A stretch of DNA of 64,000 nt from positions 72,058 through 136,057 of the forward strand of contig CALCIN010000025.1 of the NCBI GenBank assembly GCA_937961055.1, given 5' to 3'. The notes under the pieces are model-generated. The model was not told where the DNA came from. It made no database searches and saw nothing but the letters and a program-made list of their open reading frames with translations. Positions 1 through 64,000 of this stretch are shown here, piece by piece. The DNA comes from an uncultured Chitinophagaceae bacterium (lineage in GTDB: Bacteria; Bacteroidota; Bacteroidia; Chitinophagales; Chitinophagaceae). Numbering within the stretch: position 1 is the stretch's first letter; every line of letters starts with the position of its first letter. The position numbers were made by a program, and so were the translations under genes.

Positions 1-2
1 TC

Positions 3-266
3 GGCAAAGCTGCGCATAGTAATGGCTGGTACCAGCAACAGCAATATCCATGGCGCCAGTTCAAAGAAATTACTGAGGGTGGCATAGCCAAAATCAAGCA
101 GGTTGGTATCTGGAAAAACGAAGAGAAAGAGTCCGTTGAGCAACAGGAATACGACGATAGCAATATACCCGGTCAGGCTGCTGAAAAACTGCCTGAATTC
201 TTTTTTACAAACAGACCACATGTTTACGAAAATAAGGGATTATATGTATTAAAAAAGAAAAGTTGA
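3..266 (+). CDS. 3' fragment of an unidentified gene, truncated by the window start. The frame-3 ORF ends at a TGA stop at 264-266 and is followed by a hairpin terminator.
   Basis: Open frame from window edge (…GIAKIKQVGIWKNEEKESVEQQEYDD…VLKKKS*); terminator 388-416 downstream on same strand; no family recognised. Confidence 0.3.
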   Translation, partial: GKAAHSNGWYQQQQYPWRQFKEITEGGIAKIKQVGIWKNEEKESVEQQEYDDSNIPGQAAEKLPEFFFTNRPHVYENKGLYVLKKKS

Positions 267-387
267 TGACGCGATTTGCATTTGAAATATTTTCCTATAT
301 TCGTTGCCCACTTAACCATCCTTGAAAAAAATCTGATTTCCGGTTAACATCTTGTCATCATAGATAGCCGAAACCTACTGCATAAGA

Positions 388-416
388 AATCCCCCGCTAT
401 GGGGGATTTTTATTTT
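388..416 (+). terminator. Rho-independent terminator hairpin (aatccccc-gctat-gggggatt) followed by a T-run
   Basis: Perfect 8-bp GC-rich stem, 5-nt loop, and ttttatttt tail on the + strand; seen directly in the sequence. Confidence 0.5.
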
Positions 417-453
417 GAGCATGCTCACTTCTTTGTTCTTTTTTTCAATCCTG

Positions 454-786
454 TTACACGGCAAAGCTTTCTCCGCAGGCGCAGGTTCTGCTGGCATTGG
501 GATTGTTGAAATAAAATCCTTTTCCATTCAATCCCTCGGAAAATTCCAGCGTGGTATTTACCAGGTACAAAAAACTTTTCAGGTCAGTAACGATCTTGAT
601 GCCATTGTCTTCAAACACCTGGTCGGCGGGCAGCGATTTATTGTCGAAATCCATTTTATAGCTCAGGCCGGAACAGCCGCCCCCTACTACCGATACACGC
701 AAAAAATAGGATGGATCATTGGCGTAGCCGGCTTCCTCCATCAGCTTGATAATTTTTTCTTTGGCTTTATCACTCACGTACAGCAT
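454..786 (-). CDS. IscA/HesB-family iron-sulfur cluster insertion protein (A-type carrier)
   Basis: C-terminal CACGESF motif and a conserved Cys near VVGGGCSG typical of HesB/IscA; ~110 aa from the internal Met (the ORF track starts earlier, at 840); immediately downstream of a cysteine desulfurase on the same strand. Confidence 0.8.
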   Translation of the reverse strand: MLYVSDKAKEKIIKLMEEAGYANDPSYFLRVSVVGGGCSGLSYKMDFDNKSLPADQVFEDNGIKIVTDLKSFLYLVNTTLEFSEGLNGKGFYFNNPNASRTCACGESFAV

Positions 787-908
787 ACGTTGAAAATTTG
801 ACAATGAATAAATGAGCAAACGTGAACATTTGCGGCACAACCCGCATCACAAGTCGGGGAGTTTTTCCTGTTGAAGGAAATCATCCCTGCCTGGTGAATA
901 TGTTCTCA

Positions 909-2099
909 CTATTGCATACGGAGTTCCCAGCGGGGACTCAATGATCTTAATTGTTGTACCGATGCGGTCACCCGGTCAATCACAAAATCAATTTCCGCTT
1001 CAGTAGTATAACGTCCGAGGCTAAACCGCAGCGAACCATGGGCAGTGTCATCGTCCAGTCCCATCGCCTTCAGCACATGGCTCGGTTCCATACTGGCAGA
1101 AGTACAGGCCGAACCGGAAGACAAAGCGATGTCTTTGTTAAAACCCATCATCAGCGCCTCGGATTCCACATAGCGGAACGAGATATTGGTAACATTGGGC
1201 AACCTGTCAACCAGCGACCCGTTTACCCGGGTTTCTTCCAACTGCAGCAAGGCATTTTCCAGTTTATCGCGCAGCCTGGCGATGCGTTTACCTTCCTGCT
1301 CCATCTGTTGCAGGCACAATTCACAGGCCTTTCCAAAGCCTGCTATGCCCGGTACATTCAGGGTGCCGCTCCGCAGGCCACGTTCGTGGCCTCCCCCGTC
1401 CAGCTGGGCGGTAAGGGTTACCCGCGGGTTCTTACGCCGCACATACAATGCGCCCACGCCTTTGGGGCCATAGAGCTTGTGCGCGCTAAAAGCCAGCAGG
1501 TCAATGCCATCTGCCATTACATCAACGGAAATTTTGCCTGCGGCTTGTGTGGCATCTGTTAAAAATAATGCCCCGTGTTGGTGCACCACGTTACTGATTT
1601 CCCGGATGGGTTGTATGGTGCCCGTTTCGTTGTTGGCGTACATGATAGCTACCAGGATGGTAGTAGGCCTGATGGCTGCTTCCAGCTCATCGATGTTGAT
1701 CAACCCTTCGCTGTTTACCGGCAGCCAGGTCACCTCTCCACCCAGTTTTTCAATGCGGTGGCAGGTATCCAATACTGCTTTGTGCTCGGTAACGCAGGTA
1801 ATGATATGGTTACCTTTGGAAGCCCAGGCATCAAATACGCCCTTTATAGCGAGGTTGATGGCCTCCGTAGCGCCGGAGGTAAACACGATTTCCCTGGGTT
1901 CTGCCCCGATGAGGGCTGCTACCTGTTCCCTGGCATGGTCTACCGCTTCTGCTGCCTGCCAGCCATAGAAGTGCGTACGGCTGGCTGCATTGCCATAATG
2001 CTGCGTAAAATAGGGCAGCATCACGTCCACTACCTGCTGATCGCAGGGGGTGGTGGCATTATAATCAAGATATACAGGCAGCTTCAACACAGCAACCAA
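909..2099 (-). CDS. iscS: Cysteine desulfurase, IscS/NifS group I (PLP-dependent)
   Basis: N-terminal PVYLDYNATTP, SFSAHKLYGPKG (PLP lysine) and active-site SSGSACTS motifs; 396 aa. Confidence 0.85.
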   Translation of the reverse strand: MVAVLKLPVYLDYNATTPCDQQVVDVMLPYFTQHYGNAASRTHFYGWQAAEAVDHAREQVAALIGAEPREIVFTSGATEAINLAIKGVFDAWASKGNHIITCVTEHKAVLDTCHRIEKLGGEVTWLPVNSEGLINIDELEAAIRPTTILVAIMYANNETGTIQPIREISNVVHQHGALFLTDATQAAGKISVDVMADGIDLLAFSAHKLYGPKGVGALYVRRKNPRVTLTAQLDGGGHERGLRSGTLNVPGIAGFGKACELCLQQMEQEGKRIARLRDKLENALLQLEETRVNGSLVDRLPNVTNISFRYVESEALMMGFNKDIALSSGSACTSASMEPSHVLKAMGLDDDTAHGSLRFSLGRYTTEAEIDFVIDRVTASVQQLRSLSPRWELRMQ

Positions 2100-2196
2100 T
2101 TTAAATCAATAACATATAAACGCAAAATTAGACAAATGGTTCTATTTTAGTGAGTAATGAATAGCCGCTTGCTATTCATCACGTTAAACCAAAAAC

Positions 2197-2598
2197 ATGC
2201 TGAAAGTTGAACACATCGGTATCGCCGTAAAGGAACTGGCCGTATCTGTGCCGCTGTTTGAAAAACTGCTCAACACGCCCTGCTATAAAACGGAAAAAGT
2301 GGAGAGCGAGCAGGTAACTACTGCTTTTTTTAAACAGGGAGAAACAAAAATTGAACTGCTCGAAAGCTCCGGTCCGGATGGTGTGATTGCCCGCTATATC
2401 AGCAAGAAGGGAGAAGGCATTCATCATATCGCGTTTGAAGTGGCCGATATCGAGGCAGAAATGAAAAGGCTGCAGCGCGAAGGATTTGTATTATTAAACG
2501 AAGAGCCCAAACCTGGCGCCGATAATAAACTGGTTTGTTTTCTGCATCCCAAACATACCAATGGCGTGCTGGTTGAATTGTGCATGGAAAGAAAATGA
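2197..2598 (+). CDS. mce: Methylmalonyl-CoA epimerase (VOC/glyoxalase-fold)
   Basis: 133-aa VOC-family protein; MLKVEHIGIAV…GEGIHHIAFEV…VELC pattern matches methylmalonyl-CoA epimerases. Confidence 0.75.
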   Translation: MLKVEHIGIAVKELAVSVPLFEKLLNTPCYKTEKVESEQVTTAFFKQGETKIELLESSGPDGVIARYISKKGEGIHHIAFEVADIEAEMKRLQREGFVLLNEEPKPGADNKLVCFLHPKHTNGVLVELCMERK

Positions 2599-2600
2599 TG

Positions 2601-3200
2601 TCACATCCTGTGTTCCGGGCAGTCGAACCGCAACTCTGAAAACGCAAGTGGTTTTTGCATGAGATTGCAAAAATGTTTTTCCTTACAGTCGCCGTTATAG
2701 TAGGTGCAGTTATAGCACATACGCTGTGTGGAAATAATTCCTTTTTGATTCAGGCGATAGATTAAATCCATCACAGAAGAAAGTAAATAATTTTTTTGCA
2801 CTTCGGTAAGCGTGGCAATAGCACTGTCGAGCGGACTGGAAAAATTTTCCACGGCACTGGTCATCTCCTCACCCTTTGGGGTAAGCGAAAAATTATATCC
2901 TCTTGAATCGTCGGTATCATTGTGGCGTTCGATCAGCCCTTTCAGTTCCAGTACGCGCATACTGTCACTGATGGTGGCCTTGGTAAGATTGAATTCTCTT
3001 GCCAGTGCGGCTATCCTGCGTTGTCCCGGGTCTTTGTGATATTTCAGGAATATCAACAGTTGCAGCTGAATGGGACTAACGCGGTGTTCCTTGGCTTCGG
3101 TCCAGAGCAGCACCCGGAACACTTCGGAAATCTTCTCCAGTGATGCAACAATCTTTGCATCCATATTGGCAACATGCGTCTCCGGGTTAAACGATGACAT
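2601..3200 (-). CDS. MarR-family winged-helix transcriptional regulator with a C-terminal Cys-rich extension
   Basis: Central wHTH region (LTKATISDSMRVLELKGLIER); C-terminal CYNC…C…C…C…H cluster, not typical of classic MarR. Confidence 0.6.
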   Translation of the reverse strand: MSSFNPETHVANMDAKIVASLEKISEVFRVLLWTEAKEHRVSPIQLQLLIFLKYHKDPGQRRIAALAREFNLTKATISDSMRVLELKGLIERHNDTDDSRGYNFSLTPKGEEMTSAVENFSSPLDSAIATLTEVQKNYLLSSVMDLIYRLNQKGIISTQRMCYNCTYYNGDCKEKHFCNLMQKPLAFSELRFDCPEHRM

Positions 3201-3806
3201 GGGAATTTCGCTTGAATTGTAAATATACTGACTTTAGATACGGCAAATAAGACAAAGAGGTTTGCAACAGCCACTATAAAACACATTTATTTATCTACTA
3301 TTTAGCAAGCGGTATATAGGATATCTTTTTTCGTTGGGTATCAACAAGCTGGGGATACGAACATGAGAATTGACATTTGCAAAACAAAACTGGCAACAAG
3401 CATATCTGTAGGGCTGAATGCGACCAGGTAGTTACCATTTATGCAACATACCATCTATTTCCTGAACAGTTATACGAATCATAAAGCAGTTGCATACCCG
3501 AAAATGATTTGTATTGCACAAATAAATGCATTAGAGATGGTGTAGGGAAGTAAGAAACGGGAGTGTGCAGGTTTGCTGGTATGAGGTAGTGGGGTAATGA
3601 GGATAGCGGCGGAGGTCCGGGGGTTGGCAAACACAGGTTGCAGGCTGCAAAGCTGCCTATGCGTTGGCGCAGGTTGTGCAGGCATCAGCGAGTTGGATAT
3701 AGGTGAAGTTGGGAAGCCAGTAAATTAAAAGGTATAGGCGGTGCAGGCAGCCGGCAATAATTTCAGCAATGCGGTATCCAATGAACCGATTATTCCTGTT
3801 GAAAGC

Positions 3807-4547
3807 TTATTCGTCTTCGCTATCGGTCTTGTTTAGTCCCAGTTTGTCGATAGCAATAGCGGCGGCAATCTGGCTGGCATCTTTTTTATTATAGGCCTTG
3901 CCTTCGGCAAGGAGTTCGCCATCTACCACGGCGCCAATGGTAAAGAGGCGGCGGCCGCCTTCGATGCGCTCATCGAGGGTTTCAAATTCGAGGTTTTTGC
4001 CGTTCTTATTGGCCCATCCATACAATTTGTTCTTATGGTTGATCTCGAGGTTTTCCAGATCTTCCATATAGAGGTGGGGGATGATAATGGCTTCAAACAC
4101 CCATTTTTTTGTTTTGCTGAATCCCTTGTCCAGGTAAATGGCCCCCACCACTGCTTCAAGGGTGTTGCCAAATATCTGGCTCATCTTAAGGGAATTGTCG
4201 AATTTGTTGTAGAAGGTAATTTTTTTCAGGCCCATCTTAATGGCGATCTCGTTAAGTTTGTTACGGTTCACCATTTTGCTGCGCATTTCTGTCAGAAAGC
4301 CTTCTTCTTTATAAGGATATTTCTTGAACAGAAAATCGGCTACAATCCCGCTGAGGATAGCATCGCCGAGATACTCGAGCCGTTCGTTGTTTTCGTCTGC
4401 ACTGTCGCGAACGGAGCGGTGCGTCAGCGCGGCCTTGTATAAAGCGAGCCTGCCCGGGGTAAAACCCAGTACATTACGCAAGTTTTTTTTGAAAGAAAGA
4501 TTTTCGTCTTTTCTTGTAAAAAGATCCAGAATTCCCACAATTGTCAA
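3807..4547 (-). CDS. rnc: Ribonuclease III
   Basis: RNase III signature ERLEYLGDAIL plus C-terminal dsRBD; positioned downstream of fabF as in the conserved acpP-fabF-rnc arrangement. Confidence 0.9.
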   Translation of the reverse strand: MTIVGILDLFTRKDENLSFKKNLRNVLGFTPGRLALYKAALTHRSVRDSADENNERLEYLGDAILSGIVADFLFKKYPYKEEGFLTEMRSKMVNRNKLNEIAIKMGLKKITFYNKFDNSLKMSQIFGNTLEAVVGAIYLDKGFSKTKKWVFEAIIIPHLYMEDLENLEINHKNKLYGWANKNGKNLEFETLDERIEGGRRLFTIGAVVDGELLAEGKAYNKKDASQIAAAIAIDKLGLNKTDSEDE

Positions 4548-4709
4548 GCTACAAATTTTTCATTAAGCCAAAAAAAGATTCACAGACCCCATTTGGGTGC
4601 AGCGCCGGTTTATTGAACGGACAAGGCAGGCATAAAATTATGTACGCACGGCTTTCACCTGCTAAATTAAGTAAGCAAATCCTTTTTCTGGTTCAAGTTG
4701 CGGGGAAGG

Positions 4710-5975
4710 TTACACTTTGCCGGTGTTATCATATTTTTTCATGATAACGCAAGCATTGTGCCCGCCAAAACCAAAAGTATTGCTTAACGCTGCGCGAACC
4801 GTACGCTTCCGGGCCTTTCCAAAAGTGAAGTCCAGTCGGGAATCCAGTTCAGGATCGTCGGTAAAATGGTTTATTGTAGGGGGTACGATATCATGCACGA
4901 TACTCATGATACAGGCGATGGCTTCCACCACACCGGCGGCTCCGAGGCAGTGTCCGGTCATAGACTTGGTTGAACTGATGCTGACACGGAATGCATCTTC
5001 GCCAAAAACATCCATAATAGCCTTTACTTCGGCTATATCGCCGAGCGGGGTGGATGTACCGTGTGTATTGATATAGTCAATATCCGACGGGCTCATTCCA
5101 GCATCGGCCAGGGCGGCCATCATTACATGCTTGGCTCCGAGACCTTCAGGATGGGGAGCTGTTATATGATGTGCATCGGCTGTGGCGCCACAACCGGCAA
5201 TTTCGCAATAAATTTTAGCACCGCGGCGTAATGCATGTTCCAGCTCTTCCAGCACCAGTACGCCGGAACCTTCGCCCATTACAAAGCCGTCGCGGTCCTT
5301 GTCGTACGGACGGCTGGCAGTTTTGGGATCATCGTTGCGTTCGCTGAGGGCTTTCATGGCATTAAAGCCTCCTACGCCGGCCTCGCTGATCACGCTTTCA
5401 GCACCGCCGGAAAGTATGATGTCAGCTTTCCCCAGACGAATCAGGTTAAAGGCCTCCATAATGGCATTGGTGGAGGAAGCGCAGGCGCTTACTACCGCAA
5501 AGTTGGGTCCGCGTAAGCCATGCCGCATGGAAATCTGCCCTGCGGCAATATCAAGAATCATCTTGGGAATGAAGAAAGGATTGAAACGGGGCGTGCCGTC
5601 TCCTTTGGCAAAATTCATCACTTCTTCCTGGAAAGTGATAAGACCGCCGATACCGCTGGCAAATACCACCCCGGCCCGGTCAACATTGATGTTGGAGGCA
5701 TTGATGCCGGCATCAGCCATCGCCTGGTCACTCGAAACAAGAGCGGTTTGGGTAAAGCGGTCGATTTTCCGGGCCTCTTTCTTTTCGAGGAAATCCAGCG
5801 GATCAAAATTTTTCAGTTCGCAGGCAAACCGGGTTTTGAATTTAGAGGCATCAAACTGCGTAATAAAATCGGCACCCGAAACGCCGTTGATCAGACCGTT
5901 CCAATAGTCATTCAGATTATTGCCAAGTGGTGTGATAGCACCTATACCAGTAACTACAACTCGTTTCAGTTGCAT
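4710..5975 (-). CDS. fabF: Beta-ketoacyl-ACP synthase II
   Basis: 421-aa KAS II with active-site Cys (AVVSACASST), His-His (HITAPHPEG / NTHGTSTP) and C-terminal GFGGHN. Confidence 0.92.
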   Translation of the reverse strand: MQLKRVVVTGIGAITPLGNNLNDYWNGLINGVSGADFITQFDASKFKTRFACELKNFDPLDFLEKKEARKIDRFTQTALVSSDQAMADAGINASNINVDRAGVVFASGIGGLITFQEEVMNFAKGDGTPRFNPFFIPKMILDIAAGQISMRHGLRGPNFAVVSACASSTNAIMEAFNLIRLGKADIILSGGAESVISEAGVGGFNAMKALSERNDDPKTASRPYDKDRDGFVMGEGSGVLVLEELEHALRRGAKIYCEIAGCGATADAHHITAPHPEGLGAKHVMMAALADAGMSPSDIDYINTHGTSTPLGDIAEVKAIMDVFGEDAFRVSISSTKSMTGHCLGAAGVVEAIACIMSIVHDIVPPTINHFTDDPELDSRLDFTFGKARKRTVRAALSNTFGFGGHNACVIMKKYDNTGKV

Positions 5976-5997
5976 AGTGATTTACGGAGAAGTTTTT

Positions 5998-6041
5998 TTA
6001 AGTAACAAATCCGCCTTCGCAGCATGCGCCAGCTATCGAAA
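5998..6041. other. Stable stem-loop (11-bp stem aaatccgcctt/aaggcggattt) in the acpP-fabF intergenic region
   Basis: Inverted repeat seen directly; the U-tract lies on the + strand rather than the coding (-) strand, so it is not a classic terminator for acpP and may be a processing or attenuation element. Confidence 0.35.
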
Positions 6042-6081
6042 GGCGGATTTTATTTAGTACACCTGATTTGCAAAACAAACA

Positions 6082-6318
6082 TTACTTAGCATGCTCTTCT
6101 AAGTAAGCAACAGCCTGGCCAACAGTAGTAATGGTTTCGGCCTGCTCATCAGGAATGGAAATATTAAATTCCTTTTCAAATTCCATGATCAGTTCTACGG
6201 TGTCCAGGGAATCGGCACCCAAATCATTGGTGAAAGAAGCCTCATTGGTAACCTCTGCTTCTTCTACACCTAACTTATCAACAATAATCTTTTTAACTCT
6301 TGTTGCGATGTCTGACAT
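6082..6318 (-). CDS. acpP: Acyl carrier protein
   Basis: 78 aa with the phosphopantetheine site [12 protein letters not shown]. Confidence 0.95.
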
Positions 6319-6571
6319 TTTTGTAAAGTTTAGTTACGGCTGCAAAAATATAGATTTTGGGATTATGACAATAAATCACTGGTTTTTAATTAATGCTGTG
6401 GATATTTTGTTATTTATAGTTGAAAGGCCGCAAAACAGTGCTCCCAGGGCCGCAGGCTATATCAGACAATTTTAATATTCTTTCTGTTTCCCCGTCTTTG
6501 CGCCCTTCCTTCTTTTTTAAACTAAATCCTTATATTGCAACATTCTGTGACAGACACCCAATACTACCGGA

Positions 6572-7000
6572 ATGGCCCTGAAAATCATCGATTATGGTTC
6601 AAAGGAGTACCAGCAAATGGTACAACTGCGCAATGATATATTGCGAAGGCCACTCGGTTTGCAATTTACCCCGGAAGAACTTGAAAAAGAACGCAATGAA
6701 ATTCTGATCGGGGCTTTTGAAGAAGAAAAAATGCTGGGCTGCTGTATGCTGGTACAGCAGGACCCTACCTCTGTTAGACTACGGCAGATGGCCGTTCTCA
6801 ATAATCTCCAGGGTAAAGGTATCGGCCGGGCGCTGATGCAGTTTGCAGAAAACATTGCCCGCGACCGTGGTTACCGGAAAATCACCATGCATGCCCGAAA
6901 AACTGCTATCGGTTTCTATGAAAAATTAGGCTACAAGGTATGCGGGGAAGAATTTGAAGAGGTAACCATACCACATTATGTAATGGAAAAGCAGTTGTAA
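6572..7000 (+). CDS. GNAT-family N-acetyltransferase
   Basis: Acetyl-CoA binding motif QGKGIGRALM, 142 aa. Confidence 0.75.
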   Translation: MALKIIDYGSKEYQQMVQLRNDILRRPLGLQFTPEELEKERNEILIGAFEEEKMLGCCMLVQQDPTSVRLRQMAVLNNLQGKGIGRALMQFAENIARDRGYRKITMHARKTAIGFYEKLGYKVCGEEFEEVTIPHYVMEKQL

Positions 7001-7156
7001 CCAGGTTTTGCAGGTTTATTCCTAACCCGGTAACGGTACGTTTCTTCAATGGGTAAATACTGCGGCTAATCGCCTATCCTATGCTTATTTATTATATATG
7101 GATGCTGTAAAGCCGGTAGCAGTTCCACCACATTTTATTAAGCAGTAAGCAATCAA

Positions 7157-7450
7157 TTACCAGACTTTAAAAATTTCTCTTGAACCGCTGAGGTACATGT
7201 CCTGGTAACCAGCCATAGCCGTTTCCATTTTTTTCATCGCTTCTGTGTCCTTGCTGTACTTTTCCCAGCTTTTATCGTATTCAGTGAGACTTTCATATTT
7301 GGTAACAATCACTACTTTGTTGAAGGGGCCGGTAACATCGGTCATAATGTATACCAGTTCGCTCATGTCCGACATACCTTCTTTACACATTTTTGCAAGT
7401 TTGGAAGCGTTACCGGGTTTGCAGATAAATGTTTCATGCACGATAATCAT
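7157..7450 (-). CDS. Hypothetical small protein (97 aa), possibly a NIPSNAP/Dabb-like alpha+beta barrel
   Basis: Clean ORF with no overlap; family assignment is a weak guess from size and composition. Confidence 0.4.
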   Translation of the reverse strand: MIIVHETFICKPGNASKLAKMCKEGMSDMSELVYIMTDVTGPFNKVVIVTKYESLTEYDKSWEKYSKDTEAMKKMETAMAGYQDMYLSGSREIFKVW

Positions 7451-7805
7451 GGCAGCAATGGTTTTATATTAAGAAAATTCGATTTCGATTGTACCTTAAA
7501 TGTAGGTGTTATCAAATGAAGAATTTTGCCGGTTGCTATCAACGTTGATAATTTGTCGCAGGGAGCCCTTCACTACCGCAATATCTGCCCCTTATCTTTC
7601 ACAATACCTGTAAACAATCCGGGGAAAAACCTGAAAAAGCGGGAAAAATCACTCACGAAAAATTTTATGAACCGATGGAGAAGTGCCACCTTTGTAACAG
7701 GTGTGTGTAAACGTTAGTAATAGTATATGCTTGATATAATGGCGAACCTATATGAAGAGGGATATAGTGGAGAAACATAAGTTAAATACATTATAATCTT
7801 AAACA

Positions 7806-8000
7806 ATGGAAGATCAGGTATTAGATTTAACTCCAAAATTCATACTTGTCCCCGGCGGTAAGAACTACATCATTGCAAAACCTACGGTACCGGGCGGGCG
7901 GGATGTCTTCATCGGATGCTGGGACGAAGAGCGCGTCATACAACTCACCCAACTTTATATTAACCTGTGCAAAGCCGAAGAAGAAGCCAACAAACACTAA
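7806..8000 (+). CDS. Hypothetical small protein (64 aa)
   Basis: Isolated ORF in an intergenic region; no family recognised. Confidence 0.25.
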   Translation: MEDQVLDLTPKFILVPGGKNYIIAKPTVPGGRDVFIGCWDEERVIQLTQLYINLCKAEEEANKH

Positions 8001-8176
8001 AAAGAAAAAAATCACCCTCAAATCCGTACTCATGCCATCAAAAATTTTCTGCTGAATTAAGCCATACAATCAGCAACTCATTTGCTCCAAACAAGCCTTC
8101 ACGAATACGGCTTCAGGTTCCGTTTGCAACAGTATTGGGTTAACCGCCCTTTATGGGGCTAGTCAATAGTTCGCTC

Positions 8177-9718
8177 TTACCCGCCCCAACCATCCCTGTC
8201 CAGGCTCCTGTACTGGATTGCTTCCGCCAGATGGTCCGGCCTGATGTATTCACTCATCGCCAGATCGGCAATGGTCCTGCTTACCTTTAATATGCGGTCG
8301 TATGCGCGGGCAGACAGGTTGAGCCGGCTCATGGCCGATTTCAACAGGTTCTGACCGGCACTATCCGGTACGCATATTGCTTTAAGCAGTTTGCTGCCCA
8401 TCTGTGCATTGCAATAAATACCTTCATGATCTTTAAAGCGTGCAGCCTGAATGGCGCGGGCTTGTACTACCCGCTCCCGGATTTGCGCGGAAGTCTCACC
8501 CGCCTCCATCGACGATAATTCACTATGCAACACAGGCGTTACTTCCACGTGCAGGTCTATTCGGTCCAGCAGCGGACCACTGATCTTGTTGAGATATTTC
8601 TGTACCGATCCGGGCGGACATACACAGGATTTGGCAGGATGGTTATAATATCCGCAGGGACAAGGATTCATGGAACTGATCAGAATAAAACTGGCCGGAT
8701 AATCAATGGCCAGTCTGGCCCGCGAAATGGTCACGCGCCGTTCTTCCATGGGTTGTCGCATCACTTCCAGTGCTGAACGCTTGAATTCCGGTAATTCATC
8801 CAGGAACAATACACCATTATGCGCCAGCGAAATTTCGCCGGGTTGCGGCGTACTGCCTCCGCCCACCAGGGCCACATCACTGATGGTATGATGCGGCGCA
8901 CGAAACGGGCGGCGCGCCACCAACATAGCATTGGCAGGTAATTTTCCGGCCACGGAATGAATCTTGGTAGTTTCCAACGCTTCCTGCAACGTGAGAGGGG
9001 GCAATATAGTCGGGAGTCGTTTGGCCAGCATTGTTTTACCGGCGCCGGGCGGACCAATCAGAATGGCATTATGTCCTCCCGCAGCAGCAATCTCCAATGC
9101 CCTCTTGATGTTTTCCTGCCCCTTCACATCACTGAAATCCAGGTCAAACGACGATTGCGATTGAAAGAAGGCTTCCCGCGCATTTACTATAACCGGCTGC
9201 AGGAAATTTTCGTTCTTGAAAAATTCAATCACCTCGCAGAGATGGTTTACCCCATATACGTTGAGGTTATTCACCATGGCGGCTTCCCGGCAATTTTGTT
9301 TGGGCAGTATCAATCCTTTAAAACCTTCACGCCGGGCCGTAATGGCAATGGGCAGCGCTCCCTTCACAGGTTGAACCGTACCATCAAGGTTCAATTCCCC
9401 CACCAGCACATAATCTTTTAACCGTTCTGGAAATGGCATTTGTTCATCTGCCGCCAATGTTCCAACGGCAATGGCCAAATCAAAGGCAGAACCGCTTTTC
9501 TTGATATCAGCAGGAGCAAGATTTACCACCAGTTTGGTGCGGGGCATCCAGAAGCCGTTGGTTTTGATAGCGCTCTCCACCCGCCGGAGACTTTCGCGTA
9601 CCGCATTATCGGGCAGACCAACAATATAATAATCCTTTCCCGGCATGACATTCACTTCCACCGTGATGGTAACAGCATCTACACCATACACGGCACTTCC
9701 ATAGGTTTTGACCAACAT
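8177..9718 (-). CDS. yifB: YifB/ComM-family Mg-chelatase-like AAA+ ATPase
   Basis: 513 aa with N-terminal Lon-like domain, Walker A GPPGAGKT, Walker B FLDELPEF and a C-terminal ChlI-like region. Confidence 0.9.
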   Translation of the reverse strand: MLVKTYGSAVYGVDAVTITVEVNVMPGKDYYIVGLPDNAVRESLRRVESAIKTNGFWMPRTKLVVNLAPADIKKSGSAFDLAIAVGTLAADEQMPFPERLKDYVLVGELNLDGTVQPVKGALPIAITARREGFKGLILPKQNCREAAMVNNLNVYGVNHLCEVIEFFKNENFLQPVIVNAREAFFQSQSSFDLDFSDVKGQENIKRALEIAAAGGHNAILIGPPGAGKTMLAKRLPTILPPLTLQEALETTKIHSVAGKLPANAMLVARRPFRAPHHTISDVALVGGGSTPQPGEISLAHNGVLFLDELPEFKRSALEVMRQPMEERRVTISRARLAIDYPASFILISSMNPCPCGYYNHPAKSCVCPPGSVQKYLNKISGPLLDRIDLHVEVTPVLHSELSSMEAGETSAQIRERVVQARAIQAARFKDHEGIYCNAQMGSKLLKAICVPDSAGQNLLKSAMSRLNLSARAYDRILKVSRTIADLAMSEYIRPDHLAEAIQYRSLDRDGWGG

Positions 9719-10054
9719 GGTTAATACGATTTTCGTTTAACCGGGCAGGATAGCAAAGAAAAGGATTATTTTGGAAAATCATCAAGATAAGCGCAGACAC
9801 AGGGGTGCAATACAACAGGTCGGCAGCTACCCATCTGCTTTACAGATCGCATTACAGTAATACAATGTGGTTGTACCATTGCTTAAAGCTGCTTAGGTGA
9901 ATATCCACCTCAGCCATTTTCTCCCTGTACAGTAATGAAACTGATGACTGATTCACTCATACGTAATCGTTGAGCAATCGTATGGTTGTTTCTATTGGGA
10001 AAAGCTGTAAGAGATTGCCCGGATCAACCCGCAATGCATTGCTGAATGTTTTTC

Positions 10055-11668
10055 TTATGGTCTCGCCTGACCGGTCTGCAAGGGCACACCCGCAAACAAT
10101 AGTTTTACATCCGGATCGGCTATTAGCTCCAGCGGCCGGGAAGATACAGGAATGCTGAGCGTAGTTTGCTTTTCTTTTATTTGCAAGGTTCTTTTTTGCA
10201 TACCGCCATTAGAGCGTACGGCAATCTCAAGCGGGAATTGAAATACGGGTGACTGCTTTTGTGTAATCACTACGGTCACGGCTCTTTTGGTTGCTTCATA
10301 TTGCCATTGAATGTCAAGGTCGGGTATGCCGGCTGTGTATAGCCATTGCCGGAAAAATTGCCCCAGGTCCTTACCAGATACCTGCTCCAGCACTTTCCGT
10401 AGGTCATCGCTGGAAGCATTTTTACCGGCGTATTTGGCATAATATGTACGAATGCCTTTCCAGAAAACTTCATCGCCCAGTTGATGACGCAACATGTGTA
10501 ACACCCATCCTCCTTTCTGGTAAGAGTTTGCGTTCAACAATTCCATATAATTAGTAACACTGGTATCTACCACCGGACGGGATTTTCTTTTGGTAAAGTC
10601 GATCACCTGGTCCCTGTCTTCCCGCAACATGGCCAGGGCTGTATCGCGACCGTATTTCTCTTCAAAATAGAGTATGGTCATATAGGTAGCGAATCCCTCG
10701 CTCAGCCAGAGGTGCGGCCAGTCTGATTCCGTTGCCATATTGCCAAACCATTGATGCGCGATTTCATGCGCCAGCAGTGACTCACTTTTACGAATACCCG
10801 AAATAGAGCTTGTTTCATGATAAAAAATGGTATTGGCATTTTCCAACCCGCCAAAGATGGTTTTCGATTGCACATTGGCCAGTTTTTTGTAGGCATAGGG
10901 CCCTACCTTCTTTATAAACCAGGGCAATATATCTGCCGCCAGCGCATAGTCATAAAATCCATTTTTCCGGTCTTCGGGATATACCCAGCTGTATACCGGT
11001 ATACAATCCACCTGGCCAGCCAGTTGTACCGCAAAAGCCGCCACCCCCACCGTCATCACTTTGGTGGCAAGTGGCACAGCTTCTTCGTATCGGGTCAGTT
11101 TCATGTTTTTGCCCACCGAAGTTTCTTCCACCTGCACGCCATTGGCCACCACCTGGTAATGCACCGGCGCAATAATGGAAAAATTCACAGATGCCTTATC
11201 GGCAGGGTGGTCCACACAAGGTATCCAGTGCCGCGCCCTGTTGGGCCAGTTGTCTGCAAAAAATACCCGTTGCCGGTATTTGTTCTCGCTGATAATTAGT
11301 CCGTCGGCAGGTATACCTTCATATTGAATAACGATCTCTTTTTTTTCTCCCGGCCTGGCAACCACGGGAAGTTGTATGGTAATAACATCATTGGTATGTT
11401 GAAACGAAAGTTCTTTGCCCTTTTCCGTCACGGCCGTTACCGTCATACCCTTGCCATTATTTTTCTTTGAAATAAGGTCCAGCGTGATTACCGGGGTTTC
11501 TTTCAGCATGATGATGGTTACACCGGCAGTTCCTCTTATCACGTCACTGCTGTCGCTAACGGTAATGGAAAAATCGTATTGCTGTACATCAATAACAGCG
11601 CCGGGTTTTTGGGCATGTAATGAGCAAAAGAAAGCAATGGCAACAGCCAGGCAAAGAAATTTTTTCAT
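10055..11668 (-). CDS. M1-family zinc aminopeptidase, secreted
   Basis: Signal peptide MKKFLCLAVAIAFFCSLHAQ, HEXXH motif (LAHEIAHQWFGN) and WLSEGFATY (GxMEN-type gluzincin). Confidence 0.85.
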   Translation of the reverse strand: MKKFLCLAVAIAFFCSLHAQKPGAVIDVQQYDFSITVSDSSDVIRGTAGVTIIMLKETPVITLDLISKKNNGKGMTVTAVTEKGKELSFQHTNDVITIQLPVVARPGEKKEIVIQYEGIPADGLIISENKYRQRVFFADNWPNRARHWIPCVDHPADKASVNFSIIAPVHYQVVANGVQVEETSVGKNMKLTRYEEAVPLATKVMTVGVAAFAVQLAGQVDCIPVYSWVYPEDRKNGFYDYALAADILPWFIKKVGPYAYKKLANVQSKTIFGGLENANTIFYHETSSISGIRKSESLLAHEIAHQWFGNMATESDWPHLWLSEGFATYMTILYFEEKYGRDTALAMLREDRDQVIDFTKRKSRPVVDTSVTNYMELLNANSYQKGGWVLHMLRHQLGDEVFWKGIRTYYAKYAGKNASSDDLRKVLEQVSGKDLGQFFRQWLYTAGIPDLDIQWQYEATKRAVTVVITQKQSPVFQFPLEIAVRSNGGMQKRTLQIKEKQTTLSIPVSSRPLELIADPDVKLLFAGVPLQTGQARP

Positions 11669-11738
11669 CCATGTAATTTGCCATGAAGTTAAATAATAGT
11701 CCGAACCGGCAGGTCCCGTTCAAACAATTTTGAGGGAA

Positions 11739-12016
11739 TTCAAAGCTGGTTTCATGGTGCTTCAACTGGCATTTCATCTGCACTGCGAGGGAATGGAATC
11801 AATGCATAGCAGATTTTGGTGCGTTCCAACTGGTTTTGAGCCTGTGCAGCAGGTCCAAATGAGTAAGATTCATAGAAAATGAATCCGGCGCTTCAAGTGG
11901 CTTTCACCTACGCCATGGGGCATAAGCAACATTCACAGCAAATTTCCCGCCACTTCAACCGGCCTTTCACCGCCCCCGGCGTGAATGAGTAGCATGCATC
12001 CTGAAACTTCAACCGC
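11739..12016. repeat. Degenerate tandem array: 5-6 copies of a ~19-bp motif CTTCAA(C/G)(T/C)GGC(A/C/T)TTTCA(C/T)C at ~54-67 bp spacing, in an intergenic region
   Basis: Copies at about 11739, 11760, 11823, 11891, 11953 and 12007; seen by eye in the sequence. Confidence 0.45.
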
Positions 12017-12103
12017 TTCAGCAAAATCCGAATGCCGAATGTACGTCCGCACCCCATACCTGGATAGGATCATTCCGGGCTTAGTCAACATCCGAATGGC
12101 GCC

Positions 12104-13420
12104 TCACAATTTTTCCAGCAACTCCACTACTTTTTCTCTTTTCAAAATAAGATACCCCAGGCGGTCATTGCTGATGCCATCTTTCAACTGATAGCTGAAG
12201 GTCAACTGATCGTCTTTAACCGAAGTTTCAAAGTATTTAAAAGAGATGTTGGGGTAATTTTTCAATTCCTCGCCTATTTCGTACAGGTGTGTAGACAGGA
12301 TGAAAAGCGAGTTGCGGATTTTGATCAATCCCTTAATAACGGTAGAGGAACACTTCATGGCGTCCTGCACATTGGTGCCTTTGAACAATTCATCAATCAG
12401 CACCAGCCATTTACGGCCATCATTGATTTTGATGATGGTGTTGCGAATCCGTTGCACTTCATTAAAAAAGTAGCTCTCCCCTTTTGCAATATTATCCGCC
12501 ACATTGATATTGCTGAGCAGTCCGTCAAAAATAGTCAGGCGAAATTCCTTTGCCGGTACGCCCATACCAAGATGCGCCAGAAAAACGGCGCTGCCCACCG
12601 CCTTGATCAGGGTGCTTTTGCCGGCCATATTGGCCCCGGTGAGAAAAAGAAAATTGCTCTCGGGGTTCATATGTATGTTGTACGAAACCGGGTCGGGCAG
12701 TAATATATGATAGAGTTCTTTGGCGTCTATCAGCGGCTGCGACTGGTCCACAAAAACAGGAAAGCTGAGGTTGAATTTCTTTACGGCCATCGCCATCGAA
12801 TACCAGGCATCGAGCCTGCCGTAAATATCTACCAGTTCAAATGCAGCCGATTTGAATTGCGTATGCACAAAAGCGCCATAATAAATGGTTTCCGTCCAAC
12901 TGAAGGGCTTTGCAGCATCACGGGCAGCCAACGATTGCAACGCCGGTTTGTTCATGAGCTGGTGTGCACGTTGCAAAAAACTACGCAGCATCATGGGCGC
13001 TTCATCGGTATCGAGCAGGCTCACCAGTTGCATCATGCCGCGCAAAAAATCTGCAAAGTGAGAGATAGAATATTTTACCAGCGCGAAATCCGGGCCATGA
13101 AATATTTTATACGACAGCGCATTCATAAAATTGGCGCCCGATGGCATGTGGTCTATATTGCTGTCGTAAAATTTTTCTATCACCATGATGGTGCCATTGG
13201 TGATAGACTGCGGCCAGTACGCCTCCTGCTGAAGAATCAAACGGAGGATTTGTTGCGTATCGGCAATATGCTTTGCGTCGCTGAAGGGATTGCTGAAATA
13301 CTTCGACAACCACGCACGCCCCTCACTGGTACGTGTAAAATTCAACCGGTGGAAAATGGAAAATTCTTCCTCTGGTTGGAAAATTGAAAGATCGTTATAG
13401 GTGGTGTTGTCGAGTTCCAT
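12104..13420 (-). CDS. MutS-domain protein (domain III plus domain V ATPase only; no mismatch-binding domain)
   Basis: Walker A GANMAGKSTLIKAVG and Walker B LVLIDELFKGTN, 438 aa, N-terminal region not MutS-I. Confidence 0.75.
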   Translation of the reverse strand: MELDNTTYNDLSIFQPEEEFSIFHRLNFTRTSEGRAWLSKYFSNPFSDAKHIADTQQILRLILQQEAYWPQSITNGTIMVIEKFYDSNIDHMPSGANFMNALSYKIFHGPDFALVKYSISHFADFLRGMMQLVSLLDTDEAPMMLRSFLQRAHQLMNKPALQSLAARDAAKPFSWTETIYYGAFVHTQFKSAAFELVDIYGRLDAWYSMAMAVKKFNLSFPVFVDQSQPLIDAKELYHILLPDPVSYNIHMNPESNFLFLTGANMAGKSTLIKAVGSAVFLAHLGMGVPAKEFRLTIFDGLLSNINVADNIAKGESYFFNEVQRIRNTIIKINDGRKWLVLIDELFKGTNVQDAMKCSSTVIKGLIKIRNSLFILSTHLYEIGEELKNYPNISFKYFETSVKDDQLTFSYQLKDGISNDRLGYLILKREKVVELLEKL

Positions 13421-13471
13421 GAGTTTTAGGTTGTATTGAGCTATATAACCATTCAGCCTCCCCGTAATTTA

Positions 13472-14866
13472 CTATTCTCTGTTGAACAATAACCGTTGTC
13501 CCTTCTGAGATTCATCCCACTGGTTATTTCCATACACCAGGTGACCATTTACAAAAGTATGTGTGATGGCCGCAGGGAACGTAAACCCTTCCAAAGGGCT
13601 CCATTGGCATTTATATAAAATATTATTCCTTGCTACCGTAGTTGACTGCTGCAAATTCACCATTACCAGATCTGCCATATAGCCCTCGCGTATAAACCCT
13701 CTGTCGGCAATACCAAAGCAACGGGCTACACTGTGACTCATCTTGTCTACAACTTTTTCGATAGAAATCTTACCCTGTTTTACGTAATGCAGCATCAGCA
13801 ACAATGAATGCTGCACCAGCGGCAATCCTGCATGGGCTTTTTCATAAGGACCGGCGCCTGCCTGCGTCAGTTCACCTGCTGCGTTGCGTGTAACGCCTTT
13901 TTCTTCGAGCGTATGCGGCGCATGGTCGGTAGCTATAATATCCAGCCGGTCATCCAACAGCGCCTGCCAGAGGGCGTCGCGGTTAGGCGCCGCCTTGATG
14001 GCGGGGTTACATTTTATCAGGTTGCCCAGCCGTTCATAGTCATCGGCAGTAAAATGCAGATGGTGCACGCATACTTCAGCAGTAATGCGCTTTTGTTCAA
14101 GCGGCAACATATTGGTAAACAATCCGAGTTCCTTTTCAGTACTGATATGCAGTATATGCAACCGGCTGTTGTGTTTTTTTGCCAGTTGAATGGCCGCAAA
14201 GGAGGATTCAAAACAGGCCTGTTCATCGCGGATCAACGGGTGATCGGAGGGCGCTATGGTTTGCTGCCGCTGTTTGATTTTTTCAACATTGCTTTTGATG
14301 ATGCGCTCGTCTTCGCAATGGGTGGCAATCAGCACTTCACTTTCCCGGAACAGCCGGTCGAGGGTCAGGTAATTGTCTACCAGCAATCCGCCCGTAGAAG
14401 AGCCCATAAATATCTTGATGCCGCAAATTTCCTTTTTCCGCTCATTGGTGCGCAAAGCTTCATCGGCATTGTCGTTGGAAGTGCCCATAAAGAACGAATA
14501 GTTGGCCAGTGAAGTAGCCGCAGCAATCTTGTATTTTTCTTCAAGCAGCGCCTGCGTAAACACCGGCGGCACGGTATTGGGCATTTCCATAAAGGAAGTG
14601 ACGCCACCTGCCACTGCCGCTTTCGATTCGGTATAGATGGTAGCCTTATGGGTTAACCCCGGCTCACGAAAATGTACCTGGTCGTCAATAACGCCGGGTA
14701 ATAAATGTTTACCTTCACCGTTAATTTCAGTTACGGCGAATTTGGTTTGAATGGCAGATCCTGTTTTTTCAATCCGTCCGTTTTTTACCAATACATCGCC
14801 CACGATGGATTTCCCTTCATTTACAACCGTACAATTTTTTAAAAGGTAATTTTTATTATTTGCCAT
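13472..14866 (-). CDS. pyrC: Dihydroorotase (cyclic amidohydrolase family)
   Basis: PGVIDDQVHFREPG metal-binding motif; 464-aa long-form pyrC typical of Bacteroidota. Confidence 0.7.
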   Translation of the reverse strand: MANNKNYLLKNCTVVNEGKSIVGDVLVKNGRIEKTGSAIQTKFAVTEINGEGKHLLPGVIDDQVHFREPGLTHKATIYTESKAAVAGGVTSFMEMPNTVPPVFTQALLEEKYKIAAATSLANYSFFMGTSNDNADEALRTNERKKEICGIKIFMGSSTGGLLVDNYLTLDRLFRESEVLIATHCEDERIIKSNVEKIKQRQQTIAPSDHPLIRDEQACFESSFAAIQLAKKHNSRLHILHISTEKELGLFTNMLPLEQKRITAEVCVHHLHFTADDYERLGNLIKCNPAIKAAPNRDALWQALLDDRLDIIATDHAPHTLEEKGVTRNAAGELTQAGAGPYEKAHAGLPLVQHSLLLMLHYVKQGKISIEKVVDKMSHSVARCFGIADRGFIREGYMADLVMVNLQQSTTVARNNILYKCQWSPLEGFTFPAAITHTFVNGHLVYGNNQWDESQKGQRLLFNRE

Positions 14867-14943
14867 TTATTTGGAACTTGTTATTTACTTTTTGTTTTAT
14901 CCGCTTAATAGAACAATATTGAATCGATTATTTACAACCTGTC

Positions 14944-16638
14944 ATGCAAGATATTAATAAAACCATTGTCTGCTTATTGCTCCTGGTGTTTCCCGGAATA
15001 GCTTTCAGTCAATCCACTTATCTCCCGCAGGGATCAAAACATCAACCGTTGCTCGACAGGCTGGAAATCCTGCTGCAAAGCAACAACGATCTGAATCTGT
15101 CCACCACCCGTCCGCTGAACAGGCGTTTTGCCGTTCGGGCTGCCGAAGCAGCAGATTCGTTACACCGGGCCAATGGCAACCTGTTATCGCGTGTAGATGA
15201 ATACAACCTGCAAAGCCTGCTGATGAACAATTCCGAATGGGTAACCGGCGACAAGTCCGCATTTGTAAGCCGCAAAAACCTCTGGAATACCTTTTACAAA
15301 ACCAAAGCCAACCTGCTCGAAGTTGATGAGAAAGATTTTTTCCTGGCAGTGAACCCCGTAATACAACAACAGCAATCCATAGAAAGCGACAACGATCAGC
15401 GTATTTTTCTCAACACAAAAGGCATTACGCTCCGGGGCATGATTGCCAACCGCATCGGATTTTCCGCTTACATTACCGATAATCAGGAACGCGCGCCTTT
15501 GTTCGTGCAGGACCGCATCAGCCAGTATGATGCCGTACCGGGCGCCGGCTTCTACAAATCTTTTAAAACAACCGGCACTGATTATATCGATGCGCGCGGC
15601 TCCATTCATTTTACCGCCACCAAATACCTCGATTTTCAGTTCGGGTACGATAAAAATTTCATCGGCAACGGCTATCGCAGCCTCTACCTGAGCGATTTTG
15701 GCAATAGCTACCTCTTTCTCAAAATCAATACGCGCATCTGGAAATTCAATTACATGAACCTGTTCATGGAACTGGTGCCCCAGACAGTTGCCATCAGCGC
15801 AGGTAACAAGTTGCTCGACAATAAATATGCGGCCATTCATCACCTGAGCATGAACGTTACCCGCTGGCTGAACGTGGGTCTTTTTGAAGCGGTGGTGTTC
15901 GGTCGCAGGAACCGCTTCTCGCTTTCTTATCTCAACCCCATTATATTTCTGCGCGCCAGCGAACAGCAAAATGGCAGTGCCGACAATGCACTTATTGGCG
16001 TTGACGTGAAAGCCAATGTGGCAAAACGTTTCCAGTTTTACGGGCAATTTCTGCTCGATGAATTTTTCCTCAAAGAAGTACGCGCCGGCAATGGCTGGTG
16101 GGCAAACAAATTCGCAGTGCAGGTAGGCGGTAAATACATCAACGCATTTGGTTTAAAAAATCTCGATCTGCAGGGAGAAGTAAACCTGGTGCGGCCGTTC
16201 ACCTACAGCCACAACGATTCCGTATCAAATTATACACATTACAACCAGCCATTGGCACATCCGCTGGGCGCCAATTTTATAGAGGCCATTGGCATTGCGC
16301 GGTATCAGCCGCATCCCAAATGGACAGCCTCCGCCCGCCTGATTTTGTGGAAACAGGGTACCGATACGGCTGAAAGCAATTTCGGTTCCAACATCTTTAA
16401 AGTGAATTCCCTCCGCCCGGCCGGCGACTATGGGTACGGTTTACCGAGCGGCCCGCGTTCCACCGGCATCAATGCGCAATTGCTGGTTTCGTATGAAGTG
16501 AAAGAGAATGTATTCCTCGAAATAGCAGGCCTGCTCAGAAACCTGCAGTCCGGTGTGGCAGGCGTTCCGGACAGAAACACATCAGTGATTACGGCAGGGG
16601 TAAGAATGAATATGTTCAGAAGAGAGTATGATTATTAA
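14944..16638 (+). CDS. Secreted/outer-membrane protein, possibly a Wzi-like capsule assembly family member
   Basis: Signal peptide (…LLLVFPGIAFSQ), 564 aa, C-terminal half rich in aromatic residues and beta-strand character; family name uncertain. Confidence 0.5.
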   Translation: MQDINKTIVCLLLLVFPGIAFSQSTYLPQGSKHQPLLDRLEILLQSNNDLNLSTTRPLNRRFAVRAAEAADSLHRANGNLLSRVDEYNLQSLLMNNSEWVTGDKSAFVSRKNLWNTFYKTKANLLEVDEKDFFLAVNPVIQQQQSIESDNDQRIFLNTKGITLRGMIANRIGFSAYITDNQERAPLFVQDRISQYDAVPGAGFYKSFKTTGTDYIDARGSIHFTATKYLDFQFGYDKNFIGNGYRSLYLSDFGNSYLFLKINTRIWKFNYMNLFMELVPQTVAISAGNKLLDNKYAAIHHLSMNVTRWLNVGLFEAVVFGRRNRFSLSYLNPIIFLRASEQQNGSADNALIGVDVKANVAKRFQFYGQFLLDEFFLKEVRAGNGWWANKFAVQVGGKYINAFGLKNLDLQGEVNLVRPFTYSHNDSVSNYTHYNQPLAHPLGANFIEAIGIARYQPHPKWTASARLILWKQGTDTAESNFGSNIFKVNSLRPAGDYGYGLPSGPRSTGINAQLLVSYEVKENVFLEIAGLLRNLQSGVAGVPDRNTSVITAGVRMNMFRREYDY

Positions 16639-16645
16639 TAGGAAG

Positions 16646-16684
16646 ATGACAAGACCGGAAGCGATAAGCCTCCGGTCTTGTCAT
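16646..16684. terminator. Bidirectional terminator hairpin (14-bp stem atgacaagaccgga / tccggtcttgtcat) between convergent genes
   Basis: Perfect 14-bp inverted repeat between the stop at 16638 (+) and the stop at 16691 (-). Confidence 0.55.
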
Positions 16685-16690
16685 TTCTAC

Positions 16691-19600
16691 TTATACTTTT
16701 GGCGCCAGCAGCTTGTACAGTACCGGCGTAACCACCCTTGTTAACATTGTAGAACTGATCAATCCGCCTATGATCACCAGCGCCAGTGGCGAATACAGCG
16801 GATTGTTTTCCAGCACCAGCGGCATCATACCACCAATGGCGGTAAGGGTAGTAAGAATGATCGGGATAAACCGGGTTTCACCGGCTTCCTGGATCGCTTT
16901 ATCCAGCGGCATACCCTGTTTGCGCAACTGATCGGTATAGTCTACCAGCAGGATAGAATTTTTTACTTCAATACCAATCAGCGCAATCAAACCAATCACT
17001 GCCACAAAAGAGAAGGTATTTCCCGTAGCCAGCAGTATCAGTACGGCCCCGATAATACCCAAAGGAATTACGGATAGTACTATCAGCGTGCTTTTGAATG
17101 TTTTGAACTCCAGTATCAATGTACCCAGGATGCCAAAAATGGTTATCAGCACGATCGTGCCCAATCCGCCAAAACTTTCCTGGCCGGCTTCTACTTCCCC
17201 TGCTGCTACATAATGGGTGTTCGGCGGAAATTGCATGCTGTCGAGTTTCTTCAATACTTCACTGGTTACCCTGGCAGTATTGTAACCGGTTTGCACAAAA
17301 GCTGTTACAACGGTAAAGCGGTCTTTGTCATAACGCTTGATAGTAGTAGGTGAAGTCTCGAAGCGTATATCTGCCAGCTGGCTGAGGGGTATGGAAGCGC
17401 CGTTGATGCTGCTCACATACACTTTCCCAAAAGCGTCATAGGTCTGGCGGTTGCCGCGCGGCAGCGTTACATTGATGTTTACCTTATCGCCATCCTTTTT
17501 ACGAAAAGTGCCGATGTTTAATCCTGCCACGGCCATACGTATCGTGCGATCAATCTCATGTACAGGAACACCCAACATGCCAGCCTTCTCTTTATTTACA
17601 TTTACCCGCAGGTCTGTCTTCAGCGTGGTGAGTTCGTTATTGACATACATTGTCCCTTCAGTTTTCTTCAGCAGGTCTTCCACGCGGAAAGCAAGCGCGC
17701 GCAGGGTATCAAGGTCTTCACTAAACAGGCGGATGGCTATAGGCGCTTCTACCGGCGGCCCCTGTTCAAAATCCTTGACTTCTATTTTTGCATTGGGATA
17801 ATCGCGAAATACTGTACGAAGTTCATCAATCAGCGCTCTTTTTTTCCTCGGCGGCGTTTCCCTGAGCTGTACAAAAATCTGTGCATAATTGCTCACGTCA
17901 TTCTGCGATATTACGTTGTAGTATATACGCGGATTGCCATGTCCTACGTTGGTAGCATAATTTTTCAGGTCAGGCAGGCTGTCTAATTTTTTTTCAACAT
18001 ACCGTGCTACCAGGTCGGTAGCTTCCAGGCTGGTGCCCAGAGGCGTTTCAATATTGATCATGAACATCGGTTTCTCCGAAGCAGGAAACACACTGAAACC
18101 AACCACGGGCACCAGTGCTACCGAACCCGCAAATATGGCAAAGGCAATCAGCAGGGTGGTGACCGGTCGCGCAATGGCGCTGTGCAGCAGGCGACGATAA
18201 GAGCCGCTCACCATTTTTTTCAATGCACGCAAAAACCAGTTTCCTTCAGGGTTGGTATGCTGATGTAAAATTCGGCTCGACAAAAAAGGCACAATAGTCA
18301 ATGACACAAACAAACTGGCCAGCACCGTGGACACTACCGCAGCAGGCAAACTGCGAATGAAATCCCCCGCAGCCTCCGGCAAAAACATCAGCGGCAGAAA
18401 GGCAAGGATCAATGTAACGGTACAGCCGATCACCGCCAGCCCGATTTGTTTGGTGGCCGCCATGGCTGCTTCCAAGCGGCTATACCCCATACGCAAATGC
18501 CTTTCGATATTTTCTACCACCACAATGCTGTCGTCAACCAGCAGGCCCAGCGCCACAATCAGTCCCACAATACTGAGCTGATTGATAGAAATACCCACCA
18601 TATGCAGCAGGAATAAACCGATGGCCAGCGACAGCGGTATCGATATCATCACTACAATGGACGCACGAAGCCCCAATGGCAGCAGCGTAAGCAACACCAG
18701 GAAAATGGCAATGGAAAAATCCCGGGTAAAACCGCCCAGCCTGCGCCGCACACTGGCAGCATTGTCGAAGCTCTGTTCAAATTGTATATAGGCGGGCAAT
18801 TCTTTTTGAAACTGTTCCAGCACAGGTTTCATTTCCTTTTCCACGTCAAATATATTAGTGCCCATCTTGCGGCTGGCCGTTACAAAAACTGCCCTGCGAC
18901 CATTTAATCTGCCGATATAGGTCTGTTCCTCATAATCCAGTTCTACATCGGCTATATCTTTCACATATACCTGCTTGCCGCCACTGCTGCTGACAATGGT
19001 GTTGCGAATCTCATCCAGCGACTCATAATCACCACTGGTTTTGACATTAAATTTCCTGGCGCCCATTTCAATGCTGCCTCCGGGAATGTTTACGTTCTCA
19101 CTTTGTATGGCAGCCACCACCCTGTTTACAGGTATCTTGTATTGCGCCAGCCGCTCCGGCTTCAGCGACACACGCACCTGCTGGTTAGGGAATGCCCAGT
19201 TGTCTACATTCTTCAGACTCTTGATTTTTTCCAGCCGCTCCTTGAGCTTTTTGCTCCATGCTTCCAGTTCACTGTAAGGGGCTGTCTCACTCATCAGGGC
19301 CACCTGGATGATGTTTACATCGGTAGGCGTAAACTTCTGCACCCGGATGTCGAGAATATCCGAAGGCAGTTCACCACGCAAGGCATCCAACTCACGCACT
19401 ACATCCTGGTACTTTTTATCGGGATCACTGTCGTATTTGAATTCAATAGTGGTAACTGAAAGACCGTCATCAATGCGCGATGAAATACGTTTGATATCAT
19501 CCAGCTCGTTCATCTTTTTTTCTATGGGGTCTACCACCAGGTCTTCCATATCTGCCGGACTGGTGCCGGGGTAAATAACTATGGCGGCAAACTGCGGCGA

Positions 19601-19723
19601 CTGAAAATCGGGGTCTTCCCCACGCGGCATGGTAAACAGGGAATGGAGCCCGATAGCAGCCAGCATCACAAACACAATGAGCGTAAACTGGTAATTCTTT
19701 ACTGAAAAGTCAGTTATTTTCAT
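16691..19723 (-). CDS. RND efflux transporter permease (AcrB/CzcA family)
   Basis: 1010 aa, 12-TM RND architecture with large periplasmic loops. Confidence 0.92.
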   Translation of the reverse strand: MKITDFSVKNYQFTLIVFVMLAAIGLHSLFTMPRGEDPDFQSPQFAAIVIYPGTSPADMEDLVVDPIEKKMNELDDIKRISSRIDDGLSVTTIEFKYDSDPDKKYQDVVRELDALRGELPSDILDIRVQKFTPTDVNIIQVALMSETAPYSELEAWSKKLKERLEKIKSLKNVDNWAFPNQQVRVSLKPERLAQYKIPVNRVVAAIQSENVNIPGGSIEMGARKFNVKTSGDYESLDEIRNTIVSSSGGKQVYVKDIADVELDYEEQTYIGRLNGRRAVFVTASRKMGTNIFDVEKEMKPVLEQFQKELPAYIQFEQSFDNAASVRRRLGGFTRDFSIAIFLVLLTLLPLGLRASIVVMISIPLSLAIGLFLLHMVGISINQLSIVGLIVALGLLVDDSIVVVENIERHLRMGYSRLEAAMAATKQIGLAVIGCTVTLILAFLPLMFLPEAAGDFIRSLPAAVVSTVLASLFVSLTIVPFLSSRILHQHTNPEGNWFLRALKKMVSGSYRRLLHSAIARPVTTLLIAFAIFAGSVALVPVVGFSVFPASEKPMFMINIETPLGTSLEATDLVARYVEKKLDSLPDLKNYATNVGHGNPRIYYNVISQNDVSNYAQIFVQLRETPPRKKRALIDELRTVFRDYPNAKIEVKDFEQGPPVEAPIAIRLFSEDLDTLRALAFRVEDLLKKTEGTMYVNNELTTLKTDLRVNVNKEKAGMLGVPVHEIDRTIRMAVAGLNIGTFRKKDGDKVNINVTLPRGNRQTYDAFGKVYVSSINGASIPLSQLADIRFETSPTTIKRYDKDRFTVVTAFVQTGYNTARVTSEVLKKLDSMQFPPNTHYVAAGEVEAGQESFGGLGTIVLITIFGILGTLILEFKTFKSTLIVLSVIPLGIIGAVLILLATGNTFSFVAVIGLIALIGIEVKNSILLVDYTDQLRKQGMPLDKAIQEAGETRFIPIILTTLTAIGGMMPLVLENNPLYSPLALVIIGGLISSTMLTRVVTPVLYKLLAPKV

Positions 19724-19750
19724 GCAATGATAGTTGTGGGATGGAAGTTT

Positions 19751-20806
19751 TTACTGAACCAATTTTATGACTGATTTTTCCGTGAGATAACCTGCTCCGT
19801 CCGTGATTACTTCGCGAACGCTGTCCAGTCCATCAGCAACAGCAGCTTTATCCTTCTCCAGAAATGCGATGGTCACCTGGTGGCGTGTTACTGTGCGCCG
19901 ATCAGCATTGATACTGTACACATAGCCGGTTTTGTCGTTTGCTTCTGCCACTGCTTCTATGGGGATCAGTTTTATTGCCTGCCGGGAAGCAGGTTGCAAA
20001 TGCACCCGACCAAACAAACCGGTAGCAAACCGGTGGCCTTCCGGCAGCACTTTTACTTCCACTTCATACGTACCGCTCAGCGGGTCAGCGCCCTGTGCTA
20101 TTTCCGTAACTACGCCGGAAAAAGTTTTTCCGGGATAAGCGTCCAGTTCCACTGTAGCACGGTCGCCTTTTTTCAATACGGCCCAATCTTTATCTGCTAC
20201 ACCAAAGCGAATCACCCAGTCGTTGCCTGCGGTACCACTGAAAAAGAAGACCGGTGCGCCGGGCGCTGCCATTTCACCTTCATTCATCAGTTTGCGCAGA
20301 ATGGTGCCGTTTTCGGTTGCCCTGATCTGTGCGTAATGCTGGTTGAATTGCGCAATACGCAAACCTTCTTCTGCCACCTGTAATTGCGTGCGGGCATTCT
20401 GTAGTTGCTCCAGCGTGGCCACCGTATCATTGTAGAGGTTTTGAATTCTGCCGGCATCGCGCTTTGCCTTCTCCACATTTTGTATGGCCTGTTGTACCTG
20501 CGCATTCACCTCGGTAAGATCGAGGGTTGCCAGCAATTGTCCTTTGGTGACGGCATCGCCTTCTTTGACGTATATCTTCGATATAACACCACCTATTTTA
20601 AAAGACAGGCGCGCCTCGGCAGTAGAAGCCATAACGCCGGAATAATTCAGCAAAGGGGCCCAGGTGGTATCAATAACAGGTTGAATTCTTACAGGCACTG
20701 CATCATCAATAGCAGGCGCTGCTTTCATTTGTTCACCGCATTTTGAAAAAATTACTACCACCAGCAGGGCAACAACCATACGACCTGTAAACAACAATTG
20801 ATTCAT
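19751..20806 (-). CDS. RND efflux periplasmic adaptor (membrane fusion protein, HlyD family)
   Basis: N-terminal TM, coiled-coil and lipoyl/beta-barrel regions; start taken at the internal Met to avoid overlapping the tolC stop. Confidence 0.85.
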   Translation of the reverse strand: MNQLLFTGRMVVALLVVVIFSKCGEQMKAAPAIDDAVPVRIQPVIDTTWAPLLNYSGVMASTAEARLSFKIGGVISKIYVKEGDAVTKGQLLATLDLTEVNAQVQQAIQNVEKAKRDAGRIQNLYNDTVATLEQLQNARTQLQVAEEGLRIAQFNQHYAQIRATENGTILRKLMNEGEMAAPGAPVFFFSGTAGNDWVIRFGVADKDWAVLKKGDRATVELDAYPGKTFSGVVTEIAQGADPLSGTYEVEVKVLPEGHRFATGLFGRVHLQPASRQAIKLIPIEAVAEANDKTGYVYSINADRRTVTRHQVTIAFLEKDKAAVADGLDSVREVITDGAGYLTEKSVIKLVQ

Positions 20807-20816
20807 AAAAAGCAGT

Positions 20817-22172
20817 TTAAAATTTATAAGAAGCGGTTGCATATTCCAGTTCTGCCGCTCTCGTTAATGCGGCCAGTTGGGCAAGAGAGTATTGTATTTG
20901 TGCATTGGTTAATTGCGTGCGTGCATCGATCAGTTCTATCTGCAGGGCCTGCCCTTCGCGGTACCGGCGCTCGGCAAGCCGGTAGGTTTCTGCACTGCTT
21001 TGCACTTCGTCGCGCAACGACTGCAACAACTGCAGCGCCGACCGGTAATTGTTCAGTGCGGTTTGTACCTGCAGGTTCAACTGCTGTTCCACTTCTTTGT
21101 ACCGCGCGCCCAGCGCTTCCAATTCCAGTTCAGATTGCCGGATTTTGAATTTGTTATCATTGGCCCGGAACAAGGGCCATTGCAACTGCAATCCACCTAA
21201 CTGGTAAAACTGGTCATTGTTGAATTTGACACCATATCCCTGGAAACCTATTTGGTAAAAAGCATTTACCACTGGAATGAAATAGGAACGATTGAGTTTG
21301 AGATTGGTATGGAGTATGCTTTGATAACTTTTCAATTGCGCCAGTTCTTCTCTTCGGTCAGGCGTTTCTGTTGCAATACTTTCAGGCAATTGCACCTGCT
21401 CCAGCAAACTGCTGTCTGTTTCCACTGCATTGGTAAGCGGCTCATTTAGTAAAAAATTAAAATAGGCGGCTGCATTCTGGCGGTTGTTCCGCGCTTCGAT
21501 GAGGAGGGTTTGCACCTGGCTTACCTGCGATTTGGCACGAAAAGTAACTTCACGGGTAGCCATATCATTTTGCACCAGCTTTTCAGCTACGCGCAAATTT
21601 TCGTTTGCCAGTTGCAGCGCATTGGTATAAATGTTCACCGCCTTGTCGGCCTGCAGGTATTGGTAATAGGCTCCCTTGATGTTTTTTACCAGTTCGCGTT
21701 TGTAGGCATCTATTTCCAACTGCCGCGTGCGGATGCGCTCTTCCTGTATTTCGCGGTTGTAGCCCAGTTGCCTGTTGTATACAGGTAGGGCCAGCTCTAC
21801 CCGCGTGTCATGGAAATTATTGGGGAGAAATTGCACACTCTGGTTGGCAAGCTGCGGAAATTTGCCGGAAGCCGTGAGTTGATTGAGGGTGGTATATACA
21901 TCGTTCAATAAATCCCCTACGGGGATATCGATCGAACGTCCGCCACTTGCAAGTGTATACTGCGAAGCAAAATCTGCACGTGGAAAGAATAACGATCGCG
22001 CCCGTTGTAAATCGAGCCGTGCTTGCTGCAAATTGAAATCCTTTTGCCGAAGCGCCAGGTTGCTGTCGAGACCGCGTTTGATATAATTGTCCAGCACCGT
22101 CTGCCCCTCCACCGCCTTCGACACATAACCCAGGCCCACCGCCATCATGACCGGTATTACCCAACCTTTCAT
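20817..22172 (-). CDS. TolC-family outer-membrane efflux protein
   Basis: 451 aa with duplicated coiled-coil/beta structure; first gene of the tolC-mfp-rnd operon. Confidence 0.85.
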   Translation of the reverse strand: MKGWVIPVMMAVGLGYVSKAVEGQTVLDNYIKRGLDSNLALRQKDFNLQQARLDLQRARSLFFPRADFASQYTLASGGRSIDIPVGDLLNDVYTTLNQLTASGKFPQLANQSVQFLPNNFHDTRVELALPVYNRQLGYNREIQEERIRTRQLEIDAYKRELVKNIKGAYYQYLQADKAVNIYTNALQLANENLRVAEKLVQNDMATREVTFRAKSQVSQVQTLLIEARNNRQNAAAYFNFLLNEPLTNAVETDSSLLEQVQLPESIATETPDRREELAQLKSYQSILHTNLKLNRSYFIPVVNAFYQIGFQGYGVKFNNDQFYQLGGLQLQWPLFRANDNKFKIRQSELELEALGARYKEVEQQLNLQVQTALNNYRSALQLLQSLRDEVQSSAETYRLAERRYREGQALQIELIDARTQLTNAQIQYSLAQLAALTRAAELEYATASYKF

Positions 22173-22456
22173 ACAACGTTGATTTAATTTATAATGTCAA
22201 TAATATTTACAGTGTTAAGTTCAGGGGCAAAAAAAATTCCGGAGCGTTTCAGGGTACGTGCTGCGTAGCCATGTTCCAGCAATCAATCAGCAACAGTAAA
22301 AAACAGCAAGGTTCACCAGCACTTCAGTTTTTCAGGGTATTGCGCAGGTCAAAATCATAATTGTTGCTACCTAAGCTTTGAAACGTAAACAGCAGGGAGC
22401 TTCTTCCAAAACTTCAACAACCTGCCCTCACCTTCTCAAAGCTCAAATGCCATACT

Positions 22457-23119
22457 TTACTGCTTCTCCGCTGCAGCTTCCAGCACATTCATCATCCAGT
22501 TCAGCGATTGCTGCATCATGGGCATGATCTGGTCACGTGATACGAGTTTTTCAAAGCGGTCCCGAATGGCCAGCGATACCAACCCATGTACCATCCCCCA
22601 GATGGTCATGGCCACAGCATTGATATCCCCTTTCATGATCAGGTTTTTTTCCATGCATTCGGCAAGGCAATCTTTCAACTTGTTCAGCGCTTCATCCCCA
22701 CTTTTCCATTGGCATTCAATCATATTGTCCAAGGCTTTCATCGGCGCCTGCTGGATGAACATCAAATCATAGAACTGCGGATTTTCCAGGCCAAACCGAA
22801 TATAGTTCTCGCCCATTTTCTGCAGCCGCAACAGCGGGTTCCTGATCTCCCACAACGTAGCATTGTACTCGGCCAGTTTGCGGAAACCCATTTCGTGCAA
22901 CTCAAAAAGGATATCGTTTTTATCCTTGAAATACAGGTATACGGTGGTAGGACTGTATTCAATAAGGTCGGCGATTTTACGTATAGACACCTTCTCGAAC
23001 CCTTCTTCCACAAAGAGTTTCATTGAAGCATCAAGGATTAATTTCCTCACTTCCTGCTTCTGCTTTTCTTTACGTTCTGCTATTCCCATTGGTTCCAGTT
23101 GAGCTGGTGAAAAATTCAA
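22457..23119 (-). CDS. TetR/AcrR-family transcriptional regulator
   Basis: N-terminal HTH (FVEEGFEKVSIRKIADLIEYSPTTVYLYFKDK); upstream of the efflux operon on the same strand. Confidence 0.85.
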   Translation of the reverse strand: MNFSPAQLEPMGIAERKEKQKQEVRKLILDASMKLFVEEGFEKVSIRKIADLIEYSPTTVYLYFKDKNDILFELHEMGFRKLAEYNATLWEIRNPLLRLQKMGENYIRFGLENPQFYDLMFIQQAPMKALDNMIECQWKSGDEALNKLKDCLAECMEKNLIMKGDINAVAMTIWGMVHGLVSLAIRDRFEKLVSRDQIMPMMQQSLNWMMNVLEAAAEKQ

Positions 23120-23443
23120 TGCAATAAACTACAAATTCCTTTATTCTCCGGATGCGTACTATTAAAACAACAGCTTCGCTACATTGTCCCGATTCTATCA
23201 CAATTTGCCACCCGGAACCCCGCATTTTTCACCAACATTACACTGCAAATATAATTAACACTGTTAACTTGCAAAATATTGGGTCTATTTTTTTCAAAAA
23301 AATTTCTTGCGGCGGCAGCATTGTCATACAAGCACTTCTTTTCCACATCTTTTGCCAAATTATAAGCGCACCCGTCCGGAGAACGCAGCCTGTACTAAGT
23401 TTACCATTGGTATTTACTTACATTTGCCTGCGAGGGAAGACTC

Positions 23444-25270
23444 ATGGATAAATTCATTGTTTCTGCAAGAAAATACAGACCGCAAACCTTTGATACAGTA
23501 GTTGGCCAGGGGCATATCACTACCACCCTGAAAAATGCTATCAGGAACCATCAGCTGGCGCATGCCTTTTTATTCTGTGGTCCGCGTGGCGTGGGGAAAA
23601 CCACCTGTGCGCGCATACTGGCCAAAACCATCAATTGCGAAAATCCTACGCCCGAAGGCGAAGCCTGCAATAGCTGTCATTCCTGTACTTCATTCAATGA
23701 AGGTACCTCACTGAATATTCATGAACTGGACGCTGCCAGCAACAACTCGGTGGATGATATCCGCGCGCTGGTAGAGCAGGTACGTTTTGCGCCGCAGGCC
23801 GGAAAGTATAAGGTGTACATCATCGATGAGGTGCACATGCTCAGTTCTTCGGCTTTCAACGCTTTTCTGAAGACGCTGGAAGAACCACCCTCCTATGCCA
23901 TTTTCATTTTGGCTACCACGGAAAAGCATAAGATACTGCCCACCATCCTGAGCCGGTGCCAGATTTTCGATTTCAAAAGAATCACCGCCAACGATACGGT
24001 AGGGCATTTGCAACAGATCACTGCCAAAGAAAATATATCGGCCGAAAAAGCCGCGCTGCAGGTTATTGCCCAAAAGAGCGAAGGCTGTATGCGCGATGCT
24101 TTGAGCATCCTCGATAAAATTGTAAGCTTTACCAGCGGCACCGTTACTTATCAGAATACGCTGGAGCACCTCAATATTCTCGATGCCGACTATTATTTCA
24201 AAATACTGGAAGGTATACAGCAACAGGACCTGGCCACTGTATTGTTGTTGTACGATGATATAGACCGTAAAGGATTTGAAGGCGACCTGGTGCTGAACGG
24301 GCTGATGGAATTCATGCGCAACCTGCTGGTATGCAAAGACCAGAAAGTTGCCGGTTTGCTGGAAGTAGTGGAAAATTTCCGCGACCGGTACATCACGGCG
24401 GCCAACCAGCTCTCCGCCGCGTGGCTGATCAGCGCACTGAATGTATTGAACGAAGCCGAGATCAATTACAAAGGAGCCAGAAACAAGCGGCTGCATGTGG
24501 AACTGGCGCTGATCAAACTCACCTACCTGCAACAGGCACTGGAGTTTGCCGACGGAGACACGTCTGTTAAAAAAAAAGTGAATAGTGGCGGAAAAGCGGT
24601 AGCCTTTCGCAGCCTGCAGATAAAAGAAGATAAAAATCCGAAAGCAGCAACTAGTATTGCAAGAGAAAATACGCCCTCAGGCTTACCGGAAACAAAAACA
24701 ACCACTGCTGCACCTGCAGCGAAACTGATCATCGAAACCAAAAAACCTGAACCGCTACCGGTACAACCTGCCACTCCTGTTCAGCCCGTTACCACGCCAC
24801 GGCCTGCCGCTACCGTCCCATCAAAAGGTTTGCTGCAAAACATACGACAGCAAATAGCCAGCCGCCAAACCGGCAATGGAGAGAGCAAAATCATTCCGCT
24901 GGAAACAGCAAAACTACAGGCTGCCTGGAAGACCTATACCCAGCAACTAAAAGACAACAAGAACCCCGCCGCCCAGCCTTTCGATATGGCGCGTCTCCGC
25001 ATTACCGGGGAATCTTCCTTTGAAGTAATCACCAACAACAACCTGGAACAGAAATTCATTGAGCAGGAGCGGCGCAACTTATCCGAATTTCTTCAGCAGG
25101 AATTCAATAACCGGTCGCTGGTGTATACCATCCTGGTAGATGAAAACGTAGTGATGCAGGAACCGGAAGAACCGACCTTAAACACCAAGCAACAATTCCA
25201 GAAAATCGTGGAGCAGTACCCGTTAGTAAAGGAATTGAAAGACCGTTTGCGGCTGGAACTGGATTACTAA
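23444..25270 (+). CDS. dnaX: DNA polymerase III subunit gamma/tau
   Basis: Walker A GPRGVGKTT, zinc module CNSCHSC, SRC motif; 608 aa with a Pro/Ala/Thr-rich linker. Confidence 0.95.
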   Translation: MDKFIVSARKYRPQTFDTVVGQGHITTTLKNAIRNHQLAHAFLFCGPRGVGKTTCARILAKTINCENPTPEGEACNSCHSCTSFNEGTSLNIHELDAASNNSVDDIRALVEQVRFAPQAGKYKVYIIDEVHMLSSSAFNAFLKTLEEPPSYAIFILATTEKHKILPTILSRCQIFDFKRITANDTVGHLQQITAKENISAEKAALQVIAQKSEGCMRDALSILDKIVSFTSGTVTYQNTLEHLNILDADYYFKILEGIQQQDLATVLLLYDDIDRKGFEGDLVLNGLMEFMRNLLVCKDQKVAGLLEVVENFRDRYITAANQLSAAWLISALNVLNEAEINYKGARNKRLHVELALIKLTYLQQALEFADGDTSVKKKVNSGGKAVAFRSLQIKEDKNPKAATSIARENTPSGLPETKTTTAAPAAKLIIETKKPEPLPVQPATPVQPVTTPRPAATVPSKGLLQNIRQQIASRQTGNGESKIIPLETAKLQAAWKTYTQQLKDNKNPAAQPFDMARLRITGESSFEVITNNNLEQKFIEQERRNLSEFLQQEFNNRSLVYTILVDENVVMQEPEEPTLNTKQQFQKIVEQYPLVKELKDRLRLELDY

Positions 25271-25909
25271 TGGCTTTTTTGCTTTACCATAAAGCATGCC
25301 GGACAGCCTGGACCATGAACATTCGATTATCTGGCGCCAACCGTCCGGCATCGCTATTCGCATGCAGCCTTTGTGGTCCTTTCCATTAATGCATGAAACC
25401 GGCCTGTAGTTCCATCAATCACTTGAAACAATAAAACACATACACCTTCAATTCTTCAAGGCTGTCAGTGACCACTGTAGGGAGTTCGCTTAACTCGTTT
25501 TCAACAAAGCTATCGCCGGAAAAATAGGCATAGTCTTCCAGTGCAGTAGCCAATACAATCAGGGTAAGGTACACGATATGCTGGCCATAACTTTCTTCAC
25601 TTCATTGCTGTACGCAGCGGATGGCCGTTTAATACTTTTCCGGAACATCGGCAGGAGTGGCCGGGTAAGGCAGGGGTTCAGGGTCCATGAGGGAGGTTTG
25701 GAGGATAATAAATTTATGGAGATTACGAAAAAACAGCTTGGGCAATGGTCATTTGTAATGCACAACTCCCATCCCTGCTTTAATCCTAATTCTTAATTCC
25801 TTGTTCCTTATTCATTATTCCCTCCGTATGCCGGTAAATTGCACATTTTGCCTTAATTTCGGCCTCTCAAAGACAATCCAACCAATCATCTCAAATCTTT
25901 GATACACAT

Positions 25910-27517
25910 ATGGCTGAAGTGATTTTAATGCCCCGGCTGAGCGATACCATGACAGAAGGCGTGATTGCGGCCTGGCATAAAAAGGTAGGCGATAAAGTAA
26001 AGAAAGGAGACCTCCTGGCCGAGGTGGAAACAGATAAAGCCACCATGGAACTGGAAAGTTATAAAGACGGCACCTTGCTGCATATCGGCACTGAAAAAGG
26101 CGGCAAGTTGCAGGTAAATGACTTATTGGCTATTATCGGTGCACCGGGTGAAGACATAAGTTCCCTGGTATCGGAAGGCGGTAAGAAAGCTTCCACCAGC
26201 GCTGCGCCGGCGCAGACCCCTTCTCCCCAACCGGCAGCCGCCGCCCCGGCAGCCGGCAGTTCATTAGACCTGAGCAGCATGCCTGAAGTGATTCTCATGC
26301 CGCGTCTGAGCGATACCATGACAGAAGGCGTGATTGCCCAATGGCATAAAAAAGTTGGAGACACTGTAAAGAAAGGCGACCTGCTGGCTGATGTGGAAAC
26401 CGACAAAGCCACTATGGAGCTGGAAAGTTATAAGGAAGGAAAATTGTTGTACCTCGGCGCCGAAAAAGGCGACAAAGTACCGGTCAACGCCTTGTTGTGT
26501 ATCATTGGTGATGAAAAGAAGGTAGATGTAGAGAAGATCGTGGCCGCTGCCAAATCGGGCGGTGCGCAACAACCCGCTGCACAACCGGCCCAGCCAGCCC
26601 AACAGGCGCAACCGGCGGCTGCCACTGCGGCACCGCAGCAGGCTGCGGCAACTACAACAACCAACGGCCGCGTAAAAGCATCTCCCCTTGCCAAAAAACT
26701 TGCTGCTGAAAGAGGCATCGATATTTCCAAAATACCGGGCACCGGCGATGGCGGACGCGTCACCAAACGCGATGTAGACAATTACGTGCCAACCGCGGCT
26801 CCTGCCGGCGCACCTGCTGCCGCTCCTGCCGGACAGGTAAGCTTCGAAGAAATACCCGTATCGCAAATGCGCAAGACCATTGCGCGCAGGCTGGCAGAAA
26901 GCAAATTCTCTGCGCCCCATTTCTACCTGACCATGGCCATCAATATGGACAAGGCAGTAGAAAGCCGTGCGAAACTGAATGAAATCTCTCCTGTAAAGAT
27001 CAGTTTCAACGATATGGTGATCAAAGCCTGTGCACTGGCCCTGAAGCAACACCCCAAAGTGAACAGCAGTTGGCTGGGCGATAAAATACGGGTGAATCAC
27101 CATGTTAATATCGGCGTGGCTGTTGCCGTGGAAGAAGGATTGCTGGTGCCGGTAGTGCGTTTTGCCGATACCAAATCGCTGTCGCAAATTGCCAAAGAAG
27201 TAAAGGAATTCGCACAAAAAGCAAAAGATAAAAAATTGCAGCCTGCCGATTGGGAAGGCAACACTTTCACCATCAGCAACCTCGGTATGTTTGGTATTGA
27301 AGAATTTACTGCCATCATCAATCCGCCAGACTCCTGCATCCTGGCAGTAGGCGCCATTAACCAGGTGCCGGTGGTGAAGAATGGTCAGGTTACCGTAGGC
27401 AATATTATGAAGGTGACCATGAGCTGCGACCATCGCGTGGTGGACGGCGCAACGGGTGCGGCATTCCTGCAAACACTGCAGCGCCTGCTCGAAGAACCGT
27501 TGAGCATGCTGGTATAA
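25910..27517 (+). CDS. Dihydrolipoamide acyltransferase E2 of a 2-oxoacid (pyruvate) dehydrogenase complex, with two lipoyl domains
   Basis: Two lipoyl domains (ETDKATMELES ×2), Ala/Pro linkers, E3-binding domain, catalytic DHRVVDG. Confidence 0.92.
   Translation: MAEVILMPRLSDTMTEGVIAAWHKKVGDKVKKGDLLAEVETDKATMELESYKDGTLLHIGTEKGGKLQVNDLLAIIGAPGEDISSLVSEGGKKASTSAAPAQTPSPQPAAAAPAAGSSLDLSSMPEVILMPRLSDTMTEGVIAQWHKKVGDTVKKGDLLADVETDKATMELESYKEGKLLYLGAEKGDKVPVNALLCIIGDEKKVDVEKIVAAAKSGGAQQPAAQPAQPAQQAQPAAATAAPQQAAATTTTNGRVKASPLAKKLAAERGIDISKIPGTGDGGRVTKRDVDNYVPTAAPAGAPAAAPAGQVSFEEIPVSQMRKTIARRLAESKFSAPHFYLTMAINMDKAVESRAKLNEISPVKISFNDMVIKACALALKQHPKVNSSWLGDKIRVNHHVNIGVAVAVEEGLLVPVVRFADTKSLSQIAKEVKEFAQKAKDKKLQPADWEGNTFTISNLGMFGIEEFTAIINPPDSCILAVGAINQVPVVKNGQVTVGNIMKVTMSCDHRVVDGATGAAFLQTLQRLLEEPLSMLV
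25913..26540 (+). repeat. Internal tandem duplication encoding the two lipoyl domains (about 80 percent nucleotide identity, ~370 bp period)
   Basis: gaagtgatt(t/c)t(a/c)atgcc…ctggaaagttataa appears twice, at 25913 and 26282. Confidence 0.8.
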
Positions 27518-27548
27518 AGCCGAACACTTTTATTGAAAAATATACATG

Positions 27549-27577
27549 TCCCGCTCCTGAAGAGCGGGATTTTTTTT
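27549..27577 (+). terminator. Rho-independent terminator (tcccgctc-ctgaa-gagcggga followed by T8)
   Basis: Perfect 8-bp stem followed by tttttttt, 30 bp after the E2 stop. Confidence 0.8.
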
Positions 27578-27955
27578 GCCTGCCATCGCAACCTATGCGG
27601 ATTTTTTCACGTAGCCATCTCCGGCACAAGGTCCATGTCCGCATTGCAAAAGCAGCTGTAGTTTTTTAGTATAACATTGATTTTTGCATTGCCCTAAACT
27701 AAATCGGTTACCCACATAATTTTTTTAACATCCCAAACACCTGTGGTTTTACGTTATACTTCATGCAATTATACATAAATCGAAACATCCTTGTATAGCC
27801 GATGGGAGAATTACGATTTAGAACACCAAAACCTTTTTCTAAATTGGCAATCTGTTGAAGACCATTCAACATCCAATCCTCCGAAACGCCCATGGCATAA
27901 GTTTTTCAGATGCCTGATAATGACAGTTTTCCTTTCTTACCACAAATTGAATTGT

Positions 27956-28465
27956 ATGAAAACATTCACCAGTGTTTGTTCCATGCTGTTGCTGTTGTCG
28001 TGCCTTTCCTGTCAGAAAAAAGTTTCGGACCCTCTGCAAGAAAACAACCAGAAAGCAGCAGCATTCAAATCGTACCTGGTCCAGAACAGCAAATTCCGCC
28101 TTGTGGATTTCTATGCTGAAAGCCCTATAGATTATGATAAGAATGATGATGGGGTAACCATGGAAACTGATTTAAAAAAATACATCCGCCATTACCTGAT
28201 AGATGATGATATCATTTTTAACAGCAATGGCAATGTAACTTTTGTACAGCACACGGTAAAAATTGGCAATAACGATGACGAAGAAGTGACTATGCCTTTC
28301 AATACCCGCGGCGACTATTCCGGCGTGCTGGTTGATTTTGCCGATGACCTGTACCAGCCCTTTACCTACTACCTATATGAAAAGGGCGATACGTATTTCA
28401 TACTTGGTTACAAGCGACCCAACGAAAATGTGTGGTTATTGTCGCGCTACGAAATGGTATTGTAA
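27956..28465 (+). CDS. Hypothetical lipoprotein
   Basis: Lipobox-type signal MKTFTSVCSMLLLLSCLSC; 169 aa from the internal Met; no family recognised. Confidence 0.6.
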   Translation: MKTFTSVCSMLLLLSCLSCQKKVSDPLQENNQKAAAFKSYLVQNSKFRLVDFYAESPIDYDKNDDGVTMETDLKKYIRHYLIDDDIIFNSNGNVTFVQHTVKIGNNDDEEVTMPFNTRGDYSGVLVDFADDLYQPFTYYLYEKGDTYFILGYKRPNENVWLLSRYEMVL

Positions 28466-28534
28466 CCCCGCTTTGATAACAGCTTTTTGCAGACAGCACA
28501 TGTAGAGTAATATACATGGGGCGCCGGATAGCAT

Positions 28535-30406
28535 TTAATGCACCGGCGCTTTTTTTTCCACCCGCAACAGGCTCACCTTTCCATCCATTGTAGCAGCTAT
28601 TACACGATTTTTATCCAGCACCTGTACCGTATTCACCATGGAATTATCAATCTTGTGTGCCCATTCCACTTTTTTGCCAACAGGATCGACGGCATATACT
28701 ACACCGCTGCGCGTTCCGAAAAATACCGTTCCTTCTTTTTCTATCAGCATGGAAGGCACATGCTCATACCCAAAGCCAGCATGCAGGTACCAGGCCGGAC
28801 GTTGCGCCACACGACCGGTAGGATAGGCCACAATGGTGTCTTGCATGGTTTTGCCATACACAAATTTTCCATCCTGCGAAATGCCAATCGATTCCCGCAC
28901 ACGGGTTTCATTGTTGCGCCACAAGGTAGCGCCGGTAACGGCATCAATGGCAGAAATATTACGGTCAGGCGCCACCACGTACACCACCCCCTTGTGTGCA
29001 ACAGGAATGCAGGCCGCCGGTGAAAAATGAATTACCGAAGAACCATTATTCCATTTCCATAACAACTTACCGTCATTGCGGTCAAGGGCGTACAGGTGCC
29101 TGTCCCATGCGCCAAAGATTACCATACCGCTATATACCAAAGGCTTGCTTACCACTGCTCCCTGCAATCCGGTAAACTTCCACAACAGGGTCCCATTCTT
29201 CAGGCTCAATGCCATAAAGGAATGATCGCTGCCACCGATAAATACCGTATCGCGAACAATCACTGGTGAGCCCAACACCGCAGCGCCTGTTTTTATTTTC
29301 CAGTTCACCACGCCGCTTTTGGTATTGAGACAATACACATATCCATCACCCGATCCAACCACCACCTTGTCCTGCTGCACGGCAGGCGAAGAAAAGATGC
29401 TGCCGCCCGTTTGATACGACCATTTCTGCTTGCCATCTTTCAGCGACAACGCGGTGATCAACCCGTTCTGGTTGCCAAAGATCACCAGGTTGTTGGTAGC
29501 GGCAGGTGTGGAAATAACATTGGCATCGGAAGCATAGGTCCATTGAGGTTTTACGTGAGCATATTGCTGGTTGATGCTGTAGGATGGCCGCTCAAAATTT
29601 CCTGCAGCAGCGTAGTTATGTTTTTCAACTTTTACACCTGCCCATCTTTTTTCTATTCCGGTACCCGGTTGGCGCTCGGTATACAGGATGCTGTCACTGC
29701 GCACTTCAACAATATTGTAACCACCACTTTTTGCCTTTGCACGCAGATTGGACCTTCCCATAATACCGGGAATGCCTTCAAAGTTCATGACCCGGTTGGC
29801 ATGACCATGTCCGCAGATGGCCAGGATGGTGTGGTATTGTTTCAACCGGTCGATGGCTTCATACCAGTTATCCAGTCCGTTGTCGAGCGGATAATGGTTA
29901 CAGAAAATAATGGGCTGATCTTTGGGTGTTTTGCTGAGTAGGCTATCGAGCCATACAATGGCATCGCGTGGAATATGTCCATCGCTCATGCGCACATATG
30001 GCCCCGATGCACAACCGATAAACCGGACGCCATTATAATCGAAACAAAATTTGTCGTACCCGAATATGCGGATAAAATCAGTGCCTCCGCTTTCACTCCA
30101 ACCTGTATCATGATTGCCGGGAATGATGTAATACTTCACCTGTAAACTATCGAGTATTCTTTTGGCTACTTCGAGTTCGCGCTTGAAACCCAGTTCTGTG
30201 ATATCGCCGGTAATAATTACAAATGCCACATCTTTCAGTTGGTTAATATCCTGAACGGTGCGCCGGAGATCCTCTTCTGCGGAGCCATTGGGAGATCCAA
30301 TATGTGTATCGGTAATATGAATGAACCGAAAAGATTTTTCCTGTGCCTGTAATAAAACACTATACAGGCATACTAACAAGGCGAGTAACTTTTTCATAAG
30401 GTTCAA
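28535..30406 (-). CDS. Secreted fusion protein: calcineurin-like metallophosphoesterase plus PQQ-type beta-propeller repeats
   Basis: Signal peptide; N-terminal GDxHxG…GDITE…GNHD metallophosphoesterase motifs; C-terminal repeated W/G-rich beta-propeller blades. Confidence 0.75.
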   Translation of the reverse strand: MNLMKKLLALLVCLYSVLLQAQEKSFRFIHITDTHIGSPNGSAEEDLRRTVQDINQLKDVAFVIITGDITELGFKRELEVAKRILDSLQVKYYIIPGNHDTGWSESGGTDFIRIFGYDKFCFDYNGVRFIGCASGPYVRMSDGHIPRDAIVWLDSLLSKTPKDQPIIFCNHYPLDNGLDNWYEAIDRLKQYHTILAICGHGHANRVMNFEGIPGIMGRSNLRAKAKSGGYNIVEVRSDSILYTERQPGTGIEKRWAGVKVEKHNYAAAGNFERPSYSINQQYAHVKPQWTYASDANVISTPAATNNLVIFGNQNGLITALSLKDGKQKWSYQTGGSIFSSPAVQQDKVVVGSGDGYVYCLNTKSGVVNWKIKTGAAVLGSPVIVRDTVFIGGSDHSFMALSLKNGTLLWKFTGLQGAVVSKPLVYSGMVIFGAWDRHLYALDRNDGKLLWKWNNGSSVIHFSPAACIPVAHKGVVYVVAPDRNISAIDAVTGATLWRNNETRVRESIGISQDGKFVYGKTMQDTIVAYPTGRVAQRPAWYLHAGFGYEHVPSMLIEKEGTVFFGTRSGVVYAVDPVGKKVEWAHKIDNSMVNTVQVLDKNRVIAATMDGKVSLLRVEKKAPVH

Positions 30407-30601
30407 ATTAATGGAATTATGAAGCAGAAACTACCAGCAAAAACCGGAAATATGCCGATAAAATGGAAAATTCTGAAATTGGGAAGGCAGCGCGCTTTGC
30501 AAACGAAAAATGATGCCGGGTTACAGCGCCTGTAGGCCGATTTCACCGATCCAAATATTCCCAATAACTTTAGATTCGTCACCAAACCCTTAAATCTAGC
30601 C

Positions 30602-31198
30602 ATGCTATTACTTGATATCAACTCCTGGTGGCAGGGAATGGACCTGTTTGAAAAAATACTATGGGTAATTGCCCTGCTGTTTTCCACGCTGTTTCTTTTT
30701 CAAACTGTTTTTTCATTGGCAGGCGGGAGCGATATGGATGCTCCTGATGCCATTGGCGATGCCGATGATTTTGTAAGTGATGACCAAGGCGTAGGCAGCC
30801 AGTATTTTACCATCAAAAACCTCATTGCCTTTTTCACCATGTTCGGATGGGTAGGCATTGCGGCCTACAACAGCGGACAAAGCAAAGGTGTTGCCATGCT
30901 GCTGGCTGTTGGAGCAGGCTCTGTTATGGTGTTCCTCATGGTGCTGTTGCTGCGCAACGTAAATAAATTACGCTACAGCGGCACCATGCAAATAAAAAAT
31001 GCATTGAACCAGGTGGGCAATGTATATCTGACCATACCTGCACAACGCAAAGGCGCCGGCAAAGTGCATGTAAGCGTACAAGGCTCGCTGCATGAACTGG
31101 ACGCTATTACCGATGATACCACCGACATCAGTACAGGTAGCGTGGTGAAAGTAACCGGAATAGTGGGAGAAAGCGTGTTGCTGGTTAGTAAAGTCTGA
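30602..31198 (+). CDS. NfeD-family membrane protein (partner of a flotillin/SPFH protein)
   Basis: N-terminal TMs plus a C-terminal OB-fold-like region; directly upstream of a flotillin gene. Confidence 0.7.
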   Translation: MLLLDINSWWQGMDLFEKILWVIALLFSTLFLFQTVFSLAGGSDMDAPDAIGDADDFVSDDQGVGSQYFTIKNLIAFFTMFGWVGIAAYNSGQSKGVAMLLAVGAGSVMVFLMVLLLRNVNKLRYSGTMQIKNALNQVGNVYLTIPAQRKGAGKVHVSVQGSLHELDAITDDTTDISTGSVVKVTGIVGESVLLVSKV

Positions 31199-31309
31199 GT
31201 AAGCAATTTCCAGGTAAGATTCAAAACAAGACTTTATTTGGAATTACACCCTTTGCAATTTGTTTTTTTCGATTTGAAAGTTCTCAGCTCAAAAACCCTC
31301 TGATATATT

Positions 31310-32692
31310 ATGGACTACATTGTAATTATTATTGCCGGAGCAGTACTGTTCTTTTTCATACTGATCACGTCTATGTTCCGGCGGTACAAACGCTGTCCGT
31401 CTGACCGCATCCTGGTGGTATACGGTAAGGTGGGTAAAACGGAAGGTGGCGCGCGTACAGCCAAGTGTATTCATGGCGGCGCCGCATTTATCTGGCCGAT
31501 TATCCAGGACTACAGTTTTATGGACCTTACGCCCATTTCCATTGAAGTGGGACTTACCAATGCGCTGAGCCGTCAGAACATCCGCGTTGACGTGCCTTCA
31601 CGATTCACAGTTGCCATTTCTACAGAGCCTGGCGTGATGAACAATGCGGCAGAACGCCTGCTCGGCTTGCAGCGTCAGCAAATCCACGACCTGGCAAAGG
31701 ATATCATTTTTGGTCAGTTGCGCCTGGTAGTAGCTACCATGGACATTGAAGAAATCAACAGCAACCGCGATAAATTCCTGGCCAATGTTGCCAGCAACGT
31801 GGAAGCAGAGTTGAAAAAAATCGGTCTGAAGCTGATCAACGTAAACGTAACAGACATCAAAGATGAAAGCGGTTATATAGAAGCGCTGGGTAAGGAAGCC
31901 GCTGCCAAAGCCATCAACGATGCCCGAAAAAGCGTAGCAGAAAAGAACCGCGACGGTAGTATCGGTGAAGCGCTGGCCATGCAGGAACAACGCGTAAAAG
32001 TGGCCGATGCAGAAGCGATGGCAGTGGAAGGGGAAAACATCGCTAAAGTAAAAGTAGCCAACTCTGAAGCTGCCCGTCGTGAACGTGAGGCAGAAGCAGA
32101 AAAAATTGCCGTAGCTGCCGAAAAGGTGCAGGCCGCTAAAGCCCTCGAAGAAGCCTACCTGGCTGAGAAAAAAGCCGAAGAAGCGCGCGCCGAGCGCGAC
32201 CGTGCCGCACAAAACGCTACCATTGTGGTAGGGGCACAAATACAGAAAGAAAAAGCCATCATTGAAGCGCAGGCCGAAGCAGAGAAAATACGCGAAAGAG
32301 CCCGCGGTGAAGCAGACGCCATTTACGCCAAACTGGAAGCAGAGGCCCGTGGTATGTACGAAATCCTCACCAAGCAGGCAGAAGGCCTGGACAAGATCGT
32401 AAAAGCAGCCGGCAACAACGCCAAAGACGCTGTACTGCTGCTCATCTCCGATAAACTGCCCGAGCTGGTGAAAATGCAAACCGAAGCCATCAAGAATATC
32501 AAGATCGATAAAGTAACGGTGTGGGAAAATGGCCAGAACGGAGACGGTAAAAGCTCTACTGCCAATTTTGTGTCGGGACTGTACAAATCAGTACCGCCAC
32601 TGAAAGATATATTCGATATGGCAGGTATGGATCTGCCGGCTTACCTCGGAAAGCCTAAAGACGGTGGAGAAGGAACACCTGCTGAACAATAA
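31310..32692 (+). CDS. Flotillin-like SPFH/band-7 protein
   Basis: N-terminal TM, SPFH domain, and a long Ala/Glu-rich coiled-coil (EAEAEKIAVAAEKVQAAKALEEA…). Confidence 0.85.
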   Translation: MDYIVIIIAGAVLFFFILITSMFRRYKRCPSDRILVVYGKVGKTEGGARTAKCIHGGAAFIWPIIQDYSFMDLTPISIEVGLTNALSRQNIRVDVPSRFTVAISTEPGVMNNAAERLLGLQRQQIHDLAKDIIFGQLRLVVATMDIEEINSNRDKFLANVASNVEAELKKIGLKLINVNVTDIKDESGYIEALGKEAAAKAINDARKSVAEKNRDGSIGEALAMQEQRVKVADAEAMAVEGENIAKVKVANSEAARREREAEAEKIAVAAEKVQAAKALEEAYLAEKKAEEARAERDRAAQNATIVVGAQIQKEKAIIEAQAEAEKIRERARGEADAIYAKLEAEARGMYEILTKQAEGLDKIVKAAGNNAKDAVLLLISDKLPELVKMQTEAIKNIKIDKVTVWENGQNGDGKSSTANFVSGLYKSVPPLKDIFDMAGMDLPAYLGKPKDGGEGTPAEQ

Positions 32693-32837
32693 CATACTCC
32701 TTTCCATCGCACTGTTGCTTGCGACTATAGAAAAGGGTAGGGATCAATTCCCTGCCCTTTCTTTTTTGGTTAGGAAGGCACTATTTTTTGTTGCAGGCAT
32801 TGGACAGGTTCACATTTGCTAATTTGTATCTTTCAAC

Positions 32838-33698
32838 ATGCACCGCTCCACCATACAACTTCTCCGGCTGCCTTTTTCTTTTTTTCTTATGCCGGTATAC
32901 CTGTTTGCGCTAAGCCTGGTGCCAGACATTCATGCGCTGCATGCCATACTCATTTTCGTTATTCTTCATGGATTGGTTTATCCTTCCAGCAATGGATACA
33001 ATTCGTATATGGACCGCGATGAGACGCCCATCGGCGGTCTTAGTAAACCCATGCAGCCAACGAAAGAATTATTTCGGGTGACCATCCTGCTTGATTTCGT
33101 TGCCGTTGCTGCCGGCTTATTGGTCAGTTACTGGTTTGCTATTTGCATGGTGGCTTACATAGCCGCTTCACGCGCTTACAGTTACCGTGGTATCCGGCTA
33201 AAGAAATATCCTGTAACCGGGTATATCACTGTGATACTGTTCCAGGGAGCATTGACCTTTTTTATGGTGCATCATGGCAGCAGCGTGGATAAGTCAATGC
33301 AGGCGCCATGGCCCGGAATAATGGCGGCAACGCTGCTCATCGGAGGGTTTTATCCGCTCACGCAGATATACCAGCACGAAGCTGATAAGAAAGATGGCGT
33401 ACGCACCATCAGTATGCTGCTGGGTTACCGTGGCACTTTCATTTTCACTGCCATAGTGTATACCCTCGCGATGGGCATATTGGCGTGGCTGTTTATAGCA
33501 AAAGGAGAAGCAGAAAAATTTTTTGTTTTAGCAACCATGATGGTCCCGATACTCGTATACTTTTTTGTTTGGGCGCGCAAAGTGTGGAAGGATGTCCACA
33601 AGGCCGATTTTCACCATGCCATGCGAATGAATATACTGGCCTCCTGTTGCACCAATATGGCTTTCATTATCCTGTTAAGTTGGAGGTGGTTTGAGTAA
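32838..33698 (+). CDS. UbiA-family aromatic prenyltransferase (integral membrane)
   Basis: Multi-TM protein with an Asp-rich NGYNSYMDRDET motif (NxxxDxxxD-like) characteristic of the UbiA superfamily. Confidence 0.7.
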   Translation: MHRSTIQLLRLPFSFFLMPVYLFALSLVPDIHALHAILIFVILHGLVYPSSNGYNSYMDRDETPIGGLSKPMQPTKELFRVTILLDFVAVAAGLLVSYWFAICMVAYIAASRAYSYRGIRLKKYPVTGYITVILFQGALTFFMVHHGSSVDKSMQAPWPGIMAATLLIGGFYPLTQIYQHEADKKDGVRTISMLLGYRGTFIFTAIVYTLAMGILAWLFIAKGEAEKFFVLATMMVPILVYFFVWARKVWKDVHKADFHHAMRMNILASCCTNMAFIILLSWRWFE

Positions 33699-34788
33699 AA
33701 TAGTGTCCATAGGAACGGCTGTGCCTGCCTTCCGGCACCGGCAGCAGGATATTCTTCAGTTTATGCAGGCGGTATATGCTTTCAGCGAACCTGAACGCCG
33801 CAAATTACGCTACCTGTACCATCACAGCGGTATAGAAACACGCTACAGCATTATTCCCGATTATAGCAGACCGTTAGCAGAGTGGAAATTTTATCCGCAA
33901 ACAGAAAACCTGCATCCCTTTCCCTCGCTGGAACAACGGATGATTTGGTACAACAAATATGCAGCCCCCTTATCCATGCAAGCCATACGCAATTGCCTGG
34001 AAGGCCGTATACGTGAAAACAATATTACACACCTCATCACGGTGAGCTGCACGGGCATGAGTGCGCCCGGCCTCGACCTGCAATTGATGGAATTGCTGGG
34101 CCTGCCCAATCATATTTACCGCAGCTCTATCAATTTTATGGGCTGTTATGCCGCCATTCATGCGCTGAAAGTGGCGGATGCTATCTGCGCCATGCATCAC
34201 AACGCGCATGTGCTGATCGTATGCACAGAATTGTGCACGCTTCACTTCCAGCGCGAACCTACTGTTGACAATATCGCTTCCAGTTTGTTATTCGGCGATG
34301 GCAGCGCAGCCGTGCTGGTGACCCATAACGATTATCCGCGGCAGGGCTTGTACCTTGAAGGCTTTTACGCTGAAGTAATTCCCAAAGGGAAAAAAGATAT
34401 GGCCTGGGAACTCAGTTCCTCCGGTTTTTTAATGACGTTGAGCCAATACATTCCCGAACTGCTGCAACAAGATTTTGAAAGTATGATGCACAGGGCATTG
34501 CAATCAGCAGGCATTACGTTGAAAGACATTTCCCATTGGTGCATTCATCCCGGTGGCAAGAGAATACTGGAAGCTGTGCATAAAACACTCCCCTACGCAA
34601 ACGGGCAACTGGATAGTTGTTACGACGTATTGCGTGAGTACGGCAATATGTCGTCGCCCACCATATTGTTTGTATTGAAAAAAATATGGCAATCGCTGAC
34701 GACAAAAAGCAATGCATCGGCAAAAGTGTTTGCCGCAGCTTTTGGCCCCGGGCTTACCATGGAAACATTTGTTGCCACTTGCAGATAA
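33691..34788 (+). CDS. Type III polyketide synthase (chalcone/stilbene synthase fold, alkylresorcinol/alkylpyrone synthase-like)
   Basis: Active-site Cys in MGCYAAIHAL, later His (HPGG) and Asn region; 365 aa. Confidence 0.8.
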   Translation: MSKIVSIGTAVPAFRHRQQDILQFMQAVYAFSEPERRKLRYLYHHSGIETRYSIIPDYSRPLAEWKFYPQTENLHPFPSLEQRMIWYNKYAAPLSMQAIRNCLEGRIRENNITHLITVSCTGMSAPGLDLQLMELLGLPNHIYRSSINFMGCYAAIHALKVADAICAMHHNAHVLIVCTELCTLHFQREPTVDNIASSLLFGDGSAAVLVTHNDYPRQGLYLEGFYAEVIPKGKKDMAWELSSSGFLMTLSQYIPELLQQDFESMMHRALQSAGITLKDISHWCIHPGGKRILEAVHKTLPYANGQLDSCYDVLREYGNMSSPTILFVLKKIWQSLTTKSNASAKVFAAAFGPGLTMETFVATCR

Positions 34789-34860
34789 GTGCTGAATGCA
34801 ATGGGTAAACCGCAAGAATAGCAGGCAATGCTTTAATGGTACACGCAACAGCCATCATAA

Positions 34861-35559
34861 TTGCAGACTGTGGATTTTTCTACCCGCTCATACCAGCAGG
34901 AACTACTCGACCGCGATGATATTCCATACGAAGACATCAGGCGGAACATGCAGGAATTAAATATCATCAATACCTGGCTGGGTGGTCACGCCATCACGCT
35001 GCGGGGCATTAGGGCGTTTGTGCATAACAAAAGCAACCTGGTCATCTGCGAAATCGGCTGTGGTGGCGGCGACAATCTTGCCGCCATCGCGCGCTGGTGC
35101 AGGCGTTGCGGTATAGCCGCCCATTTCATTGGCATTGATCACAACCCGTATTGCATTGCAGTAGCAAAAGAGCGCCTGCACAACGTCAATGCACGTTTCT
35201 TCACAGCCGACTACCGGCAGGTACATTTTGATGAGCCGCCCGACATCATTTTCTCTTCCTTGTTCTGTCATCACTTTACCGAGACAGCATTGGTAAGCCA
35301 GTTGCAATGGATGCAACAACAGGCGCGCCTCGGCTTTTTTATCAATGATCTGCACCGGCACCCGGTGGCCTATTATGCCATACGCTGGCTCACCGCCGCT
35401 TTTTCCCGCAGTTACCTGGTAAAACATGATGCGCCCTTATCGGTATTGAGGGGATTTACAAGAAAGGAATGGCAAATGCTATTACATAAAGCAGGAATCG
35501 GTACCTTTTCTGTACGATGGCAATGGGCGTTCCGATGGCTGGTGACGGCGGAGCGATAA
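34861..35559 (+). CDS. Class I SAM-dependent methyltransferase
   Basis: Motif I ICEIGCGGGDN, 232 aa. Confidence 0.75.
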   Translation: MQTVDFSTRSYQQELLDRDDIPYEDIRRNMQELNIINTWLGGHAITLRGIRAFVHNKSNLVICEIGCGGGDNLAAIARWCRRCGIAAHFIGIDHNPYCIAVAKERLHNVNARFFTADYRQVHFDEPPDIIFSSLFCHHFTETALVSQLQWMQQQARLGFFINDLHRHPVAYYAIRWLTAAFSRSYLVKHDAPLSVLRGFTRKEWQMLLHKAGIGTFSVRWQWAFRWLVTAER

Positions 35560-35649
35560 AGCAGGTTGCACAATAGACACATAATGAGCAGCAGTTGCCT
35601 TATTTCCATATAACAATGTAACAGCCCAATAGTATTACTTTACAGACAC

Positions 35650-36789
35650 TTGAACACCGATGCACGATACGACGTAGCCATTATTGGCGGCGGCCTTGCG
35701 GGGCTGGCGCTGTCTATACAGTGCGCCCGGGCAGGGTTCAGGACCATTGTGTACGAACGCGAGCATTACCCGTTTCACAAGGTGTGCGGTGAATATATCA
35801 GTCTCGAAAGCTGGAATTTTTTGCAGGACCTCGGCGTACCCCTCAGTGATATGCAGTTACCGGTGATCAACCGGCTGATGGTTACAGCGCCCAACGGAAA
35901 TTCCCTGGAAAGCAGGTTGCCCCTGGGAGGTTTCGGCATCAGTCGTTATACCCTCGATCACCTGCTGGCGCAACTGGCCGTGCAGGAAGGCGTAACCCTG
36001 CTCGAAAATACCAAGGTAACCAATGTGGTATATCGCAATAATACGTTCATCATATTCACCAACAATGGCGAAACAGAAGCCATCGTTGCAGCCGGCGCCT
36101 ATGGCAAAAGGGCTAACCTCGATGTAAAATGGAAACGCCATTTTACGCAGGTAAAACCCAACAAACTGAACCATCATGTAGGCGTGAAATACCATATTCG
36201 GTTTCCACATCCTGCAGACCTCATCGCCTTACACAATTTTGAGAACGGTTATTGCGGTATTTCCCGGATAGAAGACAACAAATGTTGCCTTTGCTATCTC
36301 ACCACGGCGGGCAATCTCCGGAAAAGTAAAAATGATATTGCCACCATGGAAAATACCATCCTGAGAAAAAATCCCTGGCTGGATAAAATTTTCTCCGGCA
36401 TGGAATGCCTGTATAAAGAACCACTCACCATTTCGCGAATAAGCTTCAATAAAAAAACGCAGGTGGAAAATCATGTATTGATGATTGGTGATACGGCAGG
36501 CATGATCACCCCACTGTGCGGCAATGGCATGAGTATGGCATTACATAGCAGCAAACTGGCTTTTGAAGAAATCCGCTCCTTTCTGAGCGCGGCCATCAAC
36601 CGCTTTGAAATGGAGCTTCAGTATACGCAGCAATGGGAAAAGCATTTCGGGCGCAGAATGCAAACCGGCCGTATGATCCAGTATTTTTTTGGAAGTCCCG
36701 TATTGTCAGATTTCCTGGTACGTTCGGTGAAACCTTTTCCCCGCCTGGTATCGTACCTGATTGGTCAAACACACGGAAAACCTTTTTAA
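35650..36789 (+). CDS. FAD-dependent oxidoreductase, geranylgeranyl reductase family
   Basis: DVAIIGGGLAGLAL dinucleotide fold, KVCGEYIS (PCGG-like) and IGDTAGMITPLCGNGMSMAL (GDAAG…P.TGEGI) motifs. Confidence 0.75.
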   Translation: MNTDARYDVAIIGGGLAGLALSIQCARAGFRTIVYEREHYPFHKVCGEYISLESWNFLQDLGVPLSDMQLPVINRLMVTAPNGNSLESRLPLGGFGISRYTLDHLLAQLAVQEGVTLLENTKVTNVVYRNNTFIIFTNNGETEAIVAAGAYGKRANLDVKWKRHFTQVKPNKLNHHVGVKYHIRFPHPADLIALHNFENGYCGISRIEDNKCCLCYLTTAGNLRKSKNDIATMENTILRKNPWLDKIFSGMECLYKEPLTISRISFNKKTQVENHVLMIGDTAGMITPLCGNGMSMALHSSKLAFEEIRSFLSAAINRFEMELQYTQQWEKHFGRRMQTGRMIQYFFGSPVLSDFLVRSVKPFPRLVSYLIGQTHGKPF

Positions 36790-36792
36790 AAG

Positions 36793-38229
36793 ATGACTAT
36801 GCGCGTACCCTGCATATTCATACTCCTGGTGGCGAGCCTGCAAACGGCAGCACAACATTACTCCGCTGTGCATGGCTCACCCTATGCAGGCAGCCTGGGC
36901 GTAGGAAACAATCCTGCTGCTATCGTGCATAATCCTCATGCATGGGACCTTACCATTTTGGGTTTCCAGGAAAAACATACCACCAATGCGGTCACCGTTT
37001 ACAATTACTCCCTGTTGTCGTCGCCGGGGCAGTCGGAATACCTTTTCAATGCAGGCAACTATGCCCGTTTTGCGCATGTCAATTTCAACCTCAATATGCT
37101 GAACGGCCGGTTTGCCATTAACCGGCAGCAGGCCATTGCATTCGGCATCAATATCCGCGGCTATGGCAACATAAAAACGGGCCCCTATCATTTTGTCGAT
37201 ACCGTTGAAAGCAGTCGCGAATTCTTTTCTCTGGGGAACAGCACCGTTCGCCTGCGGGGTGATTTTACCGGCAGCAGCTGGCTGGAACTTTTTGGCACGT
37301 ATGCACAAACCATGTGGGACGGCACCTTCGACCGGCTCAATGCCGGCGTTACATTGAAAATTTCCCGCGCGCTGGCCGGTGCCCATGTGGCGCTCAGCAA
37401 TGCACATGCAGCAAGGATTGGTCATGGCGCCGGCCAATATTACGAATACACATCAGGGTCAGGTGTGTATGGGTACTCCGCTAACTTTGACCAATGGCAG
37501 GACAACAAAAATTCTTCGCAGAATATCAAGGACTTTATAAGCGCCGGCAGCTATGGATTCTCTGTCGATTTTGGCGCAGAATACCTCATCAAATCCGGCG
37601 CCATCACCGCCTGGGATGAAGACGATTATTACGATTACAAATGGAAAATTGGCGTAGCACTGCTCGATCTCGGGTTCAACAGATTTCAATACGGCCGGCA
37701 CAGTCGTACAGTAAGCGGTGTGCGTCCCAATATGGCCGACACGTTGTTTGATGAGAAATGGGAAGGCGTGGAAGATTTTGCTTCGTTTAACGACAGCCTG
37801 GCCACCATTGTAAACAATATGCAACCATTACAGGGCAGGTTTACGGTAATCAATCCCACCCGCCTGGTGATCAATGCAGACCGTCACCTGTCTGGTGATT
37901 TTTATGTAAATGCCGACCTTACGATCAATCTTTCTTCCCTCACAGGTCATCCTTATCGGGTAACCGAAGCCAACCTGCTTACCATTATACCCCGCTGGGA
38001 AACGCGCACGCTCGGTTTCTTTCTACCGGTACTGGTAAATATAGAAGGAAAATGGTGGATAGGCGGCGCATTCAAAGCCGGACCACTGCTGCTGGGCGTG
38101 CACAACTGGGGCAATGTATTTTCCAAAAACAAAATGCAGAACGGCGGCGGATACCTGGCATTGGTGATTCGCCCGGGCAGGCAGGCGGCAAGGGATAGGC
38201 ATTTAAAACAATATGAATGCCCGGAGTAA
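36793..38229 (+). CDS. Hypothetical secreted/outer-membrane protein, co-transcribed with the PKS cluster
   Basis: Signal peptide MTMRVPCIFILLVASLQTAAQ; 478 aa, Gly/aromatic-rich with beta-barrel-like character; start only 3 bp after the upstream stop. Confidence 0.6.
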   Translation: MTMRVPCIFILLVASLQTAAQHYSAVHGSPYAGSLGVGNNPAAIVHNPHAWDLTILGFQEKHTTNAVTVYNYSLLSSPGQSEYLFNAGNYARFAHVNFNLNMLNGRFAINRQQAIAFGINIRGYGNIKTGPYHFVDTVESSREFFSLGNSTVRLRGDFTGSSWLELFGTYAQTMWDGTFDRLNAGVTLKISRALAGAHVALSNAHAARIGHGAGQYYEYTSGSGVYGYSANFDQWQDNKNSSQNIKDFISAGSYGFSVDFGAEYLIKSGAITAWDEDDYYDYKWKIGVALLDLGFNRFQYGRHSRTVSGVRPNMADTLFDEKWEGVEDFASFNDSLATIVNNMQPLQGRFTVINPTRLVINADRHLSGDFYVNADLTINLSSLTGHPYRVTEANLLTIIPRWETRTLGFFLPVLVNIEGKWWIGGAFKAGPLLLGVHNWGNVFSKNKMQNGGGYLALVIRPGRQAARDRHLKQYECPE

Positions 38230-38242
38230 CCTGTAAAAATGA

Positions 38243-38272
38243 AAAGTCCGGAAGCAGACACTTCCGGACTTT
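38243..38272. terminator. Bidirectional terminator hairpin (aagtccggaag / cttccggactt) between convergent genes
   Basis: 11-bp perfect stem; T-rich flank on the minus strand (ttcatttttacag). Confidence 0.6.
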
Positions 38273-38294
38273 GGAATTTCCCTATTACTCACCA

Positions 38295-41200
38295 CTATTG
38301 TACGATTAATTGTTTACTCCATTGGTGTGCACCTGCAGCTACTACGATATGATAAGCGCCTTTTTTCAAATCGTGTAAAGCAATGGTTTGCTGACTGGAA
38401 ACTTTAATCGTTTTTACGAGCACACCAGAAATATTGTATACCTGCACTGTTGCCTGCTGAACGCCCTGCGGTAAAGTGATTTTTGTAGTACCACTTGCGG
38501 GGTTGGGCGCCAATTGCACATCAGACTTCCGGTCGCGGATGTGAACGCTCACCATTTTCGAATAGGCAAACCTGTTATCTACGTCTACCTGTTGTATGCG
38601 GTATACAAGCGTACCGGGTTGCAGGTCTGCATCTTCAAAACTGTAATCATTGCGTACCGCGCCACCTTTGGCAGCCAGTGTGCCGATCACTGCAAAGTCG
38701 GCGCCATTCACACTTCTTTCCACTTCAAAATGACTGGTATGCACTTCTTCAGTGGTAGCCCAGCTGAGCAATACTTTTCCATCAAGTTCCTTTGCGGTAA
38801 ACGACAACCATTTCAGGGGAAGACTGCCCGCAACACTGACATTGCCTGTGGCAACGTTGGTGGTGTTATAGATCGGGGCATCCACACCATTGTATTCAAA
38901 TATGGCGTAGTGATAAGTTTTACCAGCTTCCAGTCCCGATACGTTAACGGAAGCACCACTTCCATTATACACCACATACTCACCTGCTGCTATCTGCGTA
39001 CCGTTTTTGAAAGTAGTGCTATGCGCATACACGCTGAGATTGGCAGGCGTGCCGGCTACTGCGCTTCCTTCTTTCAATACCACCAGTCTGCCTGCGCCTG
39101 CGCCCGAAGTCCAGGAAAGAGCAAGTGTCAATCCGTTCACAGTGCCGGACACATTACTGCTTCCGCTGGCCGGTACAGTGGCAGTAGACTGTTCAACCTG
39201 GAGATGTCCGCTAACCAGGTATTTTGTTTGTGTACCTGTGCCATTGTATTCAAACACGGCAAAGTGGTAGGTAGTAGCGGGCTGCAGGTTGGTAACCGTT
39301 ACTGTTTCATTATTGCCATCATACACCACATACTGGCCGTCGCCGAGGTCAGGGCCCGCGCCGAATGCATTGTTGGCATCATAATCAACACCGTCGGTGG
39401 GTGTAAACGTTACGGCGCTGCCTGCTTTCATCACTACGATTCTTCTGGCGCCATCACCTTTTTGCCAGCTAAACTTTAATTGGTTGCCGTCAACGATGTC
39501 AAACGAAGGCGCAGTGGAATGCGCAGCGGGCGGCTGTACGCCGGAACCTGTGGTAGTAAAATCAAAGGAAACACCAGGGCGGAGATAGAGGGGTGCATTG
39601 GTACCATTGTACTCAAACGCGGTTACGTAGTAGCGCGTATTGGGCGACAAACCATTGACTGTAAAAGCTATGCTGTTGTTTGATTTTTGCACTATAAAGT
39701 TGCCATTGCCTATTTCCCTGTTACCATAGGTAGTGTGCGCGGAATAGGAAACCAGGTCTTCCGGCTCGGCATCAACCGGCGATCCGGCGCGCATGATAAA
39801 CAACCTACCGCTTCCATTTCCAGCACTGAAGTTGATTTTTGCCTGGTTGTCCTGGATTTCTGAAGCTGACAGTCCGCCGGTTCCCTGGGTGGGCGTGGAT
39901 ACCGTGCTGCCGGCTCCTACCAGTTTCTGCGTAACCAGGTAATCCGGAAGATTGCCGGCAAGATTGTATTCATACACGGCAAAATGATAAGTAGTGGCGG
40001 GCTCCAGGTTTTCAACAGCAACCGAACGACCCGGGCCACTGTACACAACATATTCATCCTGTGCAATCATATAGCCCTGTGCAAAACGATTATTTGCTGC
40101 ATACTCAACGCCATCGGTGGGAGTAGCTGTTACCGGGCTGCCTTTTTTGGCAATTACCAGTCTGTGCGAACCATCGCCACCTGACCATGACAGGCGAAAA
40201 CTGTTGCCTTCATGTGTATTAGTACTGAAGGAGTTGCCGGGCGTGGAAGGCTCATTGGGCATGGTAACAGACACCGAATAGGGTGAACCATACACCGGGT
40301 AATCTTTTCCGTTGAAGCCCCAGATTGACAGGTGATAGGTAACGCCCGGTGTAAGCCCTGTAACGCCTCCTGCATTACTGTTGGTTTGTCCGTATAATAC
40401 GTAATTGCCGGGAGTGATCTGCGTGCCTGAACCAAAATTAGGGTTGCCGCTATAGCGTGTTAAATTAACCGGCACGGCATCAACCGGATCATTTGCCCTT
40501 ATCACTATCAACCGGTAATTGCTTTCCCCTGGTTCATATTTAAAAGAAAAGGATGTACCTGAAATACTTTCCAGCCTGAAGCCGGAAGGATCAGAGGCAG
40601 GTACACCTGCAGTAGCGCCTGCTTTTTCAGAGTAGCTGCTCGTTAAATAATAGGTATTACCCTCGGCATCTACATCGAAGTCGTATATACGAAAATAATA
40701 GGTGGTGGCAATTTCGAGATTGGTAAAGGTGCGATTGCTGCCTGTACTATTTAACACAAAATCGCCGTTGGGAAATTGGTGTCCCTGTCCGTAAGCCGGA
40801 TTACCTACATACGATTCACCGTTTACCGGCACCGCGGTTACGGGCTGCTCTTTGCGGGCTATGATCAGTTGATGTTTGCCATTGCCGGCACTATAGGATA
40901 TGGAAAGGCGATTGCCTTCAACACTATTGAAGCTGATAGTTCCCGAGGCCTGTGTGGGACCTGCATTTGTTTTGCGCTGGCCGGTATTGCCGGGCAGCAG
41001 GTACACCGGTCCTACATTCCCGTTGAACTCAAAAATGGCAAAATAATATTCCGTGTTGGGCTCCAGGTTGGTAACAGTTACTGAACTGCCGCTGCCTTCA
41101 TACACCACATAGTTATCGCCATTGATAGCGCTTCCATCACCGAATGCAGCATTGGCCGTATAATCATGGAGCTGTTCCGGAGTAGCGTTTACCGGCGCGC

Positions 41201-41756
41201 CTTTACGGGCCAGCAGCAATGTTTTCTCGCCATTGCCACCGGTCCAGCTTACCTGCATCCTGTTGCCGGTAACATTGGAAAAAGAAGAAATGGTAGCCTG
41301 CTGTGTGGGCGCCGATTTGGTGGTAATCTGTCCGGTAAGGGGGATCAACAGAAATTCCGTTGCAGTGCCGCTGCCATTGAATTCCCAGATACTCATGTAA
41401 TACGTGGTGCCGTATTTAAGATTGGTAACGATAGTGGAAGGATTGCTTACCGCGTGGCTGCCGCAAAAAATCACAAAACCATCATCGCCGTTGAATTCCG
41501 TACCGGGGGTACCAAAAACCGTACTGCCGGCGGGATAGGAAACGCCGTTCACCGGTTCAGTGGTAATGGGGCTGCCTTCTTTTACAACAATAAGACGATA
41601 GGCGCCATCACCTTTCCTAAACGTGAAACCAAACCGGCCTCCATCCAATAAATTGGAAGTAAAACTGAGATTGCTGGCCGACACCACCGGTGGCGTGGCC
41701 ATCGCACACAAACAAACAATGAGGGATGTAAGAACGAGTGTAAATCTTTTTTTCAT
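38295..41756 (-). CDS. Type IX secretion substrate: large cell-surface protein with ~10 tandem Fn3/Ig-like repeats and a C-terminal T9SS sorting domain
   Basis: Signal peptide; repeated ~110-aa units (…SWSGG(D/N)G…L…A(R/K)KG…NLEP(N/A)T(E/T)YYFA(I/V)FEYNG…); C-terminal …ISGVLVKTIKV…LKKGAYHIVV… resembles a type A T9SS sorting domain. Confidence 0.8.
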   Translation of the reverse strand: MKKRFTLVLTSLIVCLCAMATPPVVSASNLSFTSNLLDGGRFGFTFRKGDGAYRLIVVKEGSPITTEPVNGVSYPAGSTVFGTPGTEFNGDDGFVIFCGSHAVSNPSTIVTNLKYGTTYYMSIWEFNGSGTATEFLLIPLTGQITTKSAPTQQATISSFSNVTGNRMQVSWTGGNGEKTLLLARKGAPVNATPEQLHDYTANAAFGDGSAINGDNYVVYEGSGSSVTVTNLEPNTEYYFAIFEFNGNVGPVYLLPGNTGQRKTNAGPTQASGTISFNSVEGNRLSISYSAGNGKHQLIIARKEQPVTAVPVNGESYVGNPAYGQGHQFPNGDFVLNSTGSNRTFTNLEIATTYYFRIYDFDVDAEGNTYYLTSSYSEKAGATAGVPASDPSGFRLESISGTSFSFKYEPGESNYRLIVIRANDPVDAVPVNLTRYSGNPNFGSGTQITPGNYVLYGQTNSNAGGVTGLTPGVTYHLSIWGFNGKDYPVYGSPYSVSVTMPNEPSTPGNSFSTNTHEGNSFRLSWSGGDGSHRLVIAKKGSPVTATPTDGVEYAANNRFAQGYMIAQDEYVVYSGPGRSVAVENLEPATTYHFAVYEYNLAGNLPDYLVTQKLVGAGSTVSTPTQGTGGLSASEIQDNQAKINFSAGNGSGRLFIMRAGSPVDAEPEDLVSYSAHTTYGNREIGNGNFIVQKSNNSIAFTVNGLSPNTRYYVTAFEYNGTNAPLYLRPGVSFDFTTTGSGVQPPAAHSTAPSFDIVDGNQLKFSWQKGDGARRIVVMKAGSAVTFTPTDGVDYDANNAFGAGPDLGDGQYVVYDGNNETVTVTNLQPATTYHFAVFEYNGTGTQTKYLVSGHLQVEQSTATVPASGSSNVSGTVNGLTLALSWTSGAGAGRLVVLKEGSAVAGTPANLSVYAHSTTFKNGTQIAAGEYVVYNGSGASVNVSGLEAGKTYHYAIFEYNGVDAPIYNTTNVATGNVSVAGSLPLKWLSFTAKELDGKVLLSWATTEEVHTSHFEVERSVNGADFAVIGTLAAKGGAVRNDYSFEDADLQPGTLVYRIQQVDVDNRFAYSKMVSVHIRDRKSDVQLAPNPASGTTKITLPQGVQQATVQVYNISGVLVKTIKVSSQQTIALHDLKKGAYHIVVAAGAHQWSKQLIVQ
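39050..41670 (-). repeat. Tandem ~330-bp coding repeats (about 10 copies) inside the T9SS surface protein gene
   Basis: Periodic recurrence of the same peptide motifs in the translation. Confidence 0.6.
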
Positions 41757-42688
41757 AACTACTCCATGCTTGAATAAGTCCGTTAAAAAAGCCTACCTGC
41801 CGCACTAAGGCCTGCGGTAAACGGGGCCAAAGATGTTTTAGATTACCGGCAGATTAAATGGAGTAGTGCATGGAATGACAAAAAATGAGGGTGAATTGCG
41901 GAGTAGGTTCATTTTAGCTTCCTTGCATTCCTGACAAAAATTACACCGTCCAATAAATTTTGCCAGGGAAGATTAACATATTCATAGGCAGTAGGACTCA
42001 TATAACATGAAAAGTTTTTGCGCCAGAATGCTCACGAAATAGACGAAAGTCGACATACGCATATGCATAATGCTTACCCAGATACCATTCTAAACTTTTC
42101 TTGACAGGTCTATTGACTAACGACCTCTAACTTAACCTCACTGCCATCCGGATTCAACCAGAAAACAGCATTTGGTTGAATGAGCTTAAGGGCTTGCAGA
42201 TTACTGCGTGCCGGGCAGCGTTTTTATGCAAAATGTGAGGGCAGGTAGCAAATTGTACCTCACGTATATCCACACCCGCTACCGTCTTGCAGGTTGAAGT
42301 ACAGCTGGAAATGAGTATAAAAACAAATGCGGGAAAAAAAGGGGGTTTATATACATGGGTTAAGCATATTTCGCACATCCCTGCGCGTCCTCTGAATTGT
42401 TCGATTGATTGACGACTAAACATACTATGTAAGCGAAGCAGCGTCTACTATCATTTCTTAAAATGTCGTTATAATCAGATAGGCGCGCAGTACGGAAATA
42501 ATTGCAACAACCCCGGATTGATCATCGAAATTTTGTGCGGATAAAACAAACCATACCCTTGACCAGGCAACACCAATTTTGTTTCTTATAAAATTTAGTG
42601 TACCTGCCGGAGTACCAAACATAATTCAGCACCAACGCGTGCAGCGCAGCCTCACTGGCTGTACGAAATAAGAAGAAAACACCCCTCA

Positions 42689-43453
42689 TCAATTAGGCAT
42701 CGTAGTAACACTCCCTGCCCATTCTTTTCTCGGTATTTCGGGCTTGGGTTGCTGCCAGAGGCGGGAAAATAACTGACGCAGTGTTTGCGCAGCCGTTTTG
42801 CGGATAATGCGCATGTCTAACCAGAAGCTGGCATTGCGCACATAAAAACTATCAAACTGGTAACGATGAAAGATACTTGCAAAATCTTTGGTAGGGCCCC
42901 GGTAACCTTTGATCTGTGCCAGACCGGTAATACCCGGACGAACAAGATTCCTGAATTTATAATTGGCAATCACACGTGAAAATCTGTCGCAGTCGGCATG
43001 CATATGTGGCCGCGGTCCTACAATACTCATGTGTCCCAACAACACGTTGATGAACTGTGGAAATTCGTCAAGATTGGATTTGCGCAAAAATTTACCCACA
43101 CCCGTAATGCGGCTATCGTTCTCCTGGGCCTGCTGGATATTCGCCCTTTCATTCACCACCATGGTCCGAAACTTCAGGCAATAGAAACTTTTTCCCCACC
43201 GGCCAACACGACGCTGAACAAAAAATACGGGCCCGCGGGAATCCAGTTTAATCAAAATGGCAACAATGGGAATTAACCAGCTTAAAATGAAAACGATTAC
43301 AAAAGTTGATAAGATAATATCACCAACTCTTTTGAAAAAGAAATATTTGCGTTTCTTTTCCAAAAATGATCGCAAGCACAGGGTTTCATCGGCAAATTTA
43401 CCTTTTTCATTACTGAAATACTGGATTTTAGAAAAGGACGAAGTTATCATCAT
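42689..43453 (-). CDS. Polyprenyl-phosphate sugar phosphotransferase (bacterial sugar transferase, WbaP/WcaJ C-terminal type), the initiating enzyme
   Basis: …LDEFPQFINVLLGHMSIVGPRP… motif, N-terminal TM. Confidence 0.85.
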   Translation of the reverse strand: MMITSSFSKIQYFSNEKGKFADETLCLRSFLEKKRKYFFFKRVGDIILSTFVIVFILSWLIPIVAILIKLDSRGPVFFVQRRVGRWGKSFYCLKFRTMVVNERANIQQAQENDSRITGVGKFLRKSNLDEFPQFINVLLGHMSIVGPRPHMHADCDRFSRVIANYKFRNLVRPGITGLAQIKGYRGPTKDFASIFHRYQFDSFYVRNASFWLDMRIIRKTAAQTLRQLFSRLWQQPKPEIPRKEWAGSVTTMPN

Positions 43454-43748
43454 CTCATTTTAATCTTTACCCTTTCCTATTCATACAAGAAAGGGGCCAT
43501 TCATAAAATAATACCTCTGGGTAACGCAACGCCTGTCTGACAGACTGCAAAGAAAACGCCTTTTATCAATACATATATGCTGCCAGATTAGTTTTTTCAA
43601 AAAAAATTAACACACATATTGGCGTAAACGTTAATGTCTTAAGTTGACATTGTGATAGTTAGATTCGTTGCTTACGCCAAAAACATTTTTTTCCAACGTA
43701 ATAACGACATATTGCTCCCCGGATTGTCATGTTTGCAGCATAACATGC

Positions 43749-44978
43749 CTATATTTCTAAAATTTTTTTGTTTTTACGTATGGCAGTGGGAGAATGATAA
43801 TAAAAAAGAAGCATAAAAAACAGGAAAAAAACAAGCTCCTGTTGCACTTCAAACGTTGATTCCACCAAAGATATTATCATAAAATGCAACAGCACCAGCA
43901 TCAATAATAGATTACGGTTGCGTATGGCATATATAAAAACCATCATAAGAATAGTCAGTAAAAACCCTAATCCGACCACTCCGCCCATCAGTGCAGTCTG
44001 AAGGTACTGGTTATGCGAATGATAAGCCTCCTGTACACCCAGGTCAAAACCTTTTTCTCCATATTTCTGCATTAATGGCTTATGCCATCCTTTAACGCCA
44101 TACCCCAGCAATGGTCGCTCGGCAATAAGTTCCGACGCAGATTCCCACATGAGTATACGTGAGGCCAGCCCGTTTTGATTGTCTTCAGCACTTTGATATT
44201 GCTTCCACTCGGTTACGGAAAACCGCCACTTGAGAAAATAGAGATTATTCACGGCAATAATCGTAGCGCCGGCTATAACACCTACAATAACGATGGCAAG
44301 CACCGGCTGGTTTACCTTCACCCACACAATGTACCACGTAAAACACACCAACGTAATGATCAGCAGAAATACGAGCATCTTACTCGACAACAACAACATG
44401 ATGAACGCAAGGAAACACACCCACAGCAGTGTGAAAATGCCCGAGGATTTTTTTTGTGCATCCGGAGGGTCAACAAAACCGAAATACAACAACCATATAA
44501 TGCTCTGAAGCGAATAATGAGATAAAAATATCGCATTCAGGTCCATCTGCTGCGATAAATAGTGGTAAAAGAAAAGCCGGGAATCGCCGGTTTGCTGGTA
44601 ATCTATGAACGACTTGACCAGGCAAATGACGGCAATTACGCTTACCGTAATGGCAAATACCCTGCAAACCTGCCGTACCACCTGGCCGGAGAGCTTTGCC
44701 CAGGAGATAATAAATGGCAACACCAGGAAACTGGCATATCCTTCGAGGTTTTTAAAGGAATACCCTCCGCTGGCATCCCAGAACCACGTTAGGGCCAGCC
44801 ATACAAAATAGGCGGCACTTACTACAGCCAGCCGGGAAATGGGCAATTTGCTGCCAATAGCCTGTATCAGAACGATCCCGCACAATAAAGCGATAGTCCA
44901 GCTGTTTATATTATTGTGCAATGGTATGGTAACCGTTACCCCAAAAGTGGCAATTCTCAATAACCAGGATCGATTCAT
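43749..44978 (-). CDS. O-antigen ligase / Wzy-family membrane protein
   Basis: Multi-TM protein with a periplasmic loop GYGVKGWHKP…HSHNQYLQ typical of the O-antigen ligase domain. Confidence 0.7.
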   Translation of the reverse strand: MNRSWLLRIATFGVTVTIPLHNNINSWTIALLCGIVLIQAIGSKLPISRLAVVSAAYFVWLALTWFWDASGGYSFKNLEGYASFLVLPFIISWAKLSGQVVRQVCRVFAITVSVIAVICLVKSFIDYQQTGDSRLFFYHYLSQQMDLNAIFLSHYSLQSIIWLLYFGFVDPPDAQKKSSGIFTLLWVCFLAFIMLLLSSKMLVFLLIITLVCFTWYIVWVKVNQPVLAIVIVGVIAGATIIAVNNLYFLKWRFSVTEWKQYQSAEDNQNGLASRILMWESASELIAERPLLGYGVKGWHKPLMQKYGEKGFDLGVQEAYHSHNQYLQTALMGGVVGLGFLLTILMMVFIYAIRNRNLLLMLVLLHFMIISLVESTFEVQQELVFFLFFMLLFYYHSPTAIRKNKKILEI

Positions 44979-45207
44979 GAATAATTGTTGTTCTACGATT
45001 GCAATTGCTCAAAGGAACTGCCCTTGCACGCCGCAAGGTACGGTATTAATGATTATGATTACGGAACGATGCCGGCCGTGGCATCGCCAGCGCAGTATTA
45101 AAAACATCATTCATGCAACGTAAAAACTACAGTTGCGGTCAAGTCGGAAACTATTCTATTTTTGTGGCCGCCAATTTTTTAACATATATCAAAAAATAAA
45201 CACTTTC

Positions 45208-46170
45208 ATGAAGGTATTAGTTACGGGTGGCGCCGGATTCATTGGTTCCAACATTGTTGAAAAACTCCTGCAGTTGAAAAATATTGAAGTGGTTCGCGTG
45301 GTAGACAACCTCGAAACCGGCTCCAGAAACAATATCAGCCAGTTTCTGAACGACCCCAGATTTGAATTTGAAGAAGCAGATATCCGGAATTTTGATACCT
45401 GTCGCAAAGTGTCAGCCGGCATGGATGCCATTCTCCACCAGGCAGCATTGGGCTCCGTACCCCGGTCGGTACAAAACCCGATCGCTACCAATGAGTTTAA
45501 TATAACCGGCACACTGAACGTTTTCTTTGCGGCTAAAGAAAACAGGATTGGAAAGGTGGTGTTCGCCTCCTCCTCTTCTACCTATGGCAGCAATACCGAC
45601 CTGCCCAAAATTGAAGACAAAATCGGCGACCCGCTCTCTCCCTACGCTGTAACCAAACTGGTAAACGAATTATATGCAAAGGTATTTTCCCGGCTATATG
45701 ATTTCCGCTATATAGGCTTCCGGTATTTCAATGTATTTGGGCCCCGGCAAAGCCCTAAAGGTCCCTATGCAGCCGTTATTCCCATTTTCTTTGCTGAAAT
45801 GCTGGCCGGCCGCTCCCCGGTTATCAACGGCAACGGTGAACAAAGCCGCGATTTCACTTATGTTGAAAATGTGGTGGATATCAACATCAGCACCTTATTC
45901 AACGATAATCCCTCCAGTTGGAACCAGATCTATAACGTGGCCTTTGGCGCAAAAACCTCACTGAATCAATTATATAACTATATCGCGCGTCTTACCGGCC
46001 ATACCGGGAAACCCGTGTACGGCCCCGAGAGAATGGGCGATATTAAAGACAGCCTGGCAGATATTTCCAAAGCCAGACAATTGCTGAATTACAATCCGGC
46101 CATTTCCATTGAGGAAGGGTTGAAAAAAACCTACGACTGGTTTCTGAGCCATCAACACGCTGTAAAATAA
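45208..46170 (+). CDS. NAD-dependent sugar epimerase/dehydratase (SDR, UDP-sugar 4-epimerase-like)
   Basis: VLVTGGAGFIGSN Rossmann motif and YAVTK catalytic YxxxK; start chosen at the internal Met. Confidence 0.8.
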   Translation: MKVLVTGGAGFIGSNIVEKLLQLKNIEVVRVVDNLETGSRNNISQFLNDPRFEFEEADIRNFDTCRKVSAGMDAILHQAALGSVPRSVQNPIATNEFNITGTLNVFFAAKENRIGKVVFASSSSTYGSNTDLPKIEDKIGDPLSPYAVTKLVNELYAKVFSRLYDFRYIGFRYFNVFGPRQSPKGPYAAVIPIFFAEMLAGRSPVINGNGEQSRDFTYVENVVDINISTLFNDNPSSWNQIYNVAFGAKTSLNQLYNYIARLTGHTGKPVYGPERMGDIKDSLADISKARQLLNYNPAISIEEGLKKTYDWFLSHQHAVK

Positions 46171-46211
46171 TTTCAATACCGGCTGCACCATAAGGTGCAC
46201 CTACTTTTAGT

Positions 46212-46973
46212 ATGGATGATCGTTTGCATATCATCAGTCTCCCGGTAAATCAGATCTCATTCCGGGAAAGCCTTGACCGTATATGTGCATGGGGACTGGA
46301 ACGCCGGTCAGGCTTTGTTTGCTTTGCCAATGTGCACATGATCATTGAAGCGCATACCAATGCCACCTTCAATAACCTGTTGCGCAAGGCCGCGTTGGTA
46401 TTGCCCGATGGCCAACCTCTTGCGCTCGCCTGCAGGTGGCTGTACCGCAAAAAACAGGAAAGGATTTCCGGTATGGACTTCATGCCTGCCCTGCTGCAGG
46501 AAGCCCACCGGTTAAAGGCCCGCGTTTTTTTATACGGCTCCACGGAAACAGTGCTGGAGCAACTGATCAGGAAAATTGAAACTACCTACCCTGGTGTGCA
46601 GGTGGCCGGCGCCATCTCTCCCCCTTTCCGGCCTCTCAGCCAGGAAGAGTTGAATGATCATATAGACCAGATTAACCGCTCCGGAGCCAATTTTGTATTG
46701 GTGGCGCTCGGTTGCCCAAAACAGGAAACCTGGATGGCCCTCCATTCTGAAAAACTGCACGCGGTGTTGCTCGGATTGGGCGGGGCATTTCCCGTTACGG
46801 CAGGACTGCAAAAAAGAGCACCCGTATGGATGCAACGCGCCGCCCTGGAATGGCTGCACCGCTTGCTGCAGGAACCGGGCAGATTGTTTAAACGCTATCT
46901 CTATACCAACTTATACTTCATAGTGCTCCTGGTAAAAGCAATTTTCAGGAAAAGAAAATATCGGTTACCGTAG
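46212..46973 (+). CDS. WecB/TagA/CpsF-family glycosyltransferase (GT26)
   Basis: 253 aa; conserved layout resembles N-acetylmannosaminyltransferases. Confidence 0.75.
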   Translation: MDDRLHIISLPVNQISFRESLDRICAWGLERRSGFVCFANVHMIIEAHTNATFNNLLRKAALVLPDGQPLALACRWLYRKKQERISGMDFMPALLQEAHRLKARVFLYGSTETVLEQLIRKIETTYPGVQVAGAISPPFRPLSQEELNDHIDQINRSGANFVLVALGCPKQETWMALHSEKLHAVLLGLGGAFPVTAGLQKRAPVWMQRAALEWLHRLLQEPGRLFKRYLYTNLYFIVLLVKAIFRKRKYRLP

Positions 46974-47086
46974 TGAGGGCATGAATATCAATACAACTGA
47001 AGGTGTTGCCGGGCATGCCCTTTGCGCACAGGTCTTTCCCGAACGGATTCACCTCAAACAAGCCACTACGCGATGCACGAATTACA

Positions 47087-48397
47087 TCATGACTTCTGTT
47101 GCCGGGCGTTAACAGCAATAATACCTTCACTCAACTTAATGAGCAGGATGATCAGGGCAACAATTTCCGGGTACTCCATATAATTGTCAATGACAAGCAG
47201 CAATACCAGCAGGATGGTAAGAAATTTTATCATGCCGCCCGCAACATTCAACTGCACAGTAGGAACAGCCCTGGCAACACGCAGCATCGATCGGCGGTAA
47301 TTGGCCGCTATTACCCACCCAATAAAAACGGTAACGATTATGCCATACTCGCCCAGCAACGCCAGTAGGGAAGAAAATGGCTGGCTCATAAAGCCGTCAT
47401 ACCAGGTGATCACCGAAGGATTCCACAGGGGATAAGCTTCTGTAGCAAAATAGTATGGCTGCACCGCGCTTTTGATAAATGATACATTAAAATAAGTAGG
47501 GCTGCCCACCATAAAAGCGGAACGGCTGTTGAATGTACCCGGCCCGGAACCAAACAGGAGGTCCACGGGCTGATGGGAATACGCCTGATAATAATTTTTG
47601 AAAATGGCCAGCTTGCGCGGCATATCCTGCCCGGTGGTGAGGCCCTTCCAGAATTTTTTGAGAATATTCATATTATACTCCAGCACCCGGTCGCTCACCA
47701 CATTCATCAGTACATACAACGCCACCACCCCAATGCCGAAAATCAATCCAAAACGAATCACATTTTTCAGCGAGGGTTTAAACAGGTAAATAGCCAGCGT
47801 GGCCATGAACACCATGAGACCTGCGCCATAAAAACTCATGATGGAGCAAACCACGAAAAATATACTCAGCACCAAATACCATTTCTCTTTTACCTGCCGC
47901 CACAACAGGAAGTAGTAAAAAAATAAAATGCTGTTTATAATGGAAAGGCCATTCTGTGAAACGGTAAAAGTGCCATAAAAGCCTTCAAAACTGTCGTCAT
48001 GCTTCAGGCGGGCATATTGAAACATACCCAGTATGTTATTCGCCACCATAATGATGGAAAGCGCTACTATAAAACGATGCAGGTGCTGCGACTGTCCTGC
48101 TACCGGTTTCGGTGATGCGCAGAGCAACAGGATCAGGGGAACGACATAGTACAAACTCACCAGGTTGTAAGAAAGATAAAATCCATGACGCCAGGAGAAC
48201 AACCAAACAATACCTACGGCCGCCAATAAATACAATGCATCGAAATGCAGGCGCCAACGGAATACAAAAAACAATATAACCGTCAATACCGGGTACAACA
48301 ATAAGAATGACACCCTGAATACAGTAGCAAATATCAGGGTAAGCATCACCAGGATGAAATCCATCAGGTGAATCTTTGGGTTGATCGGTATTCCCAT
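47087..48397 (-). CDS. Polytopic membrane protein, putative oligosaccharide repeat-unit polymerase (Wzy-like)
   Basis: ~12 predicted TM segments, no soluble-domain motifs; located inside the polysaccharide locus. Confidence 0.5.
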   Translation of the reverse strand: MGIPINPKIHLMDFILVMLTLIFATVFRVSFLLLYPVLTVILFFVFRWRLHFDALYLLAAVGIVWLFSWRHGFYLSYNLVSLYYVVPLILLLCASPKPVAGQSQHLHRFIVALSIIMVANNILGMFQYARLKHDDSFEGFYGTFTVSQNGLSIINSILFFYYFLLWRQVKEKWYLVLSIFFVVCSIMSFYGAGLMVFMATLAIYLFKPSLKNVIRFGLIFGIGVVALYVLMNVVSDRVLEYNMNILKKFWKGLTTGQDMPRKLAIFKNYYQAYSHQPVDLLFGSGPGTFNSRSAFMVGSPTYFNVSFIKSAVQPYYFATEAYPLWNPSVITWYDGFMSQPFSSLLALLGEYGIIVTVFIGWVIAANYRRSMLRVARAVPTVQLNVAGGMIKFLTILLVLLLVIDNYMEYPEIVALIILLIKLSEGIIAVNARQQKS

Positions 48398-48412
48398 TGC
48401 AATGATCAGTGT

Positions 48413-49525
48413 CTATTCATGTAGTACCGCTGAAAAAACAGCTTGCATATTGCGTTCAAACTGGTCCAGTGTAAATGCCTCAAAGAATTTCTTTCTGGCA
48501 GCCGCCCCCAGCGCCACTCTTCTCTCGGGATCTTTCAGCAAAGCAGCAATAGCATCGGCCAGCGCCGCCGCATCCTGCGGCGGTACCAGTATTCCGTTGG
48601 TATTATGGTCTATCATTTCGGGTATGGACCCTTCGGTGGTGGAAATGATCGGTCTGCCAAACTGCATGGCTTCCAGCAATACCCCGGGAAACAATTCAAA
48701 ATAAGTAGGGAAAACAAATATATCAGCCTCCGACAGTATTTTCCATTTGTCTTCGCCATATTTTGGTCCCGTTACGGTTACTATATCAGCCAGTCCCTTT
48801 TCCCGCAACAGGCGGTTCAGGTCTTCATATGAAATGTCCAGTTCCTTACCCGTTATAAAAGCTTTGAAGCCCACAGGTCCGTTTTTCAGCATATGCAACG
48901 CTTCTACCAGTTCGTAAATGCCTTTCGTGCGCATCAGGTTCGATAAAAACAACAGGGTAGGCGTTTCACGCTCGGTGCCGGTATAGGCTGGCAATGTCAG
49001 CGCCTGCGGCTCTACCTTAATGCCATTGGGCACAATGAACGGGGTACGGCTGGTATATCCCTGCATGTCTTCCAGGTGATGCCTGCTCAGGCACACGATA
49101 TGGCTGTTGCGAAATGCATATCGTACCAATACGCGACCCAACCCGTGGCGCACGGTCCGGCGGATGCCCTTTACCCTGAAATGCAGCAACACCTTTTTAC
49201 CAAACAGCTTCAGCAGGCTGATGAAGAGCATATCACGATAAAAAGCAAAGCCCGCGGGGCTCATGGTGAAATAAGCCAAATCAATTCTTCGTGTACACAA
49301 TGCCTTTAGCAACCTGGCACCATACACCAGGGTTATGCCCAGTTTTTTAAAAGAGAAACGGCCAATATCTTTCAGTTCATCTACAAACTGCAGAGGGAGA
49401 ACGCACACGTTAAAATGACTGTTGATGACCTCACTTTCCACCAGCGACTTGTTCCTTAACGCTGCGCCATGCACCGGAGGAGGCAGTTGCACCATAAACA
49501 ATATGTTCCCCTCCTTTTTATTCAT
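48413..49525 (-). CDS. Glycosyltransferase family 4 (GT-B, retaining)
   Basis: EX7E motif (ELFPGVLLEAMQFGRP). Confidence 0.8.
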   Translation of the reverse strand: MNKKEGNILFMVQLPPPVHGAALRNKSLVESEVINSHFNVCVLPLQFVDELKDIGRFSFKKLGITLVYGARLLKALCTRRIDLAYFTMSPAGFAFYRDMLFISLLKLFGKKVLLHFRVKGIRRTVRHGLGRVLVRYAFRNSHIVCLSRHHLEDMQGYTSRTPFIVPNGIKVEPQALTLPAYTGTERETPTLLFLSNLMRTKGIYELVEALHMLKNGPVGFKAFITGKELDISYEDLNRLLREKGLADIVTVTGPKYGEDKWKILSEADIFVFPTYFELFPGVLLEAMQFGRPIISTTEGSIPEMIDHNTNGILVPPQDAAALADAIAALLKDPERRVALGAAARKKFFEAFTLDQFERNMQAVFSAVLHE

Positions 49526-50796
49526 AGCACTAATGTTTGGTTAACAGATGGTACAAGACTTTTATACAATGCAGCATATTTTTCCGCCACAAGTTGAATA
49601 GTAAAATCCCTGCACACCGTTTCACGTGCCTTCGCTCCCATAGCGGCTGCTGCTTCAGGATGTTCGAGCATATACACGATGGCTGCTGCCAGACGCCCGA
49701 CATCGGCAACCGGCACCAGCAAGCCATTTACCTGGTCTGCAATCAGGTCCTGGCAACCGGATATATTGGTAGCTATGCAGGGAACGCCCCGCATCATGGC
49801 TTCCATAAGCGCATTGGGCATTCCCTCCCGGCGACTGGGCAATACAAACAATGAACATTGCAGCAGCAAACCGGTCACATCAGATTGTTTTCCCAGGAAA
49901 TGAACAGATCCGGCTATACCAAGATCGGATACATATTTTTTATACGCTTCCAGCTCACCATCGCCTGCCACATACAAACTGGCCCCCGGAACAGTATGCT
50001 GTACCGTTACCCATGCCTTCAATAATATGTCTACTCCTTTGGCAGGTTGCTGGTACAGGTTGCCTACAAACAATACTTTCCTGGCTGCGCCCGCCAAAGG
50101 CTGCCACATTTTGCCGTCTGGAGCTATGCCATTGGGTATAGCATGTATGCGGTCAGCAGGCACTCCTGCTTTCAGGAAATTTTCCTTGATTACTTTGGTC
50201 ATGGCCACAAAATGAGCCTGCTGTATGATCAGTGCACGTTTACGTTCACCGGCAGGATAACGAAGTATGCTGAAGATGCCATTCATGGTAGAATCTTTCA
50301 CCACCAGTTTCTTCCCGAATAACCGGCTTAATAACGCCCCTACATAGGCGGGCCATTCAATGGTATGTGTATGGATAATATCAATCTCCCGTTTTCTTTT
50401 TCGCAAAAAGAACCAGGCATTGATGAAAAAAACAATATACCGCAGACGAGCGCCCAGGTTTACCGGCGTGGTTATGGCATCGGTGGTTTCTTTTGTATCA
50501 TCATACTCGATTTTAGAAACAGGGCGGGCCGTCTTTTTCTTCACCACAAACAAGAGGTCGAGCAAATAATTCAGCGGCGAGTGTAATCGAAAAACCGGCA
50601 TGCCATCACAGGTGTCTTTCCCTTTCACACGGCCTACCCCCGGCGTAATAAAGAGCACGCGTATACCAAGCGATGCAAGTTCCCTGCCGAGACGCAACGC
50701 CTGGATCTCTGCCCCGCCTGCCGGCAATGGCGGCAGCGACTGCACCAGCATCAGCACCGTTAATGGCTTATCACCGGTATAATTCATATACATCAC
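49522..50796 (-). CDS. Glycosyltransferase family 4
   Basis: EX7E motif (REGMPNALMEAMMRGVP). Confidence 0.8.
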   Translation of the reverse strand: MMYMNYTGDKPLTVLMLVQSLPPLPAGGAEIQALRLGRELASLGIRVLFITPGVGRVKGKDTCDGMPVFRLHSPLNYLLDLLFVVKKKTARPVSKIEYDDTKETTDAITTPVNLGARLRYIVFFINAWFFLRKRKREIDIIHTHTIEWPAYVGALLSRLFGKKLVVKDSTMNGIFSILRYPAGERKRALIIQQAHFVAMTKVIKENFLKAGVPADRIHAIPNGIAPDGKMWQPLAGAARKVLFVGNLYQQPAKGVDILLKAWVTVQHTVPGASLYVAGDGELEAYKKYVSDLGIAGSVHFLGKQSDVTGLLLQCSLFVLPSRREGMPNALMEAMMRGVPCIATNISGCQDLIADQVNGLLVPVADVGRLAAAIVYMLEHPEAAAAMGAKARETVCRDFTIQLVAEKYAALYKSLVPSVNQTLVL

Positions 50797-51736
50797 TCAG
50801 TTTTATGCCTTTTACCTGGTGTTGACGGCAATACGAGAAAAAATCTTCCAGCAGGCCAAGGTATTGCTGACAATCCTTTTCAGACCTGGTATAGGGACTG
50901 AGGCCAGGCATTACTTCCACATTATGAAACATCATATTGAGCACCACCACTTCTTCGTGTTGGTACCTGGCAAAATATTCCTCGGCAATGCGGACGCACT
51001 CCTGCAACGAGGCATACACAGGACGCAGCCACAACGGCCGCCTGCGACGTATCGTTCCTCTTGTGCCGAAGCGCGTTCTTTTTAACTCCTTCCACCATAC
51101 GGCCGGGGCCTCGGTAACGGTAACGGGCACCTGCAATATAGCTCCCTGCGGATCCCGTTCCAAAATGGTACCGGGTTTGATAAAATAGGGCTGCTCCGGC
51201 GCTTTCCTGAAATCCACCGGCTGTTCCCTCGTTCTGTCATCCCATACCACATGCGGTGTAACGCTGGTGTCTACTTTATACCCCAGTTGCTGCAGGCTGC
51301 TGATGGTATTGGCACCGGCACTGAAACGGCCGGCCCGGAATGACAGCGGACTGTACCCGAATTTGTTCCGGAAAAGATTCGTTATAGCGGCAATTTTTTC
51401 AAATTCCACTGCCGGCGGATAAAAGCAACAATTGGCCACTCCTTTTTTTCCGGCATAGTGATGGTGCTGTTTGTGCGGTTCAATAAATTCAGGATGCAAA
51501 TGTGTGCCCAGTTCCAACGGACCCTTCAGCGACTTAAACACGTTCACACTGTTATCATCTTCCAGCACCACATTGTTGATAAGATAGGTAGGAACAATAT
51601 TGTGTTTGAGAAACAATGGATGCAATCTTTCCGCAACACCCTGTTCCACCCCCCTGAACGTAAGGGGATCAGCATATCGCCAGGATAGAGTACAATCGGG
51701 TTCTACGTCTATAGTTACGGTTATAAACTTATTCAT
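50771..51736 (-). CDS. Hypothetical polysaccharide-modifying enzyme, possibly deacetylase-like
   Basis: Conserved in position within the surface polysaccharide locus; His-rich (HLHPEF…HHH); family uncertain; start chosen at the internal Met to avoid overlapping the asnB stop. Confidence 0.4.
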   Translation of the reverse strand: MNKFITVTIDVEPDCTLSWRYADPLTFRGVEQGVAERLHPLFLKHNIVPTYLINNVVLEDDNSVNVFKSLKGPLELGTHLHPEFIEPHKQHHHYAGKKGVANCCFYPPAVEFEKIAAITNLFRNKFGYSPLSFRAGRFSAGANTISSLQQLGYKVDTSVTPHVVWDDRTREQPVDFRKAPEQPYFIKPGTILERDPQGAILQVPVTVTEAPAVWWKELKRTRFGTRGTIRRRRPLWLRPVYASLQECVRIAEEYFARYQHEEVVVLNMMFHNVEVMPGLSPYTRSEKDCQQYLGLLEDFFSYCRQHQVKGIKLSDVYELYR

Positions 51737-53621
51737 TGTGAAAGCCGCTAAATAGCTCAGCAAACTGGTCGTGCCAGAGCACCAGGTTATACAATATCCA
51801 GATATCAGTATAATTTCCCTTGCCGTGGTGGTAAAAACGATCAAGCATTTTCATAAACACCTTGTCATCCAGCCCCAGTTTATGAAGGGCAGTTCTTGTA
51901 ATGCTGTCACGCACGCGGTTTTTCCATTCACCCCTTAACCATTTCTCCACCGGGAAATTGAATCCTTTCTTGGGGTTGTTGATATTGTAGTGCGGCGCCA
52001 GTTGCAACAGCAGTTTTTTCAACACGGATTTATGCCGGAATTGCTTATCCGATTTTTCTGCAAAAGGCAAATGCAGCGAAAGGTCCAGCATTTCATTGTC
52101 GAGATAAGGTACGCGCACTTCCAGACTGGCCGCCATACTGGCCCGGTCCACTTTATACAACATCGCGTCCGCAAGATAAGTCTTAATATCCAATATGGCC
52201 GGCAGGTCGCGGCGATGCGCAATGGCCTTTGTTCCTTCCATAGCCCATATCCTGTTCTCCGTAACACTTTCCGTAATCATATGGCGAAGGCCTGCAGAAA
52301 GAAAAGTATCAAAATGCCGTTTCACCGGATCGCTTTCCAGCACATACAGCGCATTGTACAGTAACTGGCCGCGGGCAAATGGTTTTATCATGGCTGCCAG
52401 CAACGGTGAAAGCCCTTTTACCTGCAGCGAAGTGAGCACCTGCCACCAGCGATAACGGGGATATCCCCAGAACAATTCATCAGCACCATCGCCCGATATG
52501 GCTACGGTAACATGTTCGCGCGCTTTTTGTGAGATGGTCCAGTTGAGCAGCGAAGCACTGTCGGCAAACGGCTCATCGAAGTAATTATACAATTTGTCAA
52601 GGTGGTGGCTGATATAGTCGGGGTCAACCACCAGCGTATGACAATGCAGGCGAGGGTTATGGAAGCCGTTTATGTAATCCCGGGCATCGTCGCTTTCATC
52701 CAGGTGCGTCTTTTCCTTGTAGGCCACGGTAAAAAATGAAAAGTCCCTGTCGCGCGCAAAGTATTTGTTCACCATGGCTGCCAGCAGCGATGAGTCCACG
52801 CCCGAACTCAGGAACAAGCCCAATGGCACATCTGCCTCCAATTGTCTTTCCAGGCTTAGTTTCAAGGTAGCTTCCAGGTCGATGCTCCTGCTTTGCCGGG
52901 CTTTGTTTACTTCCTGGTAGGCATCCCAGTAGGCCGTTGGTGCAAGCTGCTCACCTTGCTGCAATGCTTCCACAGAGCCTTCCAGCCAGTGGCCAGGCGG
53001 CAGTTTGTAAATATTTTCAATGATGGTGAACGGCGTAGGCACATATTGCATCCACAGGTACATCTTCACGGCCTGCAATGAAATGGCCGGCCGGCCCGGT
53101 GTGAGCCGCAAAACAGTATGCAACTCCGAAGCAAAGATGATGGAACCCTCATGCTGCGTGTAATATAGTGGTTTAATACCAAGCCGGTCCCTGCACAGCA
53201 GAAACTGACCATTGCGCTTGTTGATCCAGCAAAAGGCAAACATCCCGTTCAACCGCGGGATGGCATCCTTACCCCATTGCTGCAATGCATGAAACAATAC
53301 TTCAGTATCTGAAGTGGTTTCAAACACGTGACCCAATGCCTGCAGTTCCTGTTTTATGGCGCGGTAATTATAAATTTCACCGTTATACACCAGCACGCAG
53401 TTGTCCCGTTCAAATGGCTGGTTGGAACGGGCGTTGAGATCGATAATGGCCAGGCGATTAAAAAACAACGCCGTGGTATGGCCTGCTGCGCCCCGCATAT
53501 TTTCAAGCACAGCGATCCCGGTACTGTCAGGACCGCGATAATTCACTTTATTCGCCAGCGCCTTCAGATAATCCTGCGATAAACTACCTTTCTTATTGAT
53601 TACACCTGCAAAACCGCACAT
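51729..53621 (-). CDS. Asparagine synthase (glutamine-hydrolysing), AsnB-family amidotransferase
   Basis: N-terminal MCGFAG class-II glutamine amidotransferase nucleophile and a central SGGVDSS PP-loop. Confidence 0.9.
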   Translation of the reverse strand: MCGFAGVINKKGSLSQDYLKALANKVNYRGPDSTGIAVLENMRGAAGHTTALFFNRLAIIDLNARSNQPFERDNCVLVYNGEIYNYRAIKQELQALGHVFETTSDTEVLFHALQQWGKDAIPRLNGMFAFCWINKRNGQFLLCRDRLGIKPLYYTQHEGSIIFASELHTVLRLTPGRPAISLQAVKMYLWMQYVPTPFTIIENIYKLPPGHWLEGSVEALQQGEQLAPTAYWDAYQEVNKARQSRSIDLEATLKLSLERQLEADVPLGLFLSSGVDSSLLAAMVNKYFARDRDFSFFTVAYKEKTHLDESDDARDYINGFHNPRLHCHTLVVDPDYISHHLDKLYNYFDEPFADSASLLNWTISQKAREHVTVAISGDGADELFWGYPRYRWWQVLTSLQVKGLSPLLAAMIKPFARGQLLYNALYVLESDPVKRHFDTFLSAGLRHMITESVTENRIWAMEGTKAIAHRRDLPAILDIKTYLADAMLYKVDRASMAASLEVRVPYLDNEMLDLSLHLPFAEKSDKQFRHKSVLKKLLLQLAPHYNINNPKKGFNFPVEKWLRGEWKNRVRDSITRTALHKLGLDDKVFMKMLDRFYHHGKGNYTDIWILYNLVLWHDQFAELFSGFHNE

Positions 53622-53702
53622 AATAAATTCGAAATTTTCATCTTTCGCATTGTGTTAGCGAAAATATTGTTTCAAGGTAAGGCCGGTATAGCAATCGCCA
53701 AC

Positions 53703-54320
53703 TCAGGCCCCACCGGTTTGTGTCCGAAGCGGTTTCAGCGCCCACACTTCGCGCTGCCGTTCGTACACGCCGATACGCACTGCTTCACATAATCCCTTTT
53801 CATTCAGAAAGGCGATGTTGTGATTATACTTATAAGACGGTTCCTGTACGGTATCCAGAATCAATTCGCCACCTTCATGAAGATGCGACTCTATCAGCTC
53901 TTCCACGCTTTGTTGTAAAACAGCTGGTGGAATATGATGTATCCAGTTTACCATGATGATCACATCATATTTGCCTACAAGCGGGGTGTCGGGAAATGTA
54001 TAAAAAGAAAATCTTGCTTTGCTTCCTTTTATGCTGCTGATAAACCGGGCTGCTTTCAACACGTTTTCCTCCGCATCAAGGCCCAGTTTTGCAGTATATT
54101 GGAGATGCAACAATATATCCCCCAGCCCACATCCAATTTCAACGCAGCTGTTCCTGGCAGTGCGTTTGTTGCAATAGTCGATAATATCCAGGGCATACGC
54201 CCGCTCCTGCAGCGCCGCAACATGCCACCTGTCGAACCCGAATAATTTATGTAAGAACCATTTCCATGCCTTTGCACGATAGATACTCCATCGTTTTCCC
54301 GTTGTAAGTTTCTTATCCAT
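53703..54320 (-). CDS. Class I SAM-dependent methyltransferase
   Basis: VEIGCGLGD motif I, 205 aa. Confidence 0.7.
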   Translation of the reverse strand: MDKKLTTGKRWSIYRAKAWKWFLHKLFGFDRWHVAALQERAYALDIIDYCNKRTARNSCVEIGCGLGDILLHLQYTAKLGLDAEENVLKAARFISSIKGSKARFSFYTFPDTPLVGKYDVIIMVNWIHHIPPAVLQQSVEELIESHLHEGGELILDTVQEPSYKYNHNIAFLNEKGLCEAVRIGVYERQREVWALKPLRTQTGGA

Positions 54321-54422
54321 CGATAGAGCTGTTTAATTGGCGAGAACCATAAATAACCGTACACAAATGGTGTACCTCTGTATTTGCCAATTGCATTCCA
54401 TAGTATTTATTAACAGTTGTAC

Positions 54423-55970
54423 TCAACGTTCGTTTCCGGTATTTGTTGCCGTCTTTAAAAAAGGAAGGTTAACGTTAATCAGTTTATGAATCCGCATCAC
54501 TGCGCCACCCACGGCCACCAGCGCTACATACAGGATGCTCCCTGCAATCAGATCAGTATAAACATTGAACCCTGCTTCTCCCAACCATAAAGGACGTACC
54601 CAATACACTACCAGGCAGATCACCACATTCATCAACATTAGTAACCCGGTATGCTTCATGATCTGCCAGAAATTGAGGTACGGGAAATATTTATACTGGT
54701 ACACGATACCCAACAAATAACTCAGGGAGTAAACGCCTGCATAACAAACGGGATAGGCGAGATAACCAATGGTCTTCACCAAAAAGATCATGGCGATCAC
54801 ATACACTACGTTGAGTGCAATCTGGTACCAGAAACCCTGTCGTATCTTATGGGTGGCCATAAACAGGCGCGAGAAAAAGTTACTAATAATCAGCAACGGA
54901 ATAGAAAAACTCAGAATTTTTAGCATTTCAACAGCATTGCGTCCCCACTGCCCGATGTCCTCTCCTTTGGTAAACAAAATTTGCATGATATTGTCTGCAT
55001 ATAAAAAGATCAGTCCGCTGCAGGGTATCACCAGGAACAACATGAAAATGGAAGAGCGAAGAAATACATCGCCCATTTTGCTGTAATCTTTCCAGGCGCT
55101 CAGTTCATTGAGCTTTACCCCTACTACCGATGAAAAATGGGTAGTGATCAAAGCAGCGGGCATGGCAGCTATCTGTTGTGTCAGCGTAACGGCCGTTACG
55201 GCCCCGCTGCCAAAAACACTCAGCAAGTAATAAGGAATATATACCACCAACACGCTCGACAAACTGCCCAGCTGGCTGAATAGGGTGTTGCGCCAGATGC
55301 GTTTGCCTATTTTGTAAAACGCCCACTCGAACTTCCACCCGATTTTTCTGAACATCAGCGACAACAGTATGGCCAGGTTGGTACCATACGACACCAGCAA
55401 GCCATAAAAAAGGCTTTTGATGCCCCATACCCCATGAAACAATACCACAAACAAAATAGCGCAAACACCGTTCAGCACGCCCACCACCATGGGCATGCTA
55501 AAATATTTGTAAGATACCAGGATATCGGCCAACAGGTTGGTAACGGTCATTAACAAAATCAGCGGCACCGCCAGCACCAGCAATGTTTCATTGGCAGCCA
55601 GTAAAGATTCATCAAACCTGGATATCGTAATGAAAGCCTTTAAAGGATGGAGAAAGAACACCACACACAACAGTACCGATATGCCCGCATACATATAAAT
55701 GAACGAATTCAGGAAGCGCATGCTTTCGCGCTCGCCTTCGTTGATGCGGATGCGCATGGACTCCGGTATGATCACCGAAGCATTCAGATTGTTGATGAAA
55801 GTAGCAATATAAAAAACGGTATTGTACGCGTAAAAATAGATGCCGGTTGTTCCTTCGGGACCAAAAAAATAGAGAGCAATAACACTAATGAAGAATAACA
55901 GCCCCTTGTTGACCACATTCAGTATAGTAGATACAGCTGCGCCTATCTTGTATGACTCGAACCTAAGCAT
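54423..55970 (-). CDS. Polysaccharide flippase (Wzx-type, MOP superfamily)
   Basis: 515 aa with ~14 TM segments, typical Wzx layout. Confidence 0.7.
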   Translation of the reverse strand: MLRFESYKIGAAVSTILNVVNKGLLFFISVIALYFFGPEGTTGIYFYAYNTVFYIATFINNLNASVIIPESMRIRINEGERESMRFLNSFIYMYAGISVLLCVVFFLHPLKAFITISRFDESLLAANETLLVLAVPLILLMTVTNLLADILVSYKYFSMPMVVGVLNGVCAILFVVLFHGVWGIKSLFYGLLVSYGTNLAILLSLMFRKIGWKFEWAFYKIGKRIWRNTLFSQLGSLSSVLVVYIPYYLLSVFGSGAVTAVTLTQQIAAMPAALITTHFSSVVGVKLNELSAWKDYSKMGDVFLRSSIFMLFLVIPCSGLIFLYADNIMQILFTKGEDIGQWGRNAVEMLKILSFSIPLLIISNFFSRLFMATHKIRQGFWYQIALNVVYVIAMIFLVKTIGYLAYPVCYAGVYSLSYLLGIVYQYKYFPYLNFWQIMKHTGLLMLMNVVICLVVYWVRPLWLGEAGFNVYTDLIAGSILYVALVAVGGAVMRIHKLINVNLPFLKTATNTGNER

Positions 55971-56089
55971 AATTGTTTAATGGCGCCGCAGCGGATGATC
56001 GGTAGGGAAAAATCTTTGCAGGCAATTGTAGTATCATGTAATCAACTGATTCAGGATGTTCGGGTTCCACATCACGCAATCCGGGCCGG

Positions 56090-57172
56090 CTACGCCCTGG
56101 TCCTTCTTTCATAGGCAACAAGGGCCTTGTATGCTTCAATCCCCAGCAGAATGACCAACGTAATAACCAATGCATAGAGGATGCCTGTTCCTACATTTTG
56201 TCGGAATCCATTATCACTGTTTCCCACCGGGTTCATGGGCGCAAACACCTGTACCGGTTCCCTGTTGTTTATTTCAAAGTTGCGGAGGAATCGCAACTCA
56301 TCTTTCAGTAAAATATATTTTTCATATACCTGCATTTCAGGGCTGGTAGCAGTATAGGAACCACTCATTACGTTTACCGTTGTGGCAGGATTGCCCTCTG
56401 CGCGCAAATTCCGAAGCCTGTCGCTGTACACGGCCAGCAGCGTATCCAGTGATTGCAGTGAACCAAGAATAATTTTTTCTTCTTCTGATTTCCATTGCTG
56501 ACTGATGGCATAGGTAGATTGCAGGTTCTTATTGCCTGTAATCTGCTTCAGCAAACCTGCTTCCACCTTGCCGAACAGATTGGGCACCTTGCTATTCACC
56601 CGCACCCGATGAATGGGAATATCGTAAATGGAAATCATTTCCTTAAACTTTTCGTAGGGTATAGCCTGTGCCCACAAGGTATCAGTACGAAAAGAATAGT
56701 TTCTGTCGCGCACCAGGAAATTGCGCTTGTACAGATCGCTTAATACCATTTCATCCTCTACCGGTTCAGCACTGAAATTGATCAGATGTTGAGCTTCTTC
56801 TTTCGTAATGGAAAGCGCCTGTGCCAGCTCGTCATATAAACTAAATTCGATGAGGGAATTAAGGTATTCCAACGTACTATACAACGCATGACTGCTGCCG
56901 AAATTAAAGCGGGCAGTCATTTCGGAGTAATATCCTTTTGCCTTGTAGCTGGTAAAGTATCCATATACCCCGCCCGCCGCTGCGGCAAGGAGCAACCAGA
57001 TTAAACGCCTTCTGAAAAAAATAGCTATACTCAACAACCCGTATGCCAACCCTTGCAACATTGCAACGATTGACTGCCCCAATCTCCCGAATCCACGGGC
57101 AATCATTCCCAGTAAGGTCCCGAGGTCAATATCTTTTTCACCTGATAAGTTCTTTTGTTCCTGGCTATCCAT
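56090..57172 (-). CDS. Polysaccharide chain-length determinant (Wzz/PCP-like)
   Basis: TM near each terminus flanking a soluble region with predicted coiled-coil; first gene of the minus-strand block. Confidence 0.55.
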   Translation of the reverse strand: MDSQEQKNLSGEKDIDLGTLLGMIARGFGRLGQSIVAMLQGLAYGLLSIAIFFRRRLIWLLLAAAAGGVYGYFTSYKAKGYYSEMTARFNFGSSHALYSTLEYLNSLIEFSLYDELAQALSITKEEAQHLINFSAEPVEDEMVLSDLYKRNFLVRDRNYSFRTDTLWAQAIPYEKFKEMISIYDIPIHRVRVNSKVPNLFGKVEAGLLKQITGNKNLQSTYAISQQWKSEEEKIILGSLQSLDTLLAVYSDRLRNLRAEGNPATTVNVMSGSYTATSPEMQVYEKYILLKDELRFLRNFEINNREPVQVFAPMNPVGNSDNGFRQNVGTGILYALVITLVILLGIEAYKALVAYERRTRA

Positions 57173-57391
57173 ATTCTAAGGGTATTAGTTATTTAAGTTG
57201 CCTGACAGTTTGAATTCCCGTCTCCCCTCTGAACGAATTCCCTTGACCACTTATTGAATGGCCAGGCTTTGAAACAAATTCAAAAATACGATAAAAGTTT
57301 TTAAATGAAGGTATTATGGGAAGGTGTAAACAGGTGTATACCAAAAAGAATCCTTCAGCCGGTTTTCTTCGTAGTAAGGAAACAATCTACT

Positions 57392-58471
57392 ATGCGCGTT
57401 GCCCTCATAACCCGGTCTACTTTGTATGCGCAGCCTGGCGGTGACACCATCCAGGTGTGCCAGACGGCCGCTGCCCTTACCCAAATCGGTATTGATGCCA
57501 GCATATGCCTTACAGGCAGCGCTATTGACTATTCCAAATATGACCTGCTCCATTTTTTCAACCTGACTCGTCCGGCCGATATACTGTTGCATGCGCGCAG
57601 GTCGCGCAAACCTTATGTGGTAACGCCCATTCTGGTAGAATACAGCGCGTACGATGCGGTTCACAGAAATGGTATGGCAGGGAAGCTTTTTCGTTACCTC
57701 GATCCCGATACCATCGAATATGCGAAAACAATGGCCCGATGGCTCGCAGGCCGCGACGTGCTTGCCAGCAAATCTTTTTTATGGAAAGGGCAGCGTCGGT
57801 CCATTGTCACCATACTGAAGCATTGTAAAATGGTGCTGCCCAATTCCCTGCTCGAATACCGCCAGCTGTGTAAAAAGTACCGGGTAAGCCCACCCTGCCA
57901 GGTGGTTCCCAATGGCGTGGATACAGGGCTTTTCCGTCCCACAACGCCCGTTGCCCGGGATAAGAAACTGGTGCTTTGCGTGGGCAGGATCGAAGGCATC
58001 AAAAACCAGTCAATGCTCATCCGTGCACTGTCCAATACACCCTACCATTTAATACTGATAGGGTCGGCGGCTAAAAACCAGCAAAGTTATCATGCCTACT
58101 GCCGGAAAATTGCCGGCAACAACGTAACGTTTATAGACCATTTACCCCAGGAACAACTTGTTCCCTTTTACCAGCGCGCCAAAATCCATGTTCAGCCCAG
58201 CTGGTTCGAAACCTGTGGCCTGAGCAGCCTCGAAGCCGCAGCTTCAGGATGCAATCTCGTGCTGTCTGATACCGGTTACGTCAGGGAATACTATGAAAAC
58301 TTTCCGGTTTACTGTAACCCTGCTGATCCGGCACATATACTGGACTGTGTGGAAAAAGCCTCGGCATCGCCGTTTCCACAGCCATTGATGGAAAAGATAA
58401 TCACCAAATACACATGGTCGCATGCAGCTAAGGAAACCGCGGCGGCTTATGAGAGGGCCTTGAACACATGA
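57392..58471 (+). CDS. Glycosyltransferase family 4
   Basis: GT-B fold with an E…E motif near SLEAAASGCNLVLSD; start chosen at the internal Met. Confidence 0.75.
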   Translation: MRVALITRSTLYAQPGGDTIQVCQTAAALTQIGIDASICLTGSAIDYSKYDLLHFFNLTRPADILLHARRSRKPYVVTPILVEYSAYDAVHRNGMAGKLFRYLDPDTIEYAKTMARWLAGRDVLASKSFLWKGQRRSIVTILKHCKMVLPNSLLEYRQLCKKYRVSPPCQVVPNGVDTGLFRPTTPVARDKKLVLCVGRIEGIKNQSMLIRALSNTPYHLILIGSAAKNQQSYHAYCRKIAGNNVTFIDHLPQEQLVPFYQRAKIHVQPSWFETCGLSSLEAAASGCNLVLSDTGYVREYYENFPVYCNPADPAHILDCVEKASASPFPQPLMEKIITKYTWSHAAKETAAAYERALNT

Positions 58472-59622
58472 ACAAACTACGCATAGGCATCATCGGTACA
58501 CGCGGCATCCCCAACCATTATGGAGGATTTGAATACTTTGCGCAACACCTTTCAAAAGGTCTGGTGGAAAGGGGGCACGAAGTTTTTGTGTACAATAGCC
58601 ATAACCATCCTTACCAACTATCGCACTGGAACGGCGTGCACATTGTTCATTGTTACGACCCGGAGCACAAACTCGGCAGTTTCGGTCAGTTCATTTACGA
58701 TTTTCACTGCATTCGTGATGCCCGTACGCGACACTATGACATATTGTTGTTCCTCGGTTATACCAGCAGTACTGTATGGTACATGTTGTATCCCGATTCC
58801 GGCGTCATTATTTACAATATGGACGGTCTTGAATGGAAGCGTTCCAAATACGCTGCGCCCGTTCGGTTATTCCTGAAATATGCCGAAAAACTGGCCGTGC
58901 GGCACAGCCATTTTCTTATTGCGGATTCGCTGTACATTAAACGATATATTCACCAGAAATATCACAAAACACCTCATTACATAGCTTATGGCGCCCATGT
59001 GTTCAATGACCCCAATGAACAGATTATAACTGACTACGGGCTACTGCCGCGCAGTTATAATATGGTCATGGCGCGGATGGAGCCCGAAAACAACATCGAA
59101 ATGATCCTCCAGGGCTACCAGGACTCCCGCACTTCCCGGGAACTGATAGTGGTGGGGAACACCAATAACCGGTTCGGCCGGTATCTTCAACGTAAATTTG
59201 CTTCCTGCCGGCGTATCCGTTTCCTGGGCGCTATATTTAATTCTGCACACATCAACAACCTTATTTACTTTTCGAATGTTTATTTCCATGGCCATTCGGT
59301 AGGAGGCACCAATCCGTCTTTGCTGGAAGCCATGGGCTGCCGGGCATTGATCGTAGCCCGGAAAAATATTTTCAACAGGGCGGTACTCAAAGAAAATGCC
59401 TACTACTTTGCAGACGCTTCGGAAATCACTTATTATGCCAATACCCTGGAGAAAAGTGACAAGCACGAAGAGTTCATCCGGGCCAACATTTATGCTATTG
59501 AAAATCAATACAACTGGGACCTGATCATTGAACAATACGAAGCTTATTTTCTTCACTGCCACCAGGTGCATAAAGGCATCAGCGTTACCCGGCCTTCCAT
59601 ACCGGCGTCACCCGGTATGTAA
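58468..59622 (+). CDS. Glycosyltransferase (GT4-like with a DUF1972-type N-terminus)
   Basis: N-terminal IGIIGTRGIPNHYGGFE and C-terminal EX7E-like (LLEAMGCRALIV). Confidence 0.7.
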   Translation: MNKLRIGIIGTRGIPNHYGGFEYFAQHLSKGLVERGHEVFVYNSHNHPYQLSHWNGVHIVHCYDPEHKLGSFGQFIYDFHCIRDARTRHYDILLFLGYTSSTVWYMLYPDSGVIIYNMDGLEWKRSKYAAPVRLFLKYAEKLAVRHSHFLIADSLYIKRYIHQKYHKTPHYIAYGAHVFNDPNEQIITDYGLLPRSYNMVMARMEPENNIEMILQGYQDSRTSRELIVVGNTNNRFGRYLQRKFASCRRIRFLGAIFNSAHINNLIYFSNVYFHGHSVGGTNPSLLEAMGCRALIVARKNIFNRAVLKENAYYFADASEITYYANTLEKSDKHEEFIRANIYAIENQYNWDLIIEQYEAYFLHCHQVHKGISVTRPSIPASPGM

Positions 59623-59714
59623 TTACCGGTATACTGTCAACCTGCCACTATTCAGGAAATTGTATAAAATTTGCTGCTATTGCCCCTCGCCCGGATTAGT
59701 AACCACTATTTAGT

Positions 59715-61508
59715 ATGAGAATTCTATTGAAATATCTGAAGCCATATAAATGGCTGGTAGTGTTAACCTTGTTACTGGCTACCATTAACCAGGGCTTTTC
59801 CCTGCTCGACCCGATCATTTTTGGCAACCTGGTTGACCTTGCCAACCGGTACATCAATGGGGGTAAGCAAATGACCCTGGACCAGTTCATGTTTTCTTTC
59901 ACCAGGCCCTGGGGCGTAATAGCGTTGTTGCTCGCTTCCATAGGGGTGGCCATGGTCAGCCGTATTGCCAAAAACTTCCAGGATTATTTCCTGAATGTGA
60001 TTGTGCAGAAGTTCGGCGCCAAAGTGTTTACGGATGGATTGAAACACGCCATGAAACTGCCGTACCAGGAGTTTGAAGACCAGCGCAGCGGTGAAACGCT
60101 TTCCGTACTTACCAAAGTAAGAAGCGATACGGAACGGTTCATGCATTACTTCATCAACATTCTGTTTGGCGTACTGGTAGGCGTGGTAGTGGTGATGGTA
60201 TATGCTTCGTGGAAAATTCACTGGTCGGTGCCGATAGCGTATTTCTTTGGCATCTTTCTCATTACTGCCATCACCAATTTCCTGAGCGGGAAAATCAAAA
60301 CCATACAGAAGAATATTGTAAAACAAACCACTGCACTGGCCGGCAGCACTACCGAATCGCTGCGCAATATTGAGCTGGTAAAAAGCCTGGGCCTTACCCA
60401 ACAGGAAGTGGAGCGGCTCAACAAGAATACCTATAAGATCCTGGGCATGGAACTCACCAAGGTGAAACGTATCCGCAGTATCAGTTTTGTGCAGGGAACT
60501 TTTGTGAATACGCTCCGGCAGGTAATCCTGTTTATCCTGATGTGGCTCATCTTCGACGGACAGATGTCGCCGGGACAGCTCGTTACCATGCAGATTTATT
60601 CCTTCTTTGTGTTTGGTCCTTTGCAGGAAATTGGCAATATCATTCTCTCCTACCGCGAAGCAGAAGCATCGCTCAACAATTTTCATAACCTGATGAACAA
60701 GCAGCCGGAACCGCAGCCGCTTAATCCACAGCCGCTGGGCCAGGTAGAAACGCTTGAATTCAGGTCAGTTGGTTTTAAACACCAGACGGCACAACAACGC
60801 GCCATTGATGACATCAGCTTTACGGTGAAAACAGGCGAAACGATCGCTTTTGTAGGCCCTTCCGGGTCAGGTAAAACAACCTTGATGAAATTGCTGGTAG
60901 GCTTATATCGTCCACAACAAGGCAAAATATTGTATAACGGTATTGATGAAAATTCTATTCATTTCGACGATCTCCGCAACCAGATTGGTTTTGTTACCCA
61001 GGACACGCAACTCTTTTCAGGCACCATCCGCGAAAACCTGATGTTCGTGAATCCTTCGGCTACGGAAGAAGAACTGATGGACGCATTGAAGAAAGCATCC
61101 TGCACCAACCTGCTGGCGCGTGCAGAAAAAGGACTTGACACCATGATCGGCGAAGGCGGACTGAAATTGTCCGGCGGTGAAAAACAACGGCTTTCCATTG
61201 CCCGTGCGTTATTGCGCAAACCGCGCATACTGATCTTCGACGAAGCCACTTCCGCACTGGATAGCATAACCGAAGAAGAAGTCACCAATACCATTCGCGA
61301 AGTTTCTTCGCAGCGCAACCAGATAACCATTCTCATTGCGCACCGCCTGTCTACCATTATGCATGCGGACCGCATTTACGTGCTCGAAAAAGGCGAGATC
61401 ATTGAAACCGGCGCTCACGAAACACTGCTGGAAGAAAAAGGCTTGTACTATGCCATGTGGCGCCAGCAGATTGGCGAAAGGAAGAAGGTGGCAAAATTGA
61501 CCGCGTAG
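59715..61508 (+). CDS. ABC transporter permease/ATPase fusion (MsbA/type I exporter-like)
   Basis: 6-TM domain plus Walker A GPSGSGKTT, signature LSGGEKQR and Walker B ILIFDEATSALD. Confidence 0.9.
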   Translation: MRILLKYLKPYKWLVVLTLLLATINQGFSLLDPIIFGNLVDLANRYINGGKQMTLDQFMFSFTRPWGVIALLLASIGVAMVSRIAKNFQDYFLNVIVQKFGAKVFTDGLKHAMKLPYQEFEDQRSGETLSVLTKVRSDTERFMHYFINILFGVLVGVVVVMVYASWKIHWSVPIAYFFGIFLITAITNFLSGKIKTIQKNIVKQTTALAGSTTESLRNIELVKSLGLTQQEVERLNKNTYKILGMELTKVKRIRSISFVQGTFVNTLRQVILFILMWLIFDGQMSPGQLVTMQIYSFFVFGPLQEIGNIILSYREAEASLNNFHNLMNKQPEPQPLNPQPLGQVETLEFRSVGFKHQTAQQRAIDDISFTVKTGETIAFVGPSGSGKTTLMKLLVGLYRPQQGKILYNGIDENSIHFDDLRNQIGFVTQDTQLFSGTIRENLMFVNPSATEEELMDALKKASCTNLLARAEKGLDTMIGEGGLKLSGGEKQRLSIARALLRKPRILIFDEATSALDSITEEEVTNTIREVSSQRNQITILIAHRLSTIMHADRIYVLEKGEIIETGAHETLLEEKGLYYAMWRQQIGERKKVAKLTA

Positions 61509-61711
61509 GCATTGCCCGGTTAAACATAAAACAGTGTAAAATAAATAATGGCTTCACTCACCATGCAGTGAAGCCATTTCTATATCACCAGGATAATAGC
61601 CTTATGCGGGTTTTTAAATTTTGGCAAAATATTCCCTTTACGTGCTTTTTGTCACTTTTAATTATTTCAAATACGCATAGCTTTGCACCTTCATCTTTAT
61701 AAGCAAGTAAA

Positions 61712-62173
61712 ATGGCAAAGAAAGCACCTGCACCGAATTACCTGTGGAGCATGCTGACAATGAAATGCCCACGTTGCCGGCGCGGGCCTATGTTTACGCA
61801 TAGTAACCCATGGAACCTGAAGAAAGTGTTCAGTATGCCGGAAACCTGCCAGGAATGCGGTCAACCCTATGAACTGGAAGTAGGCTTCTGGTATGGAACC
61901 GGCTATGTAAGCTATGCCCTGTCCGTTGCCCTGTCTGTTGCAAGTTTTGTAGCATGGTATGTGCTCATTGGCATGTCCGTGCAAGACAACCGTTTTTTCT
62001 GGTGGCTCGGCCTCAATGCCGCGCTGCTGGTCATGCTGCAACCCTGGCTGATGCGACTGAGTCGCGTTATTTATTTATACTTCTTTGTTCGCTACGATCC
62101 CGACTACAAAAACACCCAGGTAAAGAAATTCGATTACGACTCGGAATCCTATTACCGCAACAAAGAGCAATGA
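61712..62173 (+). CDS. DUF983-family membrane protein with an N-terminal CxxC…CxxC zinc-ribbon
   Basis: CPRCRRG…CQECG followed by TM helices. Confidence 0.6.
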   Translation: MAKKAPAPNYLWSMLTMKCPRCRRGPMFTHSNPWNLKKVFSMPETCQECGQPYELEVGFWYGTGYVSYALSVALSVASFVAWYVLIGMSVQDNRFFWWLGLNAALLVMLQPWLMRLSRVIYLYFFVRYDPDYKNTQVKKFDYDSESYYRNKEQ

Positions 62174-62185
62174 TGCGCGTGCCTC

Positions 62186-62632
62186 CTAACTCCCTTTATC
62201 GTCCCGGGGACGCAGCATCTCGAACAGGTTGCCGCGGGTGATTTCTTCCATATCACTTAAGGCCAGTTCCAGCGCACGCATACTGAAAGTGATCTCCACC
62301 AGCGACAACACCAGGCTAACGATAAAAGCAAGAATGCTGATGGCAAAAATGACATAGGCCGCATCGTTCCATCCCCGGAAAATGCAGTACATGCATATCA
62401 CACAAAACAAAAAACTTAACACGCCAAATGCCTGCATCGACCGGATCAGCCGGATACGCACCCGCAGGTTTCGGATCTGGTCTACAATATGTGCTTCTTT
62501 GGGATCCTTCTTGTATTTATCGTGCAGGTTGCGGATAAGACTGGCCATTGCCAGGAACCGGTTGGTATAGGCCAACATCAACAGCGAGATGGCAGGAAAC
62601 AGCAGGGCCGGTGTGGTGATACTTAGTTCCAT
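62186..62632 (-). CDS. DUF2721-family membrane protein
   Basis: 148 aa with 3 TM segments; resembles the conserved DUF2721 layout. Confidence 0.55.
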   Translation of the reverse strand: MELSITTPALLFPAISLLMLAYTNRFLAMASLIRNLHDKYKKDPKEAHIVDQIRNLRVRIRLIRSMQAFGVLSFLFCVICMYCIFRGWNDAAYVIFAISILAFIVSLVLSLVEITFSMRALELALSDMEEITRGNLFEMLRPRDDKGS

Positions 62633-62740
62633 GAACGGGTGTGTTTTGAATTGGCTGAAAAGATAAGGCTATGGTATGCAATATCCTCAACTGTTTGCAA
62701 ACAACCATCATGCCGCTTACCACGCCATTGTATGCATAGC

Positions 62741-62767
62741 AAAAAAAGAGCTCCGCAATTGCGGAGC
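62741..62767 (-). terminator. Rho-independent terminator for the minus-strand receptor gene (gctccgc-aatt-gcggagc followed by T7 on the minus strand)
   Basis: Inverted repeat preceded by aaaaaaa on the + strand, i.e. a U-run after the hairpin on the minus transcript. Confidence 0.7.
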
Positions 62768-62874
62768 CCCTCAGTCCTATGAAGATGGGTTAGTAAGACC
62801 CACTATTTAACGTTAAATAATTGCTCTTAGTATGCTTGTTGCCTTGAGCAGCATTATCCTTCCCCGCTGGCCAC

Positions 62875-64000
62875 TCATAATCTGAAACTCAACGGCACAT
62901 TAATCTTGAAACTGAAATTCCTCCCGGCATTGAATACCCCGGCACGGTTCGTAACCGGGTTGATGGCCGTGTATTTCAAACGGCTTAAATGACTTTGCCA
63001 GGCAACATCGCCAATGTTCATCACGGTAAAATACAGGCTGAACAGCGTAGCCGACTTACCCATGATATCGGCACTGATACCTGCATTGAACAGGGTATAG
63101 CTGTCCGTGGGCGTCTCCGTATCGTAACCGGTAAAGGCATTGTCCTGTTGAAAATTGTGCTCGGCCTGCAACTTTACCGAAAGATTACGCACCCGCCTGC
63201 CCTGCTCCAGGAAATCGCCGCGTAATTCCGATACCAGCCTGGCCGCCGGAATCAATGGCATGTTACGGGTACCTTCCAACGCTTCCTTAAACCGGCCATT
63301 CACCAGGCTGAACGTATTTTCAACATGCAGCCAGTCTAACGGATGCGGATGGATGTCTACCACCAGCTCCAACCCCGCCAACCTTGCTTTGCGCTGATCA
63401 AAGCGAAAAGCGGGAATGAGTTCGCCATCCACCGCTACCAGCGAATCACCGCCATTGCCGCTTTCCAGTTTATGGTAGAAAATAAAATTGTCGATGTTGT
63501 TGTAAAACAAACTGAACCCGGCAGAAATATGATCGCTGTTAAAATCTACACCCAGGTCGGCCTGCAGGCTGCTTTCCGATTTCAGGTCGTGCCTGCCATA
63601 CTCATAACGGTTAGTGCCTTCATGCGTACCATTGGAAGACAACTCTGGAATATTGGGCGCGCGAAAGCCTCTCGCCAGGTTGATTTTACCGGTAAGTCCG
63701 CGTGCAAACTGGTGCGTCAACCCGATGCTGCCTGAAAAATTGGAGAATTGTTTGTCGAGCCCTACAAACTTGATGTCGTTGTCTTCTTCCAGTTGGCGGG
63801 TGTTCACATGGCGCGAATCGAAACGAACACCGCCGCTCAACGTGGTTGCTTCCCATTGCTTGCGGGCATAGGTAAATACCCCAATATCGAACAAATCATA
63901 TTCCGGTATCAGTACTTCTTCGCCTTTGTTTTTATTGGTTTGAAACATACCGCCCCCGCCAAACGACAGTTGCCAGCTATTCGTTTCTTTCAGGTGATAC
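62875..64000 (-). CDS. TonB-dependent outer-membrane receptor, C-terminal beta-barrel portion (gene continues beyond the window end)
   Basis: Alternating amphipathic beta-strands and a terminal aromatic …NVPLSFRL; the frame stays open to the window edge. Confidence 0.7.
   Translation of the reverse strand, partial: YHLKETNSWQLSFGGGGMFQTNKNKGEEVLIPEYDLFDIGVFTYARKQWEATTLSGGVRFDSRHVNTRQLEEDNDIKFVGLDKQFSNFSGSIGLTHQFARGLTGKINLARGFRAPNIPELSSNGTHEGTNRYEYGRHDLKSESSLQADLGVDFNSDHISAGFSLFYNNIDNFIFYHKLESGNGGDSLVAVDGELIPAFRFDQRKARLAGLELVVDIHPHPLDWLHVENTFSLVNGRFKEALEGTRNMPLIPAARLVSELRGDFLEQGRRVRNLSVKLQAEHNFQQDNAFTGYDTETPTDSYTLFNAGISADIMGKSATLFSLYFTVMNIGDVAWQSHLSRLKYTAINPVTNRAGVFNAGRNFSFKINVPLSFRL

Follow-up and report, generated by a model that had tools for sequence, protein, structure and literature searches.

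The combination of a type III polyketide synthase (PKS), a monooxygenase, a methyltransferase and a UbiA-type prenyltransferase has already been characterised, in the agqABCD cluster of Actinoplanes missouriensis. In 2011, Awakawa et al. (ChemBioChem 12:439) reportedly assigned the production of alkyl-O-dihydrogeranyl-methoxyhydroquinones to this cluster, and the study is said to have left the reductase for the dihydrogeranyl chain unassigned. AgqD O-prenylates the alkyl-methoxyhydroquinone (PMC3227686; PMC4044012; PMC7692728). A second family of systems comprises hidABC, responsible for the hierridins of Cyanobium, and a planctomycete methyltransferase/FAD/PKS operon that is 48-55% identical to Hid (PMC10896814). 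Their common proposed logic is synthesis of an alkylresorcinol followed by methylation and ring hydroxylation. The planctomycete PKSs from such operons, as well as HidC, yield alkylresorcinols, and HidA O-methylates the alkylresorcinol (PMC10896814; PMC6836626), whereas the planctomycete methyltransferase homologue appeared to C-methylate (PMC10896814). For HidB, a role as ring hydroxylase is a proposal only (PMC10896814; PMC6836626), and co-expression of a planctomycete HidB-type homologue gave no hydroxylated product (PMC10896814). These operons lack a prenyltransferase; the one exception, described as unique, is a Raphidiopsis cluster. The srsABC operon of Streptomyces griseus and the pkqABC operons of Mycobacterium smegmatis and Streptomyces run in the order PKS, methyltransferase, oxidoreductase or hydroxylase, again with no UbiA, and their methoxy-alkyl-benzoquinones act as alternate respiratory electron carriers in actinobacteria. 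A further related system is the homogentisate phytyltransferase (HPT)/ChlP logic of tocopherol and phylloquinone synthesis, in which a UbiA-superfamily enzyme prenylates a phenolic head group and a flavoprotein of the geranylgeranyl reductase (GGR) superfamily also takes part.

The locus described here lies in a 64-kb stretch of Chitinophagaceae DNA (the window). Five co-directional genes are present exactly where the initial annotation placed them, with the UbiA and PKS genes overlapping by 8 bp and the remaining genes separated by 72, 90 and 3 bp (Table 1). The family calls hold for all five, on domain and profile matches for the enzymes and on a signal peptide and a structural model for gene 5. 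The flanks are likewise as described: the upstream gene encodes a flotillin/Band_7 protein, and the downstream one, in convergent orientation, an fn3 protein carrying a T9SS C-terminal sorting domain. A hairpin sits in the 65 bp that separate this T9SS-cargo gene from gene 5. The cluster, which has a hairpin at its other end too, is a discrete biosynthetic unit. The -7 promoter consensus of Bacteroidota is TAnnTTTG, and a candidate box of this type precedes the first gene. The 64-kb window holds neither a prenyl-diphosphate synthase gene nor an acyl-activating one, and primary metabolism must therefore supply the substrates. The methyltransferase of the window was missed by public gene callers and is absent from the public protein collection.

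Table 1. Genes and boundary elements of the operon, in window coordinates
Feature	Position	Strand	Details
Terminator-like hairpin 3' of the flotillin gene; upstream operon boundary	32732..32760	+	12-bp stem, T-run
Candidate Bacteroidota-type -7 promoter box TAATTTG	32820..32826	+	11 nt 5' of the UbiA ATG; putative
UbiA-superfamily membrane prenyltransferase, divergent subfamily	32838..33698	+	286 aa; ATG start
Type III polyketide synthase	33691..34788	+	365 aa; TTG start, GGAGG ahead
Class I SAM-dependent methyltransferase, HidA-like	34861..35559	+	232 aa; TTG or GTG start
FAD-dependent oxidoreductase, GGR/halogenase-like superfamily, HidB-like; putative ring hydroxylase	35650..36789	+	379 aa
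DUF5723 protein (gene 5), lineage-specific accessory	36793..38229	+	478 aa; signal peptide and barrel
Hairpin separating gene 5 from the T9SS-cargo gene; downstream operon boundary	38243..38272	.	13-bp stem

We favour, with moderate confidence, the interpretation that these five genes form an operon for a membrane phenolic lipid, in which a hid-like three-enzyme core is joined by a UbiA prenyltransferase and a lineage-specific outer-membrane channel. At least 70 Chitinophagales species from soil and water keep the operon. The collinear arrangement UbiA-PKS-methyltransferase-flavoprotein recurs in 80 Chitinophagales genomes at 50-71% PKS identity, all genomes returned by the scan being Chitinophagales. 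Among the loci that could be assessed for each feature in these 80 genomes, UbiA lies 5' of the PKS in 73 of 76, the methyltransferase lies 3' of the PKS in all 77, and the flavoprotein comes next in all 68. Alignment-end gaps between the core genes have medians of 12-17 bp. The flanks vary, a flotillin gene standing upstream in only 2 of the 80 loci. A reciprocal check starting from UbiA recovered the link to the PKS in Paraflavitalea soli, Niastella sp. OAS944 and GCA_016850125, which, together with the 73 loci, establishes the co-conservation of the two genes. Given its recurrence in 80 genomes, the gene arrangement is far beyond chance.

The PKS, methyltransferase and flavoprotein also occur together outside the Bacteroidota, with homologous operons in five other phyla. 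Adjacent homologues of the three genes were found in Paludisphaera (in the hid order), Psychrobacter, Deinococcus, Mesorhizobium, Paracoccus, Roseomonas, Sphingobium and Novosphingobium, so that the module exists with no UbiA in a planctomycete, in Alpha- and Gammaproteobacteria and in Deinococcus. Identities between the window and Paludisphaera are 33% for the PKS, 27% for the methyltransferase and 22% for the flavoprotein (blastp E-values of 1e-65, 1e-22 and 7e-17; profile E-values of 5e-29 and 1e-22). The methyltransferase matches only class I SAM-methyltransferase families in Pfam (Methyltransf_25, E 3e-12; PRK06202, 131 bits) and is homologous to the corresponding enzymes of Paludisphaera, Psychrobacter, Deinococcus and the alphaproteobacteria (profile E 1e-18 to 1e-52). 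The O-specificity ascribed to it in the initial annotation is putative, a planctomycete homologue having apparently methylated carbon. Judged by these alignments, the trio is homologous to a widespread hid-like alkylresorcinol module, its link to HidA, HidB and HidC of Cyanobium being transitive, through the planctomycete operon. The usual hid and planctomycete order is methyltransferase-FAD-PKS; the PKS-methyltransferase-FAD order of the window is instead common to Alphaproteobacteria, Deinococcus and a hidC>hidA>hidB variant.

The initial annotation had cited srs, ars and hid as precedents. The hid and planctomycete module is indeed close, but the nearest system is agqABCD, not srs or ars. 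SrsB is described as an ICMT-type membrane methyltransferase (PMC6669644), unlike the soluble class I SAM enzyme of the window, so the two trios are, at least in part, analogous and not homologous. In agqABCD, as in the window, a small cluster unites a type III PKS, a flavoprotein oxygenase, a methyltransferase and a membrane UbiA-like prenyltransferase, a likeness of functional class, by the descriptions of AgqB, AgqC and AgqD, rather than an established orthology. The window UbiA is thus encoded in an AgqD-type setting. The two clusters differ in that agq belongs to the Actinomycetota and has no outer-membrane component, whereas the operon of the window, from the Bacteroidota, carries the gene 5 barrel. 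Nevertheless, agqABCD is the best model for how the pathway would work.

The flavoprotein, which has FAD-binding motifs (GxGxxG), was originally read as a prenyl reductase, which would saturate the chain installed by UbiA to give a tocopherol- or phylloquinone-like tail, ring hydroxylation being absent or carried out elsewhere. Several features are in keeping with this role. The best NCBIfam match of the protein is a full-length one to the GGR superfamily model TIGR02032. Its C46, in a CGE motif that is invariant in 24 family members, aligns with Cys47 of 3oz2; the VRCGEGLS of Ta GGR falls on the invariant KVCGEY of the flavoprotein, and we take Cys47 of Ta GGR to be the active-site cysteine of the GGR xCGE/G motif. 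The GDxAxxxxPxxGxG motif is conserved in the family as well, and the agq product does bear a reduced, dihydrogeranyl chain (PMC7692728; PMC3227686). The YxWxFP motif of GGR, by contrast, is absent, the GYIWVFP of Ta GGR aligning with GYCGISR, and the score against TIGR02032 is 92.8 bits, under the cutoff of 158.8. Against the BchP-ChlP model the score is 60.7 bits (cutoff 343).

The family profile is nearer to halogenases, which are its best PDB matches (E 1e-29), than to GGR (E 3e-20). Flavin-dependent halogenases are marked by a WxWxIP motif and a catalytic lysine. An assignment to that class was rejected: the position of GWxWxIP is taken by GGYCGxS, and nothing corresponds to the KxGxxFxWG lysine region. 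Unlike a ChlP-type GGR, the flavoprotein does not depend on a prenyltransferase, as the same family serves the UbiA-less trios of several other phyla and of three Chitinophagales loci. In addition, a 43%-identical paralogue adjoins an isonitrile synthase and a TauD dioxygenase, a phenolic rather than an isoprenoid context. The low score, the absence of YxWxFP and the independence from a prenyltransferase favour a HidB-type ring hydroxylase as the more likely function over a side-chain reductase. Reductase chemistry may be possible given the retained cysteine motif, and we regard the saturation of a UbiA-installed chain by this enzyme as unlikely. Because the prenyl-reductase role is unsupported, the proposed tocopherol-like logic of prenylation followed by saturation lacks its second enzyme.

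As had been proposed, the PKS belongs to the true type III enzymes and has a CHS-like triad. It matches Chal_sti_synt_N at 91.1 bits and Chal_sti_synt_C at 89.4 bits (cutoff 27). Cys152, His286 and Asn319 align with the triad of Steely1 and are invariant in 13 sequences, alphaproteobacterial ones included. A FabH-type KAS III identity was rejected, with FabH models scoring 35-64 bits against cutoffs of 249-437. The best solved matches are Steely1, a brown-alga PKS and Pks18 (E 1e-41 to 3e-37), and the enzyme is 35-41% identical to its counterparts in the trio operons of four other phyla. It is quite unlikely, in our estimation, that the enzyme lactonises its product to an alkylpyrone, which the methyltransferase, flavoprotein and UbiA would then decorate, or that UbiA would in that case use another acceptor. 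Bacterial type III PKSs of similar size often yield pyrones, the best solved matches include Pks18, and some homologues carry the JGI label 'alkylresorcinol/alkylpyrone synthase'. However, the tested PKSs from homologous methyltransferase-FAD-PKS operons gave alkylresorcinols (PMC10896814), and a hydroquinone or quinone outcome requires an aromatic ring. The residue that determines cyclisation maps ambiguously: by alignment ranges rather than at residue level, the invariant Trp239 corresponds to ArsC position 285, give or take a few residues, and lies at or one residue off ArsC Gly284 and ArsB Trp281, a residue reported to mark resorcinol formers.

UbiA is a clear member of its superfamily (PF01040, 61.5 bits; cutoff 34.2), with two Asp-rich motifs and the multi-helix UbiA fold, and it is very distant from every characterised member (best PDB E-value 1e-3). 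No housekeeping identity as MenA, UbiA, ChlG or HPT could be assigned, as every NCBIfam equivalog cutoff was missed; the best equivalog-model score is 38 bits (PRK12884, cutoff 269), and HPT and ChlG, the prenyltransferases of the tocopherol and phylloquinone comparison, score 26 bits (cutoff 226) and 24.5 bits (cutoff 313). That UbiA is a housekeeping quinone or lipid prenyltransferase, merely syntenic with a functionally unrelated hid-like trio, is highly improbable: its JGI name of 1,4-dihydroxy-2-naphthoate octaprenyltransferase, a divergent UbiE-type methyltransferase beside it in two genomes and the three loci that carry the trio alone speak for this, but MenA models reach only 17-22 bits against cutoffs of 277-555, the gene overlaps the PKS start here and lies at a median alignment-end distance of 14 bp (minimum -4 bp) across loci, it stays with the PKS despite changing flanks, and the 64-kb window contains no other men or ubi gene. 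Thus, the prenyltransferase is non-housekeeping and linked to the PKS, and the PKS is not a FabH, so that neither outcome named in the initial annotation as refuting it was observed.

Gene 5 encodes an outer-membrane protein with a predicted signal peptide, as first described, yet it does not belong to the cluster's core, standing at the end of the operon in only 12 of 65 assessable loci. It was modelled as a FadL-fold 14-strand beta-barrel, the fold of hydrophobic-substrate channels. The signal peptide and strand number are shared with FadL/TodX channels, but current Pfam gave no match even at E<=10, leaving a precomputed DUF5723 match as the only one. The protein lies just as near to PorV (21.6) and BamG (20.0), two proteins with other functions that do not transport lipids.

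Taken together, the gene content suggests that the product is most likely a methylated, hydroxylated and prenylated alkylresorcinol-type membrane lipid. The type III PKS would extend a long-chain fatty acyl thioester, supplied by primary metabolism, with malonyl-CoA units and cyclise it to a 5-alkylresorcinol or, less likely, an alkylpyrone. The class I SAM methyltransferase would methylate the ring, and hydroxylation by the FAD enzyme would yield an alkyl-methoxy-hydroquinone, oxidisable to the quinone. The membrane UbiA, probably translationally coupled to the PKS, would draw on a housekeeping prenyl diphosphate and attach the prenyl group either to a carbon of the ring or, like AgqD, to an oxygen. 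The FadL-fold barrel may insert this hydrophobic lipid into the outer membrane or carry it across. We infer these steps, along with their order, regiochemistry and prenyl chain length, from genes, motifs, folds, homology and co-conservation that were directly observed.

We found no paper describing such a cluster in the Bacteroidota, in agreement with the initial annotation, and the operon is a genuine, uncharacterised variant of a known biosynthetic logic in this phylum. Type III PKS clusters of Gram-negative Bacteroidota are currently orphan antiSMASH entries. That the four-gene core has been kept in different genera, at 50-71% identity, suggests that its product is a physiological lipid of the membrane and not a sporadic antibiotic. 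A bolder proposal, which we consider rather unlikely, is that the product is a prenylated methoxy-alkyl-benzoquinone or hydroquinone with a ring made by a type III PKS and not drawn from chorismate, homogentisate or DHNA. It would serve throughout the Chitinophagales as a standing redox carrier or antioxidant of the membrane, and in one lineage a dedicated FadL-like channel would bring it to the outer membrane. If true, the Bacteroidota, thought to use menaquinone alone, would have a prenyl-anchored equivalent of the polyketide quinones of actinobacteria. The addition of a prenyl anchor to a hid-like alkylresorcinol module would also link the agq pathway with the hid and polyketide-quinone pathways. 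Chitinophagales abound in soil, the rhizosphere and fresh water, and the cultured carriers of the operon (Niastella, Paraflavitalea, Longitalea, Segetibacter, Cnuella and Pinibacter) make its product and role directly testable. Should the product be redox-active, it would bear on the question of polyketide quinones supplementing menaquinone.

Five open reading frames (ORFs) on one strand make up the operon. They sit exactly where the initial annotation placed them, and the spacing that it gave (an overlap of 8 bp, then gaps of 72, 90 and 3 bp) is exact. The overlap of the UbiA gene with the PKS start suggests translational coupling between the two. The 3' end of the UbiA gene contains a GGAGG ahead of the PKS start, a Shine-Dalgarno-like signal of a sort that is rare in Bacteroidota. 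A TAATTTG box, read from the sequence 11 nt upstream of the UbiA ATG, presumably fits the Bacteroidota -7 consensus. TTG is the apparent start codon of three of the five genes (PKS, MT and flavoprotein; sites 33680-33693, 34861 and 35650). The GC content is flat across the region and thus gives no sign of recent transfer. The remaining window content consists of housekeeping genes, an RND efflux operon and polysaccharide genes, and neither a prenyl-diphosphate synthase nor an acyl-activating enzyme was found in the rest of the 64-kb window.

Positions of the operon genes, the flanking hairpins and other gene groups in the window
Feature	Position	Strand	Remarks
UbiA-like prenyltransferase	32838-33698	+	ORF
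Type III PKS	33691-34788	+	ORF
MT (methyltransferase)	34861-35559	+	ORF; TTG or GTG start
Flavoprotein	35650-36789	+	ORF
Gene 5, secreted protein	36793-38229	+	ORF; 478 aa
Hairpin	32732-32760		12-bp stem and T-run, 3' of the upstream flotillin gene
Hairpin	38243-38272		13-bp stem, in the convergent gap before the T9SS-cargo gene
RND efflux operon	16691-23119	-	TetR-regulated; OEP, HlyD, AcrB
Metallophosphoesterase	28535-30406	-	Fused to a PQQ-type beta-propeller
Membrane protein	30602-32692	+	Unannotated; paired with flotillin
Large polysaccharide/O-antigen cluster	42689-59622		Bac_transf, Wzy_C, several GT4 enzymes, WecG, Asn synthase, MurJ-like flippase

The core of the operon is conserved throughout the Chitinophagales. 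Contigs from several metagenomes are identical to the window, and the organism, an uncultured member of the Chitinophagaceae, has Niastella, Paraflavitalea and Longitalea as its nearest named relatives. A PKS-anchored genome scan with one genome per species found at least 598 relatives; the best 80 loci, which were analysed, are all from Chitinophagales, with a PKS identity of 50-71%. Among these best 80, the UbiA gene lies directly upstream of the PKS in 73 of 76 assessable loci, the MT follows the PKS in 77 of 77, and the flavoprotein follows the MT in 68 of 68. Gene 5 comes directly after the flavoprotein in 12 of 65 assessable loci, which marks it as a lineage-specific accessory. In the assessable loci the genes share one strand throughout, with median gaps between alignment ends of 12-17 bp. 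Conservation does not extend to the flanks: the upstream flotillin gene is present in only 2 of the 80. A reciprocal search from UbiA homologues recovered the UbiA-PKS-MT-flavoprotein order, with a gene-5-sized ORF next, in Paraflavitalea soli, Niastella sp. OAS944 and GCA_016850125. Cultured carriers of the operon exist.

Other genes recur around these loci. In P. soli and GCA_016850125, the divergent neighbours of the UbiA gene encode an OMP_b-brl_2 protein and a methyltransferase of the UbiE type (quinone C-) (L095 5182-6644 and L097 5444-6906). Downstream of the gene-5-sized ORF, all three complete genomes (L095-L097) have TonB_C-domain proteins and a MarR regulator. Where gene 5 is absent (L012-L091), a small CoA_binding_2 protein follows the flavoprotein in 28 loci, on the same strand in 27. 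Other genes that recur downstream in such loci encode an RNaseH_like protein (in 23 loci), a MarR regulator (in 15) and a secreted protein of 154 aa without annotation (also in 15).

The prenyltransferase belongs to the UbiA superfamily (PF01040, 61.5 bits against a cutoff of 34.2), and it scores far under the cutoff of every NCBIfam equivalog (best 38 vs 269; MenA 22 vs 555). The motifs NSxMDRD (55-61) and YQHxxDxxDG (178-187) are at least 95% conserved among 196 homologues. No solved member is close to the protein in sequence (E >= 1e-3), and its family profile matched only ApUbiA (1e-3) and AfUbiA (0.03) in the PDB, which points to no particular subfamily. The MenA score, the locus counts and the reciprocal search bear out the proposal that a non-housekeeping UbiA enzyme is co-conserved with the PKS. 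The same proposal held the combination to be unprecedented; here the agq cluster of Actinoplanes missouriensis is a characterised analogue. There the type III PKS AgqA acts together with AgqB-D, and the UbiA-like membrane enzyme AgqD O-prenylates an alkyl-methoxyhydroquinone (PMC7692728, PMC4044012, PMC3227686). At the level of enzyme class, a type III PKS and a UbiA-like prenyltransferase are common to agq and the window operon. The presumed roles of AgqB and AgqC follow from secondary citations and the name of the agq product. Clusters similar to agq have been noted in Micromonospora, and one cyanobacterial hid-like cluster includes a prenyltransferase (PMC8086630).

The PKS is unambiguously a type III enzyme, as first annotated. 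Both Pfam domains (N and C) match, the best solved matches have E values of 1e-41 to 1e-37, C152, H286 and N319 are aligned and invariant, and FabH models score far under their cutoffs. The cyclisation determinant ArsB Trp281/ArsC Gly284 was also sought; Trp281 is the residue reported for resorcinol formers. The invariant W239 falls at or next to the Trp281 position, with a one-residue ambiguity in a mapping that used a 130-aa PKS fragment against the PDB, where TAL-effector repeats topped the alignments and only a coordinate range was obtained for ArsC (3vs9). The MT is a class I SAM enzyme (PRK06202-like, 131 bits), and a search of the PDB gave no match, hence no structural clue to whether it methylates O or C. 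All public gene calls for the window organism omit the MT and place an antisense 156-aa ORF (34957-35427, minus strand) there. The MT sequence is absent from a collection of 15 billion proteins, in which its four neighbours occur on 18-47 contigs each. Other loci do not preserve the antisense frame (median stop-free stretch 87 codons there vs 159 in the window), and gene calls for cultured genomes include the orthologous MTs as usual.

The PKS, MT and flavoprotein form a module that extends well beyond this order. Flavoprotein homologues adjoin a type III PKS and an MT, without UbiA, on plasmids or chromids of Mesorhizobium, Paracoccus, Roseomonas, Sphingobium and Novosphingobium, as well as in Deinococcus, Psychrobacter and, in the hid order (MT-flavoprotein-PKS), the planctomycete Paludisphaera. 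A tblastn search of 72,556 plasmids gave no match to UbiA or gene 5. Among the trio operons, PKS pairwise identity is 33-41%, and profile E values are 7e-18 to 2e-52 for the MT and 5e-17 to 1e-40 for the flavoprotein, except in Deinococcus, where the profile match is weak (5e-8) and a pairwise hit is absent. Judged by these similarities, all three proteins are homologous across the UbiA-less operons, the Deinococcus flavoprotein weakly so. The PKSs of planctomycete hid-like operons and cyanobacterial HidC yield alkylresorcinols, recombinant HidA O-methylates an alkylresorcinol, and ring hydroxylation to hierridin B has been proposed, not proven, for HidB (PMC10896814, PMC8086630, PMC6836626). 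The same logic underlies the actinobacterial srs/pkq operons, whose polyketide quinones serve as electron carriers. Since SrsB is of the ICMT type, the resemblance of the srs/pkq trio is, at least in part, analogy and not homology. In Deinococcus radiodurans (L094 4989-10702), a glycosyltransferase and a PLD-like protein follow the trio, whose order is PKS-MT-flavoprotein. In the sphingomonads Novosphingobium and Sphingobium (L007, L011), an ACP and a ketosynthase immediately precede the PKS and may provide it with a dedicated source of starter units.

The flavoprotein family comprises 492 clusters at 50% identity (E <= 1e-30), and its profile matches flavin-dependent halogenases best among solved structures (E 1e-29), then FixC and archaeal GGR (geranylgeranyl reductase; about 1e-20), then QhpG. 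The initial annotation had read it as a GGR-type prenyl reductase from its motifs. The Thermoplasma GGR sequence, validated against 3oz2 (395/396 identical), was aligned to the family. The family keeps the GGR cysteine motif without variation (VRCGEGLS in GGR vs KVCGEYIS) and also GDxAxxxxPxxGxG, and it has GYCGISR in place of YxWxFP. The motifs had been seen correctly, but by its score and by this one defining motif the protein does not qualify as a GGR family member. The flavoprotein is probably a ring hydroxylase. Reduction of the prenyl side chain is a live rival, if an improbable one: the agq product carries a reduced 'dihydrogeranyl' chain, but the flavoprotein accompanies the PKS and MT where any prenyltransferase is absent, including three Chitinophagales loci that keep this trio with a sensor protein in the place of UbiA, which argues against a prenyl substrate. 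A halogenase reading was rejected, as WxWxIP and the catalytic Lys are missing. According to a review, hierridin C is chlorinated and its producer has no known halogenase; linking this chlorination to the halogenase-like flavoprotein family is speculative. On the Hymenobacter swuensis plasmid pHsw1 (L005 2123-7137), a flavoprotein paralogue (43% identical) lies downstream of genes for an isonitrile synthase and for a TauD/TfdA dioxygenase. This neighbourhood, another phenolic context, suggests that the family also tailors tyrosine-derived isonitrile phenolics.

Gene 5 has a signal peptide. Most of its 794 detectable homologues come from the Niastella/Paraflavitalea/Longitalea/Puia clade, and the homologues share contigs with PKS and UbiA matches. 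Its precomputed annotation is PF18990 (DUF5723), and a search of current Pfam gave no family even at E <= 10; the PF18990 model may have been withdrawn or changed. The natural reading of the modelled barrel would be a channel for a hydrophobic product, and similarity to PorV and BamG leaves room for other roles.

In the proposed pathway, the PKS would extend a fatty acyl starter with malonyl-CoA to an alkylresorcinol, the MT would methylate the ring, and the flavoprotein would hydroxylate it to a methoxy-hydroquinone or quinone. The membrane UbiA enzyme would then prenylate this intermediate, and in this lineage a FadL-like protein would export the product. The biosynthetic logic is familiar, and in the literature searched, type III PKS regions of Bacteroidota appear only as orphan antiSMASH entries with no similarity to a known cluster. 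What sets this operon apart is the joining of a hid-like module with an agq-like prenylation step in another phylum, together with a putative outer-membrane channel that is optional. Its retention across the order is a hint that the lipid is physiological, perhaps a polyketide quinone with a prenyl anchor.
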